The notes beneath the pieces are model-generated. The model saw only the letters and a program-made list of their open reading frames with translations. It had not been told where the DNA came from and did no database searches. A stretch of DNA of 61,511 bases, filler included, from Pseudomonadota bacterium (lineage in GTDB: Bacteria > Desulfobacterota > Desulfobacteria > Desulfobacterales > JBDRRP01), in NCBI GenBank assembly GCA_043825735.1. It is 4 parts of 4 records of this genome, joined end to end, with 100 filler letters (N's around TTAATTAATTAA, not from the genome) between each part and the next. Parts side by side here need not be neighbours in the genome. Positions count along the whole stretch, not along the records: positions 1 to 16,503 come from JBDRRP010000128.1; 3 more parts are not named here. The stretch is one strand, 5' to 3'. Within the stretch, counting starts at the first letter, position 1. Each line of letters starts with the position of its first letter. The translations under genes and the position numbers were made by a program. Shown one piece after another: positions 1-61,511 of the stretch.

Positions 1-27
1 CACCACACGGATTGCTACGGGAAACCT

Positions 28-1032
28 ATGCCCCGTAAGGCCCGCATAGACGCCGCAGGCGCGCTTCACCACATCATCGTGCGCGGCATCGAGCGCCGCA
101 AGGTGTTCATCGATGATGAAGATCGGGATGCGTTCATCGACCGGCTGGGAGCAATCCTTTCGCAGACCGGCACCCAGTGCTTCGCGTGGGCGCTGATCCC
201 CAACCATTTTCATTTGCTGCTGCGCACCGGCAATGTTCCCATTGCCACCGTGATGCGGCGTCTGCTGACAGGGCACGCCGTGACCTTCAACCGCAGGCAT
301 CGGCGCACCGGCCACCTGTTCCAGAACCGATACAAATCCATACTGTGCCAGGAAGACGCCTATTTGCTGGAACTGGTCCGTTACATTCACCTGAATCCGC
401 TGAGGGCCGGACTGGTTGATGACATGGCGGCGCTGGACACCTTTGTCTATTGTGGCCACAGCGTTGTGATGGGCATCTGCGACCAGGAATGGCAGAGCGC
501 CGGAGAGGTGCTGCGCCGGTTCGGAAAACAGATGAAATCGGCCCGCCAGCGCTACCGTGAATTCGTAAGAAAGGGGATCCAGCAGGGGAAACGCAAAGAT
601 CTGACCGGCGGCGGCCTGATCCGAAGTGCCGGCGGTTGGGCCTCGGTAAAGGCGCTCAGAGCCATGGACATCCACGAGAAGAGCGATGAGCGGATTTTGG
701 GCGACGGAGCGTTCGTCGAGAACATCCTGGCCGAGAATCGGGAAGCGCTGGAGAGGCGGTATGTGATGAAGGCCAAGGGGATAACCGTGGGCGAGGTGGC
801 CCTGCGGGTGGCTCAGGTCCTGGAAATGCCGGTCGATCGGGTCTGGGAACCGGGGAGGCAACAATCGCTGGTTAGTGCCCGGAGCCTGCTGTGCTTTTGG
901 GCGGTTCGCGAGTTAGGAGAGAGCATGGCCGCCATGGGCCGGCGGCTGGGGATCTCGACCGTTGCCGTCAGTAAGTCAGTCCGGCGAGGGGCTGAAATTG
1001 CGGAGCGGTTGAACGTTAAGTTAATAAGGTAA
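28..1032 (+). CDS. REP-associated (IS200/Y1 HUH) tyrosine transposase with C-terminal HTH (RAYT-like)
   Basis: MPRKARID...HHIIVRG N-terminus, HUH motif PNHFHLL, GHLFQNRYKS and RYIHLNP motifs; C-terminal HTH-like segment (ELGESMAAMGRRLG). Confidence 0.85.
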   Translation: MPRKARIDAAGALHHIIVRGIERRKVFIDDEDRDAFIDRLGAILSQTGTQCFAWALIPNHFHLLLRTGNVPIATVMRRLLTGHAVTFNRRHRRTGHLFQNRYKSILCQEDAYLLELVRYIHLNPLRAGLVDDMAALDTFVYCGHSVVMGICDQEWQSAGEVLRRFGKQMKSARQRYREFVRKGIQQGKRKDLTGGGLIRSAGGWASVKALRAMDIHEKSDERILGDGAFVENILAENREALERRYVMKAKGITVGEVALRVAQVLEMPVDRVWEPGRQQSLVSARSLLCFWAVRELGESMAAMGRRLGISTVAVSKSVRRGAEIAERLNVKLIR

Positions 1033-1042
1033 GGGCGTCCCC

Positions 1043-1612
1043 AAAGGCCCATTGAACATGGCCATCAGATTGTCGGCGACGATATTGAACAGATCGATAT
1101 CGATCCTGAGCTCAGTGGCCAGGGTGCGCATGGTCCACAGCGTTTTGGGGCAGATGTACTTGGCCTCGTCGCTTTCCTCTGTGATGTCCAGGGCGTAATG
1201 CCATTGGATGTTGTAGGAAAGCTGTTCGCAGGCCTGCTGATCGGTCAGATCGTGGTATTGCTGCAGGGCCAGGACACCTAAAACCGTGTGCCCCTCTTTG
1301 GCCGGTCTGCCGGTATGGCTCGTAAATACCAACGCCAGCTTATCGACGGGCAGCAAAGGAAGCACATGCTCCCGAAAAAAACCCGGCCAGTTCTCATCGA
1401 GCATTTTTCTTCGCTTTGGGCTCAATGAGTGCCAGGGGTCAAATAAATGTAGCTGTTTTCTGTGATCGATCCTGATCATGCTGTCCTCATAGCAACATAC
1501 TGATTTTGTTTATGATATATTGCCATGAAGCAAATCAGAAGTCAACGTTAAAAATCAATTTTACGAGAATTTTCTATAGGTTACATGGTGCGGACTTTTT
1601 ACGAACGGATCA
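1043..1612 (-). mobile_element. Truncated IS5/IS1182-like insertion sequence: left end plus N-terminal third of the transposase (ORF 1479..1021)
   Basis: ORF has DUF772-like features (TGRPAKE, LQQYHDLTDQQ, IQWHYALD) and breaks at the RAYT 3' end; candidate terminus TGATCCGTTCGTAAAAAGTC (minus strand) at 1612-1593. Confidence 0.65.
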
Positions 1613-1618
1613 TTGTTG

Positions 1619-4462
1619 TTATCCGGTTTTAGCCTTTCCATTTCTCTCATCCAACACTTTGCGAACCTTCAATGCGAGTGATTTCAGCGTGAAAGGTTTT
1701 TGCAAAAAGGCAACACCCTCTTTCAGTACACCGTGATGTACGATATGGGTGTCCGTATATCCGGACATATAAAGCACCTTTGTCGCCGGACAGAAAGCTA
1801 CCATCCTGCGAGCCAATTCGGGCCCGCTAATTTCAGGCATCACCACGTCAGCAATCAACATATTTATTGAATCGCCATGGGTTCTACATAATTCGAGCGC
1901 TTCCTCACCACCTGCGGCTTCAAGCACAGTGTAGCCATTGTTGACCAGGATGCTACGTGCAGTCTCCCGAACAGATTCATCATCTTCAACCAGCAGTATC
2001 GTTTCCGTGCCTTTTTGCAGCGCCTCCTCAGGTTCTAAGTCCGGAATGACTGTTTCGGTGTCCATTTCAGCGCGGGGATAATAAATCTTGAAGGTTGTCC
2101 CTTGCCCCGGCTCGCTGTAAACCCGGATGAACCCCCCGCTTTGTTTAACTATTCCATAAACCGTTGCCAACCCCAAGCCGGTACCCTGACCCTGGCCCTT
2201 GGTGGTGAAAAAGGGTTCAAAAATGTGAGACAAGGTTTTTTGGTCCATTCCGCAGCCTGAGTCGCTGATAGCGAGCATCACATAGTGGCCTGGCTCAACA
2301 CCGATGTGCTGTTGGATGAAAGTTTTGTCCAGGAAAACATTGGTTGTTTCGATGGTGAGTTTGCCGCCATGCGGCATGGCATCGCGCGAATTGATGGCAA
2401 GGTTCATGATGACCTGATCGATCAGGGTTGGGTCGGCCATGATGCGACCCAGCTTTGCCTCCGACTTGAATACCAGATCGATATCTTCGCCGATCAATCG
2501 TTGGAGGAGCTTCTCTGTATTCGCGACCGCCTGGTTGAGATCCACAATCGCGGGTTGCACCACATGTTTTCGACTGAAGGCGAGAAGCTGGGCAGTCAAC
2601 GAGGCGGCACGCTCTCCGGCCATCCGGATTTGAGTGAGATCCCTGCGCAGCGGTGAATCGTCTGGAAGGCGCATAAGCAAAAGATCACTATAACCCAGGA
2701 CGGCGGACATCAGGTTATTGAAGTCATGGGCAACTCCTCCCGCCAGAATGCCGATGGCCTCCATTTTTACTGCCTGGCGCAGTTGCTCTTCCAGTCCTTT
2801 GCGCTCGGAGACATCCCTGCCGACGATGCAAACGTTTGAGGGACTGCCATCGGTTTCAAGGAGAAGGGTTCCGGTAAACTCAAAAGGCATCTTTTTGCCC
2901 TCTTTACTGACTACAACGGCCTCCAAGCTGGAGCGGCCCTTCTCGATTACCGATTGGAATGCATTTTTGGCGCGTTGAAGATCCGTGCCATCAATGAAGT
3001 CGGTGAACGTCATGGAAGCTATCTCTTCATCGCTATGGCCGGAAAAGTAGGTCACGATCTTGTTCCAGCGTACCAAACGTCCGTTCAAGCCGATCACCAG
3101 AAAAGCATCGCTCATGGCATCCAAGGCATTGTCGACAAACGTTTTTTCTGCTTTCAAGGCCTCTTCCGCCAATTTGCGTTCGGTGATATTTTCACAGACG
3201 ACCAGAATTACGGGTTTTTCGTAGGCGTCATGAATTGTGCGCGCCGCTTCCCTGACCCACATGACGCTTCCGTCGCTGTGTATCTTGCGCACCTCCCAAT
3301 AGTGCACCTTTCCGGGCATTTTCAAACATTCTGCCAGCTGGCATTGCACGGCTTGCTTGTTATCCGGGTGAAAAACTTTTAAAACCGATTTGCCGACCAG
3401 GTCCTGCACGGTATATCCCAATTGTCCGGCGCCGAAGGAATTGACGGACAGCACTGTGCCATGGGCATCCAAGGTAAAATACATCGAGGGGTTGTCTTCG
3501 TATAGAACCTTAAAACGCTCTTCACTCTTGCTCAGTTCCTCCTCGGTCTGTTTGCGGGTGGTGATGTCAAAGAAATAACCGAGAACTGCTGTTTGGTTAT
3601 TGTACTGGATAGGCGTTACGATCGCCCTGAGCCATCGCGCCTCTCCAGCCTTGTTGAAAGCCTGGAACTCGAAAGGCTCCGATCTTTGTGCCTTGAGCAT
3701 CTGGATAGCATGCTGCCGGACAAGCACCTTGAACTCGGGTAGAACAAAAGAGGTGGATTCCTTGCCAATAATTTCTTCCTGACAGAATCCGGTAACCTTT
3801 TGAAAACCTGGATTGACCATCTTTATTATATTTTTTTGAACGATATAAATGCCTATGGGAGCATTTAGAAAGAGCCGGTTGAATATATCCTGCGCCTGCT
3901 CGCGTTCAGCGATTTCGTTTTTTAAGTGTTGGTTGGCCTTTGCAAGTTCAGCGGTTCGCGCCTCACATAGACGTTCCAAGTTGGCATTCAGGTCACGAAC
4001 TGTCTCTTCAGCCCTTTTACGTTCCGTTATTTCATTCCGCAGTCGTTCGTTCTGCGTTTTAAGCTCTGCATGAGCGGCGCACAGGGCCAAATGGGTTTTT
4101 ATACGGGATAGAACGACTTCGATTTCCAACGGCTTGGTCACATAGTCCACGCCTCCGGCTTCGAAACCTTCGACCTTGTTTTCCGTTGAACTCAGCCCCG
4201 TCATGAAAATCACCGGTATATCCCGCGTCTTCTCCCGGGTTTTGAGGCGCCGGCAGGTTTCGAACCCATCCATATCCGGCATGATCACATCCAGCAGGAT
4301 CAGATCGGGTGAGGTCATTTCCACCAGTCGAAGGGCTTTTTCACCGCTCGTTGCCACAATGACCTCGTAACCTTCATTTTCCAGGGCGGTGTGCACCATG
4401 TCGATGCTCGCGATGCTGTCGTCCACCATGAGGATTTTACCGTTACAGCCGTGGATTCCCAT
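1619..4462 (-). CDS. Hybrid sensor histidine kinase (REC-3xPAS-HisKA-HATPase-REC)
   Basis: N-terminal REC (ILLDVIMP), PAS/PAC ends (DITTRK, NITERK, DVSERK), H-box [11 protein letters not shown]-boxes DSGCGM and GTGLGL, C-terminal REC. Confidence 0.95.
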
Positions 4463-4584
4463 TGCTTCACCTCCGGGATTTTATTTCGAAAGACGGCCGC
4501 GTATTGCATGGACTCGAAGAAAGTGAAACCGCCCGCCGACGATTCCTGTCGCCTCAGGGGCAATCATCGCCCGGTCCGCCGGTT

Positions 4585-7500
4585 TCACCTTTTCTTCTCC
4601 TCCGAAGCGATCCAGTTTGCGATGCCTTCATCATCGTACATTGCCGCATAATCCCTTATTTTTTCGCAAAAGTCGCCGTATTGCCCATGCTCGGCCTCCA
4701 GGCCGTCGAGAATCCTTGCGAGCACCGTGAATTCGCACCGCGACGCGCTCTTTTCGATTTCCTGCAGAATGTCCCTGGGCGGCAGACTGAAGGCTTTTTC
4801 CGCCGGCGGCGGCTGTGGCGGATCCGATTTCTCATGGCTTACCAGGCGCCTGGAGACAATTCCCAGGGTTTCACCCAGCACTCTTGCGAAGTGTTCCAGG
4901 CAATCCCCTATTTCGTCCCCTTTCCCACCGGCGGCTTCTTCCAGTTCGGCCGAAGCGTCGCTCAGTGCCGTAGCGCCGAGACTGGCGGCCGCACTTTTGA
5001 TGGAATGGGCCATGCGCCCGACGGTTTGGATATCCCCTGCAGCCAGGCATCGGCGCAGGGCCTCACCGGCGTTGCCGAATTCCCCTTCGAACCGTCTGAG
5101 CATTTTAGCATATAGCTCACGGCGACCTCCCAGGCGTCTCAATGCGCTTGGTTCGTCGAATCCTGCCGCAGTGAGGTCCGGAGCCGCCCCGCGCATGCAA
5201 ATCGCGGGCGTCTGCGCAGCGGCGCCGCCTGCCATCGGGGCCGCGATCCACTTGAGCAGCATCCGCTGCAACTGCTCTTCATTCAGGGGTTTGGAAAGAT
5301 AATCGTCCATGTCGCCGGCAAGGCATTTGTCTTTTTCTCCCTTCAGGGCGTGCGCGGTCACTGCGATGATCGGTGTCCGGGGCCGAGATCGCCGCCCCCG
5401 GCCGGATCGATCGGGGCCTTCGGCTTCTTCATCGCCCACCACCCACCGGCGGACTGCTTCCCAGTTCCGGATTTCCCGTGTGGCGGTGTAGCCATCCATC
5501 TCGGGCATCTGGATGTCCATGAGCACCGCATCATATCCATCCCCGGATTCGGTGATCCTTTCCACTGCCGCTCGACCGTTTTCGGCCACGTCGACCACCA
5601 GGCCGACATCTTCGAGAAAAGCGACCGCCACGTCCCGGTTGAGAGCGTTGTCCTCCACTACCAGTACGCGCCGGCCCCGCAACACGGATAGTTCATCCGA
5701 AAGGTGAACGCTTCGATGGGGCGCATTTTGCGCGATCAACGCCTCGTTTTTACCGAAAACCGTCATGATCGTATTGAACAGATGGGAAGGTTTGACCGGT
5801 TTGAAAAGGGTGGCTTCGACCGGGGTCGGGCGGCGCCGGCTTTCCATCATCTCCAGGCCGTGGGCCGTCACCATGATGATGACGGGAGGTTTCCCGGCAT
5901 CGGCAATGACCGGATCGATGCCGATCCGCTCAGCGGTCTCGAAACCGTCCATGCCCTCCATCTTCCAGTCCAGGAGCACCAACCGGTAAGGGTGGCTCGA
6001 AACGGCCCGGCGCAGTTCATCGAGGGCCAACTCGCCGCTTGCCGCGGCGGAAACCGCAAAGCCGAAGGATTCCAGGATATCGCGCAGTACCTGCCGCGAA
6101 CAGGCGCTGTCGTCCACCACCAGCGTCCTCAGACCGTGAAGCTCGCCGGGGGCACGGATGACGACGCTCTTTGGCTCCTCCCGCCGCCCCAAAAGCACGC
6201 TGAAAGAAAAAGTGCTGCCCCGACCGGGATCGCTGTGGGCCCAGATCTTTCCCTCCATCAATTCGACGAGCCGCCGGCAGATCGCAAGCCCCAGACCGGT
6301 GCCTTCATGCCTGCGGACTATGTAACCGCCGGCCTGGACGAACGGCTCGAAGAGATTGTCAACCATATCGGCGGCAATGCCCAGGCCACTGTCGCGCACC
6401 TGAAATCTCAGGCCGACGCGCTGCGGGAAGTGCCCGGCCTCGTCGTCCACCACGACGGTCAACACGATTTCTCCCTGTTCGGTGAATTTCACGGCGTTGT
6501 CGATCAGATTGATGAGAACCTGTGAAAGCCGCAGCCGGTCTCCCTCCAGCATCCGGGGTACCTCCGGATTGGCGTAAAAGAGGAGTTCCAGACCCTTTTG
6601 CTCCGCACGCTCGCTGAAGAGGTCGGCCAGCGGCTCCAGTAGTTCGTCGAGGGTAAACGGGGTGCACTCCAGTGCCAACCGGCCGGCTTCGACCTTGGAA
6701 AAATCGAGAATGTCATTGATGATCTCCAACAGATTGCCTGAAGCGATCTGGACCTTGTTGAGGTCTTCCCGCTGTTTGACGGTGAGTGCCGGCGACTTGA
6801 GCATCCCGCTGGTGATCCCGAGCACCGCATTGATCGGGGTGCGGATCTCGTGGCTCATGCGGGCCAGAAAATCACTCTTGGCCGCATTGGCCGACTCGGC
6901 CTGCTCCTTGGCGACGAGCAACTCGGCGGTGCGCTCCGCGACCATCACTTCGAGATGATCGCGGTGGGCCTTGATCTCCTCTGCGGCACGGTTTCGCTCC
7001 ATGAGCCGCCACATGCCTTCCATCAGGAGCGTCAGTTGCTGGGCATCCGTCTCGTCGTAGGGATATTCCTTATTGCCGACGCCTGCCACCAGAACGATGC
7101 GGTCATTGACGATCACGGGGACGTTCATGTGACGCGAGAGTCTGACGTGGCCTTCGGGATACCCCTTTTTCCAGGGATTGGGCGCATTGAAGTCGTTGGT
7201 GATGATCGCCTTGCGCTGCCGCACGGCTTCGCCCCACAGCCCGGTCTTGTCGACCGGAAAAATGAGGGGTTTTTCGCTGATGGCACATTCGGCCATAGCG
7301 GTACGGGACCAGAGTTGCATGGTCATGATCGTCTCATCCTCGTTCACAAAGGCCAGATACCCCACTTGGCTCCTGGTCAGCCGGATCGCTTCTTCGAATA
7401 CGAATTCCGTGACTTGCTGGACGGTCGCCTCGGTCATCTGGTTGAGTTTGAGCAAAACGGAAAGTCTCTCGGCATTGAGCCTGAGCGTCTCCTCCGCCCG

Positions 7501-9828
7501 TTTGCGTTCCGTGATGTCCTGAAAGGCGCCGACAATCCCTGCGACCTGGCCATCTTCATCTCGAAAAACACTCTTGCCCCAGATCACCGGCCGGACCACC
7601 CCGTTTTTGTCTACGACCTTGAACTCATAGACCTGTTTTTCAGGATGATCCATCAAATCGAGATCCTTTTGATGGTAAGTCTCTGCATATTCACTGGGCC
7701 AAAGCTCCATAACGGTTTTCCCCGTGTAATACTCCGGGGTAAAACCCATCAAATCGGCAAATGCGTCGTTCACCCCGATGTATCGACCTTGCTTGTCTTT
7801 ATAAAACAGTGGGATGGGTACAGCCGAAATGATCGATGTGACAAACTTCAAGGTTCTGTCAAGGCGTCGATGCGCCCGCTCACGCCCCTCTTCCGCCTTC
7901 ACCCGCTCGGTGATGTCCAGACAGAACTCGGCCATGCCGATGAGCCGTCCGCTGTCGTTTTTGATCGGATAGCCGCGAATAAACCACACACGGCCGCCAG
8001 GGCTGCGGATCTGCGCAGTCTGCGGCTCTCCGGTGTCTCTGGCCAAAAGGACCGGACAGCCGCTGCAGGGTTCGCTGCGTTGATGCCATAGCTCCCAGCA
8101 GCAGCGTCCGACGAGTTCATCCGGTTCCATGTCGATGGAAGTGGCAGCCACACGGTTGGCCCACAAAATCCGCATGTCCGTGTCATGATAGACGACCAGG
8201 TCCAAGGTGCTGTTCAAAAGGAGGGACTTTTCTTTTTCGGCGATCCTCAAGCCCTCCTCGATGCGTTTACGCTCCTCGATTTGCCCTGCCAACTGTTCGT
8301 TGGCCGCTCTGAGTTCGGCCGTGCGTTCCCCGACGCGCCGTTCCAGCCCGGCATGGGCGGTTCGAAGTGCTTCCTCCGCCTGTTTGCGCTCGGTGATATC
8401 GCGGCCGACCACGACCAGCCCCTTGCGCCGTCCGTCGGGATGAAAGGTCGGCACCTTGATGGTGTCGAAAATCCGCTGCGAGCCATCCGGTCGTGGGATC
8501 ACTTCATCGTTTCGGCTTATGGTCCGAGCCTGCCAGGCAGCCTTGTCGGTCTCTTCGCAGCCCTTGAGCGCATCGCGATAGAAGGAGGTGAATTCGGCCA
8601 GTTCACTGTCCGTCATACCCCGGTAGTCTATGTCCTCCAGCCCGAAGAATCGCAGGTTGAATTCATTGGTCTCCAGGTATCGGCCTTCGCCATCCTTGAA
8701 AATGACGAGATCCGGCATGGCATTGATCAGGGTGCGCAGTTGCTCCCGTCTTTCCTTCAACGCTTCCTCGGCCTGCTTGCGGGCGGTGATGAAGCGGGCT
8801 TGCTGCACATTCTGGTAGGCTTTCAGCGAAAGCTCATTGGCCAGCAGGAAAAGCACATCGGCGATCTTGCGGAACTGCCCCGCGGACATCACCGGTACTT
8901 CCTTCAAGGCCCTGCGAAATTCCACTTCATCGGTGCCGATCCTGGCGGCGTAGGCGATAATCTTCTCATCATCGATGGCCTCGTTCATGACCTGCCCGAC
9001 CAGCCAACTGGCGATGTGCCTGCCGCCCAGGGTGATGCTGGCGCCCGCGTCCCAGAGACCGCCGCTGAGGCAGGGCTGGATGACCGGACCATCAGGGTTT
9101 TGCCGGCCGATGATGGAATCCGAATAAAAGCAGTTGGCGCGTCCTTTTTCGGATTTGCGAATGATATCGTTGCACAGCCGGCAAAAATTGCTGGGTCGGG
9201 TAATCGGTGTTCCGTCCGGATGGGTAATCAGGGAGGCCACATTGGTGGCCTGGGCAAAGGCGTCCTGGATTTTCTGAAGGTCGTCGATATTGAAAAGATC
9301 GGAAAATTCGATGTCCTTGGCATCCAGCGGTTCGGTCAAGGCGATCAGCCGTCGGTGGAGCGCTGCTTCCACTTTCCTGCGTTCGTCGATTTCCCGCTGA
9401 AGCAAAATGTTCTGGGCCTTTTCCGCCTCGCGTGTTTTGCGCAAGGAGAGGTGCAGGGCAATTCGGGCCAGGACCTCTTCCACCTCGAAAGGTTTGCTCA
9501 CGCAGTCCACACCGCCCCTTTCGAAGCTTTGAACCTTGATCTCACTGGAGGATCGTTCCGTCGTGAAGATGACCGGCACCTCGCGGATCCGTTCAATGCG
9601 CTTCAACCGCCGGCAGATTTCAAATCCGTCCGAATCGGGCATGACCACCGCCAGCAGGATGATATCCGGCACGATAAAATCGGCCCGGCGGATGGCCTGT
9701 TCTCCCGTGGTCTCCACGAACACGTGATACCCCTGAGTTTCGAGCGCTGCCCTCAGACTGTCGAGGGTCGAAGATCGCTCGTCGACCAACAGGATCCGGG
9801 TTTTTCGGTGAGGGTGCTGGTTTTTCAT
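4585..9828 (-). CDS. Multi-sensor hybrid kinase (pseudo-REC-PocR-3xPAS-GAF-HisKA-HATPase-REC-REC-Hpt)
   Basis: PocR-like segment (LQKIQDAFAQATNVASLI...NFCRLC...GLWDAGASITLGGRHIASWLVGQV), GAF, H-box FLARMSHEIRTP, two RECs, Hpt motif AHSIKSAA. Confidence 0.92.
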   Translation of the reverse strand: MKNQHPHRKTRILLVDERSSTLDSLRAALETQGYHVFVETTGEQAIRRADFIVPDIILLAVVMPDSDGFEICRRLKRIERIREVPVIFTTERSSSEIKVQSFERGGVDCVSKPFEVEEVLARIALHLSLRKTREAEKAQNILLQREIDERRKVEAALHRRLIALTEPLDAKDIEFSDLFNIDDLQKIQDAFAQATNVASLITHPDGTPITRPSNFCRLCNDIIRKSEKGRANCFYSDSIIGRQNPDGPVIQPCLSGGLWDAGASITLGGRHIASWLVGQVMNEAIDDEKIIAYAARIGTDEVEFRRALKEVPVMSAGQFRKIADVLFLLANELSLKAYQNVQQARFITARKQAEEALKERREQLRTLINAMPDLVIFKDGEGRYLETNEFNLRFFGLEDIDYRGMTDSELAEFTSFYRDALKGCEETDKAAWQARTISRNDEVIPRPDGSQRIFDTIKVPTFHPDGRRKGLVVVGRDITERKQAEEALRTAHAGLERRVGERTAELRAANEQLAGQIEERKRIEEGLRIAEKEKSLLLNSTLDLVVYHDTDMRILWANRVAATSIDMEPDELVGRCCWELWHQRSEPCSGCPVLLARDTGEPQTAQIRSPGGRVWFIRGYPIKNDSGRLIGMAEFCLDITERVKAEEGRERAHRRLDRTLKFVTSIISAVPIPLFYKDKQGRYIGVNDAFADLMGFTPEYYTGKTVMELWPSEYAETYHQKDLDLMDHPEKQVYEFKVVDKNGVVRPVIWGKSVFRDEDGQVAGIVGAFQDITERKRAEETLRLNAERLSVLLKLNQMTEATVQQVTEFVFEEAIRLTRSQVGYLAFVNEDETIMTMQLWSRTAMAECAISEKPLIFPVDKTGLWGEAVRQRKAIITNDFNAPNPWKKGYPEGHVRLSRHMNVPVIVNDRIVLVAGVGNKEYPYDETDAQQLTLLMEGMWRLMERNRAAEEIKAHRDHLEVMVAERTAELLVAKEQAESANAAKSDFLARMSHEIRTPINAVLGITSGMLKSPALTVKQREDLNKVQIASGNLLEIINDILDFSKVEAGRLALECTPFTLDELLEPLADLFSERAEQKGLELLFYANPEVPRMLEGDRLRLSQVLINLIDNAVKFTEQGEIVLTVVVDDEAGHFPQRVGLRFQVRDSGLGIAADMVDNLFEPFVQAGGYIVRRHEGTGLGLAICRRLVELMEGKIWAHSDPGRGSTFSFSVLLGRREEPKSVVIRAPGELHGLRTLVVDDSACSRQVLRDILESFGFAVSAAASGELALDELRRAVSSHPYRLVLLDWKMEGMDGFETAERIGIDPVIADAGKPPVIIMVTAHGLEMMESRRRPTPVEATLFKPVKPSHLFNTIMTVFGKNEALIAQNAPHRSVHLSDELSVLRGRRVLVVEDNALNRDVAVAFLEDVGLVVDVAENGRAAVERITESGDGYDAVLMDIQMPEMDGYTATREIRNWEAVRRWVVGDEEAEGPDRSGRGRRSRPRTPIIAVTAHALKGEKDKCLAGDMDDYLSKPLNEEQLQRMLLKWIAAPMAGGAAAQTPAICMRGAAPDLTAAGFDEPSALRRLGGRRELYAKMLRRFEGEFGNAGEALRRCLAAGDIQTVGRMAHSIKSAAASLGATALSDASAELEEAAGGKGDEIGDCLEHFARVLGETLGIVSRRLVSHEKSDPPQPPPAEKAFSLPPRDILQEIEKSASRCEFTVLARILDGLEAEHGQYGDFCEKIRDYAAMYDDEGIANWIASEEKKR

Positions 9829-9862
9829 TATGCCTCCTGCCCTGCCGGGGCCCTGCGGCCAG

Positions 9863-10540
9863 CTACAAAGATCCCACCGATTGTACCCCTGTGCCGGAGA
9901 GCTTCATCGGTAGCGTAGGATTCCTGCTGACCACAAACTCGCCATAATCGTCTCCGATCTCGATGCCTCTGGTTTGGACGCAGTAAAATGTCCCCATTCC
10001 GGCAGGATAGGGCTTGCCATAGGCCAGATCCATAAAGGCGGCGCACATACCGCGCATCATATACGCACTGGGCTGGCCGGCCCGGCCGTACAGGACGACA
10101 TCGCTCTCGTAGTAATCGTAGGCTCTGACAATCATCTTCTGCTTGGGAACAATCTCCTTGATTTCCGTATTGCCCCATCCCCAGACGGAGAAGGTGACGA
10201 AGACGGCATGGAGCATGTCCTCGATGGTTCTGACCATGGTCGACACGATCATGGTCCATTCCCGGGAAAGGATGACTCCGTGAGCGGTATGATACCCGCA
10301 TTGTCGGGCTGCATTCACCAGCAGTTCTTCCATCGACGGCAGCAATTCTTCCGGGACGCTGTTGATGATACGACGGGCAAACCCATTCCAGAAATCGACG
10401 GGCAGCCGCTGGATGTGCACACCGAAAAAGGGGATCAACCCCAGCGCATTGCTCACGACTTTCAGTTTCAATGTCTCTTCAACGATCTTCTCTTTATCGA
10501 TGGCCATGACGGCACTCCCTGATACGCTTCTTGATGGCAT
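9863..10540 (-). CDS. V4R (4-vinyl reductase)-like small-ligand-binding protein
   Basis: GWG motif followed by a beta strand, YMMRGMCAAF helix and cysteine-containing C-terminal segment typical of the V4R/HNOB fold; alternative start 10507. Confidence 0.65.
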   Translation of the reverse strand: MPSRSVSGSAVMAIDKEKIVEETLKLKVVSNALGLIPFFGVHIQRLPVDFWNGFARRIINSVPEELLPSMEELLVNAARQCGYHTAHGVILSREWTMIVSTMVRTIEDMLHAVFVTFSVWGWGNTEIKEIVPKQKMIVRAYDYYESDVVLYGRAGQPSAYMMRGMCAAFMDLAYGKPYPAGMGTFYCVQTRGIEIGDDYGEFVVSRNPTLPMKLSGTGVQSVGSL

Positions 10541-10568
10541 CGCATCTCCGGCCTGAGCGATTCACGTC

Positions 10569-11099
10569 TCAGCCCAGCACAGCCTTGAAAACGGAAACAT
10601 CATGGCCGGCCACCAGGGATCTTTCCTCCCTCACCGTGAAGTTCCCCGGCAGCCGGCCGGTGAACAATGCCGCTGCGGCCGCCACGTAACCCTGAGTGAT
10701 GAAGTTGACCTGCTTGTCCCGCCGCCCCCACTTTTCCAGCCAGCCCTGGTCTACGTGGGAAAATTCCATTTCGGCACAGACGGCATACTTTTCGACACAC
10801 TTGAAGCGGATCTGCCCCATGCCCACGGTTTCCCAATACTGTTCGGTGACGGCAATCCGCTCTTCGAGGCTGCCGGTCCCATACCGGTGGAAGTAGTGGC
10901 CCAGCACTTCGTGGAAAGTCTCTTCGGCCGCCCTGCGCAGATGATAGATACCGTCGAAGTCGTCTGCATCGTCGGCCAACTGGGAGATGAGCGCCGCATA
11001 GTGGTGGGAATGAAGCACGGTGCAGCACTCGTTCAGATACTGACGGCAGCTGTCCGGATCGAACTTTTCAACGATTTCGAGTCGACGTTTTCTGTCCAT
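10569..11099 (-). CDS. V4R-like protein
   Basis: GMGQIRF, FITQGYVAAAAA and VREERSLVAG...SVF pattern matches the V4R layout; VLHSHHY His cluster. Confidence 0.6.
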   Translation of the reverse strand: MDRKRRLEIVEKFDPDSCRQYLNECCTVLHSHHYAALISQLADDADDFDGIYHLRRAAEETFHEVLGHYFHRYGTGSLEERIAVTEQYWETVGMGQIRFKCVEKYAVCAEMEFSHVDQGWLEKWGRRDKQVNFITQGYVAAAAALFTGRLPGNFTVREERSLVAGHDVSVFKAVLG

Positions 11100-11189
11100 A
11101 CCGATTGCCTCCTGTGCCCGATGGATAGGCCCTGGGGATCGAAAAACCGGACCGGTGTCGCAGGCCCCGGCCGCGGGATCCGGCCCCCA

Positions 11190-11837
11190 TCAGCTTTGCC
11201 CGACGCTGCCGTCACGCCGCAATGAAACGCCGATCAGAACGGTTCCCGAACCTGTTTCATTTCTTCCCACAAAGTAGCGCTCTTTCAGGAAAAGATCGGT
11301 CGACAGTGCGGGACTGGCATAGATGATGGATTCGTGCGGCAGCGGGGTCTCATCCGAAGCACACCAGTCTGCGGGAAGGGGTGGAATCTCGAATCGGCAG
11401 ATTCTCTTCATGATATCTCTCGGGAAATCGATCCTGTCCTTGTAGACCGCGAAATTTTTGTTCAAAAACCAGACATGGGGCTGCCTTGCCAGGTGCTCGC
11501 CGGTCGCTTTGTCGCGAACCTCCTCGCCAACGACCTCCTCCCCTTTTTTGAGCAGCAAGGCGGGTTTTCGGCCCCAGTCGAAATCCATGCCCGTGAGCGC
11601 CACGAAAACCAGATCTCTTTCAAGCACTTCAACCATGCCGGTGTTGATCACTTCTCCCAGCCCGGACAGGGACTTTTTCCGGGCATCGGCCTCGAAATCG
11701 CGCACGTTTTCGTAGTCTTCGGCCAGCAGGGGACACACGGCGACGATGCCCCGGCTCTTTTGGAAGGCGGCGATCAATAGGACCGATTCATCCCGGCTTT
11801 GAGAATCTGCTCCCGGTTGTTTCATTTTCTTTGGCAC
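11190..11837 (-). CDS. Hypothetical protein in mta cluster
   Basis: 215-aa ORF, co-oriented between the activase and the V4R genes; no motif recognised with certainty. Confidence 0.7.
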   Translation of the reverse strand: MPKKMKQPGADSQSRDESVLLIAAFQKSRGIVAVCPLLAEDYENVRDFEADARKKSLSGLGEVINTGMVEVLERDLVFVALTGMDFDWGRKPALLLKKGEEVVGEEVRDKATGEHLARQPHVWFLNKNFAVYKDRIDFPRDIMKRICRFEIPPLPADWCASDETPLPHESIIYASPALSTDLFLKERYFVGRNETGSGTVLIGVSLRRDGSVGQS

Positions 11838-11917
11838 CTGTGCATGCCGGCGAATCCGTCAAAGGCCTCCACAAGCGGTGCGGCGTCGTACCGGCCGGCA
11901 CTGCAGCACTGGATCAT

Positions 11918-13648
11918 TTACAGGTCCCGTGTGACGGCTGCCGTCCGAGTGACTATGCTCGGGATCTTTTCATCGTCCATGCAGCGCAACAGCCAGCCGA
12001 GCGAGAAACATTTCCGGATGCATGCCGTTTCACACCTGCGGCATCCAACACCGTTGCACCGGGAAAGATCCAGACGGATTGCATACCCTTGTCCCTCCGC
12101 GTCGATCCGGAGCGCTCTTTCGGGGCAGGCTTGAACGCAGGCACCGTCGCCGCCGCACCCGTCGAAAACGGCCCGGTTCACTCGGCCGATATCATGAATG
12201 GCCACCAATCCCCCGGCGCCGGTATCCTGGATATCGCGGTTCACCGTTTTGATCACCAGCGGATCGGCCGATACCGGCGTTTTCGAAGGAAGCCCGAAAC
12301 GATGCATCAACTCACGGTAAAGCGCCATGGGCATGCCTTCGGTCCAATGGGCCAGTTCCAGAAGAAATACTTTCCTGAACACGGTGCAGGATGCAAACAT
12401 GCAGTGATGGCGCCTCAATCGATCGGCGATCCGCTGCAAGTCCCGAATCCGTCCGGGATTACGGACCAGATCGCGGGCCAGGGCCAGGGAGGTGTTTCCC
12501 ACCTGATAGATCCTTTTTACGTTTGCCGGCACCAGGCCCACCGCCTGGGCCTTTCGAGCATCGACGTAAGTGCCGGAAGCCCCGGACATGTAAGCGGTCT
12601 CAATCTCATCGATGCCGACACCGGCCGCCTGGCACAGGCTGATATGGCCGGCGCGGACCGCGCCGATGGCCTTGCCGGCTTCCGCCAGGTCCTTTTGTGT
12701 GAATCGCAGCCCGTCGGGCAATTTGATATCGCCGTCCAAGGTCCGGATTCGCGGAACGCGGATGAACCCGGCCTGTATTCCCTGGCTGACCAGGGCAACC
12801 ACGCCGGTCCCGGTGATGCCCGCCGCTTTGAGCTCGCCCCTGTCGATCACCCGGCCGGTTGCCGGGTCCACGCTGTCTCCAGGCCGCGGCAGCAGGTACC
12901 CATCGAGAACGAAGGTCCGCAGGCGGCCCCTGAGGGGAGCGTCTCCGGCAACTGCGGTCGCCGGCTGGAAATCGTCGGCTTCAAACTCGACATCACAAAT
13001 GGCGCCGGGAAGCGCCAGCAATCCGTTTTCGATATGCTGGCCCTCCAGGGCCGGGCCGGTGGCCGTCGATCCGGTGTAGACGATACCGCCCGCGATCAGC
13101 GCCATCTCCGCATTGGTGCCGTAGTCCGTGGCGATGGCGATTTCATCCTTGTCCAGCATTCCGCTGTGGATCATCAGGGCCAGCGCATCGGCTCCAATTT
13201 CGTGGCGCACCGAAGGCGGTATATAGACTTCCGCCGCCAGTTCGAGGCCCCGGATCCGGTCCGCCTTCAATACCCTGGCGTCCCGGCAGGGAGAAACCAC
13301 CTTCAGAGCGCTCAATTTTCGCTTTCCCGCAAAGGCCAGGTCCCTGATTTCGATACCTTCGAACAAGGAGAGTTGAATGGGATTTCCGCAGACGGCCAGA
13401 CGCTGGATTCGACTCCGGTCAACGTGCAACGCCGCGATGACCCTGTTCACCGCGCCAATGATCAGTGACTGGGCAATGTCCAGGCCCACCTCCAGGGCGA
13501 AGTGCAGATGATCCATGACATTGGCGCCGGGAAGCGGATGACGGGTCGAAACGGATGTGGACAGGATCCGGCCGTCGTTATCAAGCGCGATGGCCTGGGC
13601 CCGGAAGCCGCTGGTACCCAGATCCATGGCCACGCCGAGTCGATCCAT
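11918..13648 (-). CDS. ramA: Corrinoid protein reductive activase, RamA type (ASKHA ATPase plus C-terminal ferredoxin-like domain)
   Basis: DLGTSGFRAQ, HPLPGANVMDHLHFA, TDYGTNAEMAL, GPALEGQ motifs; C-terminal CxxDxxCxxxCP and CxxxxCxxCxxxC; no N-terminal 2Fe-2S domain. Confidence 0.9.
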   Translation of the reverse strand: MDRLGVAMDLGTSGFRAQAIALDNDGRILSTSVSTRHPLPGANVMDHLHFALEVGLDIAQSLIIGAVNRVIAALHVDRSRIQRLAVCGNPIQLSLFEGIEIRDLAFAGKRKLSALKVVSPCRDARVLKADRIRGLELAAEVYIPPSVRHEIGADALALMIHSGMLDKDEIAIATDYGTNAEMALIAGGIVYTGSTATGPALEGQHIENGLLALPGAICDVEFEADDFQPATAVAGDAPLRGRLRTFVLDGYLLPRPGDSVDPATGRVIDRGELKAAGITGTGVVALVSQGIQAGFIRVPRIRTLDGDIKLPDGLRFTQKDLAEAGKAIGAVRAGHISLCQAAGVGIDEIETAYMSGASGTYVDARKAQAVGLVPANVKRIYQVGNTSLALARDLVRNPGRIRDLQRIADRLRRHHCMFASCTVFRKVFLLELAHWTEGMPMALYRELMHRFGLPSKTPVSADPLVIKTVNRDIQDTGAGGLVAIHDIGRVNRAVFDGCGGDGACVQACPERALRIDAEGQGYAIRLDLSRCNGVGCRRCETACIRKCFSLGWLLRCMDDEKIPSIVTRTAAVTRDL

Positions 13649-13729
13649 TCTGATTTGCCCCCCCCCCGGCGAACCCCGTCCGGGCGTCAGAAACCCGCAG
13701 TTTGCGATCCGGCATCGCCGGTTATTCAG

Positions 13730-15106
13730 CTAAAGACCATAGGACGCTGGATTGAACCCTTTGACTTGTCGATACTTATGCAGACACCGATCGATAAAGT
13801 CGCCTTCGTCATCCGGTAGCGATTCCAATTCCACGACGGCCTTCAGCAAGGCTTCTTTCTCATGGGCCGTCAGGCGCATCAGCGGGTCGGAAAGGATGAT
13901 TTCACCAGCCTTGACGGCGGCGATCCGGGCGCAGGCGTAGTCGCCGTTATTCCGGTTGGAGGCAATGACACGTCCGATTTGCCAGGCGTTGTCGGGTGCC
14001 AGAATCAGGCTGTGCGAATCGCGGTACATATCGGAGTTGACGAGGATTTCCTGCATCTGCCGCTGATAGCCCAATTCGATTGCCGAATTGAGCATGGCGC
14101 AATCGTAACCCAGGATTTCGGCGAAAACCGACGGGGTGGTGGCACCGAACATGTCATGGTATTCGACCGCTTCGTTGCTCCACAGGTCGCAGACGGCCAT
14201 CATCAGGTTGCCGCAGAGATCGGAATGCGCACAGGCGCTGGTTTTTCCTTCAGTGGCGATGGGGATCCCGGTGATCGCCTTGATGATGGGGTTTTCATAG
14301 GCGCAGTCCTTGGCAGGCCCGGTGGCCCCGCATTCATAGGCGATCAGCGAGTTGGCGGCCGACATTGCGCGACACAGGGCGGCAATGACATGGGGTACGT
14401 CTTTAGAGATCATGCCGCCGGCCATGAACATGGCCGTGTTTGCCTGGGAACAGTTGGTATCCCCGCCGGCAATACAGCCGTTCCGGCGGGAGATCTCCAC
14501 GATCCGGGTCCACAGCCATTCCATATCCAGGGCACCCAGGACACCGATGGCAAAGAGCAGACCGACGATGTCGTTGCGGATGATGCTGTGGTCGAAGACT
14601 TCCTTGCCGCCCAGAGATTCAATGGAAAGGATGTCGGCGTACTTGGCGCATTCATCAAAGGCTTCCAGAACCTTGGCAGTGGCATCGCTTTCTCTCAGGT
14701 GGTACATGTCGGGTTTTCGCAGGTCGGCCACTGTCGCCCGGTAAGATGACTTCAATCCGTATCGGCGATGATGGTCATCCATCTGCCGGCCGGCTTGAGA
14801 CGCAATCTCGGCACCCCATTTGGGATTGTTGGTCATCTGATAGATGTGCTCGTTTTCGATCTGCACTGCGGGATGTCCGATGATGACCATGCGTTCCAGG
14901 ATGTCACCGTTGGCTCTTTCATATTCACGCATTAGCGTCCGCAACGTCTTCTCACTGCCCGGCCGGGGATGAGGCTTGACCTCCGGATGCACGTGCCCGC
15001 CGCCAATCACTAGGCCACGTTTGGTGGAGACAGGTTTTCTGGCGGTGCCGAAGACCAACTCGGCGCTGCTGCCATAGGCCATTTCGGTTATCTTGAGCCG
15101 TTTCAT
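13730..15106 (-). CDS. mtaB: Methanol:corrinoid methyltransferase (MT1)
   Basis: MAY...LVFG...GLVIGGG N-terminus, SIESLGGKEVFD, GGDTNCSQANTAMF, GPAKDCAYE, EGKTSACAHSD, DLWSNE; start placed at ATG 15106 after GAGGGAAGG. Confidence 0.93.
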   Translation of the reverse strand: MKRLKITEMAYGSSAELVFGTARKPVSTKRGLVIGGGHVHPEVKPHPRPGSEKTLRTLMREYERANGDILERMVIIGHPAVQIENEHIYQMTNNPKWGAEIASQAGRQMDDHHRRYGLKSSYRATVADLRKPDMYHLRESDATAKVLEAFDECAKYADILSIESLGGKEVFDHSIIRNDIVGLLFAIGVLGALDMEWLWTRIVEISRRNGCIAGGDTNCSQANTAMFMAGGMISKDVPHVIAALCRAMSAANSLIAYECGATGPAKDCAYENPIIKAITGIPIATEGKTSACAHSDLCGNLMMAVCDLWSNEAVEYHDMFGATTPSVFAEILGYDCAMLNSAIELGYQRQMQEILVNSDMYRDSHSLILAPDNAWQIGRVIASNRNNGDYACARIAAVKAGEIILSDPLMRLTAHEKEALLKAVVELESLPDDEGDFIDRCLHKYRQVKGFNPASYGL

Positions 15107-15155
15107 ATCGCCTTCCCTCATTGCCGATGGCCGGTGGATTTGACCGGCGTTCCCA

Positions 15156-15902
15156 TCACCCATTCCATTTGGTGCGCATGGCCTGCCAGGTTTCCCCCGA
15201 AGCGGCATCGTCGGCCATACCAGTTGCCTGGCCAGCCTCCTTGCCATAAATCCCCAGATCGAAACCGGTCACATACTCTTCGTTCACCGCTCCTCCGCCG
15301 CAGGCAAATGGGATGATGAGACCGGCCTGTTTGAGTTGATGGGCGATCCTGGGGAAAGCCGTCATGGTGGTCGTCATCAGCGCGGTGCCCGTGACCATGA
15401 CCGGGTTGTGCTCCTTGCAGGCCGCCACCACTGTTTCGACCGGGACATCGGCGCCCAGATTGATGACTTCATAGCCGTTGGCATTGAGCAGTGCATTGAC
15501 GATAACCTGCCCGATGTCATGGATATCGCCTTCGGCGGTATGCGTTACCACTTTGGCCTTGCGAGCCATGGCCTTGCCCAATTTCCTTTCACATTCGGCG
15601 ATTCCGGCGGACATGGCGTCCGAGGAGAGGATGACCTGCGGCAGGAAATATACCCCTTCCTCCCAGAGGCGGCTTACCTCGTTCATCCCCGGAATCAGTG
15701 CGTTGTTGATGACTTCCATAGGAGGGCTGGTTTCAAGTGCCCTGATCACCGCCGGGACGATCCCGTCCGGGTCCCCTTCCACGACAAACCTCGCGATTTC
15801 TTGCAAGACGGGGTCATCGGAGACCTGCTTGGGCTTTCCAGTCTTTTCCAGGGCAAGGTCATAGCGTCGGAAAATATGAGAGAAATCGTTCAAAACGATC
15901 AC
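15156..15902 (-). CDS. mtaC: Methanol-specific corrinoid protein
   Basis: B12-binding motif EGDIHDIG, GTALMTTTM, CGGGAVN; AAGGAGG RBS before GTG; directly upstream of mtaB. Confidence 0.92.
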   Translation of the reverse strand: MIVLNDFSHIFRRYDLALEKTGKPKQVSDDPVLQEIARFVVEGDPDGIVPAVIRALETSPPMEVINNALIPGMNEVSRLWEEGVYFLPQVILSSDAMSAGIAECERKLGKAMARKAKVVTHTAEGDIHDIGQVIVNALLNANGYEVINLGADVPVETVVAACKEHNPVMVTGTALMTTTMTAFPRIAHQLKQAGLIIPFACGGGAVNEEYVTGFDLGIYGKEAGQATGMADDAASGETWQAMRTKWNG

Positions 15903-16294
15903 GTCATCCTCCTTTCCGAAAGGGTGTCGGTAACAAATCCGCCCACCGATGGGGGGCTTTTAAAAGACGGTGCTGGTGAGGAGTCGATCTTGTGACCGGA
16001 TTGCCCAACGCCCCGGCTTTTGAAGGTACCCGGTTCGCCGGTCACCCCGGTCACGGCCGGGGCTTGATGCGATATTGGGGCTCGAATGATCAAACGATAT
16101 CGTTGATCCGCACTTCAATCTGAATTCAACGTCTTGATACTATGCAATCGAAAAAACCAACGGCGGATTGTCAATTCGCTAAAGAATTGACCAGAAAACC
16201 ACGAATGAAAACAGCAATGATTGTATGCAACTGATGTATAGAAGACAATAACCGACATCTGAATTTCGCTCAAGGAAAATTGGATAATGGGTCA

Positions 16295-16400
16295 GGGTCG
16301 GACAAAGCTATCCGATTGTCATTCCTACAAAAATCTCGAAAACATCCCCTCAAAATTGCCTTAAAACTTACATTTCGCATGTTTCAAAAATAGTTTTCCC
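16295..16400 (+). repeat. Dispersed ~100-bp repeat family B (copy on contig 1)
   Basis: GGGTCGGACAAAGCTATCCG...CGAAAACATCCCCTCAAAATTGCCTTAAAAC matches copies at 29429, 30274 and 37823. Confidence 0.8.
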
Positions 16401-16503
16401 CAATCAGCGAAAAATATTATTTAAATCAGCTATGTAGCTCTAAATTGCCACCAGCGACTATTGAGCATTTTGTACACAACCTCTGGAACTTCAAGAAGCC
16501 TAT

Positions 16504-16603
16504 NNNNNNNNNNNNNNNNNNNNNNNNNNNNNNNNNNNNNNNNNNNNTTAATTAATTAANNNNNNNNNNNNNNNNNNNNNNNNNNNNNNNNNNNNNNNNN
16601 NNN
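16504..16603. other. Artificial contig linker
   Basis: N44-TTAATTAATTAA-N44. Confidence 0.99.
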
Positions 16604-16783
16604 AGACGAACAGCCCGAGGACTTGTCCGCCTTCGGCGGATTTCGAAAAGCGCGGGCCAGCCCAGCGAGCGACTGCGAGCGAATCGGAAATGCCCTAAGT
16701 CCTTACTGGTAAGCCCCCGTAGTTCTCAGGGGGCTTAAAAACGCCGCTCTGGGCCAAAAGATGCCGTTTGTGGACGGGCACTT
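16604..16783. mobile_element. Right part of a MITE-like element at contig start
   Basis: Ends in GTGGACGGGCACT, resembling the terminal inverted repeat of the element at 23271-23430; contains REP-like TCCGCCTTCGGCGGA and a hairpin. Confidence 0.45.
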
Positions 16784-16796
16784 ACTAACGATTGGC

Positions 16797-17843
16797 TCAA
16801 TCCATCCACTCGAAATGACCATGGCCTTTTTTGGGCTCGGCGATGTCGCCGATCACCCAGGCGGTTTCCTGGAGGCCGCCGAGGAAATCGATCACTTCCT
16901 GGGTGGATTTTTCCGGCACCACCAGCACCATGCCGACACCGCAGTTGAAGGTGCGCATCATTTCCTTTTCCGCAACGCCGCCGGCTTCCTGAAGAAAACT
17001 GAAAATCGGCGGGATCTCCCAGCTGCCGCGGCGCACCCGCACGGTGCAGGCGTCGGGCACCACCCGGATCACATTCTCGGGAAGGCCGCCACCGGTGATG
17101 TGGGCGATGCCGTGCACCGGAAAGTCCCGGGTGAGGTGGCGAATGGTCTCGGCATAAATGCGGGTCGGGGTGAGCAGCTCTTCGCCCAATGTCTTTCCCA
17201 GAGCGTCCACGTGATCGGTGACCGAAAGCCCCAGAACGTCAAAACAGATCTTGCGGGCCAGGGAGAACCCGTTGCTGTGAATGCCGCTGCTGGCGATGCC
17301 CACCAGTTGGTGGCCCACCTGGATGCCGGTGCCGTCGATAATCTCGCTGTTGTCGACGATGCCCACGGTAAAACCGGCCAGGTCATACTCGTTTTCGGCA
17401 TAAAACCCCGGCATTTCAGCCGTCTCCCCGCCGATGAGGGCGCATTTGGCCTGCCGACAGCCTTCGCCGATGCCGCCGATAATGGCCGCGGCCGTGTCGG
17501 TCTCGAGATGGCCGGTGGCCATATAGTCCAGAAAAAACAGCGGTTTTGCCCCCTGAACGATGATGTCGTTGACGCACATGGCCACCAGGTCGATGCCCAC
17601 GGTATCGTGCTTGTTCATCAGGAAGGCGATTTTCAACTTGGTGCCGACCCCGTCGGTAGAGCTCACCAGCACGGGCTGGCGCATCCCCTCCAGGTTGAGG
17701 GAAAACATCGCGCCGAATCCGCCGATGTCTCCCATGACGCCGGGACGACGGGTTGTGCCCGCAATTTTTTTGATCTGTTTCACCAGGTCGTTGGCTTTGT
17801 CGATGTCGACGCCGGCATCGGCATAGGTCAGGTTCTTGCTCAT
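16797..17843 (-). CDS. purM: Phosphoribosylformylglycinamidine cyclo-ligase
   Basis: LTYADAGVDI, STDGVGTKL, GGETAEMPG, SSGIHSNG, AHITGGG, RTFNCG; ATG at 17843 after AGGAGG. Confidence 0.97.
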   Translation of the reverse strand: MSKNLTYADAGVDIDKANDLVKQIKKIAGTTRRPGVMGDIGGFGAMFSLNLEGMRQPVLVSSTDGVGTKLKIAFLMNKHDTVGIDLVAMCVNDIIVQGAKPLFFLDYMATGHLETDTAAAIIGGIGEGCRQAKCALIGGETAEMPGFYAENEYDLAGFTVGIVDNSEIIDGTGIQVGHQLVGIASSGIHSNGFSLARKICFDVLGLSVTDHVDALGKTLGEELLTPTRIYAETIRHLTRDFPVHGIAHITGGGLPENVIRVVPDACTVRVRRGSWEIPPIFSFLQEAGGVAEKEMMRTFNCGVGMVLVVPEKSTQEVIDFLGGLQETAWVIGDIAEPKKGHGHFEWMD

Positions 17844-18037
17844 GTCATCCTCCTGAAAAGACAAGCCCCTCCCCGCGAAGAGCATCCGATCAGCGGGCCG
17901 GGGCAAAAGGGCGTTTGGCTGTTCGCACCAAGTAAATCCGGAAGCCCCTAATAAGTCAAAACAAATTTTTTGACAACCCCTGTCATGTAGTGTAATCAGG
18001 CGATAATTTTACCTTTACGTGATATTTGAGGTGCCAT

Positions 18038-19204
18038 ATGACCCGCTTTGCCCGCCTGGATCGCCTGCCTCCCTACGTGTTTGCAACGGTCAACGCGCTC
18101 AAGATGGAAGCCCGCCGGGCCGGTGACGACATCATCGATCTAGGCATGGGCAACCCGGACATCGGCACCCCGCAGCATATTGTCGACAAAATGACCGCGG
18201 CCGCCCAGAAGGCACACAACCACCGCTACTCGGCCTCCATGGGCATCACCCGGCTTCGAAAGGCCATCGCCACCTGGTACCGGCAGCGCTTCGATGTAGA
18301 CATCGATCCGGACCGGGAAGCGGTCGTGACGATCGGCGTCAAGGAAGGCATGAGTCACCTGGTGCTGGTGACCATAAGACCCGGAGACGTGGTGTTCGCC
18401 CCCACCCCCACCTACCCCATCCACCCGTTTTCGGCCATCATCGCCGGCGGCGACGTGCGAGGCATTCCCGTCGGGCCGGGCAACGATTTCTTTGAGAACC
18501 TGATGAGCGCCACGCGCCAGACCTGGCCGCGTCCGAAGCTGCTCATCATCAGCTATCCCCACAACCCCACCACCGAAGTGGTGGATCTGCCATTCTTTGA
18601 AAAGATCGTGGACTGGGCCAAGGAACACGACATCATGATCATCCACGATTTCGCCTATGCCGATCTCACCTTCGACGGCTACACGGCGCCGAGTTTTCTC
18701 CAGGCCAAAGGAGCCAAGGACGTGGGGGTCGAGTTCTTCTCGCTGAGCAAGAGCTACAGCATGCCCGGGTGGCGGGTGGGATTTTGCGTGGGCAACCCTG
18801 AGATCATCGCCGCCCTCAAACGCATCAAGAGCTATCTGGACTACGGCATTTTCCAGCCCATCCAGATCGCCTCCATCATCGCCCTGGAAAGCGACCAGCA
18901 GTGCGTGCGCGACATCTGCGACACCTACCGGGACCGGCGCGACGCCCTGGTCACCGGACTGGCCCGGGCCGGCTGGGACATCCCCAACCCCAAGGGAACC
19001 ATGTTCGTGTGGGGCCGAATCCCAGAGGCCTACCGGGCGATGGGCTCGGTGGAGTTTTCCAAGATGCTGGTCAAAGAGGCCAAGGTGGCCGTATCGCCCG
19101 GCATCGGATTCGGGGAGTACGGGGACGAATATGTCCGCTTTGCCCTCATCGAGAACAACATGCGGATCAACCAGGCCATCCGAGGCATTCGAAAGGTCCT
19201 GTAA
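18038..19204 (+). CDS. alaC: PLP-dependent class I aminotransferase (AlaC/YfdZ type)
   Basis: [43 protein letters not shown]; upstream of hom. Confidence 0.85.
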
Positions 19205-19219
19205 CGGAGAACGTTTGAC

Positions 19220-20536
19220 ATGAAAACCATTTCCATCGGGCTGCTGGGCTGCGGAACGGTGGGCACCGGCGTGGCCCGGCTGCTGCTGAACAACCGAGAC
19301 GTCATCACCGCCCGCGTCGGTGCCAACCTGCACCTCAAACACGTGGCCGACCTGGACGATCAGACCGACCGCGGCATCGTCTTCGATGACGGCGTGTTCG
19401 TCACCGATGCCATGAAAGTGATCGACGACCCTGAAATCGACATCATCGTGGAGATGATCGGCGGCGAGACCTTTGCGCGCGAGGCGATCATCAGGGCCAT
19501 GAAAAACGGCAAGCACGTGGTCACTGCCAACAAGGCGCTGCTGGCCAAGCACGGCAACGCCCTGATCCAGGTGGCCCGCGAGCACCACGTCGATCTGGCC
19601 TATGAGGCCAGCGTGGGCGGGTGCATGCCCATTATCAAAACCCTCAGGGAGTCTTTGGTCGGCAACCGCATCCGCGCCATGAGCGGCATTCTCAACGGTA
19701 CCTGCAACTACATCCTGAGCAAAATCACCGACGAAGGCGGCGAATTTGCCGCCGTGCTTGCCGAAGCACAGGCCAAGGGCTATGCCGAAGCCGACCCCAC
19801 CCTGGATGTCGGCGGTTTCGATACGGCCCACAAACTGGCCATCATCACCGCCCTGGCCTACGGCATGGAAATCAACTACGACGACATCTTCATCGAGGGG
19901 ATATCGCGCATCACGCCCATGGACATCGCCTTTGCCGAACAGTTCGGCTACCGGATCAAGCTGCTGGCCATCGGCAAGTTCATCGGCGGTGCGGTAGAGG
20001 CGCGGGTGCATCCCACGATGATCCCCTTCGACAGCCAGCTGTCCAAGGTGGGCGGCACCCTCAACGCCATCACCGTCACCGGAGACGCCGTGGGCGAGGT
20101 GATGCTCACCGGCCACGGGGCGGGCATGATGCCCACGGCCAGCGCCGTGGTGGGCGACATCGCCGATCTGGCCCGAAACCTCCTCACCGGTGGCAGCCGG
20201 CGCATTCCCATCCTCTCCTATCAGCCGGATCGGATCGAGCGCCTTCCGGTGGCGCCCATCGACGCCTTGCGCACCCATTACTACATCCGGTTTTCGGCCA
20301 TGGACCAGCCCGGCGTGCTGTCCAAAATCGCCGGCGTGCTGGGCGCCAACCAGATCAGCATCAAATCGGTGCACCAGAAAGGGCGCCAGGTCGGCGAGGG
20401 AGTGCCTATCGTCATGATGACCCACCACGCCCTGGAAGCGGATGTGAAAAACGCGCTCACGGAAATAACGGCCCTGGATGTGGTCACCGACGCGCCCATG
20501 CTCATCCGCATCGAAGACGAAAACGGCGAAGACTGA
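19220..20536 (+). CDS. hom: Homoserine dehydrogenase with ACT domain
   Basis: GCGTVG, VTANK, EASVGG, GILNGTCNYIL, GYAEADPT, C-terminal DQPGVL ACT domain. Confidence 0.97.
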   Translation: MKTISIGLLGCGTVGTGVARLLLNNRDVITARVGANLHLKHVADLDDQTDRGIVFDDGVFVTDAMKVIDDPEIDIIVEMIGGETFAREAIIRAMKNGKHVVTANKALLAKHGNALIQVAREHHVDLAYEASVGGCMPIIKTLRESLVGNRIRAMSGILNGTCNYILSKITDEGGEFAAVLAEAQAKGYAEADPTLDVGGFDTAHKLAIITALAYGMEINYDDIFIEGISRITPMDIAFAEQFGYRIKLLAIGKFIGGAVEARVHPTMIPFDSQLSKVGGTLNAITVTGDAVGEVMLTGHGAGMMPTASAVVGDIADLARNLLTGGSRRIPILSYQPDRIERLPVAPIDALRTHYYIRFSAMDQPGVLSKIAGVLGANQISIKSVHQKGRQVGEGVPIVMMTHHALEADVKNALTEITALDVVTDAPMLIRIEDENGED

Positions 20537-20601
20537 CGCAGCAAACAGGCCGGCACACCGCCGCAGCCACCACCCCGCCGACGCAGCGACGAGGAGATGG
20601 A

Positions 20602-21207
20602 ATGGATATTGTTTTAAGCGACCTGGAAGGTGTTTTTGTACCTGAAATCTGGATCAATGTGGCAGAGCGCACCGGCATCGACGATCTGCGCCTGACGACC
20701 CGCGATATTTCCGACTACGATGTCCTCATGAAGCGGCGCCTGGGCATTCTGGCCGAAAATGGACTCAAGCTGAAAGACATCACCGATGTCATCGCCGGCA
20801 TGTCGCCCCTGGACGGCGCCCTGGAGTTTCTCAGCTGGCTCAGGAGCCGGGTACCGGTGATCGTCGTCTCCGACACCTTTTCCCAGTTTGCCGGCCCCCT
20901 CATGGAAAAACTCGGCCGGCCCGCGCTCCTTTGCCACACACTCGATATCGCTGCAGACGGGACCGTGGCAGGCTATCGCCTGAGGCAGGTCGAGGCCAAG
21001 CGTCATGCCGTGGAGGCGATGAAAGGGCTCAACTACCGCACCATCGCCATGGGCGATTCCTACAACGACATCGGCATGCTGACTGCCGCCCACGAAGGCA
21101 TTCTCTTTAGGCCACCGCAAAACGTCGTCGCGGAATTTCCTCAATTTCCTGTCACACAAACCTACGCCGAGCTGAAAACCCGCTTGGAAAAGATACTTAA
21201 GGATTAA
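20602..21207 (+). CDS. thrH: Phosphoserine phosphatase / homoserine phosphotransferase
   Basis: DLEGVFVPEIW, TTRDISDYDVLM, GDSYND HAD motifs; true start is ATG 20602 inside the longer ORF. Confidence 0.93.
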   Translation: MDIVLSDLEGVFVPEIWINVAERTGIDDLRLTTRDISDYDVLMKRRLGILAENGLKLKDITDVIAGMSPLDGALEFLSWLRSRVPVIVVSDTFSQFAGPLMEKLGRPALLCHTLDIAADGTVAGYRLRQVEAKRHAVEAMKGLNYRTIAMGDSYNDIGMLTAAHEGILFRPPQNVVAEFPQFPVTQTYAELKTRLEKILKD

Positions 21208-21211
21208 CCCA

Positions 21212-22684
21212 ATGACACTGGATATCAATCGTTTTCCCGCCTGCCGCGCGCTGGTGGTGGGTGATCTCATGGTCGACGAATATGTGTGGGGCGAGGTCAA
21301 CCGGATCTCTCCGGAAGCGCCGGTTCCGGTGGTCAACGTCACCCGGGAGGAATACACGTTAGGCGGCTCTGGCAACGTCATCAACAATCTGGTTGCCATG
21401 GGCGCCCGGGTAGCGGCTGCCGGTGTGGTCGGCGACGACGCCCACGGACGGCGTCTGCTGGAGCAGCTCACCGTCATGAATGTTGACACGGCCGGCGTGG
21501 TGCGCTGCATGGATCGGCCCACCATTCAAAAAACCCGCATCATGAGCGGCAGTCAGCACGTGCTGCGCATCGATCGGGAAAACACCGCGACGATCCCCGC
21601 CTCGGTGCTCAACCAAATCGCTACCGCCGTGGAAGCCCGGCTGCCCTTGACCAATGTCATGATCATCTCCGACTACGGCAAAGGACTCATGGCCCCGTCC
21701 CTGCTCAAACGGCTTATCGCAGCAGCCCGGGCCCGGAGCATCCGGATTATCGTTGACCCCAAGGGCCCGGACTTCTCCCACTACGCGGGCGCCTCACTGG
21801 TGACCCCGAATCTCAAGGAAGCCGCCCTGTCCACTGGGATTCCCACCACCGACCGCAACGGTGTGGCCGCGGCCGGAAAGAAACTCCTCGCCGAGGCCGG
21901 CATTGAAAATGTGCTCATCACCTGCGGCAAAGACGGTATGCTGCTGTTTAGGCCAGGGGAGGAACCGCTGCACATCCCGGCAGAAACCCGGCAGGTGTTC
22001 GACGTCTCCGGCGCCGGTGATACGGTGGTGGCCACCCTGGCAGCGGCGCTCGCCACCGGCGCCGATTACAAGGAGGCCGCGGCCGTGGCCAATACCGCCG
22101 CCGGCATCGTGGTGGGAAAGATCGGCACGGCCACCGTGAGCCTGGACGAACTCAAGGGAGCGCTGCTTCCCGGCATCGGCATCCCCGGTCGTGAGGCCAG
22201 CAAGATCGTGACCCTGGAGGAACTGCCGGCCCTGGCCGCGCGCCTGCGTCGCCAGCAGCGCACCATCGTGCTCACCAACGGCTGTTTCGACCTGATCCAT
22301 GCCGGCCACCTGCACCTTTTGTCCACCTCCCGCAATCTGGGCGATGTGCTCATCGTGGCCATCGACGACGATGCCTCGGTGAGGGCCGTCAAAGGGCCCG
22401 GACGCCCCATCATCAAAGCAAAGACGCGGCTGAGCACCCTTGCGGCCTTGGAGAGCGTCGACTACGTGGTGATGTTTCCCAGCGAGCGGCTCACTGACGT
22501 CATCGATGCGGTGCGCCCCGATACGCTCACCAAGGGCGCCAATTACTCCGAAGACGATGTGGTGGGCCGCGAGGCCGTTGAGCGCCATGGGGGCATCGTG
22601 AGACTGGTGCCCATCAGTGAAGCGCTGTCAGCCACCCAGATCATCGACCAGATCAAGCAGTCGGCCGTAAAGAGCGATGATTGA
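21212..22684 (+). CDS. hldE: Bifunctional heptose 7-phosphate kinase / heptose 1-phosphate adenylyltransferase
   Basis: RISPEAPVPV, SDYGKG, DVSGAGDTV, TNGCFDLIHAGH. Confidence 0.95.
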   Translation: MTLDINRFPACRALVVGDLMVDEYVWGEVNRISPEAPVPVVNVTREEYTLGGSGNVINNLVAMGARVAAAGVVGDDAHGRRLLEQLTVMNVDTAGVVRCMDRPTIQKTRIMSGSQHVLRIDRENTATIPASVLNQIATAVEARLPLTNVMIISDYGKGLMAPSLLKRLIAAARARSIRIIVDPKGPDFSHYAGASLVTPNLKEAALSTGIPTTDRNGVAAAGKKLLAEAGIENVLITCGKDGMLLFRPGEEPLHIPAETRQVFDVSGAGDTVVATLAAALATGADYKEAAAVANTAAGIVVGKIGTATVSLDELKGALLPGIGIPGREASKIVTLEELPALAARLRRQQRTIVLTNGCFDLIHAGHLHLLSTSRNLGDVLIVAIDDDASVRAVKGPGRPIIKAKTRLSTLAALESVDYVVMFPSERLTDVIDAVRPDTLTKGANYSEDDVVGREAVERHGGIVRLVPISEALSATQIIDQIKQSAVKSDD

Positions 22685-22991
22685 GCACGCCGACGGCGGC
22701 CTGCTGTTCACCGTCACCGTCCAGCCCCGCGCCAGCAAAAACGCCGTGGCGGGCCGCCACGGCGACACCTTGAAAATCAGACTCACCGCCCCGCCGGTCG
22801 ACGGCGCCGCCAACAAGGCCTGCATTGCCTTTCTGGCCAAGCAACTGGGCGTGGCCAAATCAGCCCTTGAAATCGTCTCGGGCCACACCAGCCGCACCAA
22901 ACGCATTTTGTGCCGCTGCCGGCCGGCGTCAGCAGCAAAAGGCGGCTGTCTGAAAGTAGCGGCCGCACTCAATGCCCTGTTTGCAACCTAA
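22677..22991 (+). CDS. DUF167 (YggU/UPF0235) protein
   Basis: VQPRASKN, APPVDGAAN, SGHTSRTK. Confidence 0.9.
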   Translation: MIEHADGGLLFTVTVQPRASKNAVAGRHGDTLKIRLTAPPVDGAANKACIAFLAKQLGVAKSALEIVSGHTSRTKRILCRCRPASAAKGGCLKVAAALNALFAT

Positions 22992-23008
22992 GAATTCCTT
23001 AAATATTC

Positions 23009-23037
23009 TTGACATCATCGAGCCCCTGAATTACATT
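23009..23037 (+). promoter_or_regulatory. Sigma70-type promoter of tRNA gene
   Basis: TTGACA-17 bp-TACATT ending 15 bp before the tRNA. Confidence 0.7.
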
Positions 23038-23051
23038 CCCTGCTTACCTGA

Positions 23052-23128
<77 letters not shown>

Positions 23129-23136
23129 AAAATTTC

Positions 23137-23170
23137 AAGCCCTTACGGTTTCACGCCGTAAGGGCTTTTT
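23137..23170 (+). terminator. Intrinsic terminator after tRNA
   Basis: AAGCCCTTACGG-loop-CCGTAAGGGCTT followed by T run. Confidence 0.85.
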
Positions 23171-23270
23171 AATTGTTCCAACCGTATTTCCAACTCGCAG
23201 GCCGTTTTTTGCCCCTTTTTATTCTTCCCTTTGGGCCGTTGTTTTTTCCGCGACTGCCTGCCCGCCATAG

Positions 23271-23430
23271 ATAGTGCCCATCCATAAATACCCCTCCCCT
23301 TGCGGGAGGGGCCTGGGGAGGGGGTGGGCCGTTCTACAACTCTCTCTTGTTCTCGGTGGGTTGTCACCCTCACCCCAGCCCTCTCCCAAAAAGGAGAGGG
23401 CGCAAGAGGCCTCCCATGGATGGACACTAT
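23271..23430. mobile_element. 160-bp MITE-like element
   Basis: 15-bp terminal inverted repeats ATAGTGCCCATCCAT / ATGGATGGACACTAT (1 mismatch) enclosing two CCCTC-type hairpins. Confidence 0.7.
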
Positions 23431-23787
23431 CTATTTATAGCGAAGGAGGGTCCTCTGTCATCTGCCGTCTGCCGTCTGCCGTCTGCCGTTCCCCACTGAC
23501 TACGCAGGTAGTCAACCCCTTGTTTTAAGCGCAATTTTCAAGTTGACGGGAACGTCATAAGCGCGCATAATCCCAACGCTTTTCAGTCATCACCGAATTT
23601 TGTTGAATGAAGTTCTTTTGGCGGTTCTTGGTTGTTCGCTCTTGGCTCTTTGGCATCTGTGTTTCTGTCGTCTGCCATCTGTCAGTTCCCGGCCACCGGC
23701 CGCTTTTCAAACATCTGTGAAATCTGCGTCACTTGTCCGCCGTAGCTATTTATAGCGGAGGAGGATCATCTGATCTCTGGCAGTTTC

Positions 23788-24049
23788 GCGGCCCCCGGCC
23801 GCCAATATCCTGTTCATCCTGTTCATCCTGTCCAATAAGCAGTTGCAGTTAATGTTTTCCGGCCGCCCTGTCCGCCGAAGCCTTGGTGAAAGAAGAAGGC
23901 CGTCAATAATCGCTTTTTCGCCGTTAATCTGTGAAAACCTGTGTAATCTGTGGATCAAACGGGTTTTATGGTTTTTGCAGTCTGGCGGAAGGCCGCCCAC
24001 ATAGCAGCCGTTGGAAGGCCGGTTTCGGGTGTGAAATGGGCCATTTAAG
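23788..24049 (+). repeat. Direct repeat A, copy 1
   Basis: Aligns along its length, apart from one variable internal segment, with 24905-25183. Confidence 0.9.
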
Positions 24050-24060
24050 GGGAGAGCCTC

Positions 24061-24885
24061 ATGATGGAGCAATTGATTGCAGACCCGCGGAAATTCATCA
24101 CCACCATTGAAGTCGTCCCCCCGGTGGGCTCCGATCCCGGACCGCTGCTCGACCGGCTGGGTTCCCTGTCCAACGTGACTTTCGACGGATTCAGTGTGGC
24201 CACCAACCCCGTGGCCAAGCCCCGGATGAGCGCCATGGCCCTTTGCCACCTGATCCAGCAGCGCCTGAACCGTCCGGCCATCCTCCATTGCACCATCCGT
24301 GATCACAACAAAATCGCGGTGCAGGGAGAGCTTTGGGGGGCAAAAGCGCTGGAGCTGGAAACAGTGCTGGTGGCTACGGGCGATACCGTGTCTTTGGCCG
24401 ACAAGGGCATTGTGTCCCATGTGGGGGATGTGAACGTGTACGACCTGATCACAATGGCCCGGGAAGCCGGTCTGTGCACCGGTGTGGTGCTCGATACCCA
24501 TCCGGAAACCAACGGCTTGGCGCGTCAGGTCAAGCGCCTCGAGCGAAAGGTCACCGCCGGGGCCCAATACGCGGTGACCCAGCCGGTGTATGACGAGGAA
24601 AGTGTCCGCATCCTTCACGACGCGGTCAAGGATCTGGGCATCCCGGTGATTTTAGGTATCCTGCCCTTGAGAACCTTCAAGCATGCCGTGTTTCTCCATG
24701 AAAAAGTGGCGGGAATCGCCGTGCCCAAGACGGTAAGAGACCGTATGGAAAAGGCCACGGACCCTGTCGCCGAAGGCGTTGCCAATGCCAAAGAGATTTA
24801 CGCCATGGCCAAGGATCTGTTCAAGGGGGCCTGCATCATGCCGCCCTTTGATCATTTTGAAGTGATGGGTGATATCATCGGTTGA
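24061..24885 (+). CDS. Methylenetetrahydrofolate reductase family protein (MetF-like)
   Basis: IEVVPP, LHCTIRDHN, VATGD, KVTAGAQYAVTQPVYD, ILGILPL motifs. Confidence 0.85.
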   Translation: MMEQLIADPRKFITTIEVVPPVGSDPGPLLDRLGSLSNVTFDGFSVATNPVAKPRMSAMALCHLIQQRLNRPAILHCTIRDHNKIAVQGELWGAKALELETVLVATGDTVSLADKGIVSHVGDVNVYDLITMAREAGLCTGVVLDTHPETNGLARQVKRLERKVTAGAQYAVTQPVYDEESVRILHDAVKDLGIPVILGILPLRTFKHAVFLHEKVAGIAVPKTVRDRMEKATDPVAEGVANAKEIYAMAKDLFKGACIMPPFDHFEVMGDIIG

Positions 24886-24904
24886 GGCTTTTGCAGTTGG
24901 TGTT

Positions 24905-25183
24905 GCGGCCACCGGCCGCCAAGATCATGTTGATCCTGTTAATCCTGTCTAATATGCAGTTGCCGTTAATATTTTCCGGCCGCCCTGTCCGCCGAAGCCT
25001 TGGCGAAGGAGGAAGGCCGCTAACCTTTTTGCCTTTAGTCTTTTAAGCCGTGTAGGCGCAATCTGTGAAAATCCGTGTAATCTGTGGATCATAGGGGTTT
25101 TATGGTTTTTGCAGTCTGGCGGAAAGCCGCCCACTTGGCAGCCGTTAGAAGGCCGGTTTCAGGGGTAAAATGGGCGGTTTAAG
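24905..25183 (+). repeat. Direct repeat A, copy 2
   Basis: Imperfect copy of 23788-24049. Confidence 0.9.
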
Positions 25184-25228
25184 ACAAAAATTCAGGTGCA
25201 AATTTGGAATTTTATCATTGATATTTGC

Positions 25229-25286
25229 CAGATAGCGTGGTCCGGCCTCGAGTCGTGCAGATAGCGTGGTCCGGCCTCGAGTCGTG
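25229..25286 (+). repeat. 29-bp perfect tandem duplication
   Basis: CAGATAGCGTGGTCCGGCCTCGAGTCGTG twice. Confidence 0.95.
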
Positions 25287-25371
25287 ATCTTTTCAATAAA
25301 ATTCACCGAAATTTTGTTTATTTGCCAATTAATATACAGTACGGTATATATTATTTTCAGATAAATACATT

Positions 25372-26826
25372 TTGGAGTCGCATTTGAAGGATTTTCTGGA
25401 CCGCAGCGAGATCATCAATGTGCTCACCGGGTTCAACCCGTGGTGGAGTGAACGCGCGTGGTCGGTCCCTCCGTTTCGCCGGTTGGCCTTCGACGCCTGC
25501 CGGCGGTATCTAAAAGACACCAGCCTGCGCAGGGCCGTGCTCCTGTCGGGTCCACGCCGGGTTGGCAAAACCACGGTGCTCCAGCAGATGGCCCGGGAAT
25601 TGGTCCAAAAAGGCGACGATCCTAAAAGCATCCTTTACCTGAGCCTGGATCATCCGCTGCTGAAACTGTTGTCGCTGCGGGAGATACTGTCGCTTTTTCA
25701 TGAGAGCACCCACCCCGACGGCCTGCCGGCCACCCTGCTCCTCGATGAGATCCAGTACGCCCGTGAGTGGGAAACCGAGGTCAAACTGCTCATCGACCAC
25801 AAGCCCCAGTACCGCATCCTGGCCACCGGCTCCGCATCCGTGGTCCACCGGGAGCGCCTGGCCGAAAGCGGCGTCGGCCGCTGGATCACCGTGCCGATCC
25901 CCACGCTCTCTTTTTTCGAGTTTGTCAGCATGCGCGAGCAGCGCCCTGAGGGGATTTCCGCTGATCTGCGCGTCAGCGGTCTATTCACCTTCTCTACCGG
26001 TGATCTGTCCGCCCTGGCCGCCCGGATGCGGCCACTGCAGCCGCTGTTTCAACGCTACCTTCTGGTCGGCGGATTTCCTGAAACCGCCAATCAGGAAAAC
26101 ATCGACCTTTGCCAGCGGCTGCTGCGTGAAGATGTCGTCGAGCGGGTGTTGAAACGGGACATGACCGCCCTTTTCGGTGTGCGCAACATCAACGAACTGG
26201 AAACGCTTTTCATTTACCTGTGCCTTCATTCCGGCGGCATCCTCGCACACCAGGCCTGCGGCAGGGCGCTGGGCACCACGACCACCACGGTGGCCAACCA
26301 CCTGAGCCTGCTGGAACAGGCCAACCTCGTTTATCGACTGCCGCCCTCCGGACTGGGCGGGAAACAGGTGCTCAAGGCCCGAAACAAATACTACCTGGTG
26401 GACGCGGCCCTTAGAAATGCCGTTTTGCTGAAGGGAGAGGAGATTTTTTCCAACCCCGGGGAAATGGGCACCATCGTCGAAACCACGGTGCTGCGCCATC
26501 TGTTCGCCTACTACTACCGAGACACACCGGAAATCGTCTACTGGCGGGATGCCGCCACCCAGAAGGAAGTGGACATCATCGTGCGCAGCCCGGCCTATGT
26601 GCTGCCGTTCGAGGTCAAATACCGGTCCAATCCGACACTGGACAAGAAAAGCGGCCTCGGCATCTACTGCGGCTCGGAACACCCCAAACAGGGATACCTT
26701 GTCACCCAACGGGATGCGGATTTTGCGCTGACGCGAGTGAAAGACATCGAGACGACATTTCTGAAAATCCCGGCCTATATCCTGTGCTACCTGCTGGGAC
26801 AGTCGGAGCGCCTGCTCTGGGGGTGA
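25372..26826 (+). CDS. AAA_14 ATPase with DUF4143 domain
   Basis: GPRRVGKT Walker A, LLDEIQ Walker B, YLLVGGFPE, KYYLVD, YWR...EVDII...FEVK. Confidence 0.88.
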   Translation: MESHLKDFLDRSEIINVLTGFNPWWSERAWSVPPFRRLAFDACRRYLKDTSLRRAVLLSGPRRVGKTTVLQQMARELVQKGDDPKSILYLSLDHPLLKLLSLREILSLFHESTHPDGLPATLLLDEIQYAREWETEVKLLIDHKPQYRILATGSASVVHRERLAESGVGRWITVPIPTLSFFEFVSMREQRPEGISADLRVSGLFTFSTGDLSALAARMRPLQPLFQRYLLVGGFPETANQENIDLCQRLLREDVVERVLKRDMTALFGVRNINELETLFIYLCLHSGGILAHQACGRALGTTTTTVANHLSLLEQANLVYRLPPSGLGGKQVLKARNKYYLVDAALRNAVLLKGEEIFSNPGEMGTIVETTVLRHLFAYYYRDTPEIVYWRDAATQKEVDIIVRSPAYVLPFEVKYRSNPTLDKKSGLGIYCGSEHPKQGYLVTQRDADFALTRVKDIETTFLKIPAYILCYLLGQSERLLWG

Positions 26827-26947
26827 TGGCGCGCCGGTGTTGGCAATCCCTGGAAGATAGCAAGTATGGCAATCAATCCTTGCGCGCCGCCCCATCTACC
26901 TTGAAATCTCGGTTGGCATAACAGATATTTCAATATATTTTCTCCTC

Positions 26948-27465
26948 ATGATTCAACGCGTGAAAGAGATAGAAGCCATTAAATACCGGATGGATGCGTA
27001 TTCCGGGCCATGCCGGCCACCGATACCGGCTGAAGCCGGCGACTGATTCCGGACGAAAGCGGCCACCCATTCCGGTCCAAAGCGGCCGCCCTGTGAGGGG
27101 TGACGAACTGAGCTGATAGCAACGCTGGTTAACCTTTCAAACAGGCGGTAAATGGCTACCTCAATAACTTTTTTATTGAGAAGGAGCCATGCCGACAAAA
27201 GTGTTATTTCTGGAGAACGCACGCCGGCGCAGAACTGGATTTACTCGCCGTTCGCGGCCAAACGCGCCTGGGATTTGAAATCAAGCGATCAGTCGCGCCG
27301 AAAATCAAACCGTCCATGCGAAGCGCCGTCACCGATCTGGGCCTCGCCCGTCTGGACGTCATCCATGCCGGCGACCGCACTTACCCAATGGCGAAAACCA
27401 TCAGAGCCGTCGCCGCTGCGCAAATTCTCACCGAAATCCCACCGCTGGACGCTGTTGAAGGATAG
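26948..27465 (+). pseudogene. Disrupted AAA-DUF4143 ATPase (N-terminal stub plus C-terminal 87 codons)
   Basis: MIQRVKEIEAIKYRMD at 26948; frame 27202-27465 reads CYFWRTHAGAELDLL...GFEIKRS...DLGLARLDVIHAG, a DUF4143 C-terminus not in the ORF track. Confidence 0.75.
26995..27201 (+). mobile_element. IS21-family left-end remnant
   Basis: TGCGTATTCCG terminus, repeated GCCGGCCACC/GCGGCCACC..TTCCG sites, AAGGAG RBS and ATG CCG ACA AAA (istA-like start) cut off at about 27201. Confidence 0.7.
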
Positions 27466-27539
27466 ACCTCAGGAACTTTTGGCTCGAGGTGCTGCTGTCC
27501 CCCGGCCCATACCGACCGCAATCCGATGCCCTTCGGGCA

Positions 27540-27659
27540 GGTGCACGGTGAGCACCGAAGGCGCGTTCGGCCGCCTGCGGCGGCGTTCCAGGTTCCAAGT
27601 TCAGGGTCCAAAGGTTGCAGTATCGGTGTGTCTGTCATCTGCCTGCCCGGCGTCTTGTC
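27540..27659 (+). repeat. Direct repeat D, copy 1
   Basis: AAGGCGCGTTCG.GCCGCCTGCGGCGGCGTTC...GTTCCAAGTTCA...ATCGGT...CTGCCCG.CGTCTTGTC shared with 29151-29342. Confidence 0.8.
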
Positions 27660-27739
27660 CTGCATTGCGCAGCGACGCGGGAAGCCTTTAGCCGAAACCT
27701 GAAGCCCTCTGGGCAACCTGTCCGCCATTTTATCCGCCA

Positions 27740-27841
27740 AAGCGTAGCGACGGTGGAAGCGTAGCGGCGGCGGAAGCGTAGCGACGGTGGAAGCGTAGCG
27801 GCGGCGGAAGCGTAGCGGCGGCGGAAGCGTAGCGACGGTGG
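27740..27841 (+). repeat. 17-bp tandem repeat x6
   Basis: AAGCGTAGCG(A/G)CGG(T/C)GG, two variants, no spacers. Confidence 0.95.
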
Positions 27842-27961
27842 AAGGCGGAAGCAGGGTCATCCGCATTCCAGACACTTCATAATACGCGCCTTGACAACAG
27901 CACAGTCAATTGAGTAATTTAACTCATAATACTGAGTAATTTGTTTTAAGGTGACCAAAAT

Positions 27962-29149
27962 ATGTACAACCGGCCGATTTTAAACAAACTTATAGACCGC
28001 CTTCATGAACCCCGAAAGTTCATTCAGGCGCTCTCCGGCCCACGGCAGTCCGGCAAAACCACGCTGGCCCGGCAGGCGATCGACGCGCTGAGCGCCCCTG
28101 CGCATTACGCCTCGGCTGACGAACCCGCGCTCAAAGGGATGCACTGGATCGAGCAGCAGTGGGAGGCGGCCCGCTTCAATATGCGCCGGGAGTCATCGGC
28201 CGAGGGCATACTGGTGCTTGATGAAATCCAGAAAATGCCCGGCTGGTCCGAAACCGTCAAACGGCTGTGGGATGAAGACACCGCCGAGGGGTGCCCCCTG
28301 AAAGTGGTCATTCTCGGCTCAGCCCCGATGCTGATCAACCAGGGCCTCACGGAAAGTCTTGCCGGCCGCTTCGAAATCCTTTACGTCACGCATTGGTCCT
28401 ATCCGGAAATGCGTGACGCCTTCGGTTTCGATCTGGAGCGTTTCATCTACTACGGCGGATATCCGGGGGCGGCGCCGCTGGCCTCAGACCGTGATCGGTG
28501 GGCACGCTATATCCTCGAGTCCCTGATCGAAACCACCATCTCCAGGGATGTGCTGCTGCTCACCCGAATCGACAAACCCGCCCTCTTGAGGCAGCTCTTT
28601 GAACTCGGATGCACGCATTCGGCCCAGGTGTTGTCCTATCAGAAAATGCTGGGCCAGCTTCAGGACGCCGGCAATACAACTACGCTGGCCCACTACCTGC
28701 GTCTTTTGGACGGCGCCGGTATGCTTGCCGGGTTGCCGAAGTTTTCAGGCAGTGTGGTGCGACGGCGGGCGTCCAGCCCGAAGCTGCTGGCCCTCAACAC
28801 TGCGCTCTTTTCCGCCATGCAGCCGCTTTCCTTTGAAAACCTCCGCCGATCGCCTGATGCCTGGGGCCGCCTGGTGGAAACGGCCGTCGGCGCGCATCTG
28901 TACAATCGCAGCATTGGGTCATCCATCGCGCTTCACTACTGGATCGATCGCAACCGGGAACTTGACTTTGTGGCGACGCGTGGCAGCGAGACCATTGCCA
29001 TTGAAGTCAAAACCACCGCCGGCAAGGTGCGCCTACCCGGTATCGACGCCTTCGCCGCCAGTTTCCCGGTCACGAGAAAGCATTTGATCGGCCCCCAGGG
29101 TATCCCTTTCGAAGCGTTTTTTGCCGCTCCGGTGGAATCGCTGTTTTGA
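27962..29149 (+). CDS. AAA_14 ATPase with DUF4143 domain
   Basis: GPRQSGKT, VLDEIQK, ESLAGRF, YGGYPG, SSPK, ELDFV...IEVK. Confidence 0.9.
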   Translation: MYNRPILNKLIDRLHEPRKFIQALSGPRQSGKTTLARQAIDALSAPAHYASADEPALKGMHWIEQQWEAARFNMRRESSAEGILVLDEIQKMPGWSETVKRLWDEDTAEGCPLKVVILGSAPMLINQGLTESLAGRFEILYVTHWSYPEMRDAFGFDLERFIYYGGYPGAAPLASDRDRWARYILESLIETTISRDVLLLTRIDKPALLRQLFELGCTHSAQVLSYQKMLGQLQDAGNTTTLAHYLRLLDGAGMLAGLPKFSGSVVRRRASSPKLLALNTALFSAMQPLSFENLRRSPDAWGRLVETAVGAHLYNRSIGSSIALHYWIDRNRELDFVATRGSETIAIEVKTTAGKVRLPGIDAFAASFPVTRKHLIGPQGIPFEAFFAAPVESLF

Positions 29150-29150
29150 C

Positions 29151-29342
29151 GGTACACGGTTGGCGCCAAAGGCGCGTTCGTGCCGCCTGCGGCGGCGTTC
29201 TGGCGACCGGAGGTCGCGTTCCAGGTTCCAGGTTTGGCGCCTGCGGCGCGTTGGGCCGCTGCGCGGCGTTCAAGGTTCCAAGTTCAAGGTTCAAAGATGG
29301 TACCATCGGTATTTCTGTCGTCTGTCTGCCCGCCGTCTTGTC
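29151..29342 (+). repeat. Direct repeat D, copy 2 (with internal expansion)
   Basis: Imperfect copy of 27540-27659 with about 70 extra internal bases. Confidence 0.8.
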
Positions 29343-29428
29343 GGGCGTAGCTCGCAGAGCGACCTGTGCGGCGTAGCCCTTGGGGCGAAGACGTAAGACG
29401 GAAGCTTTTTTTGCGAAGGCAGTGAGAA

Positions 29429-29532
29429 TTGGGCTCGGACCAAGCCACCCTCTTAGCATTCCTCCAATAATCCCGAAAACACCCCCTCAAAATTGCCTTA
29501 AAACGCACTTTTCGGGGGCAAAATTGGCGGTT
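29429..29532 (+). repeat. Repeat family B copy
   Basis: 104-bp imperfect direct repeat of 30274-30377. Confidence 0.9.
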
Positions 29533-29571
29533 TAAGGGAAAGAGAGATGGCGGGCGCCATTAAGGCTGGTT

Positions 29572-29865
29572 TTACACCCGCTCTTTCCAGTAGCCGGGTT
29601 CGCGATGCAGATGCATGACAGCGACGACGACCATGAAATCGTCCTGGACGCGGAACAAAATTCCGTATGGGAAGATTCTCGTGATGCAGCGCCGGACAGT
29701 GCCCTCGACTTTGGGGTACGATTCAGGATTGATCTGAATCCTATTGAGGGCCTCCCTGACAGATGATAAAAAACGCTTTCCGAGGTTCAACTGCTGGTTT
29801 TCGTAGTAGGCTGCGGCCGCAATCATCTCGGCCTCCGCATCGGGATGGAAACGAATTGGCTTCAT
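29572..29865 (-). CDS. RelE/ParE family toxin
   Basis: FHPDAEAEM...YYE...LGKRF, FPYGILF, VAVMHLHREPGYW. Confidence 0.9.
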   Translation of the reverse strand: MKPIRFHPDAEAEMIAAAAYYENQQLNLGKRFLSSVREALNRIQINPESYPKVEGTVRRCITRIFPYGILFRVQDDFMVVVAVMHLHREPGYWKERV

Positions 29866-30092
29866 TTTATCGATGCATAGGCCCGATTGAAAACTTCCTC
29901 GGTTTCACGCAATTCAACTGCTTCGGTATCTATCTCACGACACCGCCTGAGGACAACCTCCCTCCAGGCCTCAGAAAGACCCGTCGGTTGGTCGGCATCA
30001 AGACTTTCGATTAGCTTTTCAGCAACGTAAGCACGCGCCGTCTGGGGCAATCCCAAGGCTTCGGTCAGTATTTTTTCGGTATTAGCCGCCAT
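29862..30092 (-). CDS. Addiction module antitoxin
   Basis: EALGLP...LIESLD...AWREVVLRR pattern; 4-bp overlap with toxin start. Confidence 0.85.
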   Translation of the reverse strand: MAANTEKILTEALGLPQTARAYVAEKLIESLDADQPTGLSEAWREVVLRRCREIDTEAVELRETEEVFNRAYASIK

Positions 30093-30273
30093 ATTGGTCA
30101 TCCCCCTTCTCGTGATTATCGAAAGCCCCGATAAGCATGGCGCCTGTTCTATTCAAAAGCGCCATTTTTTTCCTGAAGTCCCCAATAATCATTTTAAAAA
30201 ATCTTAATACACATCGATATGGAATTCAATTGTTTGAGCGGCGGAAAATATGATTTGTGATTTGGGGTGTGAT

Positions 30274-30377
30274 TTGGGGTCGGGCCACGCTACCCGCTTA
30301 GCATTCCATTAATAATCCCGAAAATACCCCCTCAAAATTGCCTTAAAAAGCACTTTTTTGGGGAGAAAATGCCGGTT
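30274..30377 (+). repeat. Repeat family B copy
   Basis: Direct repeat of 29429-29532. Confidence 0.9.
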
Positions 30378-30385
30378 GCGATCCG

Positions 30386-30955
30386 TCATCCGCCGGCCTT
30401 TTTCGCGTAACCGCTGCCGATGGCCGCAAAGGGAAGCGACAACTCCAGTTCGGGCACCTGCTGACCGATCCAGGCGGTAAACGTATTGCTGTTGGGCCCG
30501 GGGAAGGCCTTGTAGATCGACTTCCAGGGGTAGGACCGGGCTGCCTTGTCCACCGCATCAATCAGGTTATCGACGCCTGGCCCGCGGTGTTCCTTGAGGA
30601 TCCGGGGTTTAGCGCCGAACCAATGACGGTCGGGGATATCGGGGGCAATGCGCACCACCGGTTGGCCGCGGTAACCGCGCCAGCCGACCACGTCATATAC
30701 CGTGTAGGCGGTTTCCCCGGTTCTTTTGACTGATATCCAGGTGTGGATGGCAAACAAGCCACGCCAGCTCCAGGCCCTTGCACCGTAAATCTGAAGCACC
30801 GCTTCGCTGGTAACGCCAGGGTCGGGGGCAATCCCGGCCGATTCGCGACTGGCCGTGCGCCAATCATTGTTTGAAGAGCAGCTGGCCAGTACCAGCCCCA
30901 TAATGGCCAGCGCCGCCAGCCGTTTGAACGTGTGGATGAATGTGGGCATGCGCAT
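30386..30955 (-). CDS. DUF3750-like lipoprotein
   Basis: Lipobox LASC; WRTASRESAG, WRGLFAIHTW, PGPNSNTF motifs; start reassigned to 30955. Confidence 0.8.
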   Translation of the reverse strand: MRMPTFIHTFKRLAALAIMGLVLASCSSNNDWRTASRESAGIAPDPGVTSEAVLQIYGARAWSWRGLFAIHTWISVKRTGETAYTVYDVVGWRGYRGQPVVRIAPDIPDRHWFGAKPRILKEHRGPGVDNLIDAVDKAARSYPWKSIYKAFPGPNSNTFTAWIGQQVPELELSLPFAAIGSGYAKKAGG

Positions 30956-31150
30956 GTCTCCGTCATTATCGGTATCGAATGCCAACAACCATAATAACGA
31001 TTGCACCGGATGGAAAGCCGGGGCCGGAAGAACTTTCGAGGTTGTCGGAGACGCAACCTTGGTGTGGCGTCGCACCAAACGAACTCCCCGAATATCCGCT
31101 GAAATTTGCTGCAGCAATTGACCACATGCACGTCAGGAACAACTGTTGGA

Positions 31151-31183
31151 TTGACAAATGTCGGCCCTGCTGTACAATTGTCT
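31151..31183 (+). promoter_or_regulatory. Promoter and putative operator of PIN/Phd module
   Basis: TTGACA-16 bp-TACAAT overlapping palindrome ACAATTGT. Confidence 0.55.
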
Positions 31184-31206
31184 AAACCCTGATGTTGGGA
31201 GTGACT

Positions 31207-31599
31207 ATGGATATCGTGGTTGATACTTCTGCACTGATTGCAGTTATCGTCGGTGAACCGGAGCGAGATCGTATTATCGCCCTAACAGCAGGCAATACGA
31301 TTATCGGCCCCGGCGCTATTCCCTGGGAGATTGGCAATGCGTTCTCCGCGATGTTCAAACGGCAGCGCCTTACGCTTGAAGAAGCGCAAAAAGGTTTTGC
31401 GATATTCAACACTATCCCGATTCGCTACGTCAATCCGGATTTAATAAACGCCGTCACGATATCAAAACAGACCAACCTATACGCTTACGATGCATATTTT
31501 TTAGATTGCGCGGTGCGAATGAAGGCGCCACTGATAACGCTGGATCGCAAACTGCTGGCAGCAGCAAACCAGCTATCAATTGAAACGATGGAGGTCTGA
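31207..31599 (+). CDS. VapC/PIN family toxin
   Basis: VVDTSALIA, WEIGNA, YAYDAY, LITLD. Confidence 0.9.
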   Translation: MDIVVDTSALIAVIVGEPERDRIIALTAGNTIIGPGAIPWEIGNAFSAMFKRQRLTLEEAQKGFAIFNTIPIRYVNPDLINAVTISKQTNLYAYDAYFLDCAVRMKAPLITLDRKLLAAANQLSIETMEV

Positions 31600-31600
31600 G

Positions 31601-31834
31601 ATGGAAGTATACACCTATTCCGAGGCGCGCCAGAAATTTGCGATGGTACTGGATCAGGCTGAAAAATCCGGTAAGGTGCTGATCAAAAGAAAAGACGGTC
31701 GCACATTTGCTCTGGTACCCGAAGCGATCGCCGCTTCACCCTTGGACGTCCCCTCAATTAGAGCGAAGATTACAACCCAGGAGATTGTAAACTTGATAAG
31801 GGATGGAAGAGAACGGGGTGTTCGCGGCGCCTAA
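31601..31834 (+). CDS. Phd/YefM family antitoxin
   Basis: YTYSEARQKFA...VLIKRKDG; downstream of toxin. Confidence 0.85.
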   Translation: MEVYTYSEARQKFAMVLDQAEKSGKVLIKRKDGRTFALVPEAIAASPLDVPSIRAKITTQEIVNLIRDGRERGVRGA

Positions 31835-31974
31835 CGACCCTTGGGTGTTATGGGGTCGCCCCGGCTATCCGTTTGTGGCCGGGCTATATGGGCTGAAAGT
31901 GGTGGCGGTGCCATTTACTGGAAAATCACATCAGCGCCGTCACGGAAAAAACCATATGAGTTCGAGTATTTGAC

Positions 31975-33903
31975 ATGACACCCCTGGCAGGTTCCGTGTT
32001 GGACAGCCCCGGCCTGACCGTGTCCCTGGCCATGGCCGTGGGGATGATCGCCCAGGCCCTGGCCCACCACGTCAGGGTGCCGGGCATCGTGCTGCTGCTG
32101 GCCGCCGGGCTGGCCCTCGGCCCCGACGGCGTTGGCGTCATCCGGCCGGCAGCGCTCGGTCCGGCCCTGAACATCCTCACCGGATTCGCCGTGGCGGTCA
32201 TCCTTTTCGAGGGCGGCATCAACCTCAAGTTCCGCCGTCTGCGCCGCGCCCAGCAGTCCATCCGCCGGCTGATCCTGCTGGGCGGGCTGGTGACCGTGAC
32301 CGGTGCTGCCGCCGCCGCGCACTACGTCATGGGCTGGCCCTGGATGAGCGCGGTCCTTTTCGGCACCCTGGTCATGGTGACCGGGCCAACCGTGATCAAC
32401 CCCATGCTCAAGCGCCTCAAGGTCAAGCAATCGGTGGCCACCGTGCTGGAGGCCGAAGGGGTCCTCATCGATGCCCTGGGCGCGGTGGTGGCCACGGTGG
32501 CCCTTGAGGCCGCCCTGAGCCCGGCCCACGGCTCACCGCTGGTGTGGACCTGGCACATCGTCTCCCGGCTGGGCTTCGGCGCACTGGCCGGCGGCCTCAC
32601 CGGGGCGTTGCTGCTCGGGCTTTTCCGGGTCCGGCGCCTGATCCCCGAAGGCATCGAAAGCGTGTTCACCCTGGCCATGGTGCTGGCCCTGTTCCAGGGC
32701 AGCAACTTGGTCCTGGCCGAAAGCGGCATCGCCGCCGTCACGATGGCCGGCATCGTGGTGGGCAATTTCAGCACCTATGCGCTCAGGGATCTCGTAGAGT
32801 TCAAGGAAGCGCTCACGGTGCTGCTCATCGGGATGCTCTTTGTGCTGCTGGCCGCCGATGTTCGCCTGGAGCAGGTGGCCGGGCTCGGCTGGCCGGCGGT
32901 GGGGGTGGTGGTGGTGCTGATGTTCATCGTCCGGCCGGCGGCCGTGGCGGCCGGCACAGCGTTTTCCGAGCTGACGTGGAAAGAGCGGACGTTCATCGCC
33001 TGGATCGGCCCGCGGGGAATCGTTGCCGCGGCAGTGGCCTCCTTCTTTGCCGCCGCCCTGAACGACAAGGGGCTCCCCGGAGGCTACGAACTGCGCGCCC
33101 TTGTGTTTCTGGTGATCGCCGTGACGGTGGTGTTCGCCGGAATGACCGGCGGCCTAGTGGCCGGGGCCCTGAACCTGAAGCGGCCCAGCCAGTCCGGGTG
33201 GGTCATCCTCGGCGCCAACGCACTGGCCAGAGCGCTGGCCAAGCTGTTCAAGGAAGACGGGCAGGCGGTCGTTCTGATCGACTCTAACGCCGATCACTGC
33301 AAGGCCGCGGAAAACGACTGTACCCGGGTGATCTACGGCAACGGGCTTCAGGCGAGAAATCTGCTGCGGGCGGAGATCGACACCCGGCGCGGCGCCCTGG
33401 CGCTGACCGCCAACGACGAGGTGAATTTCCTGTTCATTCAAAAGGTGAAGGAAGAGCGCAAGGGGGTTCCCCTGTGGGCGGCCCTGAAAAGCGACTCGGT
33501 GTCCATGACGACCCGGATGCTCCACGGGTCAGGGGCGGCGCTGGCCTTTGGCAAAACCCTCGATGTCGCCCTCTGGGACCGCCGTTTCAACGGCAAACAG
33601 GTGCAATTCCAGCGGTGGCAGTGCGTTAGCGACCCGTCCGAACCAGCAAAGGCGCCCCTGCCGGCAGGCAGCGGCGCCCTGGCCGCTGCCCTTCAGCGCA
33701 GCAATGCGTTGTCGCCGGTGGATGACGCCACCCGCTTTAAAAAAGACGATGTGCTCCATTGCTTCGTTTTCGATCCGGAGGCGGCGGCCGTTGAAAAGCG
33801 TCTCTCCCAGCAGGGATGGCAATGCGTGGCGCGGCTCGACGGTGAACAGTTCTCTACATCGGTCTGCAGTCTGCAGCGCCCGCTGCAGCAGTCAACCGAA
33901 TAG
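31975..33903 (+). CDS. Cation:proton antiporter (CPA1) with TrkA-N/RCK domain
   Basis: Many TM helices, ILFEGG, VTGPTVI, EGVLIDALG, GPRGIVAAA, then ILGANALA Rossmann-like segment. Confidence 0.9.
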   Translation: MTPLAGSVLDSPGLTVSLAMAVGMIAQALAHHVRVPGIVLLLAAGLALGPDGVGVIRPAALGPALNILTGFAVAVILFEGGINLKFRRLRRAQQSIRRLILLGGLVTVTGAAAAAHYVMGWPWMSAVLFGTLVMVTGPTVINPMLKRLKVKQSVATVLEAEGVLIDALGAVVATVALEAALSPAHGSPLVWTWHIVSRLGFGALAGGLTGALLLGLFRVRRLIPEGIESVFTLAMVLALFQGSNLVLAESGIAAVTMAGIVVGNFSTYALRDLVEFKEALTVLLIGMLFVLLAADVRLEQVAGLGWPAVGVVVVLMFIVRPAAVAAGTAFSELTWKERTFIAWIGPRGIVAAAVASFFAAALNDKGLPGGYELRALVFLVIAVTVVFAGMTGGLVAGALNLKRPSQSGWVILGANALARALAKLFKEDGQAVVLIDSNADHCKAAENDCTRVIYGNGLQARNLLRAEIDTRRGALALTANDEVNFLFIQKVKEERKGVPLWAALKSDSVSMTTRMLHGSGAALAFGKTLDVALWDRRFNGKQVQFQRWQCVSDPSEPAKAPLPAGSGALAAALQRSNALSPVDDATRFKKDDVLHCFVFDPEAAAVEKRLSQQGWQCVARLDGEQFSTSVCSLQRPLQQSTE

Positions 33904-33947
33904 TTGGGGCGCCCTTAAAATTTGATTCCTGAGGAGTGGGGGGCACA

Positions 33948-34081
33948 CCTATAATTTCAACTTCCTGAGATGACAGCCGTATACATGTGCCCCACCGCCT
34001 ATCAGCCTTGAGTAATCCTGACAATCTGCTAAACAACTTGCATGCTCGAACGGCAACAGCGTGTTCACCGCAGAGCCGCAG
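33948..34081 (+). repeat. Direct repeat C, copy 1
   Basis: 134 bp; 2 mismatches counted versus 35635-35768. Confidence 0.95.
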
Positions 34082-34083
34082 AG

Positions 34084-34171
34084 CCGCCTTCGCAAAGACC
34101 AACGCTTCCGCCTTCGCAAAACCAACGCTTCCGCCTTCGCAAAACCAACGCTTCCGCCTTCGCAAAACCAA
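34084..34171 (+). repeat. 23-bp tandem repeat x3.8 inside REP-like element
   Basis: CCGCCTTCGCAAAACCAACGCTT units followed by GCTTCGGCGGACAAG. Confidence 0.9.
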
Positions 34172-34351
34172 AAAGCTTCGGCGGACAAGTCGGCGGACAA
34201 GATGCCGGACAAGGCGCGCAGAGAACAGCGCGAGTGTATATCCATGAGTAGCGGAAATCCATTCCGTGGACCGGAGATGATTTGGCTTAAAATCGCTGAA
34301 TGTTTACCGAATGAATTTAAAGCACGGAAATGTGTGGCGGCGGCCAATGCA

Positions 34352-34621
34352 TCAGGGGAGTTTCCGGTAGACATCCCTTCGATGACCGACCCGGATTACT
34401 TCGATCGTCAGGATGCGATTCAGGACATTGTAGATTATGCGGTAATTGCCGACTCGGATACGGTAGGTATGCTCAGCCCCCGATAGTTTGACGGAGGCAG
34501 CGGGCACGGGGTCGTTCATAAGCGTCTCAGCCGCCGACATAATTCTTTCAATGGCGGATTTCGGCAGTTTTTTCAGTTCTTTGGCCGCTGACCGCTTCCA
34601 GCGGATTTCAAATGAGGCCAT
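34352..34621 (-). CDS. RelE/StbE family toxin
   Basis: SAAKELKKL, YRIRVGNYRIIY, VGHRRDVY. Confidence 0.92.
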   Translation of the reverse strand: MASFEIRWKRSAAKELKKLPKSAIERIMSAAETLMNDPVPAASVKLSGAEHTYRIRVGNYRIIYNVLNRILTIEVIRVGHRRDVYRKLP

Positions 34622-34808
34622 CCCGTTTCAACTCCGTGAGCAACGTCTCATGGGAAATCGTCGGCTCTTCCCGACGCTCGGCGACGACAGCCAAGTCCTC
34701 AATGTCTTCCAACAATTCCTGAAACTTGGATATCGGAAGGACTACAGAGATTCTCTCACCGGCCTCATTGGTTATGAACTGCGGGTTCAGATCTTTCATG
34801 CCAACCAT
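34608..34808 (-). CDS. Cognate antitoxin
   Basis: QFITNEAGERISVVLP...LLEDIEDL; overlaps toxin start; alternative start 34799. Confidence 0.8.
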   Translation of the reverse strand: MVGMKDLNPQFITNEAGERISVVLPISKFQELLEDIEDLAVVAERREEPTISHETLLTELKRDGLI

Positions 34809-35013
34809 TTCTCTCTCCGTTCTTTTCGCATAGTATGCAACACAGTAATACACATCGGTATGGAATTCAATTACGGCTCGGGTCCGGATTGGGTCCGGGG
34901 GTTGGGTCTGTAAGAAAGTTGGGGACGCCCCTAGTTTGTAAACTTCATGGGTTCCCGCTTGCACGGTAACCGTTCATGCGTTATGATCTGGATAGACTTT
35001 GCAGGGAGGTTCG

Positions 35014-35307
35014 ATGATCATCTCATTTGGTAGCCGGGCGACAGAGGATCTTTACCATAATCGGCCAACCAGCAGAATGAGGCGTTCTCCGGCCGGCATC
35101 ATTGACATGGCTTTGGTCAAGATGGACATCATCAACGCCGCTTCGGAACTGCTCGACCTTCACTCGCCACCAGGCAATCGCCTCGAAGCCCTCAAGGGCA
35201 ATTGGAAAGGTTACCATCCTATCCGGGTCAATGACCAATGGCGACTTGTTTTCCGGTGGGAAGGAAACAATGCGCACGAGGTTCAACTGATCGATTACCA
35301 CAAGTAA
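35014..35307 (+). CDS. higB: HigB family toxin
   Basis: PPGNRLEALKG, IRVNDQWRLVFRW, IDYH. Confidence 0.88.
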   Translation: MIISFGSRATEDLYHNRPTSRMRRSPAGIIDMALVKMDIINAASELLDLHSPPGNRLEALKGNWKGYHPIRVNDQWRLVFRWEGNNAHEVQLIDYHK

Positions 35308-35318
35308 AGAGGATTGAC

Positions 35319-35607
35319 ATGATCCCTGAAAATCGTGTTCCAACACACCCAGGTGTGGTTTTGAGCCAGGAATTTCTCGTGCCCCTGGGCATCTTCCCAG
35401 GTGGATTTTGCCCGTCACCTTGGAGTGCCCGTCCAGCGCATCAATCAACTCATTCGCGGCAAGCGGGGTGTAACCCCCGAAACCGCCTGGCTGCTCTCGC
35501 AGGCCCTGAATACAACGCCAGAGTTCTGGATCAACCTCCAGACAGTTCACGACCTGGCGTTGAGCCGACCATCACGGCCTGTCGAGAAACTGGCTGCCGT
35601 TGCCTGA
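35319..35607 (+). pseudogene. higA: HigA antitoxin with +1 frameshift near 35394
   Basis: PTHPGVVLSQEFLVPLGI in one frame; QVDFARHLGVPVQRINQLIRGKRGVT...FWINLQ in the next; span 289 bp = 3n+1. Confidence 0.8.
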
Positions 35608-35634
35608 ATGAGGACAGAAGGCGTTGTGGACGCC

Positions 35635-35768
35635 CCTATAATTTCAACTTCCTGAGATGACAGCCGTATACATGTGCCTCACCGCCTATCAGCCTTGAGT
35701 AATCCTGACAATCTGCTAAACAACTTGCATGCTCGAACGGCAACAGCGTTTTCACCGCAGAGCCGCAG
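35635..35768 (+). repeat. Direct repeat C, copy 2
   Basis: Near-identical to 33948-34081. Confidence 0.95.
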
Positions 35769-35797
35769 GCATGTTATGGCACTCACATCGAGGCAAT

Positions 35798-37045
35798 ATG
35801 TCTGATTTTATTATCCAGCATCCATGCCCCCAGTGCGGCGCGCCAATCACGCTGGCCGAAACCGATCGGCTGGTGAGCTGCGGCTTTTGCCGGGTGCGAT
35901 CCTATATGCCCCAGTTGTTCATCCGCTACCTTTTGCCCCACGATGCGCCCCCGGACAAAAAGCTGATATACCTGCCCTACTGGCGATACAAGGGGATGGT
36001 CTATTATGTCACGGGAAACGGCATACAGCACCACCTCCTCGATGCCACCCGGCTGGCCGTGAATCTCTCCTGCGTGCCACCCACTATGGGCCTTCGCAGC
36101 CAGGCCATGACGCTCAACATCGTCACCCCGGACACGCCGGGTCGCTTTGTCCAGCCGGACAAACCGTTCTCACAGGTCACCGGCCTGTTCGCGGATCTGT
36201 CCGTGCCACAGAAAGGTGGCTCGGTATTTCACCAGGCCGATATCGGGGAAACGGTGAGCCTCATCTACGCCCCGTTTTACGAAGACGGAGGGTTGTTCGA
36301 CGCGGTACTCAACAAACAGCTGGGCGATACGGATGCGGCGTGGCAGGTTGCCGCCTTGCCAGGCGGCGCCCCTACATGGACGATCAAATTCGTCCCAACG
36401 CTGTGCCCTGACTGCGGATGGGATATGGAGTGCGCGTCCAACTCCCTGAGCCTGCTCTGCCGCAACTGCAACAGCGTGTGGCGGCCTGGCCGAAACGGAC
36501 TGAAGCGAACCCGATTGACCTTCATCGTAGCGAAGGAAGTCAAAGACATCGTTTATCTGCCGTTCTGGCGGATCAAAACCGATGTCAGCGGCATTACCCT
36601 GAACAGTTTCGCGGACCTGGTGCGCATCGCCAACCTGTCGCGGGCGGTCCAGCCCGGCTGGGAGCGTCAGGAATTTTACTTCTGGTCCCCGGCGTTCAAA
36701 GTGCGGCCCGAAACCTTTGTTCAACTATCCCGCCAGATGAACATTGGCCAGCCGGCGGTGGCCGCCGGAGATGAAACGGTCAGCCAGGCGCCGGCACTCC
36801 CCGAAGGTCGCATCCTCCCGGTAACCCTGCCAGTGAGTGACGCGGTGGAGAGCCTCAAGATCAGCCTGGCCAGTTTCATCAAGCCCGCCAAGTACATGCT
36901 CCCGCGGCTGCCCGATATCACCATCACCCCGCAAAGCTCCCTGCTGGTCTATCTGCCTTTTCACGAAGGCTCGCTCGAGTACACCAACGACGCGTTCGGG
37001 GTCGCCATCAACAAACGTCTCGTGTCCCTGGCGGGCAACCTGTAA
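35798..37045 (+). CDS. Double zinc-ribbon hypothetical protein
   Basis: CPQCGA...CGFC and CPDCG...CRNC, each followed by YLP(Y/F)WR; internal duplication; start reassigned to 35798. Confidence 0.75.
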   Translation: MSDFIIQHPCPQCGAPITLAETDRLVSCGFCRVRSYMPQLFIRYLLPHDAPPDKKLIYLPYWRYKGMVYYVTGNGIQHHLLDATRLAVNLSCVPPTMGLRSQAMTLNIVTPDTPGRFVQPDKPFSQVTGLFADLSVPQKGGSVFHQADIGETVSLIYAPFYEDGGLFDAVLNKQLGDTDAAWQVAALPGGAPTWTIKFVPTLCPDCGWDMECASNSLSLLCRNCNSVWRPGRNGLKRTRLTFIVAKEVKDIVYLPFWRIKTDVSGITLNSFADLVRIANLSRAVQPGWERQEFYFWSPAFKVRPETFVQLSRQMNIGQPAVAAGDETVSQAPALPEGRILPVTLPVSDAVESLKISLASFIKPAKYMLPRLPDITITPQSSLLVYLPFHEGSLEYTNDAFGVAINKRLVSLAGNL

Positions 37046-37169
37046 CCCGTCAGTCTGAAATCCAAGGGGGGATCTGTTTCTTATGCTCGCTGAAGGCGGG
37101 AGTAAAGACGGCAGGCACCCCGCCGGTGCTGCAAAATCCGATTTGGAAAGCCATTAGGGAGAACAACTG

Positions 37170-37730
37170 TTGAGATCATACCCCATTCGATTCCCCTACC
37201 CCAGTTTTCTGTCGCCAATCTGGACTGAAGGCGATGATCTTTACATCAAAACACAATTTCTTGATCATGCGATCAGTTTGTTCTCGTATTGCACAATCAT
37301 TTGCTTCAGCAAAAAACCAAAACATGTAAAGATTCAGACGAAAAAGTGGTGGGCATGGGGAAAACCGGATATCATCCCATTTGGCAACGTGGAATACATC
37401 GATTTTGTTTATCCGAAAGTGGCCGAGCATGAGAAAGATCGGCCCAGTGAAACTTATGAGATGTTTCTAATTGCCAATCGTCCTTTTCGCCGGGTGGATA
37501 TTTTCCACTTTGATCGCCTGGATAGTGGCAACAAAGAATTGGCGTTCCGCTGCGCAGCGCTTATTACGCAAGTCACGGGTATCAGATTTGGCCCGGGCGA
37601 GCTCAACAACATGCCGTTAGCGGATTTTCAAGATAAGTACATTTGCGTGGCCTGCGGCCATCGGTTATCCTCGAAAGCCGAATCTGTTTTATGCCCGTAC
37701 TGCGGGGGAAAAGAGATCCGGATAGAATAG
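37170..37730 (+). CDS. Hypothetical protein with C-terminal zinc ribbon
   Basis: CVACG...CPYCG; TTG start after AGGGAG. Confidence 0.6.
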   Translation: MRSYPIRFPYPSFLSPIWTEGDDLYIKTQFLDHAISLFSYCTIICFSKKPKHVKIQTKKWWAWGKPDIIPFGNVEYIDFVYPKVAEHEKDRPSETYEMFLIANRPFRRVDIFHFDRLDSGNKELAFRCAALITQVTGIRFGPGELNNMPLADFQDKYICVACGHRLSSKAESVLCPYCGGKEIRIE

Positions 37731-37822
37731 GCGAATTCAAGTTGCAGGTGCATCACGAGCAGCCCATGATTAGGGAGGTGTCTCTATCTTAAGCGTTCGT
37801 TGCAATCCCTTTAATGATTATC

Positions 37823-37921
37823 ACACCAAGCTATCCGGCGGTCATTCCGACAGAAATCTCGAAAATGCCTCCTTCAGATTGCCTTAAAACGCACTTTTCA
37901 GGTGTAAAATAGTCGGTTTGA
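37823..37921 (+). repeat. Repeat family B copy
   Basis: CCAAGCTATCCG...CTCGAAAA...ATTGCCTTAAAACGCACTTTTC. Confidence 0.75.
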
Positions 37922-38187
37922 CAAGACCAACCGGCACTGCACCACCCTTCTGCAACGCCCCCTCCGAATATCCACCGGAATTTGACACAGGGGTTCTTTG
38001 CGGATTATAGATCGCCACTAACGCAAAAGCGATCAGGCAGGAGCCAAGTCTTAATTGCCCGCCAGCTATGACAGATAATACCTATCAATATAACTGTTAT
38101 CTCCTATTATTGATTTTACGCGGTTCGGTCTGATTATATTCGCAAGGACGCATAAAATATGGAACCTTGCATATAAGGAGGATCGAC

Positions 38188-38400
38188 ATGAACAGAATCG
38201 AATGTGAAACCGAAAAATTTTCGAGCCGCACCGTCGGGCTCGTAGTGCTCCCCTTTGCTCTGGCGCTTGGATTTCTCGGTGCCCTGGTATTACCCTTGGT
38301 GGGACTGTTTTTTTCCATGCCGCTTTTCCTGTTTTCATTCGCCATGATGGCTGCGCCGGAAAGCAGGGCCTGCAAGATTTTGCTGAAGCGTAATTCTTGA
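38188..38400 (+). CDS. Small membrane protein
   Basis: AAGGAGG RBS; long hydrophobic hairpin. Confidence 0.7.
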   Translation: MNRIECETEKFSSRTVGLVVLPFALALGFLGALVLPLVGLFFSMPLFLFSFAMMAAPESRACKILLKRNS

Positions 38401-38512
38401 GGGGGATTGGAGTCGGACCAAGCGTTCCGCCTGGCATTGCCTTAGAAACCCTGCGCTTCGCTTGGGTTCCAGGCGAAAACAATAGTTGCTGGCGCAACGA
38501 ATTTAGATCGCG

Positions 38513-38761
38513 GCCTACGGCTACAGCATTGACGCCTGACATATATTCTCCTTTGTCCGGGGCATACCCTGATTGACGGACGCTGGCAATTTCTTGCATG
38601 AAAGCGGGCTCATCGACGATCGATGCCTGGGTAAATTTCGGCAATCCATGCTGTCTCACGATTCGACTGACCTCTGCATCCGCCATCTGCGACAGATACA
38701 CTTTTCCCAGAGCGCCCGCCATCAGGATAACCGAGGATCCTGGAGGAGATGATATTTTAAA
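38513..38761 (-). pseudogene. IclR-family effector-binding domain fragment
   Basis: AGALGKVYL...LPKFT..SI...VRQSGYAPDKGEYMSGVNAVAV; no HTH, degenerates after VAVG. Confidence 0.7.
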
Positions 38762-39089
38762 GGTAATATTTTAAAAATGAAGATTTGCGGTGGCATTTAT
38801 TAAGCTTCTTGGGTGTGCGTGCATCTTCTCTTCTTTGAATAACGGCACCTTTGGAAGCAGTATTCGGCAGGGTCAGAAATGGCTCTGCTTTTTTATTGTG
38901 AGGAGCCTGAGGGTCACATCTTAAATATTAAATATCAACATTGACAGCGCTCAGGAAACCTTGGATATTGTGCCCATTCATCGGTGCCGCCATGTTTTGT
39001 GGTGCCTGAAATAACCCGGCACACAATTGGAGCGGCGGGGTAAGCGGCAGGCTGACAGACAAGTTCTTTTCTCTATATAAGGTTCTCCA

Positions 39090-39566
39090 ATGGCAAAGAA
39101 AGCATACGTTAACGATGACAATCAAGCGACCTTCGTCTGCGATGTTTGTAATCACGCTAAAATCGTAGACGTTTCCCGGTATACGAATATCGGCAAGGCC
39201 CTTACGGTTAAATGCAAATGCAAGTGCGGGAACCAGTTTGAGGCGACGCTTGAAAAACGGGGTATCCTTCGTAAGGCCGTCAGCTTAGCAGGCACGTACA
39301 CCCATATATCCCAATTGGGAGATAAGATCGAAGGGCGAATGGCCGTTCGGAACCTGTCCCGCAAAGGCATGCAGCTGGAACTCAATTCCGATCATGATTT
39401 CCAGATAGGGGATATCCTGGATGTGGATTTCCGGCTGGATGACGTGCCCCGGTCGCCGGTGCAAAAAAAGGTCATTATCCGCAACATCCGCGGCCGTCTG
39501 CTCGGAACCGAGTTTTCCGAAGCAAAAGCGTTCGATAAAATGCTTGGCATATACCTGATGAAATAA
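39090..39566 (+). CDS. PilZ domain protein with N-terminal zinc ribbon
   Basis: RGILR and NLSRKG PilZ motifs; CDVC...CKC. Confidence 0.85.
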   Translation: MAKKAYVNDDNQATFVCDVCNHAKIVDVSRYTNIGKALTVKCKCKCGNQFEATLEKRGILRKAVSLAGTYTHISQLGDKIEGRMAVRNLSRKGMQLELNSDHDFQIGDILDVDFRLDDVPRSPVQKKVIIRNIRGRLLGTEFSEAKAFDKMLGIYLMK

Positions 39567-39581
39567 CCCCTATGCGAAGCA

Positions 39582-39721
39582 TGCGGTGGACCCCGAAATT
39601 CGGACAATGTGCTAAGCTAAGAGTCAGACCACTTCAACCAAGGAGGATCTGACAATGGGGAAGAGACGAAAAACGCACAGTGCCGAGTTCAAAGCCAAGG
39701 TAGCCTTGGCGGCAATCCAGA
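39582..39721 (+). mobile_element. IS3-family element left end, cut by contig end
   Basis: TG...GGACCCCGAAATTCGGACA terminus, AAGGAGG RBS, orfA start MGKRRKTHSAEFKAKVALAA at 39655. Confidence 0.85.
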
Positions 39722-39821
39722 NNNNNNNNNNNNNNNNNNNNNNNNNNNNNNNNNNNNNNNNNNNNTTAATTAATTAANNNNNNNNNNNNNNNNNNNNNNN
39801 NNNNNNNNNNNNNNNNNNNNN
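39722..39821. other. Artificial contig linker
   Basis: N44-TTAATTAATTAA-N44. Confidence 0.99.
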
Positions 39822-39875
39822 CGACAGCGGAAAGCTGCGAGGTTCAACGGATGAACTGCTCTTCCTGTCAGATTG

Positions 39876-41723
39876 TTATTTCTCGACCACCTCCTTTCTT
39901 TTGAATGCCTCGGCAATAAACGATGACGGCTTTGCCGGGCGCCCCAGATAGGACATTGTTTGAGACAGATACAACAGCCTCATGGCCCTGCTCATGGCTA
40001 CGAAGGCGATCCTGCGCTCCTCCTCCGGTTCACCGTTTGCGTTTGGCATGACGCCTTCGACCATGCCGATCACGAACACCACGGGGAACTCAAGCCCCTT
40101 GGCCTTGTGGACCGTCGATAGGGTCACGCCTTCCTCATCTTTGCCGCTGTTCGTGCGGACGGACTCCGCGTATTCCAGGAACTCACCCAAGTCTTCGTAT
40201 GGACCGGAAGCTCTTTGGAGCTGATCCAGGCTTTCCAGCGGCCCCTCGAATGGATCGGACAGTTCGTCTGCCAGGTATTTATCCAGATCCAGTTGCTCGC
40301 GAATCTGCTCAATCAGGCCGGCTGGCTCAAGCCATGTCTTTGCACTGGCAAGGCTATCTATCAATGATGTGAACGCCTCGATGCTGTCTTTGAGGTACTT
40401 GGCGCCAACCGGTATCACCTTCAGGGCGGGGTAAAGATGCAGGTCATTTGCCTCTGCATAGGTTTCCAGGTTCTCAATGAAGCTGTGGCTGACATACCGA
40501 CCGGGAACATTGATCACCGTTTTCAGGGCTTCATCTCCGTCGAACGTGTCCGGTTCGTTGACCAGCACCAAATACTGGATCAGGATGTTGACCTCATAAC
40601 GGTTGTAGAAGTTTGCTTCTGATTCTATCCGATAGGGGACATTACGCTTCGAGAACGCCTCCTCGATGGCCCTGGACTGGCTATTGGCCCGGTACAAGAT
40701 GGCGATGTCCCTGTAAGCGTATCCACGGCTTTCGACCAAGTCGCGGATTTCCGTTTCGATCTGACGCGCCTCCTCGTCCTCGGATAGGGCATGAAGAACG
40801 ATGATGCTCTCACCGGGCTGGTTGATCGTGTTCAGGGTCTTGTCGATCTTTCGCTTGTTGTGACTGATGAGGTGCTGACAGGCGGTCAGAATCTGTGGGG
40901 TGGACCTGTAATTCGTATCAAGGATGAACCTGACGCTTCCCGGGTGGCGCTTTGAAAATGACAGGATGTTTTCAACTTCGGCGCCGGTAAATCCGAAAAT
41001 GCTCTGCCAATCATCGCCACACACCCACAGTGATGAGTAGTCATTCTTGCCGGCTATCAGGTTCAGAACCTCCACCTGAGCAGGATTGGTGTCCTGATAT
41101 TCATCGACCAGGATATGCGGAAAGGTCTGTCGGTAACTGTTGCACCGGTCCTCGTGCGATTTGAGCAGGCGATAGGCCTCCATCAACAGGTCTGAGAAAT
41201 CCAAACAAAGGCATTTACGTTTCTCCTCCTCGTAGACCTGGTAAATCTCGGCGACGGCCTGCATCACCTCGTCATTCTCGTGAAATGACCGGAAGCGCTC
41301 CCAGTCCATCAGGCGGCTCTTGGCAAGGCCGATCTCACGAAGGGCGAAGCCGGCGGAAAACTCGCCCACATCGAGCCTCTTGATTACCTTGCGCATGAGA
41401 TAGACCTGACGCTTGCCATGAAGCATTTCAAAGGTCCGGCCTTCCTCCTTCAACAGCCGGTGGCAAAAGGAATGGATAGTGGAAAGGGTCACCTTGGAGG
41501 ACTGATCCAGTAGGACCGGCCTGAGCTTGTTTCTCATGGCTCCGGCCGCGTTTCTGGTGAATGTAAGGCCCAGGATCTTTTCTGGCGGTATCCCCTGGCT
41601 GACCAAATTGCCGATCCGTGCGGCCATGGTGGCAGTTTTCCCAGATCCTGCGATGGCTACCACGCTGGCGGTGCCGAACATGAAGGCGGCGGCGGCTTTT
41701 TGATGGTCGTTTAGATTGTGCAT
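39876..41723 (-). CDS. UvrD/PcrA-like SF1 helicase
   Basis: AGSGKT, TFTRNAA, LVDEYQD, GDDWQSIF, NYRST, STVHKAKGLEF, EERRIAFVAMSRA. Confidence 0.93.
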   Translation of the reverse strand: MHNLNDHQKAAAAFMFGTASVVAIAGSGKTATMAARIGNLVSQGIPPEKILGLTFTRNAAGAMRNKLRPVLLDQSSKVTLSTIHSFCHRLLKEEGRTFEMLHGKRQVYLMRKVIKRLDVGEFSAGFALREIGLAKSRLMDWERFRSFHENDEVMQAVAEIYQVYEEEKRKCLCLDFSDLLMEAYRLLKSHEDRCNSYRQTFPHILVDEYQDTNPAQVEVLNLIAGKNDYSSLWVCGDDWQSIFGFTGAEVENILSFSKRHPGSVRFILDTNYRSTPQILTACQHLISHNKRKIDKTLNTINQPGESIIVLHALSEDEEARQIETEIRDLVESRGYAYRDIAILYRANSQSRAIEEAFSKRNVPYRIESEANFYNRYEVNILIQYLVLVNEPDTFDGDEALKTVINVPGRYVSHSFIENLETYAEANDLHLYPALKVIPVGAKYLKDSIEAFTSLIDSLASAKTWLEPAGLIEQIREQLDLDKYLADELSDPFEGPLESLDQLQRASGPYEDLGEFLEYAESVRTNSGKDEEGVTLSTVHKAKGLEFPVVFVIGMVEGVMPNANGEPEEERRIAFVAMSRAMRLLYLSQTMSYLGRPAKPSSFIAEAFKRKEVVEK

Positions 41724-42052
41724 GACATGGGGGCTCCTTTCTATGGTTGGATTCTTAGGACACGAAAAGGGGACCTGCGTCGGGGCAGATCGCCTGTTTA
41801 GTGGTTGTGGATGGCTGGAACTGGAAATATTTGGAGTAAGGCCGTGGATGGCGTGGCGGTTAAACTGTAATGTTGACAGAGATCGGGATTAGGTGGAAAC
41901 TATAAAAGGCGCGGATTTGGATAGTGTTTTCATTATTTATTCCATAGAAATCAAATACATATTTCGGCGGTGGCGAATAGTTCTCACCAGCCATTATATA
42001 GAATTAGAGCGATGTCGGACTAAACGATGTTGAAAGCAGAAAGGAACCTACC

Positions 42053-42838
42053 ATGTCCGTGAATAGTCACCTTGTGAATCTCGCGAGTGATCTCGTGTTG
42101 TCAGAGGTGGAAAAAAGCAGTATCTCAACCTCAATTACCACGCTGTCTTCCCGTCTGTCGGTTTACTTCGGAAGCGGTGTTACAAACCACTTTCAGTTCG
42201 GATCCAGCACTCGTGGCACGATCCTTCCTCGAAAAGCAGACAAAAACTCTGATATCGACTACATGGTTGTCTTTGATACATCTGACGGTCAAAAGAAACC
42301 GCAGACGTACCTCGATCGGTTAAAGCGCTTCGCCGAATCGAAGTACTCAACTTCGGAGATTTCGCAGTCGAGCCCGACCATTGTCCTTTCCCTCAACCAC
42401 ATCAAATTCGAGCTCGTACCAGCGATCTATAACTATGGCTATCAAATTCCATCACCTGCATCTTCATGGTCGGATTGGACCAGCACTGACCCGGCAGGCA
42501 CAAACGATGCCCTGCAGAGCAAGAACAAATCAGAGAACTACCAGGTCAAGCCGCTTGTCCGACTCCTCAAGTACTGGAATGCAAGAAAGGGCCACCCATT
42601 TAGATCCTTCGAACTCGAGCAATACGTTGTCGGCAAATTTTTCTGGTCATGCAGCGCACTGAAAGACTATTTCTACGACCTCTGGTCTGGTTTTAGTTGT
42701 ACCTACGATACGGCACAGTATATAAAAGATATGGTGGCCAGTGCAAAAGAACACGCCCGCAAGGCAAAAGAGTATGAGGACGCCAATATGCCAGTCAACG
42801 CAGAATTCGAAATCAAGAAGATCGTCCCAGCGCTATGA
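42053..42838 (+). CDS. SMODS/CD-NTase nucleotidyltransferase (CBASS cyclase-like)
   Basis: FGSSTRGT...SDIDYMVVF...FELVPA catalytic pattern, TDP, VRLLKYWN, SFELE. Confidence 0.88.
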   Translation: MSVNSHLVNLASDLVLSEVEKSSISTSITTLSSRLSVYFGSGVTNHFQFGSSTRGTILPRKADKNSDIDYMVVFDTSDGQKKPQTYLDRLKRFAESKYSTSEISQSSPTIVLSLNHIKFELVPAIYNYGYQIPSPASSWSDWTSTDPAGTNDALQSKNKSENYQVKPLVRLLKYWNARKGHPFRSFELEQYVVGKFFWSCSALKDYFYDLWSGFSCTYDTAQYIKDMVASAKEHARKAKEYEDANMPVNAEFEIKKIVPAL

Positions 42839-43659
42839 GCACGAAGCCTGAAATCCAAAGAGTTGACGAGGTTGATAGGTATTATTTGCCCATTAACAGA
42901 ATGGGTAAGGCAACAGCCGCACTTTTTTGGGTTATTGCAGCTGTCTCCCTTTTTATGCCATACGCCCGTTCTATTCTGGGGCCGGCGAATCACACTGCGC
43001 TGAGATCAGTATTTCTTGTTTTAGTACTCGTCCACTTTGTGCTTTCCCAAGTCTCCAGGCTCTATTTGGTGCCAAGAGCAGAGCGCATGCGTAGGATGCA
43101 ACTTCTTTCAGACGCTTTTGGCACCTGCCTCACACACGATCGAACGAGCCTATACTACAATAACGAGTACTCACCATCGGTAGAGCGCCTTGGGGCAAGC
43201 ACAATGGAGAATGCTCTGTTCAGCAAAGAGATTTCGGCCAAAATGCTGGAGCGCAAACGATGGACAGTTGGGGTCTACCTTGTAGCGTGGCTTCTTGCCT
43301 TTGCCCTTCGACACAACAACCTTGAACTGATCACGTGGATCACACAGCTCGTGTTCTCCGGGGAAGTCATCGCAAGCTGGCTAAAACTTGAATGCTTGCG
43401 CTTTCGGCATGAACGCGCCTATGAGCGGCTACATGCTCATTTCCTTCATAGTATCGGCGGTGATCAACCATGCGCAATCGCAAATGTGCTTGATGCTTTC
43501 GTGGCTTATGAATCCGCCAAAGCTGCCGCTGGTGTACTCCTTTCATCAAAAACATTTGTTCAACTCAACCCTGACTTAACCAGAAAGTGGGAACAAATCA
43601 GAGATGATTTGGGAATGCATCCCCGACAATACGGGTTGGCAAAAGGCGATCAAATTTGA
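42835..43659 (+). CDS. Four-TM putative CBASS effector (S-4TM-like)
   Basis: Two pairs of hydrophobic helices; ATGA overlap with cyclase stop. Confidence 0.72.
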   Translation: MSTKPEIQRVDEVDRYYLPINRMGKATAALFWVIAAVSLFMPYARSILGPANHTALRSVFLVLVLVHFVLSQVSRLYLVPRAERMRRMQLLSDAFGTCLTHDRTSLYYNNEYSPSVERLGASTMENALFSKEISAKMLERKRWTVGVYLVAWLLAFALRHNNLELITWITQLVFSGEVIASWLKLECLRFRHERAYERLHAHFLHSIGGDQPCAIANVLDAFVAYESAKAAAGVLLSSKTFVQLNPDLTRKWEQIRDDLGMHPRQYGLAKGDQI

Positions 43660-43815
43660 TAGCTTTGCCAATAGATTCGTGATGAGCGCCATACATTCAT
43701 AATCCCGTTGAAACTATACTCCTTTTTCAATGCCGCACTACATGACGGCAACAGGACAAAATGCCCATTGAGATAAGCCCCGGCAGCTTCACGATACCGG
43801 GGCTCCCTGTTCCGC

Positions 43816-44649
43816 CTACCAGTCTTTACAAGCCTCCGCGAACTGACAGTCTCCGCACATCCAGCTTTTGCTCGGCATGAATATCCGCGCCTCGATGCCT
43901 GCCAGCACGGCGCCAGTCAGTTTGGCAAATCTCCGGCGCTGTTTCGCAGTCCGGACCGTGTAGTGCTGCTCGAACTTGGGTGATTTCTTCAATTTTCGCA
44001 GGACATCGAAACGACAATACACATCGACCTTGGGAAACACATACCGGTTGGCGGCCAGCAGGTAAGCATACGAGGTCAGTTGCAGATCCTCGTCCACAGT
44101 GTCCTGTCCGTATGGGTTCTTGGCTGTCTTGTTGTCCACGGCGATGATGTTGCTGGCGGCGTCCTTGAGCAAAAGGTCGATGATGCCAGTCACAACCATA
44201 TCCAGGGCCTGTCCTGCTTCGGAATACAGCCTGGCGGTCAAAGGAAGCTCGATACCGATGATCTCGAATCCGGTCATGTCGATGCCTTCGTAAAACGCCT
44301 TCAGCATCTTTCTGCCCATGTCGATGGCGGCGGCTCGATTCGGGGTCTGTTGCTTGTAAATGATGGGCACCTCTACTCGGTCCAGGCCGGCGGTCAACAC
44401 CTCGGCGAACACATCCTGCAACTGCCACAGCGGATCAGGCACCCCGTTATCCATCAGACCTCGGTGGTAGCGCTCAATGGCGCTGTGGATGGCGGAACCG
44501 AACGGCAGCGCGATGCTGATTCTTTCAGCCGGCCGCTGCTCGACGTACTGGAACTGATATTTAAGGGGACAGGCCAGATAGGTGAACACCTGGCTGTAGC
44601 TGACGTGAAGCTCGGATTGAAAATCGGCCAATGCTTGTTTTCTGCTCAT
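43816..44649 (-). CDS. PD-(D/E)XK RecB/Cas4-like nuclease
   Basis: SYSQ...CP, GIIDL...VDNKT, QLTSY, C-terminal CGDCQFAEAC; start ATG 44649 after AAAGGAG. Confidence 0.88.
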   Translation of the reverse strand: MSRKQALADFQSELHVSYSQVFTYLACPLKYQFQYVEQRPAERISIALPFGSAIHSAIERYHRGLMDNGVPDPLWQLQDVFAEVLTAGLDRVEVPIIYKQQTPNRAAAIDMGRKMLKAFYEGIDMTGFEIIGIELPLTARLYSEAGQALDMVVTGIIDLLLKDAASNIIAVDNKTAKNPYGQDTVDEDLQLTSYAYLLAANRYVFPKVDVYCRFDVLRKLKKSPKFEQHYTVRTAKQRRRFAKLTGAVLAGIEARIFMPSKSWMCGDCQFAEACKDW

Positions 44650-44725
44650 GATCGTCTCCTTTTCTGGGGCAATGAAAAAGGGAAGGCCCGCGCAGGCACC
44701 TTCCCCTTTGGTTGAATGATTGCGA

Positions 44726-45703
44726 TTACCGGCTTTGCAGCCAGTCGATGAGGCTGGAGGCGTCGGACCGGGTGATGTGATCCACCACGGAGCCATAAGT
44801 GCTGACACAGTGCTCGTTGAGTTCCTTCTTGGTCATGCCGGCTGTCTGCATCAGGCTCATGATGTATTTGTACTGCTTGCCGGTGATACGATTGCCGCCG
44901 TTGGATTGACCATTTGCAGGAGGCTGATTGGATCGGCCCCCGGCCTGGCGCTGCTGACCGTTTGTGGCATTCTTGTGTGAGTAGCTGTTTTCGCCGGCGC
45001 GCGGAGTACCTTCCTCTTGGTGTGTACCTGCCTCCGGTCGAGATGCATTGGTATCCGGCTGCACCTGCTGCCGCGCCTGACCAGGCATATCCTCCAGGTC
45101 CTGCGTGAACAGCTCCGATAGCCCAGCCACCCGCAACGTGGCATCGATGTGGGCGGACTTCTCGGCCATCTTGAGGCTCTTGTTGATGTCGCCACTGTCC
45201 TGAGCGATACGCCTGGCACCGGTTCCCTCGGCGGCCACGAATCCGCTACCCGTGTGAAGCTCGCATTTGAGAAGGATGACCTTTAGATCCTCCCCGCGAA
45301 GGGCGGCGCTTTCGTATTCTTTGAGGTTAGGAAACCTCGGAATAAGCCCCAGCATGCCGCAGATTTTCTCGGCACCTGGCTTCCACAGGGACGGTTTGCT
45401 CCAGTGCCTCGGATTGATGCACTCATGAGCTTTCCCCTCACTGGCCAGCCGGCACTTGTCCTTTCCGACCACGTGAATCTGGCCGTAATCGACGCCGATC
45501 TGAAGGTTGGACTGAATCCACCGGAGCAAGGCCTTGCGGTTGTCCTCACGGCGCTCCAGGGCCGCTGAGAAGCGCTCCACAGGCATATCCAGCGGTGCCG
45601 TAGGAATGAGGCTTGGGACCGTTATGCGGTGCTCCTGATGCACCTCAGGAGGAAGTACTTCGACCGAGTTGACGCGTCTGGTTTCTTGTCTTTCTTGGGT
45701 CAT
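44726..45703 (-). CDS. Putative single-strand annealing protein
   Basis: KPSLWKPGAEKI, KMAEKSAHIDATL, LFTQDLED core, disordered linker and small helical C-terminal domain; adjacent to the nuclease. Confidence 0.55.
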   Translation of the reverse strand: MTQERQETRRVNSVEVLPPEVHQEHRITVPSLIPTAPLDMPVERFSAALERREDNRKALLRWIQSNLQIGVDYGQIHVVGKDKCRLASEGKAHECINPRHWSKPSLWKPGAEKICGMLGLIPRFPNLKEYESAALRGEDLKVILLKCELHTGSGFVAAEGTGARRIAQDSGDINKSLKMAEKSAHIDATLRVAGLSELFTQDLEDMPGQARQQVQPDTNASRPEAGTHQEEGTPRAGENSYSHKNATNGQQRQAGGRSNQPPANGQSNGGNRITGKQYKYIMSLMQTAGMTKKELNEHCVSTYGSVVDHITRSDASSLIDWLQSR

Positions 45704-45803
45704 GATCTCTTCTCCTTTTCATTTGGTTGGTCCAGAAACACGAAAAGCCCGGCGAGCGAAATTGCTCACCGGGCCTCTCTGTTGGGGTGGATGATTGTGG
45801 CGG

Positions 45804-46013
45804 TTATCGCCAGTAAAGACCGCTTTCCAGGGCCTCCTGAGCTTCCTCAAAACTGCGGTAGTAACCACTCTCGCGACTGTAGGGGCCGCAATTCGGGCAG
45901 AAAAAGCCTACATAGTTGCCAGCCGCGCTGCGATGGACACCGATATGGAGCACGGCGTGGCATTCACAGCAATTGGTGACGACGTCGTTTACGCATTCAC
46001 CGGGCACTGTCAT
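45804..46013 (-). CDS. Small Cys-rich hypothetical protein
   Basis: CCEC...CPNCGPYSRES; AAAGGAGG RBS. Confidence 0.65.
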   Translation of the reverse strand: MTVPGECVNDVVTNCCECHAVLHIGVHRSAAGNYVGFFCPNCGPYSRESGYYRSFEEAQEALESGLYWR

Positions 46014-46018
46014 GAAGA

Positions 46019-46234
46019 TCACCTCCTTTCGGGTGTGGATGGGTTTTCACTGAAGGGGCAGTCCTGGCATTTCGTTTTGTCCCGACAGGCATCACAGACC
46101 TTTTGCCGGTCCAGGATCTTAGGCAAGTAATCGAATACGAACTCGATGCCCTTGTTCATTGGAACGCCCAGGGCCCATGAGATCCGGCGAAGCGTGCAAG
46201 ACGATTTCAAGGAAAGCTCCGGTGTGTATGCCAT
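46019..46234 (-). CDS. Small hypothetical protein with Cys cluster
   Basis: MAYTPELS...CDAC...CQDC; AAAGGAGG RBS. Confidence 0.65.
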   Translation of the reverse strand: MAYTPELSLKSSCTLRRISWALGVPMNKGIEFVFDYLPKILDRQKVCDACRDKTKCQDCPFSENPSTPERR

Positions 46235-46317
46235 TGGCGCTTCACCTCCTTTCGAAATAAAAAAACCACTTGCCGCCGGGGCAAATGGCTCCATTGAAAT
46301 TTTTGGAAATGTTGATC

Positions 46318-46863
46318 TCAGCCTATCTGGTCATACATCCGCTGGATGATGCCGTTGTCGGCCATGCTGTAATACCGGTCCTCGAACATCGAGACGATGA
46401 TGTGCTCATGGACGGTGATGCCAACCAGTTGGCAGGCCTGGATCAGCTTCTCGGTCAACGCCAGATCCTCAGGGGACGGCTGAGTGTCCCCACTTGGGTG
46501 GTTGTGGCTGAGAATAATTGCCGATGAACTGGCCAGAATCGCTGGTTTGAGCACTTCACGAGGACAGACCTGGGCCGATGAGACGCTGCCGGTGCTGACA
46601 ATGTTCACGCCGATGATCTCGTTCTTGGTATTGAGCATTAGCACGCAGAACTGTTCCCGGTCGGACTGGCCGTGGGCTTCAATCAGCTTGCGGATGATCG
46701 GCTGGGCCTGCTGCGAATTGGCCAGACGGCACCGCTCAAAGGGAAGGTGCTGGTCTCGAACCAGCGCGACTCGGTAATTTGAAATGAACTTGGAATGGTG
46801 AGGTGTCTCGGCGGGGGATGGGAAAAGGCTCTGCTGTCTTGGTATGGGGGATTTCTCATTCAA
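46318..46863 (-). CDS. RadC-like JAB domain protein
   Basis: DREQF, PREVLK, HNHPSGD..PS.ED, HII; TTG start after AAAGGAGG (ORF track starts 46872). Confidence 0.9.
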   Translation of the reverse strand: MNEKSPIPRQQSLFPSPAETPHHSKFISNYRVALVRDQHLPFERCRLANSQQAQPIIRKLIEAHGQSDREQFCVLMLNTKNEIIGVNIVSTGSVSSAQVCPREVLKPAILASSSAIILSHNHPSGDTQPSPEDLALTEKLIQACQLVGITVHEHIIVSMFEDRYYSMADNGIIQRMYDQIG

Positions 46864-47293
46864 ATGGATCACCTCCTTTCAAATCACGAAAGGCCATCGA
46901 TAAGAATCGACAGCCCTGTGAATGGCAGCCCTGGTGGTGGGGGCTATAATGTATGTTTTCGGACCTTACCCCTTGATCACTATATGGGTGCCAGAGGCGA
47001 TATTTTTGGCGGAATTTTTCAGGACGACCAGGATGGTGGCTGTTGGGACAAGACCGGCAGGCAAAATATATGGTGGGGCTATTGAGGAGGTTCGACCACG
47101 ATAACCTGCGCACGGTAAAAACTTTGAAAATCCCTGAAAAAGTTTGACATTTTAGTCATTACTGTGCTTTATTAATGCCGATTTATACGTGTTTATTGGT
47201 ATCTGGCATTATTTGGCCAGCTGATGGCATTATTTTCTCTCAATCCCATACCACCCGACACAAATAACAAATTTTCCATCGTTAGGATTCAAA

Positions 47294-47512
47294 ATGGAAG
47301 ACAGATGGCTTTCTGTAGATGAAATTGCAGCCTATCTCGGCATTAAGCGGGATACACTCTATAAATGGATCTCCGATAAGCGAATGCCAGCTCATCGAGT
47401 CGGAAGGCTGTGGAAATTCCGTAAGGAAGAGGTTGACGAATGGGTAAAGTCTGGCGCGGCAGGCGAAAGGGATGATGAATCCCAGGGCACTGCTAAAGAC
47501 ACTGCGAGATGA
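47294..47512 (+). CDS. Excisionase-family HTH DNA-binding protein
   Basis: WLSVDEIAAYLG...TLYKW...PAHRVGRLWKF. Confidence 0.9.
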   Translation: MEDRWLSVDEIAAYLGIKRDTLYKWISDKRMPAHRVGRLWKFRKEEVDEWVKSGAAGERDDESQGTAKDTAR

Positions 47513-47584
47513 GCATTACGAGTTAAAGGGTGTTCGGATCAGTGGCAAGATGAACCCTCTGCGCTCGGGATAAGGAGCTATTAG

Positions 47585-48064
47585 TTGAGCAAGAGCCAAA
47601 CGTGTTTCAACCCTGACAATTGTGCCGCAGCGATAGCGCAAGCTGAGGCACGCTACGCCAAGCTGCTTTTGGTTGTTGGGCGTTCCGGGACCGGCAAAAC
47701 GGCGTTGTTGCGCACCATGGCCAAACAGTTTGGAATCCCATTGTTTAACTTGGGCCTCGAACTGAGCAGGCGGCTGCTTCCTCTGGATATCCGGGAACGG
47801 AAGCTGCGAGCCGCGGATTTGATTGCCGATATGTTCGACGAGATTAACAGTTCACGGATTGCCGTCGACAACACGGAGATCATATTCGACGCCGATTTGG
47901 AATTGAATCCGGTCGGTTTGCTTGAAAAGCTTTCAAGGACAAGGCTGTTGGTGTGGTCCTGGAATGGCAAGCTTGATGACGGTCATGTAATCTACGGTGA
48001 GCCCGGACACCGCGAATATCGTCGTATGCCAACAGACCGTATTACTCTGATAACGCTCTTATAA
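47585..48064 (+). CDS. brxF: BREX type 3 P-loop protein
   Basis: GRSGTGKT, DNTEIIFD, YGEPGHREY; precedes the large ATPase. Confidence 0.85.
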   Translation: MSKSQTCFNPDNCAAAIAQAEARYAKLLLVVGRSGTGKTALLRTMAKQFGIPLFNLGLELSRRLLPLDIRERKLRAADLIADMFDEINSSRIAVDNTEIIFDADLELNPVGLLEKLSRTRLLVWSWNGKLDDGHVIYGEPGHREYRRMPTDRITLITLL

Positions 48065-48076
48065 GCGAGAGATGCA

Positions 48077-51000
48077 ATGAAATACAACGAACTGATTTCG
48101 TTCGAACCCATCGAAAGTGTGATCCAACTGCGAGATGCGAACCGCGAAGCGTCGGCGAGGAAGCACGTCTCGTCATATGTCATTTCCAAAGAGATGTGTC
48201 AGAGGCTTAGTGAAGTGGTCATCCCGCATCTTCAGTTCCATAAGCCACACGATAACAAGGGGTTGTTGATAGTTGGCAACTACGGGACCGGTAAGTCTCA
48301 CCTCCTTTCCTTCCTTTCAAGCATTGCCGAGAATGGGGAATTGCTGCCGCTAATCACCGATACAACCGTACGGGAGGCTGCTCAGGATATTGCCGGCCAA
48401 TTCAAGGTAATTCGCCTGGAAATCGGTTCGACGGAGATGCCCTTCAGAGAAATCATCACCTCTGCGTTGGAAAAGAATCTTGAGGACATGAATGTTTCTT
48501 TCCGGTTTCCCGAAGCGAACCAGCAGTATGAGAACAAAACCGCATTCGAACAACTCATGGGGGTTTTCCATAAACAATACCCCAATCACGGGCTATTAAT
48601 CGTGGTGGATGAACTTTTGGATTACCTCCGCTCCCGAAGTGATCAGCCTCTCATCCTTGATCTGGGTTTCCTCCGTGAACTGGGAGAGGTGTGCAAGGAT
48701 CTGCGGTTTCGCTTCATTGCCGGGGTCCAAGAAGCCATTTTCGAAAGTGGCCGCTTTGCACACGTCGCCGACAGCATAAGGCGGGTAAAAGACCGGTTTC
48801 AACAGGTCCGGATCGCCTCAACGGATGTTAAATACGTCGTGGCCAATCGGCTGCTCAGCAAGTCAGCAGAGCAGATTGCGAAAATTCGTGAGTATCTTGA
48901 GCCATTTACCAAATTTTATGGAAATATGACTGAGCGAATGGACGATTTCGCGCAGCTTTTCCCGATGCATCCGGACTACATCGAGACGTTCGAGCATATC
49001 CCAATCGTCGAAAAGCGCGGCGTGCTTCAAATCATTTCCGATACGACCAGAAACCTGCTCAACCAAGATGTCCCTGAAGACAAAATCGCCGTGGAGGCAT
49101 TTGACAGCTACTGGCAGACCATCAGCGACAACGCAGACAACCGCGCCATCCCGGAAGTTGGAGAAATCATTGAATGCAGTGACGTTTTGAGAGCCAAGAT
49201 CAAAAATGCTTACACCAAGCCTCCATATAAACCGATGGCGCTCCGCATCGTTGACGCCTTGTCTGTTCACCGGCTGACCACACACGATTTGTATTCGCCC
49301 ATCGGGTTGACCCCGGAGGAGTTGCGAGACGGTCTCTGCCTATACCATAATGCTGTCGGCAGCCTGCCCGGAGATCCGGCCGCCAATTTGCTGACCGTTG
49401 TGGAAACCGCGTTGCGGGAAATCCATCGAACAGTCAGTGGCCAGTTCATCTCCTCGAACAAAGATAACCGGCAGTACTACCTGGACTTGAAGAAAGTCGA
49501 CGACTACGACGCAATCATCGAGAAAAGATCCGGTGCGTTGGATAAAAATGTCCTCGATCGCTATTACTATGATGCGTTGCGCCAGGTGCTGGAGTGCACC
49601 GACACACCGGCTTTCACCGGCTGGCAGATTTGGCAGCATGAGATCGCCTGGAAGGAGCGAAGCGCACCGCGCTTGGGTTATCTTTTCTTTGGAACACCAA
49701 GCGAACGTTCAACGGCCATACCGCCCCGCGATTTCTATTTCTATTTCATTCAGCCCTTTGATGCCCCGCGCTTTACCGATGAGAAACTACCGGATGAGGT
49801 GTTTTTCAGGCTTTCCGAAAAGGACCAATCCTTCGAAGATGGCCTCAAATTCTACGCCGCAGCGCTCGAACTCGCGGCCCAGTCTTCTGGAGCAAAAAAG
49901 GACACCTATCAGAAAAAGGCAACAGAGCACCTCACCACGCTGGCAAAATGGATGCGGGAGCATCTGCTCGGATCGATGGACGTCACCTATCAGGGACAGA
50001 AAAAGAAACTCACCCGCTGGCTCACCGGGCGCCCGGGGGGCGGAGGTCCGATGAACATCCGTGACACCGTGAATGCGGTGGGGTCAGCTTGTTTGGCTGA
50101 ACACTTTGGCAATTTGGCTCCGAACTATCCAACCTTTTCGATTTTGCTTACCACCAAGAGCATCCCACAGGCAGCTCAGGATGCCATACGCGGCATCGCC
50201 CAGCCCGCCATGAGAACCAAGCAAGCCACGGCTGTCCTGGATGCACTGGAATTGATCGACGGAGACAAGCTTGAACCAGCCCAATCCCAATATGCCAAAA
50301 CCATTATCGACCTGCTAAAGGCGAAAGGACAGGGCCAAGTCATGAATCGGCAGGAAATGATCCAGTCCGTCAATGGGGTGGACTATTTCATGCCTGAAAA
50401 ATTCCGGCTGGAACCGGAATGGGCGGTCGTATTGCTCGCCTCGCTTGTATATTCTGGCGATGTTGTACTGTCGATTCCAGGCGCAAAATTCGACGCCACG
50501 GGATTGAATACCCTTGCCACGACCACCGTCGATGATCTCGTCAAGTTTAAGCACATCGAACGGCCCAAGGACTGGAACCTTCCCGCACTTAAGGCACTAT
50601 TTGAACTCATGGGCCTGGCGCCAGGATTGGCTGTTGAGGTTACACAGGGCAGCACGGCCCCGGTCACTCAGCTTCACAAAACGATTCTGGAGGTCATCGA
50701 GCGCCTTGTTCTTGCTCGGCAACAACTGATAAATGGGATTCCCTTTTGGGGACAGAACTTGTTTACTGAACAGGAAATACAGGGATTATCCGAGACTCTC
50801 GACAAAACCAAGACATTCGTTGAGAGCCTCCAAGCCTATAATGCACCTGGAAAACTTAAAAATCTGAAATATGATGCCGATGAGATCAAATCACACGGCT
50901 CCGCATTTAATCGGTTGAAGGAGATCCAGGATCTTGAAGCCTTTACCCTCGAAATCGGTCAATACGCACAGTATCTTTCCATGGCCGAAGGCTACCTGCC

Positions 51001-51787
51001 CGAGGCCGATCCGTGGACTGAAAAAAGCCACGCCTTAAGGAAGCAGATACTTAAGGACATACGCGATCCCGGCAAGCGATCCTCAGCCAGTTTCAAACGG
51101 GCCGTAGGGGAGAAGCTTAAGGCATTGAAGGCGGATTACATCAACGCCTATATGGGGCTGCACAAAAAAGCGAGACTCAATCACGCCCAGGATAAAGCCA
51201 AGAGTGAGATCTCACGGGATTACCGGGTAGCCCAGCTTCAAAAGCTGACAGCCATCGATCTGCTCAATCGGCAGCAGCTCATCGAGTTCCAGGACCGGCT
51301 TGGTAAGCTGAAAACCTGTTTTGGACTGACTGAGCGTGACCTGGAAGCAGATCCCAAGTGCCCGCACTGCAACTTTTGGCCAGGCATGGAAACCGCCGGT
51401 CCCTCTGCCAACGCGGTCATAGATGCACTACGCAGCGATCTTAGTAATATGCATCGGTCATGGACGCAATCCTTGCTTTCGGATCTTGGGGACCCTGTTG
51501 TTCAGAAGAACTTTGAGTTGCTGAAGCCCAAGCAGCGCAAGATCATCGATGCCTTCATAGCTTCGAAAGAGATTCCGGATGAAATCGGAAACGACTTCCT
51601 GCAAGCATTAATGGATGCGCTTTCCGAACTTTCCAGCGTCCCGGTGAGGGTTGGCGACCTTCGCGCAGCTTTGTTCCCTGACAATGGGGCGGCGACGCCA
51701 GTGGAACTCAAGGACCGTTTCGAGAGGTTCATTTCGGATCTGCTTAAAGGGAAGGATGCAGGAAAAACCAGAATTGTGCTGGAATAG
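48077..51787 (+). CDS. brxC: BREX type 3 large ATPase (DUF6079, BrxC)
   Basis: FEPIESVIQL, GNYGTGKSH, VVDELLDYL, C-terminal CPHC; 1236 aa. Confidence 0.85.
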   Translation: MKYNELISFEPIESVIQLRDANREASARKHVSSYVISKEMCQRLSEVVIPHLQFHKPHDNKGLLIVGNYGTGKSHLLSFLSSIAENGELLPLITDTTVREAAQDIAGQFKVIRLEIGSTEMPFREIITSALEKNLEDMNVSFRFPEANQQYENKTAFEQLMGVFHKQYPNHGLLIVVDELLDYLRSRSDQPLILDLGFLRELGEVCKDLRFRFIAGVQEAIFESGRFAHVADSIRRVKDRFQQVRIASTDVKYVVANRLLSKSAEQIAKIREYLEPFTKFYGNMTERMDDFAQLFPMHPDYIETFEHIPIVEKRGVLQIISDTTRNLLNQDVPEDKIAVEAFDSYWQTISDNADNRAIPEVGEIIECSDVLRAKIKNAYTKPPYKPMALRIVDALSVHRLTTHDLYSPIGLTPEELRDGLCLYHNAVGSLPGDPAANLLTVVETALREIHRTVSGQFISSNKDNRQYYLDLKKVDDYDAIIEKRSGALDKNVLDRYYYDALRQVLECTDTPAFTGWQIWQHEIAWKERSAPRLGYLFFGTPSERSTAIPPRDFYFYFIQPFDAPRFTDEKLPDEVFFRLSEKDQSFEDGLKFYAAALELAAQSSGAKKDTYQKKATEHLTTLAKWMREHLLGSMDVTYQGQKKKLTRWLTGRPGGGGPMNIRDTVNAVGSACLAEHFGNLAPNYPTFSILLTTKSIPQAAQDAIRGIAQPAMRTKQATAVLDALELIDGDKLEPAQSQYAKTIIDLLKAKGQGQVMNRQEMIQSVNGVDYFMPEKFRLEPEWAVVLLASLVYSGDVVLSIPGAKFDATGLNTLATTTVDDLVKFKHIERPKDWNLPALKALFELMGLAPGLAVEVTQGSTAPVTQLHKTILEVIERLVLARQQLINGIPFWGQNLFTEQEIQGLSETLDKTKTFVESLQAYNAPGKLKNLKYDADEIKSHGSAFNRLKEIQDLEAFTLEIGQYAQYLSMAEGYLPEADPWTEKSHALRKQILKDIRDPGKRSSASFKRAVGEKLKALKADYINAYMGLHKKARLNHAQDKAKSEISRDYRVAQLQKLTAIDLLNRQQLIEFQDRLGKLKTCFGLTERDLEADPKCPHCNFWPGMETAGPSANAVIDALRSDLSNMHRSWTQSLLSDLGDPVVQKNFELLKPKQRKIIDAFIASKEIPDEIGNDFLQALMDALSELSSVPVRVGDLRAALFPDNGAATPVELKDRFERFISDLLKGKDAGKTRIVLE

Positions 51788-51799
51788 GTATATGGAAAG

Positions 51800-53638
51800 G
51801 TGGCTATGGACTGGAACGAGCTGATCGAAAAGCTCAACGGCTTTGAGTGGAATGACGTGGAGTTTAAGGAAGCGATTGAACATTGCCCGAAAAGCGCCTT
51901 CGAGTCGGTGTCTGCTTTCGCCAATACCGCAGGCGGGTGGCTTATTTTCGGGGTGAAAGAGGACAATGGCGTTTTCACCATTATCGGGGTCAAGCGCCTT
52001 GACCAAGTGGCCAGCGAATTTTTCTCTACACTGCGATCAGGCAATAAATGCAGCTTTATGCCGGATGTCAAAGAGAGCCGCATTCTACACGAAGATAAAA
52101 ATGTTCTGACCTTTTATGTCCCTGAAGCACCACGAGATGCGAAACCCGTATATCTGCATGGAGATCTGCGGCAAACATACATCCGTAAAGCCGGAAATGA
52201 CCAGAGGTGTTCACCGAAGGAGATTGAGCAATTCCATCGAAACCGGTCGGACAGACCTTACGACAGCGAGTTTTTAGATCTCAATTTCGAAGGCCTTTTC
52301 GATGAAGAGACCATAAAATGGTACCGATCCCAGTGGCAACCTCGGAACCCCGATAAACTCACAGATGCTTCCACATTAGATTTCTTGAAATATTATGGTC
52401 TAATTGCAGAGGTAGGAGGCAAACCCAGACCTACCCGTGCCGCCGTGCTCTTGTTCGGCACAGAGGCTGCCATTCTTTCTATTCTGCCTCGGCCCGTAGC
52501 AGATTTTCGGCGTATCGGAGTCACTTTTGACATGGGCATCCCAGACGAGAACCGCTGGGAGGACCGCGGAGTCATGGAATGTAATCTCATGACAGCCTGG
52601 CGTCTAATTCTGGAGCACTATCGCAAGGCATCGGATGTACCATTCTCACTGGACAAAGTAACGCTGAGGCGAGAAGACAGACCCCCTGACTATATTGCGT
52701 TTCGCGAAGCACTCATAAACCTGCTCACTCACCAGGATTTCGGGGACCAGACGCGTAAAGCATCCATCCAGTTGTTCCGGGATCGGATGATTTTCTGGAA
52801 TCCCGGCTCATCCATAGTGTCTCGCGAAGAGATGTTCACCCCGGGTGACCGACCGGTAAGAAACCCTCGCATCGTCAGCGCCTTTCAGCGCATTGGTCTC
52901 GGAGAGCAAGCCGGCACCGGTATGGGCGCCATTTATTCTAACTGGCGCCAGCTTAAACGCATTCCCCCGATGATCGAAAACGACAAGTCCGGTCACAGCT
53001 TCTGCCTGCATTTGCTTGGTGACGAACTTGTATCTGAGGAACAGCTGCTTTTCCAAGCCAAGTTAGGGGTTCACCTCTCTGAGGACGAAGCTGCCCTCTT
53101 TTCTCAAGTATGGCGACAGGGCCAGATATGGCCATTGGAAGCCAGGGCAATCACCGGGCGATCTGGAACTGAAACCATTGTAATTCTTAAACATCTCGTG
53201 GTCCAGAATCTTGTCGAGTTGCGTAAAGGCCAACACGATGAACATTATGTCCTTGCGCCACATCTTAGGGAGATCCTCCACGGTAAATCTCCACAGCCAG
53301 AAAAGCCTATCATGGAAAGGTCGGTCACTATCCAACCTGATGCGAGTGATGAGAGGTTGGTCACGGACACAGCCAAACCACTCAAACGTCTGACAGAGAC
53401 CCAACGCAAGATTGTCCTTTTCTGCGACCAGCCGAAACCGATCGCCCAAATAATGAGATACTTGGACGTATCCAATCGCACATTTCTGCGCCGGACACAC
53501 CTGTCTCCATTGATTGAGGCGGGTGTCCTGCGATTGACGATGCCGGACAATCCTAACCATCCAAGACAGGCATACGTCCTGACGGATACTGGGCTCGATC
53601 TTAAAAAGAAGCTGGATGCAGGGGAAAAATCTAAATGA
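51800..53638 (+). CDS. Schlafen/AlbA_2 + HATPase-like + winged-helix protein
   Basis: EWNDVEFKEA...SAFANTAGG.LIFGV, REALINLLTHQD, RNP, GEQAGTG, C-terminal PDNPNHPRQAY. Confidence 0.85.
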   Translation: MAMDWNELIEKLNGFEWNDVEFKEAIEHCPKSAFESVSAFANTAGGWLIFGVKEDNGVFTIIGVKRLDQVASEFFSTLRSGNKCSFMPDVKESRILHEDKNVLTFYVPEAPRDAKPVYLHGDLRQTYIRKAGNDQRCSPKEIEQFHRNRSDRPYDSEFLDLNFEGLFDEETIKWYRSQWQPRNPDKLTDASTLDFLKYYGLIAEVGGKPRPTRAAVLLFGTEAAILSILPRPVADFRRIGVTFDMGIPDENRWEDRGVMECNLMTAWRLILEHYRKASDVPFSLDKVTLRREDRPPDYIAFREALINLLTHQDFGDQTRKASIQLFRDRMIFWNPGSSIVSREEMFTPGDRPVRNPRIVSAFQRIGLGEQAGTGMGAIYSNWRQLKRIPPMIENDKSGHSFCLHLLGDELVSEEQLLFQAKLGVHLSEDEAALFSQVWRQGQIWPLEARAITGRSGTETIVILKHLVVQNLVELRKGQHDEHYVLAPHLREILHGKSPQPEKPIMERSVTIQPDASDERLVTDTAKPLKRLTETQRKIVLFCDQPKPIAQIMRYLDVSNRTFLRRTHLSPLIEAGVLRLTMPDNPNHPRQAYVLTDTGLDLKKKLDAGEKSK

Positions 53639-53847
53639 CTGGGAAATGAGGGCACTTACTTGATCAGTGGACAAGTCGCCAGTTAACGGCTGCTACTTGT
53701 CCACTATCGACGTGCACATGTGCTGTGATATCTTCCATTTTGTTCAGTGACCAAGCCAGAGCTTGGTCAGTCGATGAGTGACCAACCTACAGTAAGGTAA
53801 GGCACAGGTTAGTCACTGACCAAGTTTTCAGAAGGGAGTAGCGACAT

Positions 53848-56733
53848 ATGCCACAGATGAAACGGATAGGCGGGGGGATGCAAAAAAACCTTGGCCTGCC
53901 ATCTATGTCTGACCAATCAGGGCCAGTTGAATGCCTCGGGATTGAATTTCCGAACGACGAAGCCAGACGCGAGCATTTCCTTGTGAAATTGGCAGAAAAG
54001 CTAAAGGACCCTGAATTTCGCAAAATCGAAGGGTTTCCCCTCGGTAAAGATGAGGACATTCTCGCGCTATCCGACCCGCCGTATTACACGGCCTGTCCTA
54101 ATCCATGGTTTGGTGATTTTGTCCAGAACTATGGGAAGCCATACAAGCCAAAAGGCAGCTACCACCGGGAGCCATTTGCTGCAGATGTTAGTGAGGGGAA
54201 GAAACACGCACTATACACTGCCCACTCGTACTACACTAAAGTGCCTCATGAGGCAATTATGCAGTTCATAATGCACTACACGGTACCAGGCGATATCATT
54301 GTCGATGGTTTTGCCGGCACTGGGATGACTGGATTGGCTGCACGCTTGTGTGCTTCGCCATCTCCCGTAATAAAGCAAAAAATCGAAATACAAGCCAAGA
54401 GCTATGGATTTGATGCGCCTAAATGGGGCCCACGCAATGCAATACTAAGCGATCTTTCACCAATGGCTTCCTTCATAGCTTCCAACTACAACTTGCCATT
54501 CGATATTGATAAATTCAGATGTGCCGGTGATGATTTGCTGAATCGATTATCGCATGAAGTCGGATGGATGTATGAAACAACGCATATCGATGGACGAACA
54601 AAAGGGCAAATTCAGTACACTGTGTGGAGTGAGGTTTTCACTTGCTACGAATGTGGTGAAGAAGTCGTGTTTTTAGAGCGAGCTCTCGATAAAGAAACAA
54701 ACCGAGTAAATCCAAATTTTACATGCGCTCACTGTGGCATAGAGCTAACTAAACGAAATATGGAACGTCGTTATACGACTATCTACGATAGCGATTTAGA
54801 GCGAAATATCCAAAGACCAATTCGCAGGCCCGTTTTAATCCATTACATTGTAACTGGCTCTAAATTTAGTAAAATCCCTGATGAAGAGGATTTATCTATT
54901 TTGGAAAGGATATCTAAACTCCCTTTACCCCATACTGTGCCAAAGCAGTTATTGCCTTACATGCACATGACGCATGAACGTGCTCGGATGGATCATTCGG
55001 GGATTACAAATGTCCATCACTTTTATAGTGAACGACAGGCACAAGCAATGGGTACAATGTGGGATATGGCAACCAAAGAGCCTGCCCCTCGTTTACGGCA
55101 TATGCTATTATTCCTCGTTGAGCAGGGAATTAGAAACCTATCGTTATTGAATGCATTTGAGCCCTTAGCATTTTCACAAAATGCTCGCGGTCAAAAGGGT
55201 GTGTATTACGTTCCAAGTCAGCACTCTGAAGTTTCACCTTGGTATTTTTTTGAGGGGAAACTCGCTCGACTGTCTAAAGCATTTCAAGAGGTTACAAACG
55301 CGGATGGCCGTGTTTGCATGGGATGCGGAGATGCCGCTCACCTCTTACTGCCCGATGATTCTGTTGATTATGTTTTTACAGATCCACCATTTGGGGAAAA
55401 CATATACTATTCGGATATGAATTACCTTTTTGAGTCATGGCACCATGTATTCACCAATGCTGATCCAGAGGCGATTGTAGACAAATCTCGGAAAAAGGGA
55501 CTTGATGAGTACCGGCGACTTATTGGTCGATGCATGCGTGAGTATTTTCGAGTCCTAAAGCCAGGGCGATGGATAACTGTTGTCTTTTCAAACTCGAGAG
55601 CTGCTGTTTGGAACGCTATCCAAAGTGCACTGCAGGAAGCTGGCTTTGTCGTTGCAAATGTTTCTGCGTTGGATAAGAAGCAGAGTAGTTATCGAGCGGT
55701 AACATCTCCAACAGCTGTAAAACAAGATTTAGTTATTTCGGCTTACAAGCCTAACGGTGGTTTAGAAGAGCGGTTTTCAAAGAAGGCGGCGTCCGAAGAA
55801 GGTGTCTGGGAGTTTATCAAAACCCATCTTAGCAATCTTCCTGTCGTCCGTCCAAGAGGTGGACAACTTGAGCCCATTGCAGAACGTGATCCCCGAATAC
55901 TTTACGATCGTACAGTGGCTTATTATGTCATCCACAATATTCCAGTTCCAATCTCATCACCGGAGTTCCAAGCTGGTCTTGCGGACAAGTTCCCTGAACG
56001 GGACGGTATGTATTTCCTTCCGGAGCAAGCAGCCGAGTATGACAAAACGCGCATGAAAGTGGAGGGTATCGGCCAGCTTAGTATTTTTGTCGAGGACGAG
56101 CGCAGCGCTGCCAACTGGTTGCGCAGCTACCTAAAAAAGAAGCCATCAAAGTACCAGGATATCCAACCGGAGTTTTTCGAACAGTTGAACCAGAGCTGGA
56201 AAAAATGGGAAACCCGGCCAGAGCTGCGAGCAATGCTTGATCAGTATTTTCTTTGCTATCATGCGGAAAACGATGTTCCATCCCAGATCCACAGCTACCT
56301 TTCAACGAATTTCAAGGAATTGCGAAATCTGACGGCGGATAACGCCATGCTGAAGGCAAAAGCGCGTGACCGCTGGTATGTACCGGACCCGAAAAACCAG
56401 GTGCAGGTTGAGCAATTGCGCGAAAAGCGACTTTTGGAGGAGTTCTGGACCTATCTGCCACCTGGATACGAGGCGGCGGCTCGAAAAAACACACCTCAGC
56501 AGAATCTCCCGGGGATTGATCAACCCACTGCCAAGATTCCCAAGGGTAAACGATTGGCAATTGTTAGGACCGAGGCGGTACGTGTTGGCTTCAACCATTG
56601 CTTCGGCCGGAATGATTACGAAACTATCATTGCCGTGGCGCATTACATCCCAAATGATGTTATCCAAAACGACGAACAGTTGCAGATGATTTATGACAGT
56701 GCCGTCACCCGAAGCGGCATTGATGAAGAATGA
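53848..56733 (+). CDS. BREX type 3 amino-DNA methyltransferase (PglXI-like)
   Basis: SDPPYYTACPNPW, HSYYTKVP, SAM motif DGFAGTGMTG, catalytic DPPF; start uncertain (53848/53878/53905). Confidence 0.85.
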   Translation: MPQMKRIGGGMQKNLGLPSMSDQSGPVECLGIEFPNDEARREHFLVKLAEKLKDPEFRKIEGFPLGKDEDILALSDPPYYTACPNPWFGDFVQNYGKPYKPKGSYHREPFAADVSEGKKHALYTAHSYYTKVPHEAIMQFIMHYTVPGDIIVDGFAGTGMTGLAARLCASPSPVIKQKIEIQAKSYGFDAPKWGPRNAILSDLSPMASFIASNYNLPFDIDKFRCAGDDLLNRLSHEVGWMYETTHIDGRTKGQIQYTVWSEVFTCYECGEEVVFLERALDKETNRVNPNFTCAHCGIELTKRNMERRYTTIYDSDLERNIQRPIRRPVLIHYIVTGSKFSKIPDEEDLSILERISKLPLPHTVPKQLLPYMHMTHERARMDHSGITNVHHFYSERQAQAMGTMWDMATKEPAPRLRHMLLFLVEQGIRNLSLLNAFEPLAFSQNARGQKGVYYVPSQHSEVSPWYFFEGKLARLSKAFQEVTNADGRVCMGCGDAAHLLLPDDSVDYVFTDPPFGENIYYSDMNYLFESWHHVFTNADPEAIVDKSRKKGLDEYRRLIGRCMREYFRVLKPGRWITVVFSNSRAAVWNAIQSALQEAGFVVANVSALDKKQSSYRAVTSPTAVKQDLVISAYKPNGGLEERFSKKAASEEGVWEFIKTHLSNLPVVRPRGGQLEPIAERDPRILYDRTVAYYVIHNIPVPISSPEFQAGLADKFPERDGMYFLPEQAAEYDKTRMKVEGIGQLSIFVEDERSAANWLRSYLKKKPSKYQDIQPEFFEQLNQSWKKWETRPELRAMLDQYFLCYHAENDVPSQIHSYLSTNFKELRNLTADNAMLKAKARDRWYVPDPKNQVQVEQLREKRLLEEFWTYLPPGYEAAARKNTPQQNLPGIDQPTAKIPKGKRLAIVRTEAVRVGFNHCFGRNDYETIIAVAHYIPNDVIQNDEQLQMIYDSAVTRSGIDEE

Positions 56734-57899
56734 CAGGCATCATGGCGAATGACCAAGAAACAGGTGAAGCTTTAAATGAATGGGCCTGGTCAAAGACACA
56801 CAAGGCTCTGGTTCGAATCGTAGAATCGATAGACCTTTGGGATTTGCCTTCCGTCCGCATCTGGCTGCCGGACCGGGATGCCATTGTGCAGGTGCCGGCA
56901 AACGATCTGGTGGCGCCGTATCTTGCCATGGAGAGCAAGACAGTGGAAGCTCGCTTGCGATATCTACTCATGGCGGCACGGCTGTCCAATCTGCTAACCG
57001 AAGATGTGTTGCTTGCACCGATTGACGCTTCCGTTATCCCTTTGCCTCACCAAATCAGGGCACTGCGAAAAGCCATTTCGAGGGACCGCGTTCGATTTCT
57101 GCTGGCGGATGAGGTCGGGTTGGGAAAAACCATCGAGGCAGGACTCATCCTCCGGGAGCTGAAGCTTCGCGGTTTGGTAACCCGGACGCTGGTGATTTCC
57201 CCGCGTGGGTTGATCATGCAATGGATCGCCGAGATGAAGACACATTTCGGCGAGAAGTTCCGTCATTTCCAGCCAGCCGATTTTCCATCATACCGCCGGA
57301 TTGCGGAGACTGACAACATCTGGCAAGCGTATCCGCAGATCATCTGTTCGCTCGACGCGGTGAAACCCCTGGAGTCTCGAAAAGGTTGGAGCCGGGAGCA
57401 ACTCGACCAGCACAACCAGGATCGTTTTCTGGATCTCATTAGCGCAGGCTGGGACCTGATCATTGTCGATGAAGCGCACCGCATGGGAGGAAGCACTGCC
57501 CAAGTGGCACGACACCAACTGGGAAAAGGCTTGGCCGAGGCTGCGCCATACCTGCTCCTGCTCTCGGCGACCCCGCATCAGGGAAAGAGCGATGCCTTCC
57601 ACCGGCTTCTTACACTGTTGGATCGAGACGCCTTCCCGGACCCATCCAGTGTCGTGAAGGAGCGCGTTCTTCCTTACGTAATCAGGACCGAAAAGCGACA
57701 AGCGATCGATGCCGATGGAAAACCGCTTTTCAAGCCGCGTGTCACCAAGATGGTCACCATCCCTTGGAAACCTGAGCATGAAAGCCAACGCCAGCTTTAC
57801 GAATCTGTTACCGAGTATGTGCGAGCGGGCTACAACCGGGCTTTGAGAGAAAAAAAGGGATATCTTGGCTTTCTGATGATTCTCATGCAGCGCTTGGTC
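56730..57899 (+). CDS. SNF2-family helicase (BrxHII-like), truncated by contig end
   Basis: PLPHQ, LADEVGLGKT, VDEAH, LSATPHQG. Confidence 0.88.
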
Positions 57900-57999
57900 N
57901 NNNNNNNNNNNNNNNNNNNNNNNNNNNNNNNNNNNNNNNNNNNTTAATTAATTAANNNNNNNNNNNNNNNNNNNNNNNNNNNNNNNNNNNNNNNNNNNN
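57900..57999. other. Artificial contig linker
   Basis: N44-TTAATTAATTAA-N44. Confidence 0.99.
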
Positions 58000-58770
58000 T
58001 CCAGGCCGACCGTATTTTTCATGGACGATCTGGGGCAGGCGGCGCCGGCGGTGCAGGCGACGTGCATGCAGCTTTTGAAAGCCCGGCGCGTTGGCGAAAA
58101 AAAGATCAGCGACCACGTCCGCATTATCGCGGCAACCAACTTCAAGTCGGCTAAAGCCGGCGTGTTCGGGATGCTCGAACCAGTGAAATCCCGGTTCGTG
58201 TCCATCCTGCAGTTGGAGGTTTCGGTCGACGATTGGATCAAATGGGCGCTTGCCAACGACGTGCCGCTGCCGCTCATCGGGTTTATCCGGTGGAAGCCTG
58301 ACATGCTGCACCAGTTCAAGGCCAGTAGCGACATGACCAACACCCCTTCGCCGCGCACGGTCACCAATGTCGGCAAATGCCAGAACATCCTGGAGGCAGC
58401 GGCCAACGGCGGCGCAATCGATCCGACCCTGGAGTTTGAAATGTTCAAGGGCGCGGCCGGTGAGGCGTTTGCAACCGAGTACTGCGGTCACTTGCAACTG
58501 GCCCGGGCGGCGTTTGATCCCGATGCGATTCTGATGGACCCGGACAACGCGCCGATTCCTGACAGCCTGGACATGCGCTATGCGATCTGCGGTGCAGTTG
58601 CCATGCGCGCCAGTCAGAAGACGGCGGGGCGGATCATCACCTACGCAAACCGCCTGCCCGAGGAGTTTAACGTGCTCATGGTGCGCGATTGCCAGGCTCG
58701 CAACCAGGGCTTCCAGATGTCCAAGGAATTTAAGAAGTGGTTTCAGGACCATAAGGACGTGATGATCTAA
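58000..58770 (+). CDS. MoxR-like AAA+ ATPase, 5'-truncated
   Basis: Walker B VFFMDD, AATN sensor, SRF, TPSPRT; frame open to contig start. Confidence 0.8.
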   Translation, partial: SRPTVFFMDDLGQAAPAVQATCMQLLKARRVGEKKISDHVRIIAATNFKSAKAGVFGMLEPVKSRFVSILQLEVSVDDWIKWALANDVPLPLIGFIRWKPDMLHQFKASSDMTNTPSPRTVTNVGKCQNILEAAANGGAIDPTLEFEMFKGAAGEAFATEYCGHLQLARAAFDPDAILMDPDNAPIPDSLDMRYAICGAVAMRASQKTAGRIITYANRLPEEFNVLMVRDCQARNQGFQMSKEFKKWFQDHKDVMI

Positions 58771-59159
58771 TGATCGAAAAACTCTCCATTGATCGGTACA
58801 TGCTGACGAATACGAACTGCCGGCGGGTGGTTTTGGGGAATCTGGTGATGTTTTACTCCTATGAAACGCCGGTCGGCTTTTACCACCCGAGATATGGCGG
58901 GTACAAAACCGAAAACCTTTGGGGCCCGACTACCGGAAAGCACTTGAGGCACATGCCGGGCTTCAAAGAGACGGTCCCGAACAATCGGTTTCTCCAGCTT
59001 TTGGAGAAAGCGTTCAAATGGACGATCTCTGAGCTTTTCGACACGCTCACTGCGATTCAATTTAGCAACAAGGAGGCCATGGGCCATGATCAGCATTCAG
59101 GAGACAGCGATCCGAGTATCGCTGACAATAACGAAGTGGGGTGTATCCAAGAGGGATGA
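58770..59159 (+). CDS. Hypothetical phage-type small protein
   Basis: FYSYETPV...WGPTTGKH; translationally coupled to the ATPase stop. Confidence 0.6.
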   Translation: MIEKLSIDRYMLTNTNCRRVVLGNLVMFYSYETPVGFYHPRYGGYKTENLWGPTTGKHLRHMPGFKETVPNNRFLQLLEKAFKWTISELFDTLTAIQFSNKEAMGHDQHSGDSDPSIADNNEVGCIQEG

Positions 59160-59961
59160 CGAGGTAACGAGCAAGGCCATCGCCGAGGCCGAGGCCACTG
59201 CCGATGCGGGCAATTTCAACAAGCGCCTTCTGGCCAAACGCTACACCGAGAACATCGACCGGATCGCCAACGAGGCCCGAAAGCTTTTTCGGGAAAGCAC
59301 GCTCCCCTGGGGAAAAAAGGATCGAATCCTTCCCATGGCGATGCTGGAGGACTTTCGCCTCAAGATCAAAGCGATCAAGCGCGAATACTTCCAGGCGGTC
59401 GGCACGCTGGCCCTGGTGTTTCCTTCGGCGGTCGCCGAACGAGCGTCTGAATTGGGAGCCATGCACAACCCGAACGAATACCCCTCGGTTGATGATCTGC
59501 AAAAGGCCTACACGTTCGAGCTGGATGTGGCGAACATCGAGGACGCAAACGATCTGCGGGTTGCAGTGTCGAAAGAAGCGGCCGATGAGATCGCCAAGGA
59601 GATCCGGCGCGGCGTCCAGCTTCGCATCGATTCAGCGGTCGAGGATCTGTTTGGCCGGGCGCAGGCGGTCATCGGCCGGATGGTCAGCTCTTTGACCGAG
59701 GACAAGCGGTTTTCAGCGACGATGGTTTCGGGCATCGAGGACCTTGCCGACCTTTTGCCGCGGCTCAATGTGCTGGGCGATCAGAAGCTCGAAAATTTGG
59801 CGCAGCGGATGAAGCGGGAGCTTTGCCAATATACGGTTGAGGACATCCGAAAGAATCCGGCCGTTAAGCAGACGGTGCTCGATCGCGCCAAGGCCCTTCA
59901 GGAAAACGTGAATCTGATGGCGAACTTTATGGATGAAGTCGACATCCAGAAAGCAGCATAG
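59086..59961 (+). CDS. DUF3150-like hypothetical protein
   Basis: AAGGAGG RBS; SLTITKW, KRLL, TLPW, EYPS, LPRLN pattern recalled from proteins next to MoxR/VWA genes. Confidence 0.6.
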   Translation: MISIQETAIRVSLTITKWGVSKRDDEVTSKAIAEAEATADAGNFNKRLLAKRYTENIDRIANEARKLFRESTLPWGKKDRILPMAMLEDFRLKIKAIKREYFQAVGTLALVFPSAVAERASELGAMHNPNEYPSVDDLQKAYTFELDVANIEDANDLRVAVSKEAADEIAKEIRRGVQLRIDSAVEDLFGRAQAVIGRMVSSLTEDKRFSATMVSGIEDLADLLPRLNVLGDQKLENLAQRMKRELCQYTVEDIRKNPAVKQTVLDRAKALQENVNLMANFMDEVDIQKAA

Positions 59962-59973
59962 GGGAGGGGGCAT

Positions 59974-60198
59974 TTGTCAAAAGCTGACGATGGCCAGCAA
60001 TGGTTGAAAAGCGTTCTTGAGGAAATCGTGGCGCTATTGTGGATTCTGGTTGCAGTAGCGCTTTTCTTTCTGGCCCTCCATTTCCAATCGGTTATCGCGT
60101 CGGTCCTTGCCGGCGCGCTGGCCGTCTACGGGGGGCTTAATCTGCGGCTTGCATGGGCACTGGCCAAAAAACCACCGGAGGCTACAGATGAATCCTGA
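59974..60198 (+). CDS. Small two-TM membrane protein
   Basis: GGAGG RBS, TTG start, two hydrophobic stretches. Confidence 0.55.
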   Translation: MSKADDGQQWLKSVLEEIVALLWILVAVALFFLALHFQSVIASVLAGALAVYGGLNLRLAWALAKKPPEATDES

Positions 60199-61447
60199 TG
60201 ATCGGTTGCCGCCAGATAAAAAGGTTCAGCGGGCGCGTACCATGCTCATTCTCAATGCGCCGTTTTTCGGGCGGCTCAATTTGCGCGTTAAGGCTCACCC
60301 GGACCCGACGTGTGAAAAGGCGTGGATTGACGGCCTTACCGTTGGGTACAATCCGGAGTGGGTCAAAGGCTGCACAGTCGACCAGCTCATGGGGGTGTTT
60401 GCAAAGCTCATCATGCACCCGGCCTGCGGGCACCATGTTCGCAGGGAAAGCCGGACACCGAAACGCTGGCAAAAGGCATGCGATCAGGCGATCATTCCGC
60501 TGGTTCTGGAGGCGGGTTTTGAACTCCCCGGCGGATTCGCACCGGATACGGCATTTACGAACATGGCCGCCGAGCGCATTTATTCCATGCTTCCCGAAGA
60601 TGAGGATGAAGGCGGCCAGGGACAGGGGCCGCAGCCCGGCCAAGGAGGGCAAAAAGGGCAGGGTGGTGGTCAGTCTCAGGGTGGTGGTCAACCCGACAAC
60701 GGACCGTGCGGTGATGTGCGGGATCTGCCGCCCGATGCCGATTCGCAGACCGGGACCGGCGCTTCTCAGGGGGCAAAGGAAAAATCTGAAAACGACTGGC
60801 GCCAGGCCTTGCTCAACGCCAGCAAGAGCGGCAAGGGCTGTGGCGATGCCATCGGCACCGTAAAATTCATCATCGATGAGATGCTGAAGGCCAAGGTGAC
60901 GTGGCGCGAGCAGCTCCGGATGTGGATCATCGACCAGGTGAGCAACGACTACAGCATGGCCAGGCCCGATCCGCGGTACATATATCACGGCGTCTATATG
61001 CCAAGTTTGACCGGCGGCGTTGAGCTTTTGAACGCCAGGGGTTACGTCGACGCCTCCGGCAGCGTAAAGAAAGAAGAACTGCAACAGTTTGGCGCAGAGC
61101 TTTCGAGCATTCTGGAGGAATTTCCGCAGGTGGAGCTGGTGGTCAACTATTTTGACACCGTGGTCCGCGTAGACGACGAGCAGCGGTTCAGAAATGATGA
61201 TCTGCCGATTGTTCTGGAGGGCACCGCCCGCGGCGGCACGAAGTTTGTCCCGGTCTTTGAGCACGTTGCAAACTGCGGCGAGCAACCCCGGTTCCTGCTT
61301 ATCTTCTCAGACATGGAATGCTGGGATTTTCCGGAAGCCCCGCCTGACTATCCGGTGCTGTGGGTAAACACCGGCAAAGTGGCGCAGCCGGAAGTGCCGT
61401 TCGGGGAAGTAATAGATTTGGACATCGACGAGGGGAGCGGTTATTGA
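60188..61447 (+). CDS. DUF2201-type protein (peptidase-like N-terminus plus VWA domain)
   Basis: PFFG, AWIDG...YNP, G/Q-rich linker, VDASGS MIDAS, GGTKF.PVF, FSD; start ATG 60188. Confidence 0.85.
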   Translation: MNPDDRLPPDKKVQRARTMLILNAPFFGRLNLRVKAHPDPTCEKAWIDGLTVGYNPEWVKGCTVDQLMGVFAKLIMHPACGHHVRRESRTPKRWQKACDQAIIPLVLEAGFELPGGFAPDTAFTNMAAERIYSMLPEDEDEGGQGQGPQPGQGGQKGQGGGQSQGGGQPDNGPCGDVRDLPPDADSQTGTGASQGAKEKSENDWRQALLNASKSGKGCGDAIGTVKFIIDEMLKAKVTWREQLRMWIIDQVSNDYSMARPDPRYIYHGVYMPSLTGGVELLNARGYVDASGSVKKEELQQFGAELSSILEEFPQVELVVNYFDTVVRVDDEQRFRNDDLPIVLEGTARGGTKFVPVFEHVANCGEQPRFLLIFSDMECWDFPEAPPDYPVLWVNTGKVAQPEVPFGEVIDLDIDEGSGY

Positions 61448-61511
61448 CGACTGAACTGGCGGTCACCAGTGAGCACATGGAAAATCCGTCGATATTTCAT
61501 GCCGGCGACAT

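Follow-up and report, generated by a model that had tools for sequence, protein, structure and literature searches.

The window analysed here, a 61,511-nucleotide stretch of DNA from a member of the Desulfobacterales, consists of four contigs joined by N spacers, and its positions 1-16503 are the whole of contig C128. An ORF and Pfam survey of this contig gave eight co-oriented genes, all on the minus strand: in the direction of transcription, mtaC, mtaB, ramA, a gene for a hypothetical protein (hyp215), two small genes (S176 and S225) and two genes for hybrid histidine kinases (HK1747 and HK947). The first-pass annotation had listed the same genes, with a PocR domain in one of the kinases, and Pfam bears this out. 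Ribosome-binding sites and gaps of 34-122 b (49, 81, 80, 90, 61, 34 and 122 b, from mtaC onward) give the genes an operon-like layout, and a terminator scan found no terminator-like site in the gaps other than a weak one between the two kinase genes. Overall counts in the promoter and terminator scan of C128 were at chance level. Two minus-strand sites resemble sigma-70 promoters, one at 16444-16416 within the terminal repeat and one at 16248-16220, which is no more than chance would give, and a sigma-54 consensus scan returned 71 matches versus 72.9 expected, with none in the gaps and none upstream of mtaC, where up to two mismatches were permitted.

The first genes make up a methanol methyltransferase module. 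mtaC (15156-15902, minus strand) encodes a 248-aa methanol corrinoid protein of the MtaC type, with a B12-binding_2 cap (PF02607, 78.7 bits), a B12-binding Rossmann domain (PF02310, 74.1 bits) and a DxHxxG motif, DIHDIG, at residues 126-131; its score of 262 bits with the NF040655 MtaC model is under the equivalog cut-off. mtaB (13730-15106, minus strand) encodes a 458-aa methanol:corrinoid methyltransferase (MT1), a full-length member of PF12176 (E = 1.2e-198, 661 bits, profile positions 3-460 of 460) that scores 647 bits with NCBIfam MtaB_Meth, under its methanogen equivalog cut-off of 720. The mtaB ORF is open to 15247; we placed the likely start at the ATG at 15106 because it stands behind the ribosome-binding site GAGGGAAGG and gives a length in keeping with that of relatives (455-477 aa). 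This is the sole MtaB of the assembly. ramA (11918-13648, minus strand) encodes a 576-aa reductive activase of corrinoid proteins (TIGR04270, 708 bits versus a cut-off of 500) with the Pfam domains RACo_C_ter, Raco_middle and Fer4_7. The product of hyp215 (11190-11837, minus strand; 215 aa) has no match in Pfam or NCBIfam; profile searches with it and with S225 against PDB sequences gave none at E ≤ 1, and in the ESM Atlas its own model has a pLDDT of 0.33, with no usable match.

Both ends of C128 are IS repeats. At the kinase end, Pfam identifies a Y1_Tnp (IS200-like) gene (28-1032, plus strand) and a DUF772 transposase fragment (1021-1479, minus strand), which together are the flanking IS remnant noticed earlier. 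Unitigs over positions 1-1028 are about twice as deep as those of the cluster (43.6 versus 21.7-24.6), and copies or parts of this IS sequence were found on contigs C34, C72 and C73. On the upstream side of mtaC, about 465 b of non-coding, partly AT-rich DNA without mtaA (15903-16366) lead into a multi-copy IS end (16367-16503), where the assembly breaks. The Logan unitig over these terminal 137 b has a depth of 78.8 versus 24.6 for the cluster (about threefold) and extends past the contig end. The same repeat (137-157 b) forms an end of both C132 and C124 and has an internal copy in C28, where it overlaps the 3' end of a gene with DUF4277, a transposase domain. Mis-binning of C128 was considered and rejected: its GC content is 0.567 versus 0.575 for the genome, and since its tetranucleotide correlation of 0.955 ranks only 22nd lowest among 93 contigs, it is no outlier. 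Among sequencing runs, X1 alone is listed as containing this DNA, of which it may be the source, and no RNA run is so listed. RNA run X2 yielded no contig on the window; the five that run X3 yielded are short (31-158 b), fall at 2197-2227 and 8369-8404, have loose ends on both sides and were not read as expression.

The V4R-fold pair and the hybrid kinases

S176 (10569-11099, minus strand; 176 aa) and S225 (9863-10507, minus strand; 214 aa) had both been labelled V4R-like. The S225 ORF is open to 10540, and the ATG at 10507 was chosen from an alignment with homologues of 197-201 aa. Neither protein matches any Pfam or NCBIfam family even at E ≤ 10, the V4R profile (PF02830) included; it is predicted structure, together with V4R matches in homologues, that supports the label. 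In Foldseek, the AF2 model of S176 (pLDDT 91) aligns with the PoxR/MopR sensor domain (E = 3e-8, TMq 0.77, 172 columns) and that of S225 (pLDDT 78) with MopR (E = 1.5e-7, TMq 0.66, 201 columns), so that both are predicted to adopt the XylR_N plus V4R fold of the MopR/PoxR/DmpR A-domain. When 16 relatives were scanned with the V4R profile (11 fused forms, plus three of mid-length and one short), six scored above the cut-off and 11 at E ≤ 0.01. The pair from genome G272 reached 30.5 and 26.8 bits (cut-off 31; E = 3.8e-7 and 5.4e-6).

S176 and S225 show no significant similarity to each other by BLASTP, and their profile-profile comparison is weak (probability 45%). They are predicted to form a heterodimer: the modelled complex has an ipSAE of 0.94 in all three runs, against 0.00 for the best of three controls. 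In the benchmark, 116 of 157 solved complexes reach this score, as do 2 of 215 mismatched pairs. Partner pLDDT is 86-87, and at least 98% of contacts are shared between runs; known structures of MopR and PoxR dimers may have contributed to the prediction. The predicted interface brings H30, H32, H33 and H115 of S176 together with C70, H73, W109 and W111 of S225, and the invariant residues of S176 are H30, H32, H33, S114, H115 and D117.

The order S176-then-S225 is kept in 73 of 80 metagenome loci, and the contigs of the other seven end about 100 b or less after S176. In many relatives the two are fused into a single chain: among the 150 best representatives, 61 measure 339-451 aa and have their S225-like part C-terminally, and none is longer than 451 aa; in both of those tested, the N-terminal half is S176-like. 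Chemoreceptor genes adjoin the pair in all four genome loci and lie within 4 kb of it in 19 of the 80 metagenome loci; the chemoreceptors have membrane anchors and lack a sizeable periplasmic domain. In none of the 84 other loci is there an mtaB, mtaC, ramA or hyp215 gene within 4 kb of the pair. S225 of C128 is 56-62% identical to chemoreceptor-linked pairs, and the C128 pair is 30-37% identical to the mta-linked ones (G272 and G339). Pfam found nothing in the ORFs of about 93 aa upstream of distant V4R pairs.

The sensor domains of the sigma-54 activators MopR, PoxR and DmpR, whose fold S176 and S225 are predicted to share, dimerise. Domains of this type bind phenols, according to the titles of PDB entries. 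Unlike them, S176 and S225 stand alone as two different subunits, at 12-17% identity, have another set of invariant residues and lack AAA+ and HTH domains; with 176-214 aa and no further domain, they are not activators of the XylR/DmpR type. Stand-alone sensors encoded beside kinases or chemoreceptors are known in the H-NOX family, and by this general comparison the S176/S225 genes resemble H-NOX genes in that a small cytoplasmic sensor adjoins a kinase or chemoreceptor gene. S225 has weak structural matches to H-NOX chains in Foldseek (E about 2e-3, TMq 0.41-0.43); unlike the single-chain H-NOX, S176 and S225 are a predicted heterodimer. A literature search combining V4R with methanol, corrinoid, chemotaxis or sensing found, in the text available to it, no paper on stand-alone V4R pairs.

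Downstream of the pair, HK1747 (4585-9828, minus strand; 1747 aa) has the Pfam architecture REC-PocR-PAS x3-GAF-HisKA-HATPase-REC(s)-Hpt, and HK947 (1619-4462, minus strand; 947 aa) that of REC-PAS x3-HisKA-HATPase-REC. Both are soluble: the sole hydrophobic stretch of HK1747 is barely above threshold and falls within its first REC domain, and HK947 has none above threshold. The PocR domain of HK1747 (PF10114, residues 177-338) scores 171 bits versus a cut-off of 23.9. Judged by their domains, HK1747 (HisKA, HATPase_c, REC and Hpt) and HK947 (HisKA, HATPase_c and REC) would be equipped for a phosphorelay; no response regulator with an output domain is encoded on C128. Close homologues of the PocR kinase (at least 52% identity over the PocR part) occur in about 35 sampled genomes, only four of which have MtaB. 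Since these homologues are mostly in MtaB-free genomes, this PocR clade is unlikely to be methanol-specific. The 1.5-kb flanks of the 29 closest PocR-kinase loci hold no V4R or mta genes (0 of 29).

Related mta clusters and the missing MT2

A single-protein scan of genome contigs gave three loci only. For comparison we sampled 401 genomes of the order, and 17 of these, the window's own included, encode MtaB. The canonical cluster of the 16 other genomes reads HK, sigma-54 RR, mtaA, mtaC, cobW, sigma-54 activator, mtaB, 108-aa gene, ramA, hyp215. The mtaC, mtaB, ramA and hyp215 genes of C128 are orthologous to these and in the same order (MtaC is 70-80%, MtaB 63-74% and RamA 52-63% identical). 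Unlike its relatives, C128 lacks mtaA, cobW, the sigma-54 activator between mtaC and mtaB, the 108-aa gene, and the upstream kinase with its sigma-54 regulator.

Sensory genes also adjoin the clusters of some relatives. Namely, a PAS-PAS-GAF-HisKA_3 kinase with a REC-LuxR regulator is found beside the mta cluster in 5 of the 16, the kinase lying downstream of hyp215 in four and diverging from the other end of the cluster in G272. V4R genes and a kinase flank the cluster in two of the 16: a single V4R gene precedes the PAS-GAF kinase in G339, and in G272 it is preceded by a V4R pair whose genes overlap the kinase gene. In the neighbourhood survey, a check that the first-pass annotation had called for, the exact trio of mta genes, V4R pair and PocR kinase is unique to C128 within this sample. 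Neither MtaB nor S176 was found in a genome of the same genus (97% complete) or one of the same family (85% complete). The closest metagenome homologues are 77-87% identical. One homologue of hyp215, at 63% identity, and one of S176, at 77%, are both given with a longest contig of 16,260 b, a shared figure that hints at recurrence of the hyp215-S176 junction in another organism.

Homologues of hyp215 are present in 33 of the 401 genomes. In 12 of the 14 other mta clusters with both genes visible, hyp215 lies directly downstream of ramA, and it adjoins ramA in the other two; in G339 (863-aa ORF) and G246 (761-aa ORF) it is fused to RamA. Fusion in two genomes and adjacency in most loci examined point to hyp215 as a putative RamA accessory, not an MT2 substitute.

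The absence of an MT2 gene from C128 had been remarked earlier, and profile searches agree, finding no URO-D or pterin-binding gene on the contig. The search of the genome that had been suggested found no mtaA orthologue in the 6.8-Mb assembly, the best match being 23% identical versus 77-81% among the MtaA proteins of relatives; C120 has a URO-D and a pterin-binding gene, and C37 a URO-D gene. A complete Mta system (MT1, corrinoid protein and MT2) is therefore not present in the assembly. Where related loci show the upstream side of mtaC, its immediate neighbour there is mtaA (12 of 12). Because C128 ends within a repeat only 601 b beyond mtaC, the absence applies to the assembly and not necessarily to the organism. 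A rearrangement together with a break in the assembly best explains the missing MT2, and MtaBC without MT2 should not be taken as new chemistry.

PocR regulators in corrinoid pathways

In acetogens, mta operons begin with the gene for MtaR, a PocR-AraC protein, and an mtaR mutant does not grow on methanol, according to the available text of two reports (PMC13602510, PMC13644212). C128 resembles these MtaR-run operons of Eubacterium limosum and Acetobacterium woodii in having a PocR domain in an operon-like unit with mtaB and mtaC; there, as far as the same text goes, the domain is proposed to sense methanol or a derivative. In contrast to the acetogen arrangement, where the first gene encodes PocR joined to an AraC DNA-binding domain, the C128 PocR domain sits in a 1747-aa hybrid kinase downstream of the enzymes. 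None of the eight proteins has an AraC or other HTH domain, so that DNA-binding output is lacking, and two V4R-fold proteins are interposed. C128 is also like the mec (dichloromethane) cassette, in which, in the portion of the source available, a PocR histidine kinase, MecA of MecA/MecD, is clustered with a corrinoid protein and a RACo-type activase (10.1101/2021.08.30.458270). As that portion describes it, MecA pairs with a response regulator within the cassette, whereas C128 has two hybrid kinases and an Hpt domain without a regulator, and MtaB as its substrate enzyme. The first-pass remark that no described system with such a layout was known is true of the exact layout; PocR regulators of mta genes and a PocR kinase in a corrinoid cassette are in print.

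Interpretation of the locus

We favour, with moderate confidence, the reading that C128 carries a cytoplasmic sensory phosphorelay attached to a rearranged, cut-down mta module. The first module, mtaC, mtaB, ramA and hyp215, would methylate MtaC from methanol and keep its corrinoid reduced. It would have lost its link to mtaA, cobW and the sigma-54 activator gene, all of which belong to the canonical cluster, probably by IS-mediated rearrangement, given the IS repeats at both contig ends. With the module split from mtaA, MT2 would lie elsewhere, in unassembled or unbinned DNA, or another methyltransferase would take its role. Of two branches offered by the first-pass annotation, the one that combined an MT2 elsewhere with an elaborate phosphorelay is the better. 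The missing MT2 coincides with an IS-type repeat and a break in the assembly. The second module would take the place, next after hyp215, in which some relatives have a kinase and a regulator. The V4R-fold heterodimer, with its conserved interface His and Cys, would most likely be a stand-alone ligand or cofactor sensor modulating the adjacent soluble hybrid kinase, HK1747, which has a PocR small-molecule sensor domain of its own. Phosphate would then pass through REC and Hpt domains to the second hybrid kinase and on to a putative response regulator encoded off C128. The analysis shows the gene content, the folds, how the pair is conserved, its predicted assembly as a heterodimer and the layouts in relatives; we infer a relay that is responsive to methanol, or to the state of methylotrophic metabolism, and that controls the mta genes.

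The segment is bounded by IS sequences, so its juxtapositions could be accidental, and since the assembly has no mtaA orthologue, the mta module may be a non-functional remnant. IS rearrangement could have placed a general V4R-pair/hybrid-kinase module beside such a remnant, the relay sensing something unrelated to methanol and controlling something else. We regard this as possible, if rather on the unlikely side. It accords with the IS repeats, with the four genes missing from C128 but present in relatives (mtaA, cobW, the sigma-54 activator and the 108-aa gene), with a V4R pair that normally accompanies chemoreceptors and has no corrinoid genes near it elsewhere (84 of 84 loci), with a PocR kinase clade common in MtaB-free genomes, and with close kin that carry neither module. 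It sits less well with the tight same-strand spacing without clear terminators, or with the kinase and regulator that follow hyp215 at the same place in 4 of 16 relatives (and diverge from the other end of the cluster in a fifth), two of these five having V4R genes as well; the hinted recurrence of the hyp215-S176 junction (16,260 b for both homologues) also argues against accident. So does the recurrence of PocR domains with corrinoid pathways, in the available text of three reports (PMC13602510, PMC13644212, 10.1101/2021.08.30.458270).

The favoured reading is compatible with an MT2 supplied in trans, mtaCB being functional without a dedicated mtaA. The candidates are the pterin-binding or URO-D gene of C120, which lie with a corrinoid protein, an MFS transporter and a RACo activase (pterin-binding gene, 81.6 bits), and the URO-D gene of C37 (148 bits), found with a corrinoid protein, a DUF1638 gene and a hybrid kinase. 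We consider such a supply unlikely, as these URO-D genes are just 22-24% identical to the MtaA of related mta clusters and each locus already has a corrinoid protein of its own. Very improbable is the other first-pass branch, in which the V4R pair or hyp215 stands in for MT2, or else reads or discharges methyl-MtaC. A contig without MT2, the position of these genes directly downstream of mtaCB-ramA and the conserved His/Cys at the predicted interface would fit it, but hyp215 accompanies RamA in clusters that have mtaA, two genomes even encoding the two as one fused protein, 84 loci carry the V4R pair without corrinoid genes, and its fold is that of ligand-sensor domains, unlike any known methyltransferase in Foldseek. 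Overall, what the first-pass annotation observed at this locus stands; the role it offered for these proteins in reading or discharging methyl-MtaC is not supported.

To a bolder proposal we give a slim chance: that S176 and S225 are a new class of stand-alone cytoplasmic sensor, with the interface His and Cys as a ligand, metal or cofactor site, and that the mta-linked copies report methanol or the state of corrinoid methyl transfer to kinases, as other copies would report to chemoreceptors. The pair is in any case a good target for biochemistry, being small, soluble and confidently predicted, with an obvious candidate site. Little is in print on the control of methanol methyltransferase genes in anaerobic bacteria outside acetogens. 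Beside mta clusters we find three regulatory inputs, namely, sigma-54 systems, a PAS-GAF kinase with a LuxR regulator, and on C128 a PocR hybrid kinase, as well as an uncharacterised, strongly conserved predicted V4R heterodimer placed beside such clusters in two separate clades. The RamA-hyp215 fusion points to an unrecognised accessory of corrinoid reductive activation. If the proposal for the V4R pair were true, methylotrophic sulfate-reducer-like bacteria would have a dedicated C1-substrate sensing relay, distinct from MtaR.

Gene content and boundaries of the mta contig

The 61.5-kb window comprises four contigs (C128, C131, C133, and C142), and the contig under study, C128, is wholly covered as window 1-16503; the assembly containing it spans 6.8 Mb in 160 contigs. 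Between the four contigs stand N spacers that contain a ttaattaattaa linker (window 16504-16603, 39722-39821, and 57900-57999), so gene adjacency across the spacers is meaningless. C128 carries a row of eight open reading frames (ORFs) on the minus strand, with intergenic gaps of 34 to 122 b. On sequence criteria, the assignments of mtaC (corrinoid protein), mtaB (MT1), and ramA (activase) can be considered solid: MtaB corresponds to PF12176 (E = 1.2e-198), RamA scores 708 bits for TIGR04270 (cutoff, 500), and MtaC contains a DxHxxG motif. Two hybrid kinases, HK1747 (REC-PocR-PAS x3-GAF-HisKA-HATPase-REC[s]-Hpt) and HK947 (REC-PAS x3-HisKA-HATPase-REC), look soluble. The small proteins hyp215, S176, and S225 (215, 176, and 214 aa, the last from its chosen start) had no Pfam or NCBIfam match and have no paralogue in their own genome. 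One Logan contig from sequencing run X1 omits 453 b within HK1747 (window 7917-8371; depth of 5.95 versus ~25). Repeated PAS-linker segments (...ITERKQAEEAL...) flank the gap, which could reflect either a minor variant carrying a deletion or an artifact of repeat collapse.

Upstream of mtaC lie 464 b of noncoding, partly AT-rich sequence and then 137 b of a repeat that extends past the contig end, with a Logan unitig depth of 78.8 versus 24.6 for the cluster. The same repeat terminates contigs C132 and C124, and its copy on C28 overlaps the 3' end of a gene with DUF4277, which we take to be a transposase domain. The opposite end of C128 carries an IS200-like gene, at twofold depth, and a DUF772 fragment. 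With repeats at both ends, the mta-kinase segment is thus bracketed by IS repeats. Its composition gave no indication of misbinning, and MtaB and S176 are both absent from the genomes of the same genus and the same family, which argues that the segment is accessory. An ~83-b element is also found 5' of mtaC (window 16295-16378). Three more copies, at 77 to 83% identity, are located on C131 (12829-12911, 13674-13745, and 21222-21296, i.e., window 29432-29514, 30277-30348, and 37825-37899), and copies occur on C78, C84, and C40 too.

A predicted V4R heterodimer

The first-pass annotation had called S176 and S225 V4R-like, and this label proved right. Their AF2 models (pLDDT of 91 and 78, respectively) match the phenol-sensor domains of PoxR, MopR, and DmpR (S176, E = 3e-8 and TMq of 0.77; S225, E = 1.5e-7 and TMq of 0.66), homologues match Pfam V4R, and a few JGI records bear the name “predicted hydrocarbon binding protein.” The relationship of the two families to each other is faint. 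Of 80 metagenome loci, 73 have S176 followed by S225, and the remaining 7 lie on contigs that stop just past S176; the two genes are also adjacent in all four genome loci. The predicted complex scored 0.94 in three runs, against 0.00 for the best control; partner pLDDT was 86 to 87, and at least 98% of contacts were shared between runs. Among solved complexes, 116 of 157 attained this mark; among mismatched pairs, 2 of 215 did. Solved MopR/PoxR dimers may contribute to the result. Moreover, among the best 150 of 281 representative clusters, 61 measure 339 to 451 aa and have the S225-like part in the C-terminal half, and the N-terminal half was S176-like in both of those tested. These gene fusions provide independent support for the pairing. 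The predicted interface contains invariant residues of S176 (H30, H32, H33, and H115) and S225 (C70, H73, W109, and W111), which suggests a composite site across the two proteins.

None of mtaB, mtaC, ramA, and hyp215 lies within 4 kb of the pair in 84 other V4R-pair loci. Chemoreceptor genes adjoin it in all four genome loci; of the 80 metagenome loci, many of them short, 19 have such a gene within 4 kb. The chemoreceptors examined are membrane anchored and lack a sizeable periplasmic domain, which fits a cytoplasmic input. More distant V4R pairs (37 to 45% identical) are preceded by a class-V aminotransferase gene, present in 14 of 29 loci scanned, and by a conserved one-cysteine ORF of ~93 aa (11 of 12 small ORFs align). 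Both genes are 5' of the pair in L055, L059, L060, L064, L068, L069, L072, L084, L087, L092, L096, L103, and L062 and 3' of it in L101. The ORF shows the motif VEDCFDGS...FPRPFF...KGVEG and has no homologue in the window's genome; its aminotransferase neighbor is cysteine desulfurase-like. The V4R pair is the truly uncharacterized part of the locus.

Sensors and kinases beside mta clusters

Among 401 genomes sampled from the same order, 17, including the window's own, encode MtaB, and we compared the mta surroundings in all 16 others. A PAS-PAS-GAF-HisKA_3 kinase and a REC-LuxR regulator adjoin 5 of these 16 clusters (L160, L162, L169, L140, and L144); they lie 3' of hyp215 in four, and in genome G272 they diverge from the other end of the cluster. 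These neighbors come on top of the two sigma-54 regulators, one encoded within the mta cluster and one upstream of it. In genome G339, one S225-like gene precedes the mta-adjacent kinase, and in G272, a V4R pair precedes the kinase gene and overlaps it. Between these two genomes, the mta-linked V4R genes (V4Rb) share 65% identity, but they are only 30 to 37% identical to the window's pair; chemoreceptor-linked S225s are 56 to 62% identical to that of the window. We infer from these identities that V4R sensors came to lie next to mta clusters on at least two occasions.

A link between sensing and mta genes is also favored by published associations. MtaR, a PocR-AraC protein whose gene comes first in the mta operons of acetogens, is required for growth on methanol (PMC13602510, PMC13644212); MecA is a PocR kinase encoded in the mec cassette (10.1101/2021.08.30.458270); and Methanosarcina kinases also carry PocR (PMC11784639). 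PocR domains thus recur with corrinoid pathways (PMC13602510, PMC13644212, 10.1101/2021.08.30.458270). Alternatively, the mta and signaling modules may form an accidental mosaic, a tentative explanation that we consider possible but rather doubtful. PocR kinases whose PocR part is 52 to 64% identical occur in ~35 sampled genomes, only 4 of which have MtaB, and the 29 closest PocR-kinase loci have neither V4R nor mta genes in their 1.5-kb flanks. Furthermore, no output regulator is encoded on C128, and the IS boundaries of the segment weigh against the link as well. Besides C128, a close PocR kinase shares a contig with mta genes only in genome G298, whose kinase (C66:78260-78895; PocR part 63% identical) lies ~8.7 kb 5' of its mta cluster.

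The missing MT2 and the place of hyp215

The related clusters share a constant layout: kinase, sigma-54 regulator, mtaA (MT2; URO-D family), mtaC, cobW, sigma-54 activator, mtaB, 108-aa gene, ramA, and hyp215. In all 12 related loci having that side on the contig, mtaA is immediately 5' of mtaC. Given this layout and the repeat and unitig data, the expected position of mtaA coincides with an IS junction at which the assembly also breaks. C128 has no URO-D or pterin-binding gene, and the assembly contains no mtaA orthologue, the top match being 23% identical versus 77 to 81% among relatives. The same assembly carries two further corrinoid systems. One of them (C120:1273-6994, L170) encodes a corrinoid protein, a URO-D protein, an MFS transporter, a pterin-binding methyltransferase, and a Fer2-type RACo activase; judged by its genes, it is a complete-looking methyltransferase system that could be a source of methyl-THF-forming MT2. 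Supply of MT2 in trans, to which we assign a low probability, is compatible with the reading we prefer and does not compete with it. The other system (C37:1553-5947, L171) has genes for a corrinoid protein, a URO-D methyltransferase-like protein, a DUF1638 protein, and a PAS hybrid kinase in one row and is a second kinase-linked corrinoid cluster of this genome.

Homologues of hyp215, an unannotated family with one invariant cysteine (C143) that accompanies RamA at most loci examined, occur in 33 of the 401 genomes. Fourteen other mta clusters show both hyp215 and ramA, with hyp215 immediately 3' of RamA in 12 and adjoining it in the remaining 2; the RamA proteins of hyp215-bearing mta clusters are 52 to 63% identical to the window's. 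Single-ORF fusions of RamA and hyp215 exist in G339 (863 aa; L140:2930-5521) and genome G246 (761 aa; L143:8559-10844). By this association, which coexists with mtaA, hyp215 is a RamA companion rather than an MT2 stand-in, and the earlier proposal that hyp215 or the V4R proteins discharge MtaC in place of MT2 is very improbable.

Overall, the reading we prefer, with slightly more conviction than doubt, is that of a rearranged mta module whose MT2 gene would be encoded elsewhere. Joined to this module, the putative V4R heterodimer and the PocR hybrid kinase would form a cytoplasmic phosphorelay that probably monitors a methylotrophic substrate or state. PocR-type sensing beside corrinoid methyltransferase genes is a known kind of arrangement, of which the C128 layout represents a new version.

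What the first reader, a model, noticed from the sequence alone, without database searches (positions are those of the whole stretch)
11918..15902. Methanogen-type methanol methyltransferase set (mtaC-mtaB-ramA) in a deltaproteobacterial-looking genome
Seen: an MtaC with the RYDLALEK leader and HTAEGDIHDIG/GTALMTTTM motifs, a full MtaB, and an activase with a C-terminal ferredoxin domain. Established: methylotrophic methanogens use RamA-type activases with C-terminal [4Fe-4S] clusters, while acetogens and other bacteria usually use RACo with an N-terminal [2Fe-2S]. Inference: an archaeal-like methanol-activation module, possibly horizontally acquired, that could let a probable sulfate reducer use methanol.
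Basis: partly seen in the sequence, partly recalled or inferred. Interest (0 to 1): 0.82.

Follow-up and report, generated by a model that had tools for sequence, protein, structure and literature searches.

The report
Bacterial methanol methyltransferase genes, sulfate reducer
A sulfate-reducer genome assembled from groundwater carries intact genes for taking the methyl group off methanol with a vitamin-B12 protein, but they are the version already common in related bacteria, not a recent loan from methane-making archaea, and one gene of the pathway is missing from the assembly.

Summary
Observation confirmed. On the minus strand lie mtaC (15156-15902), mtaB (13730-15106) and a RamA-type activase (11918-13648), all intact, with cobalt- and zinc-ligand residues in place. 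The window is several contigs joined by N spacers. The cluster sits on one 16.5-kb contig (window 1-16503) of a 6.8-Mb MAG that has dsrAB.

Interpretation partly supported. MtaB and RamA fall in a well-supported clade of Desulfobacterales-named MAGs. This clade lies inside a large bacterial group that is sister to the methanogen clade, not within it. Forcing the window's MtaB into the methanogen clade is rejected (p-AU 1e-6). RamA-type activases with the C-terminal Fe-S domain are the rule beside mtaB in bacteria too. MtaB is rare in the host lineage: family 0 of 2, order 6 of 200, phylum 2 of 400. Lateral spread among bacteria is therefore plausible. No mtaA orthologue is in the assembly, and the contig breaks in an IS repeat upstream of mtaC.

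mtaB in a Gram-negative sulfate reducer is already in print (PMC7808614). This scan met the same cluster twice before on other DNA. New member of a known kind.

The parts
15156..15902 (-). mtaC, methanol-specific corrinoid protein (248 aa, GTG start)
   Evidence: Pfam B12-binding_2 and B12-binding. 2i2x_B at E 1.2e-64. DxHxxG with His128 and an AAGGAGG site before the GTG. 73-80% identical to the MtaC of the nearest, Desulfobacterales-type loci (66-71% in the sister clade) and 42-49% to the archaeal methanogen loci. NCBIfam methanogen equivalog NF040655 scores 262 bits, below its cut-off of 420.
13730..15106 (-). mtaB, methanol:corrinoid methyltransferase (458 aa from the ATG at 15106; the longer ORF to 15247 overlaps mtaC)
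   Evidence: PF12176 at 661 bits. 2i2x_A at E 1.2e-141, with E163, C219 and C268 aligned to chain residues 164, 220 and 269. Nearly all relatives listed are 457-459 aa. Only 10 clade-unique substitutions, all conservative.
11918..13648 (-). ramA, ATP-dependent reductive activase of corrinoid proteins with a C-terminal Fe-S domain (576 aa)
   Evidence: TIGR04270 at 708 bits against a cut-off of 500. RACo_C_ter and Raco_middle. Fe-S motifs C498-x2-D501-x2-C504-x3-C508-P and C531-x4-C536-x2-C539-x3-C543.
11190..11825 (-). conserved gene of unknown function just downstream of ramA (211 aa from the ATG at 11825; 215 aa from the GTG at 11837)
   Evidence: No Pfam or NCBIfam match. Homologues stand in 18 of 82 mta loci, all of the Desulfobacterota type and beside ramA in most of them. 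118 other protein clusters, all unnamed or 'hypothetical'. AF2 model with pLDDT 85.4. Weak but one-sided likeness to the nitroreductase/BluB/IYD fold, Z 4.5-6.4.
10569..11099 (-). orphan ORF (176 aa), probably coding
   Evidence: Codon-position GC of 0.62/0.38/0.73, like the mta genes. No homologue in the mta loci or elsewhere in the genome. No family match.
9863..10540 (-). orphan ORF (225 aa), probably coding
   Evidence: Codon-position GC of 0.54/0.41/0.68. No homologue found. No family match.
4585..9828 (-). hybrid sensor histidine kinase with a PocR sensory domain (1747 aa), downstream on the same strand
   Evidence: Pfam: three receiver domains, PocR, PAS, GAF, HisKA, HATPase_c and Hpt. 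No PocR kinase stands in the six relatives' loci.
1619..4462 (-). second hybrid sensor histidine kinase (947 aa)
   Evidence: Pfam: receiver, PAS, HisKA and HATPase_c domains.
15903..16349 (.). non-coding stretch of about 450 bp upstream of mtaC; no mtaA here
   Evidence: No ORF with a family match. The tblastn with the relatives' MtaA finds nothing on this contig. No sigma-54 consensus with 2 or fewer mismatches.
16350..16503 (.). end of a multi-copy insertion sequence, at which the contig breaks
   Evidence: 97-100% identical to C28:3558-3694, C132:5218-5374 and C124:3128-3279. On C28 it overlaps the 3' end of a DUF4277 ORF that looks like a transposase. Word depth is 78.8 here against about 25 for the cluster.
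1..1479 (.). IS fragments at the other contig end (IS200-like Y1 transposase at 28-1032, +; DUF772 fragment at 1021-1479, -)
   Evidence: Pfam. Bases 1-141 are 100% identical to the end of C72, and 902-1047 are 97% identical to C73. Word depth is 43.6.
16504..16603 (.). artificial joint between contigs (N44-TTAATTAATTAA-N44), not biology

Best explanation
This is the methanol-activating half (MT1 = MtaB + MtaC) of a corrinoid-dependent methanol methyl-transfer system, with its own RamA-type ATP-dependent reductive activase and a conserved accessory gene of unknown function. It is the version typical of Desulfobacterales-like bacteria.

Inferred mechanism, from the M. barkeri enzyme:
- Zinc-bound MtaB polarises the C-O bond of methanol.
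- Co(I) of the His-on corrinoid on MtaC takes the methyl group.
- RamA uses ATP and low-potential electrons, passed through its C-terminal Fe-S domain, to bring oxidised Co(II) back to Co(I).
- A second methyltransferase then passes the methyl group on, most likely to tetrahydrofolate.
- The methyl group is oxidised through the methyl branch of the Wood-Ljungdahl pathway, with sulfate as electron sink.

Shown: gene identity, intactness, ligand residues, phylogenetic place, rarity in the lineage, and the presence of dsrAB, FTHFS, MTHFR and CODH-family genes in the bin.

Inferred: activity on methanol, the methyl acceptor, the link to sulfate reduction, and lateral acquisition from other bacteria rather than from archaea.

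Open: the second methyltransferase. The cognate mtaA is not in the assembly. It may lie beyond the IS at the contig break, or an unrelated pterin-binding methyltransferase elsewhere in the genome may stand in.
For: Identity and intactness:
- Searches give the family matches. Searches give the alignments to 2i2x.
- E163, C219 and C268 of MtaB and His128 of MtaC sit in the aligned ligand positions.
- The 10 substitutions unique to the window within its clade are all conservative, against 7 and 8 in its two nearest sisters.

Phylogeny:
- Careful MtaB tree of 70 rows. The window pairs with an 86%-identical metagenome protein (support 100/99) inside a 20-row clade (100/97) of Desulfobacterales-, Desulfobacteraceae- and delta-proteobacterium-named rows plus order kin.
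- That clade lies in a 39-row, mainly bacterial clade (100/99; it also holds two archaeal rows, Methanocella and a Methanospirillaceae MAG) that is sister to the 14-row methanogen clade (100/98).
- The RamA tree is congruent: a 15-row clade with support 98.
- The identity gradients of all three proteins agree.

The cluster is a recurrent unit:
- The order relatives carry HK - sigma-54 regulator - mtaA - mtaC - cobW - sigma-54 activator - mtaB - small ORF - ramA - the roughly 200-aa unknown.
- One of them carries it at 1.41 Mb on a 5.7-Mb contig.

Belonging to the bin:
- Tetranucleotide distance ranks 28th of 49 among contigs of 8-35 kb. GC is 0.567 against 0.575 for the genome.
- Both contig ends are repeats shared at 97-100% with five other contigs of the bin.
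- Word depth is 21.7-25.4 over the unique parts, and about twice and three times that over the two end repeats.
- The bin is not a strain mixture: 34 kb of 6.8 Mb is duplicated at 85% identity or more.

Downstream metabolism in the bin:
- dsrA at 616 bits with dsrB beside it.
- FTHFS x2, MTHFR x9 and Prismane/CODH family x5.

Precedent:
- The mta operon is methanol- and cobalt-induced in the sulfate reducer D. kuznetsovii (PMC5770442, passages read).
Against: - No MtaA orthologue. The best tblastn hit to the relatives' MtaA is 23-24% identical. The only two URO-D genes of the bin belong to other corrinoid clusters.
- No cobW homologue either.
- No expression evidence exists.
- The contig has no syntenic counterpart in the same-genus or same-family genomes. 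Its membership in the genome therefore rests on composition, shared repeats and depth ratios.
- No Gram-negative sulfate reducer has been shown to grow on methanol by this route. The paper read says that all known mtaB-bearing methanol oxidisers among sulfate reducers are Gram-positive (PMC7808614).
- The methanogen equivalog models of NCBIfam are not passed: MtaB 647 against 720, MtaC 262 against 420.
Confidence: 0.75

Rival explanations
1. Direct transfer from a methylotrophic methanogen: an archaeal methanol-activation module recently acquired by a sulfate reducer.
For: Relative to the acetogen-type MtaB (35% identity), the window's MtaB lies on the methanogen side of the family. The RamA subfamily model, named after the methanogen enzyme, is passed. 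The gene order mtaC-mtaB is as in the Methanosarcinales loci. An earlier paper proposed transfer between methanogens and D. kuznetsovii (PMC5770442).
Against: Identity to Methanosarcinales and Methanomassiliicoccaceae proteins is 42-50%, against 54-80% to Desulfobacterales-type proteins. The window sits deep inside a bacterial clade with 100/99 support. GC and tetranucleotide make-up are those of the host bin.
Confidence: 0.03
2. The 16.5-kb contig is mis-binned and belongs to another organism in the same groundwater community.
For: The genome is a MAG of 160 contigs with 3.69% estimated contamination. It is much larger than its same-genus relative (6.8 against 4.1 Mb). No part of the contig has a syntenic match in the same-genus or same-family genome. 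Composition was probably used for binning, so it is not independent evidence.
Against: Both contig ends are repeats shared at 97-100% identity with five other contigs of the bin. A 40-bp stretch of the right-end repeat also matches a contig end of the same-genus genome at 93%. The word depth of the repeats is about two and three times that of the unique part, as expected if the copies sit in one population. Composition is unremarkable. Even if the contig were mis-binned, the nearest relatives of all three proteins are Desulfobacterales-type, so the donor organism would be of the same kind.
Confidence: 0.12
3. The cluster is an incomplete remnant. IS activity cut away mtaA, cobW and the regulators, so the organism cannot channel methanol-derived methyl groups.
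For: An IS end lies about 450 bp upstream of mtaC, and IS fragments lie at the other contig end. mtaA, cobW and the sigma-54 activator, all present in the nearest relatives' clusters, are missing here. The first two have no homologue anywhere in the bin. The window's end branches are longer than its nearest neighbour's (MtaB 0.14 against 0.039; RamA 0.74 against a median of 0.27).
Against: All four genes are open with plausible ribosome-binding sites. Ligand residues are kept, and the clade-unique changes are few and conservative. Contigs under about 2 kb are not in the bin (shortest 2069 bases), so a short mtaA contig between IS copies could have been lost. The genome has a pterin-binding methyltransferase in an O-demethylase-like cluster that might accept methyl-MtaC (inference).
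Confidence: 0.15

Closest known systems
Methanol methyltransferase clusters of Desulfobacterales-type MAGs and genomes, and mtaB of Desulfospira joergensenii as noted in PMC7808614
   Same: Same clade of MtaB (72-86% identity), MtaC (73-80%) and RamA (54-63%). Same unknown gene after ramA (36-54% identity, 18 of 82 loci). Same Asp in the first Fe-S motif of RamA (13 of 36 rows).
   Different: The nearest relatives have mtaA - mtaC - cobW - sigma-54 activator - mtaB - small ORF - ramA, with a kinase and sigma-54 regulator pair upstream. The window has a compact mtaC-mtaB-ramA set without mtaA, cobW, the activator or the small ORF. It is followed by two orphan ORFs and a PocR-domain hybrid kinase, and is bounded by IS copies.
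MtaB/MtaC (MT1) of Methanosarcina barkeri, PDB 2i2x, with RamA of methanogens
   Same: Same families and full-length alignment, with the zinc-ligand and cobalt-ligand positions kept. RamA has the same architecture, an ASKHA ATPase plus a C-terminal two-cluster ferredoxin-like domain.
   Different: Only 44-50% (MtaB), 42-49% (MtaC) and 45-48% (RamA) identical. It belongs to the sister clade, not the same clade. It scores below NCBIfam's methanogen equivalog cut-offs. The host has no known use for coenzyme M, so the methyl acceptor must differ (inference). Motif 1 of RamA has Asp where the archaeal proteins have the second Cys.
Methanol methyltransferase operon of Desulfofundulus (Desulfotomaculum) kuznetsovii, the only sulfate reducer with experimental support (PMC5770442)
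   Same: It is a sulfate reducer with mtaB and mtaC, and its MtaB clusters with methanogens rather than acetogens. Methyl-THF oxidation coupled to sulfate reduction has been proposed for it.
   Different: It is a Gram-positive host. The Firmicutes-type loci in my set are 52-59% identical in MtaB and have the order mtaB-mtaC. D. kuznetsovii itself was not among my loci. Its operon holds two mtaA genes and B12 synthesis genes (paper, passages read).
RACo / AcsV-type activases with an N-terminal [2Fe-2S] domain (PDB 3zyy)
   Same: Same middle and ASKHA ATPase domains (Pfam; 3zyy_X at E 8.3e-18).
   Different: The window's protein has no N-terminal Fer2 domain and carries the C-terminal Fe-S domain instead. 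The same genome also has a true RACo with N-terminal Fer2, in an O-demethylase-like cluster on another contig.

Membership tests
MtaB, methanol:corrinoid methyltransferase (Pfam PF12176) | Full-length match to the family model above its curated cut-off | tested here: met
   661 bits against a cut-off of 25, over model positions 3-460 of 460.
MtaB, methanol:corrinoid methyltransferase (Pfam PF12176) | Zinc ligands Glu164, Cys220 and Cys269 of the M. barkeri enzyme (the roles of these residues are recalled; the paper is not held) | tested here: met
   In the HMMER alignment to 2i2x_A, E163, C219 and C268 of the window's protein stand opposite chain residues 164, 220 and 269.
Methanogen MtaB equivalog (NCBIfam NF040651 MtaB_Meth) | Score at or above the curated equivalog cut-off | tested here: not met
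   647.2 bits against a cut-off of 720.
MtaC, methanol corrinoid protein | B12-binding_2 cap plus Rossmann B12-binding domain with the DxHxxG histidine ligand | tested here: met
   Both Pfam domains are above their cut-offs. GDIHDIG with His128 aligns to GDVHDIG of 2i2x_B.
Methanogen MtaC equivalog (NCBIfam NF040655 MtaC_Meth) | Score at or above the curated equivalog cut-off | tested here: not met
   261.8 bits against a cut-off of 420.
RamA-type corrinoid reductive activase (NCBIfam TIGR04270) | Full-length match above the subfamily cut-off, C-terminal domain included | tested here: met
   708.4 bits against a cut-off of 500, residues 5-550 on model positions 2-529 of 534.
RamA-type corrinoid reductive activase (NCBIfam TIGR04270) | Two complete four-cysteine [4Fe-4S] motifs in the C-terminal domain (feature recalled from the RamA paper, not held) | tested here: inconclusive
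   Motif 2 has four Cys. Motif 1 reads C-x2-D-x2-C-x3-CP, with Asp501 in place of the second Cys. This holds in 13 of 36 aligned rows; 22 have Cys and 1 has His. Which cluster forms cannot be told from sequence.
Complete MtaABC methanol methyl-transfer system | A cognate MT2 (MtaA/CmuA family) encoded with or near mtaCB | tested here: not met
   Present next to mtaC in 5 of the 6 order relatives; the sixth locus starts inside mtaC. In the window's assembly the best hit is 23-24% identical and lies in other clusters. An assembly gap is not excluded.
Archaeal (methanogen) clade of MtaB | Branches within or directly beside archaeal sequences | tested here: not met
   It lies inside a 39-row, mainly bacterial clade (100/99) that is sister to the methanogen clade. 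Union with the methanogens is rejected at p-AU 1.06e-6.
Nitroreductase / BluB / IYD flavoenzyme fold (for the unknown gene at 11190-11825) | Clear structural match and a flavin-binding site | tested here: inconclusive
   AF2 model with pLDDT 85.4. With VIA-align wide, most of the 50 rows shown, including the top 24, are of this superfamily, but at Z 4.5-6.4 with rmsd 4-5 A over 110-130 residues. Foldseek gives nothing at E 0.001 or lower. No sequence family matches.

The most novel reading that the evidence does not exclude
The Desulfobacterales-type module may be a distinct bacterial variant of the methanol-activation machinery. Its marks are an MtaCB pair, a RamA whose first Fe-S motif carries Asp instead of Cys, and a clade-restricted partner protein with a possible nitroreductase-like fold. 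In this genome it would work without a cognate MtaA, handing the methyl group to an unrelated pterin-binding methyltransferase. That would give a Gram-negative sulfate reducer a corrinoid route for methanol oxidation, which has never been shown in that group.
Probability: 0.2. Interest if true: 0.55.

Novelty: new member of a known kind. Interest (0 to 1): 0.3.

Why it matters
Methanol is treated as a substrate that methanogens do not have to share with sulfate reducers. Whether Gram-negative sulfate reducers take it up by the corrinoid route bears on carbon and sulfur budgets in anoxic groundwater and sediments. This locus adds one more genome to a set that already runs to dozens. Its particular value is small:
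- It shows a compact, IS-bounded form of the cluster without mtaA.
- Comparison with its relatives brings out two untested features of the whole bacterial clade: the Asp variant in RamA and the conserved unknown partner gene.
- It corrects the idea that a RamA-type activase marks archaeal origin.

Tried and rejected
- Expression. No RNA holder is listed for the stretch. Of the two metatranscriptome runs of the same study, one laid nothing. The other laid five pieces of about 30 bases, all in the kinase genes. This says nothing either way.
- Coverage comparison with other contigs was not possible. The runs are kept as contigs only, and the single read-laying run went to this contig.
- Sigma-54 promoter. 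Relatives have sigma-54 activators, but the consensus TGGCAC-N5-TTGCW (recalled) has no match with 2 or fewer mismatches between 15903 and 16350. Window-wide it gives 29 matches against 34.7 expected. The sigma-70-like and terminator-like hits are at chance level.
- Synteny. A DNA search with window 1500-16400 in the same-genus and same-family genomes gave only domain-level kinase matches at 64-78%.
- The two orphan ORFs and the unknown gene have no Pfam or NCBIfam match. The protein atlas gave no usable hit for the unknown gene. Foldseek against the PDB gave nothing at E 0.001 or lower.
- The antisense ORF 11334-11780 (+) has weaker hits in the same loci. I take it as the shadow of the conserved minus-strand gene.
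- The idea that the bin is two strains was rejected: only 34 kb is duplicated.
- The RamA paper (PMC2629093) and the MtaBC structure paper (PMC1748152) are not held. What I say of them is recalled.
- Supplements of the papers read were not opened.
- No complex prediction was run.

Full report
**What is there.** On the minus strand of window 11190-15902 lie four co-directional genes.

- mtaC (15156-15902) encodes a 248-aa corrinoid protein. Its GTG start follows an AAGGAGG site. It matches M. barkeri MtaC (2i2x_B) at E 1.2e-64.
- mtaB is best read from the ATG at 15106, giving 458 aa. The longer ORF that reaches 15247 overlaps mtaC. Nearly all of the relatives listed are 457-459 aa, and a GAGGGAAGG site precedes this ATG. 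It matches Pfam MtaB at 661 bits end to end and 2i2x_A at E 1.2e-141. E163, C219 and C268 stand opposite chain residues 164, 220 and 269 of 2i2x_A. I recall these as the zinc ligands; the structure paper is not held.
- ramA (11918-13648) encodes 576 aa. It has the RACo middle and ASKHA domains and a cysteine-rich C-terminus. It passes NCBIfam's RamA subfamily model at 708 bits against a cut-off of 500.
- A fourth gene (11190-11825) follows directly. It has no family assignment.

**The window is a chain of contigs.** Three N44-TTAATTAATTAA-N44 spacers and the mapping given by the genome search show this. Window 1-16503 is one 16.5-kb contig, C128, of a MAG. The MAG has 6,799,029 bases in 160 contigs, completeness 100 and contamination 3.69.

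- Everything beyond 16503 is unrelated DNA, so only 1-16503 counts as neighbourhood.
- Downstream of the cluster lie two orphan ORFs with coding-like codon-position GC and two large hybrid histidine kinases. One kinase has a PocR sensory domain.
- Both contig ends are insertion-sequence copies.
- The right end, about 450 bp upstream of mtaC, is 97-100% identical to stretches on contigs C28, C132 and C124. On C28 it overlaps the 3' end of a DUF4277 ORF that looks like a transposase.

**Does the contig belong to the genome?**

- Its GC (0.567 against 0.575) and tetranucleotide distance (rank 28 of 49 among contigs of 8-35 kb) are ordinary.
- Its ends share repeats with five other contigs of the bin.
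- In Logan's contigs of the one DNA run that holds it, a groundwater metagenome that may be the source, the unique parts have word depth 21.7-25.4. The two end repeats have 43.6 and 78.8. This fits two and three copies at one abundance.
- The bin is not a mixture of close strains: 34 kb of 6.8 Mb is duplicated at 85% identity or more.
- Against this, nothing syntenic exists in the same-genus or same-family genome, and I could not measure the depth of other contigs.
- I put mis-binning at about one in eight. The nearest relatives of the genes are of the same bacterial kind in any case.

**Host.** The bin has dsrA (616 bits, cut-off 393) with dsrB beside it. It has two FTHFS genes, nine MTHFR homologues and five Prismane/CODH-family genes. 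Fragments of CdhC lie at two contig ends. 'Probable sulfate reducer with a Wood-Ljungdahl methyl branch' therefore holds. An earlier agent of this scan called the genome Desulfobacterales-like. The names of the closest gene relatives agree with that.

**Where the genes come from.**

- A word-indexed search found 3778 MtaB relatives among the 7999 candidates scored. The 119 best other than the window's own protein are 72-86% identical. The few that carry organism names are Deltaproteobacteria, Desulfobacteraceae and Desulfobacterium MAGs.
- A scan of one genome per species gave 603 confirmed stretches, of which the best 80 were kept as 76 loci.
- MtaB identity falls in steps:
  - 73-75% in MAGs named Desulfobacterales, Desulfobacteraceae, Desulforhopalus or delta proteobacterium;
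  - 61-69% in a mixed set of Syntrophaceae, Spirochaetales, Aegiribacteria, Dehalococcoidia and three Gammaproteobacteria, plus Methanocella sp. (62%) and a Methanospirillaceae MAG (59%);
  - 52-59% in Bacillota, Armatimonadota and Actinomycetota;
  - 44-50% in Methanosarcinales and Methanomassiliicoccaceae.
- MtaC and RamA show the same order.
- I added unnamed 50%-cluster representatives. Some of these I could name through cluster look-ups: Methanobrevibacter, Methanomethylophilus, Methanosphaera, Hodarchaeota, Armatimonadota, Chthonomonadales, and the acetogen Eubacterium maltosivorans at 35% identity.

**The MtaB tree.** I built a careful tree of 70 rows, with three quarters of the Methanosarcinales rows thinned out, rooted on the acetogen row.

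- The 14 methanogen rows form one clade (100/98).
- Its sister is a 39-row, mainly bacterial clade (100/99); besides bacteria it holds the Methanocella and Methanospirillaceae rows.
- Within that clade a 30-row group (100/100) holds the window, in a 20-row clade (100/97). The window pairs there with an 86%-identical metagenome protein (100/99).
- Holding the window and its two nearest relatives together with the methanogens costs 117 log-likelihood units and is rejected (p-AU 1.06e-6).
- The RamA tree places the window in the matching 15-row clade (support 98). Its outgroup was too distant to root it.

**Rarity.** MtaB was found in 0 of 2 other genomes of the host's family, 6 of 200 sampled in its order and 2 of 400 sampled in its phylum. 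One of these carries it inside a 5.7-Mb contig.

- It is met in its first half: the clade is bacterial and populous.
- It is not met in its second half: the distribution is patchy.
- The simplest reading is lateral spread of a ready-made cluster among anaerobic bacteria. The split from the archaeal versions is old.

- In my set, 30 of 37 bacterial mta loci (31 named plus 6 order relatives) have a full-length RamA-type gene within 7 kb of mtaB. Three more hold partial or split copies, one holds an AcsV/RACo-type gene, and three hold none.
- All 13 bacterial copies that I submitted score 696-790 bits on TIGR04270 over the whole model. They came from Desulfobacterota, Aegiribacteria, Dehalococcoidia, Gammaproteobacteria, Bacillota, Armatimonadota and Actinomycetes.
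- The RamA architecture therefore goes with this branch of MtaB in both domains.
- I did not examine loci of the acetogen-type MtaB branch, where RACo may be the rule.
- The window's own genome also has a classical RACo with an N-terminal 2Fe-2S domain. It sits in an O-demethylase-like cluster on another contig: corrinoid protein, URO-D methyltransferase, MFS transporter, pterin-binding methyltransferase.

**What differs from the relatives.** The nearest relatives share a longer cluster: kinase, sigma-54 response regulator, mtaA, mtaC, cobW, sigma-54 activator, mtaB, a small ORF, ramA, and the roughly 200-aa unknown gene. Their MtaA passes NCBIfam's MtaA/CmuA subfamily cut-offs.

- The window has only mtaC-mtaB-ramA-unknown. 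mtaC and mtaB are 49 bp apart.
- mtaA and cobW have no homologue anywhere in the assembly. The best MtaA hits are 23-24% identical and lie in other corrinoid clusters.
- mtaA may sit beyond the IS on a contig too short to be binned (the shortest contig in the bin is 2069 bases). It may be truly lost. Or the pterin-binding methyltransferase of the other cluster may stand in. I cannot tell which.
- The genes show no decay. Ten substitutions are unique to the window's MtaB within its clade, all conservative, against 7 and 8 in its two nearest sisters.

**Two features of the whole clade.**

1. In the first Fe-S motif of RamA, the window and 12 other rows read C-x2-D-x2-C-x3-CP. These are all the Desulfobacterales-type rows. 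22 rows have the canonical second Cys; they include the archaeal, Bacillota and Dehalococcoidia rows and two of the three gammaproteobacterial rows. The third gammaproteobacterial row (L037, Sedimenticolaceae) has His (36 rows in all). From general knowledge of ferredoxins, an Asp at this place can ligate a [4Fe-4S] cluster or leave a [3Fe-4S] cluster. What happens here is unknown.
2. The gene after ramA has homologues in 18 of the 82 loci. All 18 are Desulfobacterota-type clusters, counting one Dehalococcoidia and one 'Pseudomonadota'-named MAG. None of the other 64 loci has one within 7 kb.
   - A database search found 118 other clusters, all unnamed or 'hypothetical' and without Pfam domains.
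   - An AlphaFold model built on 14 sequences is confident (pLDDT 85.4, pTM 0.79).
   - Foldseek finds nothing significant.
   - An exhaustive structural search returns mostly nitroreductase, BluB and iodotyrosine-deiodinase-type flavoenzymes; the top 24 rows are all of this superfamily. The scores are only Z 4.5-6.4, a range the tool warns can be a common arrangement.
   - A flavin- or corrinoid-handling helper is a reasonable guess, no more.

**What is in print.**

- Sousa et al. 2018 (PMC5770442, passages read) showed methanol- and cobalt-dependent abundance of the Mta proteins in the Gram-positive sulfate reducer D. kuznetsovii. They found its MtaB nearer to methanogens than to acetogens and proposed horizontal transfer.
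- Sim et al. 2021 (PMC7808614, abstract and passages read) surveyed 52 further sulfate reducers that had been tested for methanol oxidation. They placed the mtaB of the Gram-negative Desulfospira joergensenii with that of D. kuznetsovii and called the distribution patchy and transfer-like. They also stated that all known mtaB-bearing methanol oxidisers among sulfate reducers are Gram-positive.
- A review notes that D. joergensenii made sulfide from methanol without growth (PMC8048578, passage read).
- A 2026 preprint reports mtaB transcripts from a Geobacterales MAG (10.64898/2026.08.27.747368, passages read).
- Searches for mtaB together with Desulfobacterales, Desulfobacterota or Desulfobacteraceae listed 3, 19 and 2 papers. 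Going by their titles, and by the passages I read in three of them, none is a biochemical or physiological study of the Desulfobacterota-type system.
- Two earlier reports of this scan describe the same cluster on other DNA, one in Desulfobacteraceae and one in Dehalococcoidia. Both judged it ordinary. My results agree.

**Verdict.** This is a real, intact MT1-plus-activase module of the known Desulfobacterales type. It was probably acquired laterally from other bacteria, is not archaeal in any recent sense, and is incomplete in the assembly. It is a new member of a known kind, of modest interest. The Asp variant of RamA and the conserved partner gene are the parts most worth a bench test.

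Noticed in passing
L051:7001-9835 (Methanocella sp. MCL-LM chromosome) and L035:7001-10045 (Methanospirillaceae MAG): The MtaB and RamA of these two archaea, from orders usually taken as hydrogenotrophic (recalled), branch inside the bacterial clade. They are sister to three gammaproteobacterial rows (99/96 in the MtaB tree, 98 in the RamA tree). The Methanocella RamA ORF is only 479 aa and lacks the C-terminal Fe-S domain (model positions 2-469 of 534).
   Followed up: partly
L034, L036, L037 (Methylococcaceae, Candidatus Thiodiazotropha and Sedimenticolaceae MAGs): Complete mtaC-mtaB-ramA sets stand in gammaproteobacterial MAGs, including one named as a sulfur-oxidising symbiont genus (61-63% MtaB identity). 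These are unexpected hosts for an oxygen-sensitive corrinoid methanol system.
   Followed up: no
G000 contig C120:1273-6994 (locus L096): A second corrinoid methyl-transfer cluster lies in the same genome: corrinoid protein, URO-D-type methyltransferase, MFS transporter, pterin-binding methyltransferase, and a RACo activase with an N-terminal 2Fe-2S domain. It resembles an O-demethylase system. Type VI secretion genes lie next to it.
   Followed up: partly
G000 contig C37:1553-5947 (locus L097): A third small corrinoid set: a B12-binding protein, a URO-D methyltransferase and a DUF1638 protein, followed by a hybrid histidine kinase. DUF1638 has been linked genetically to B12 reactivation for methionine synthase (PMC5764234, passages read).
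   Followed up: no
window 4585-9828 (-): A 1747-aa hybrid histidine kinase with three receiver domains and PocR, PAS, GAF and Hpt domains lies on the same strand downstream of the mta genes. The relatives use sigma-54 two-component regulators instead. Whether this kinase senses methanol or a corrinoid is open.
   Followed up: no
window 29572-30101 (-), 31192-31834 (+), 25372-26826 (+), 27962-29149 (+); contig C131: On the next contig of the window lie a ParE-like toxin with a putative antitoxin, a PIN-domain toxin with a Phd/YefM antitoxin, and two AAA_14/DUF4143 ATPases. This looks like a small island of toxin-antitoxin and defence-like genes, unrelated to the finding.
   Followed up: no
G000 as a whole: The genome has nine MTHFR-family genes, five Prismane/CODH-family genes and two FTHFS genes. 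At 6.8 Mb it is far larger than its same-genus relative (4.1 Mb). Duplication between contigs is only 0.5%, so these are paralogues and not a strain mixture.
   Followed up: partly
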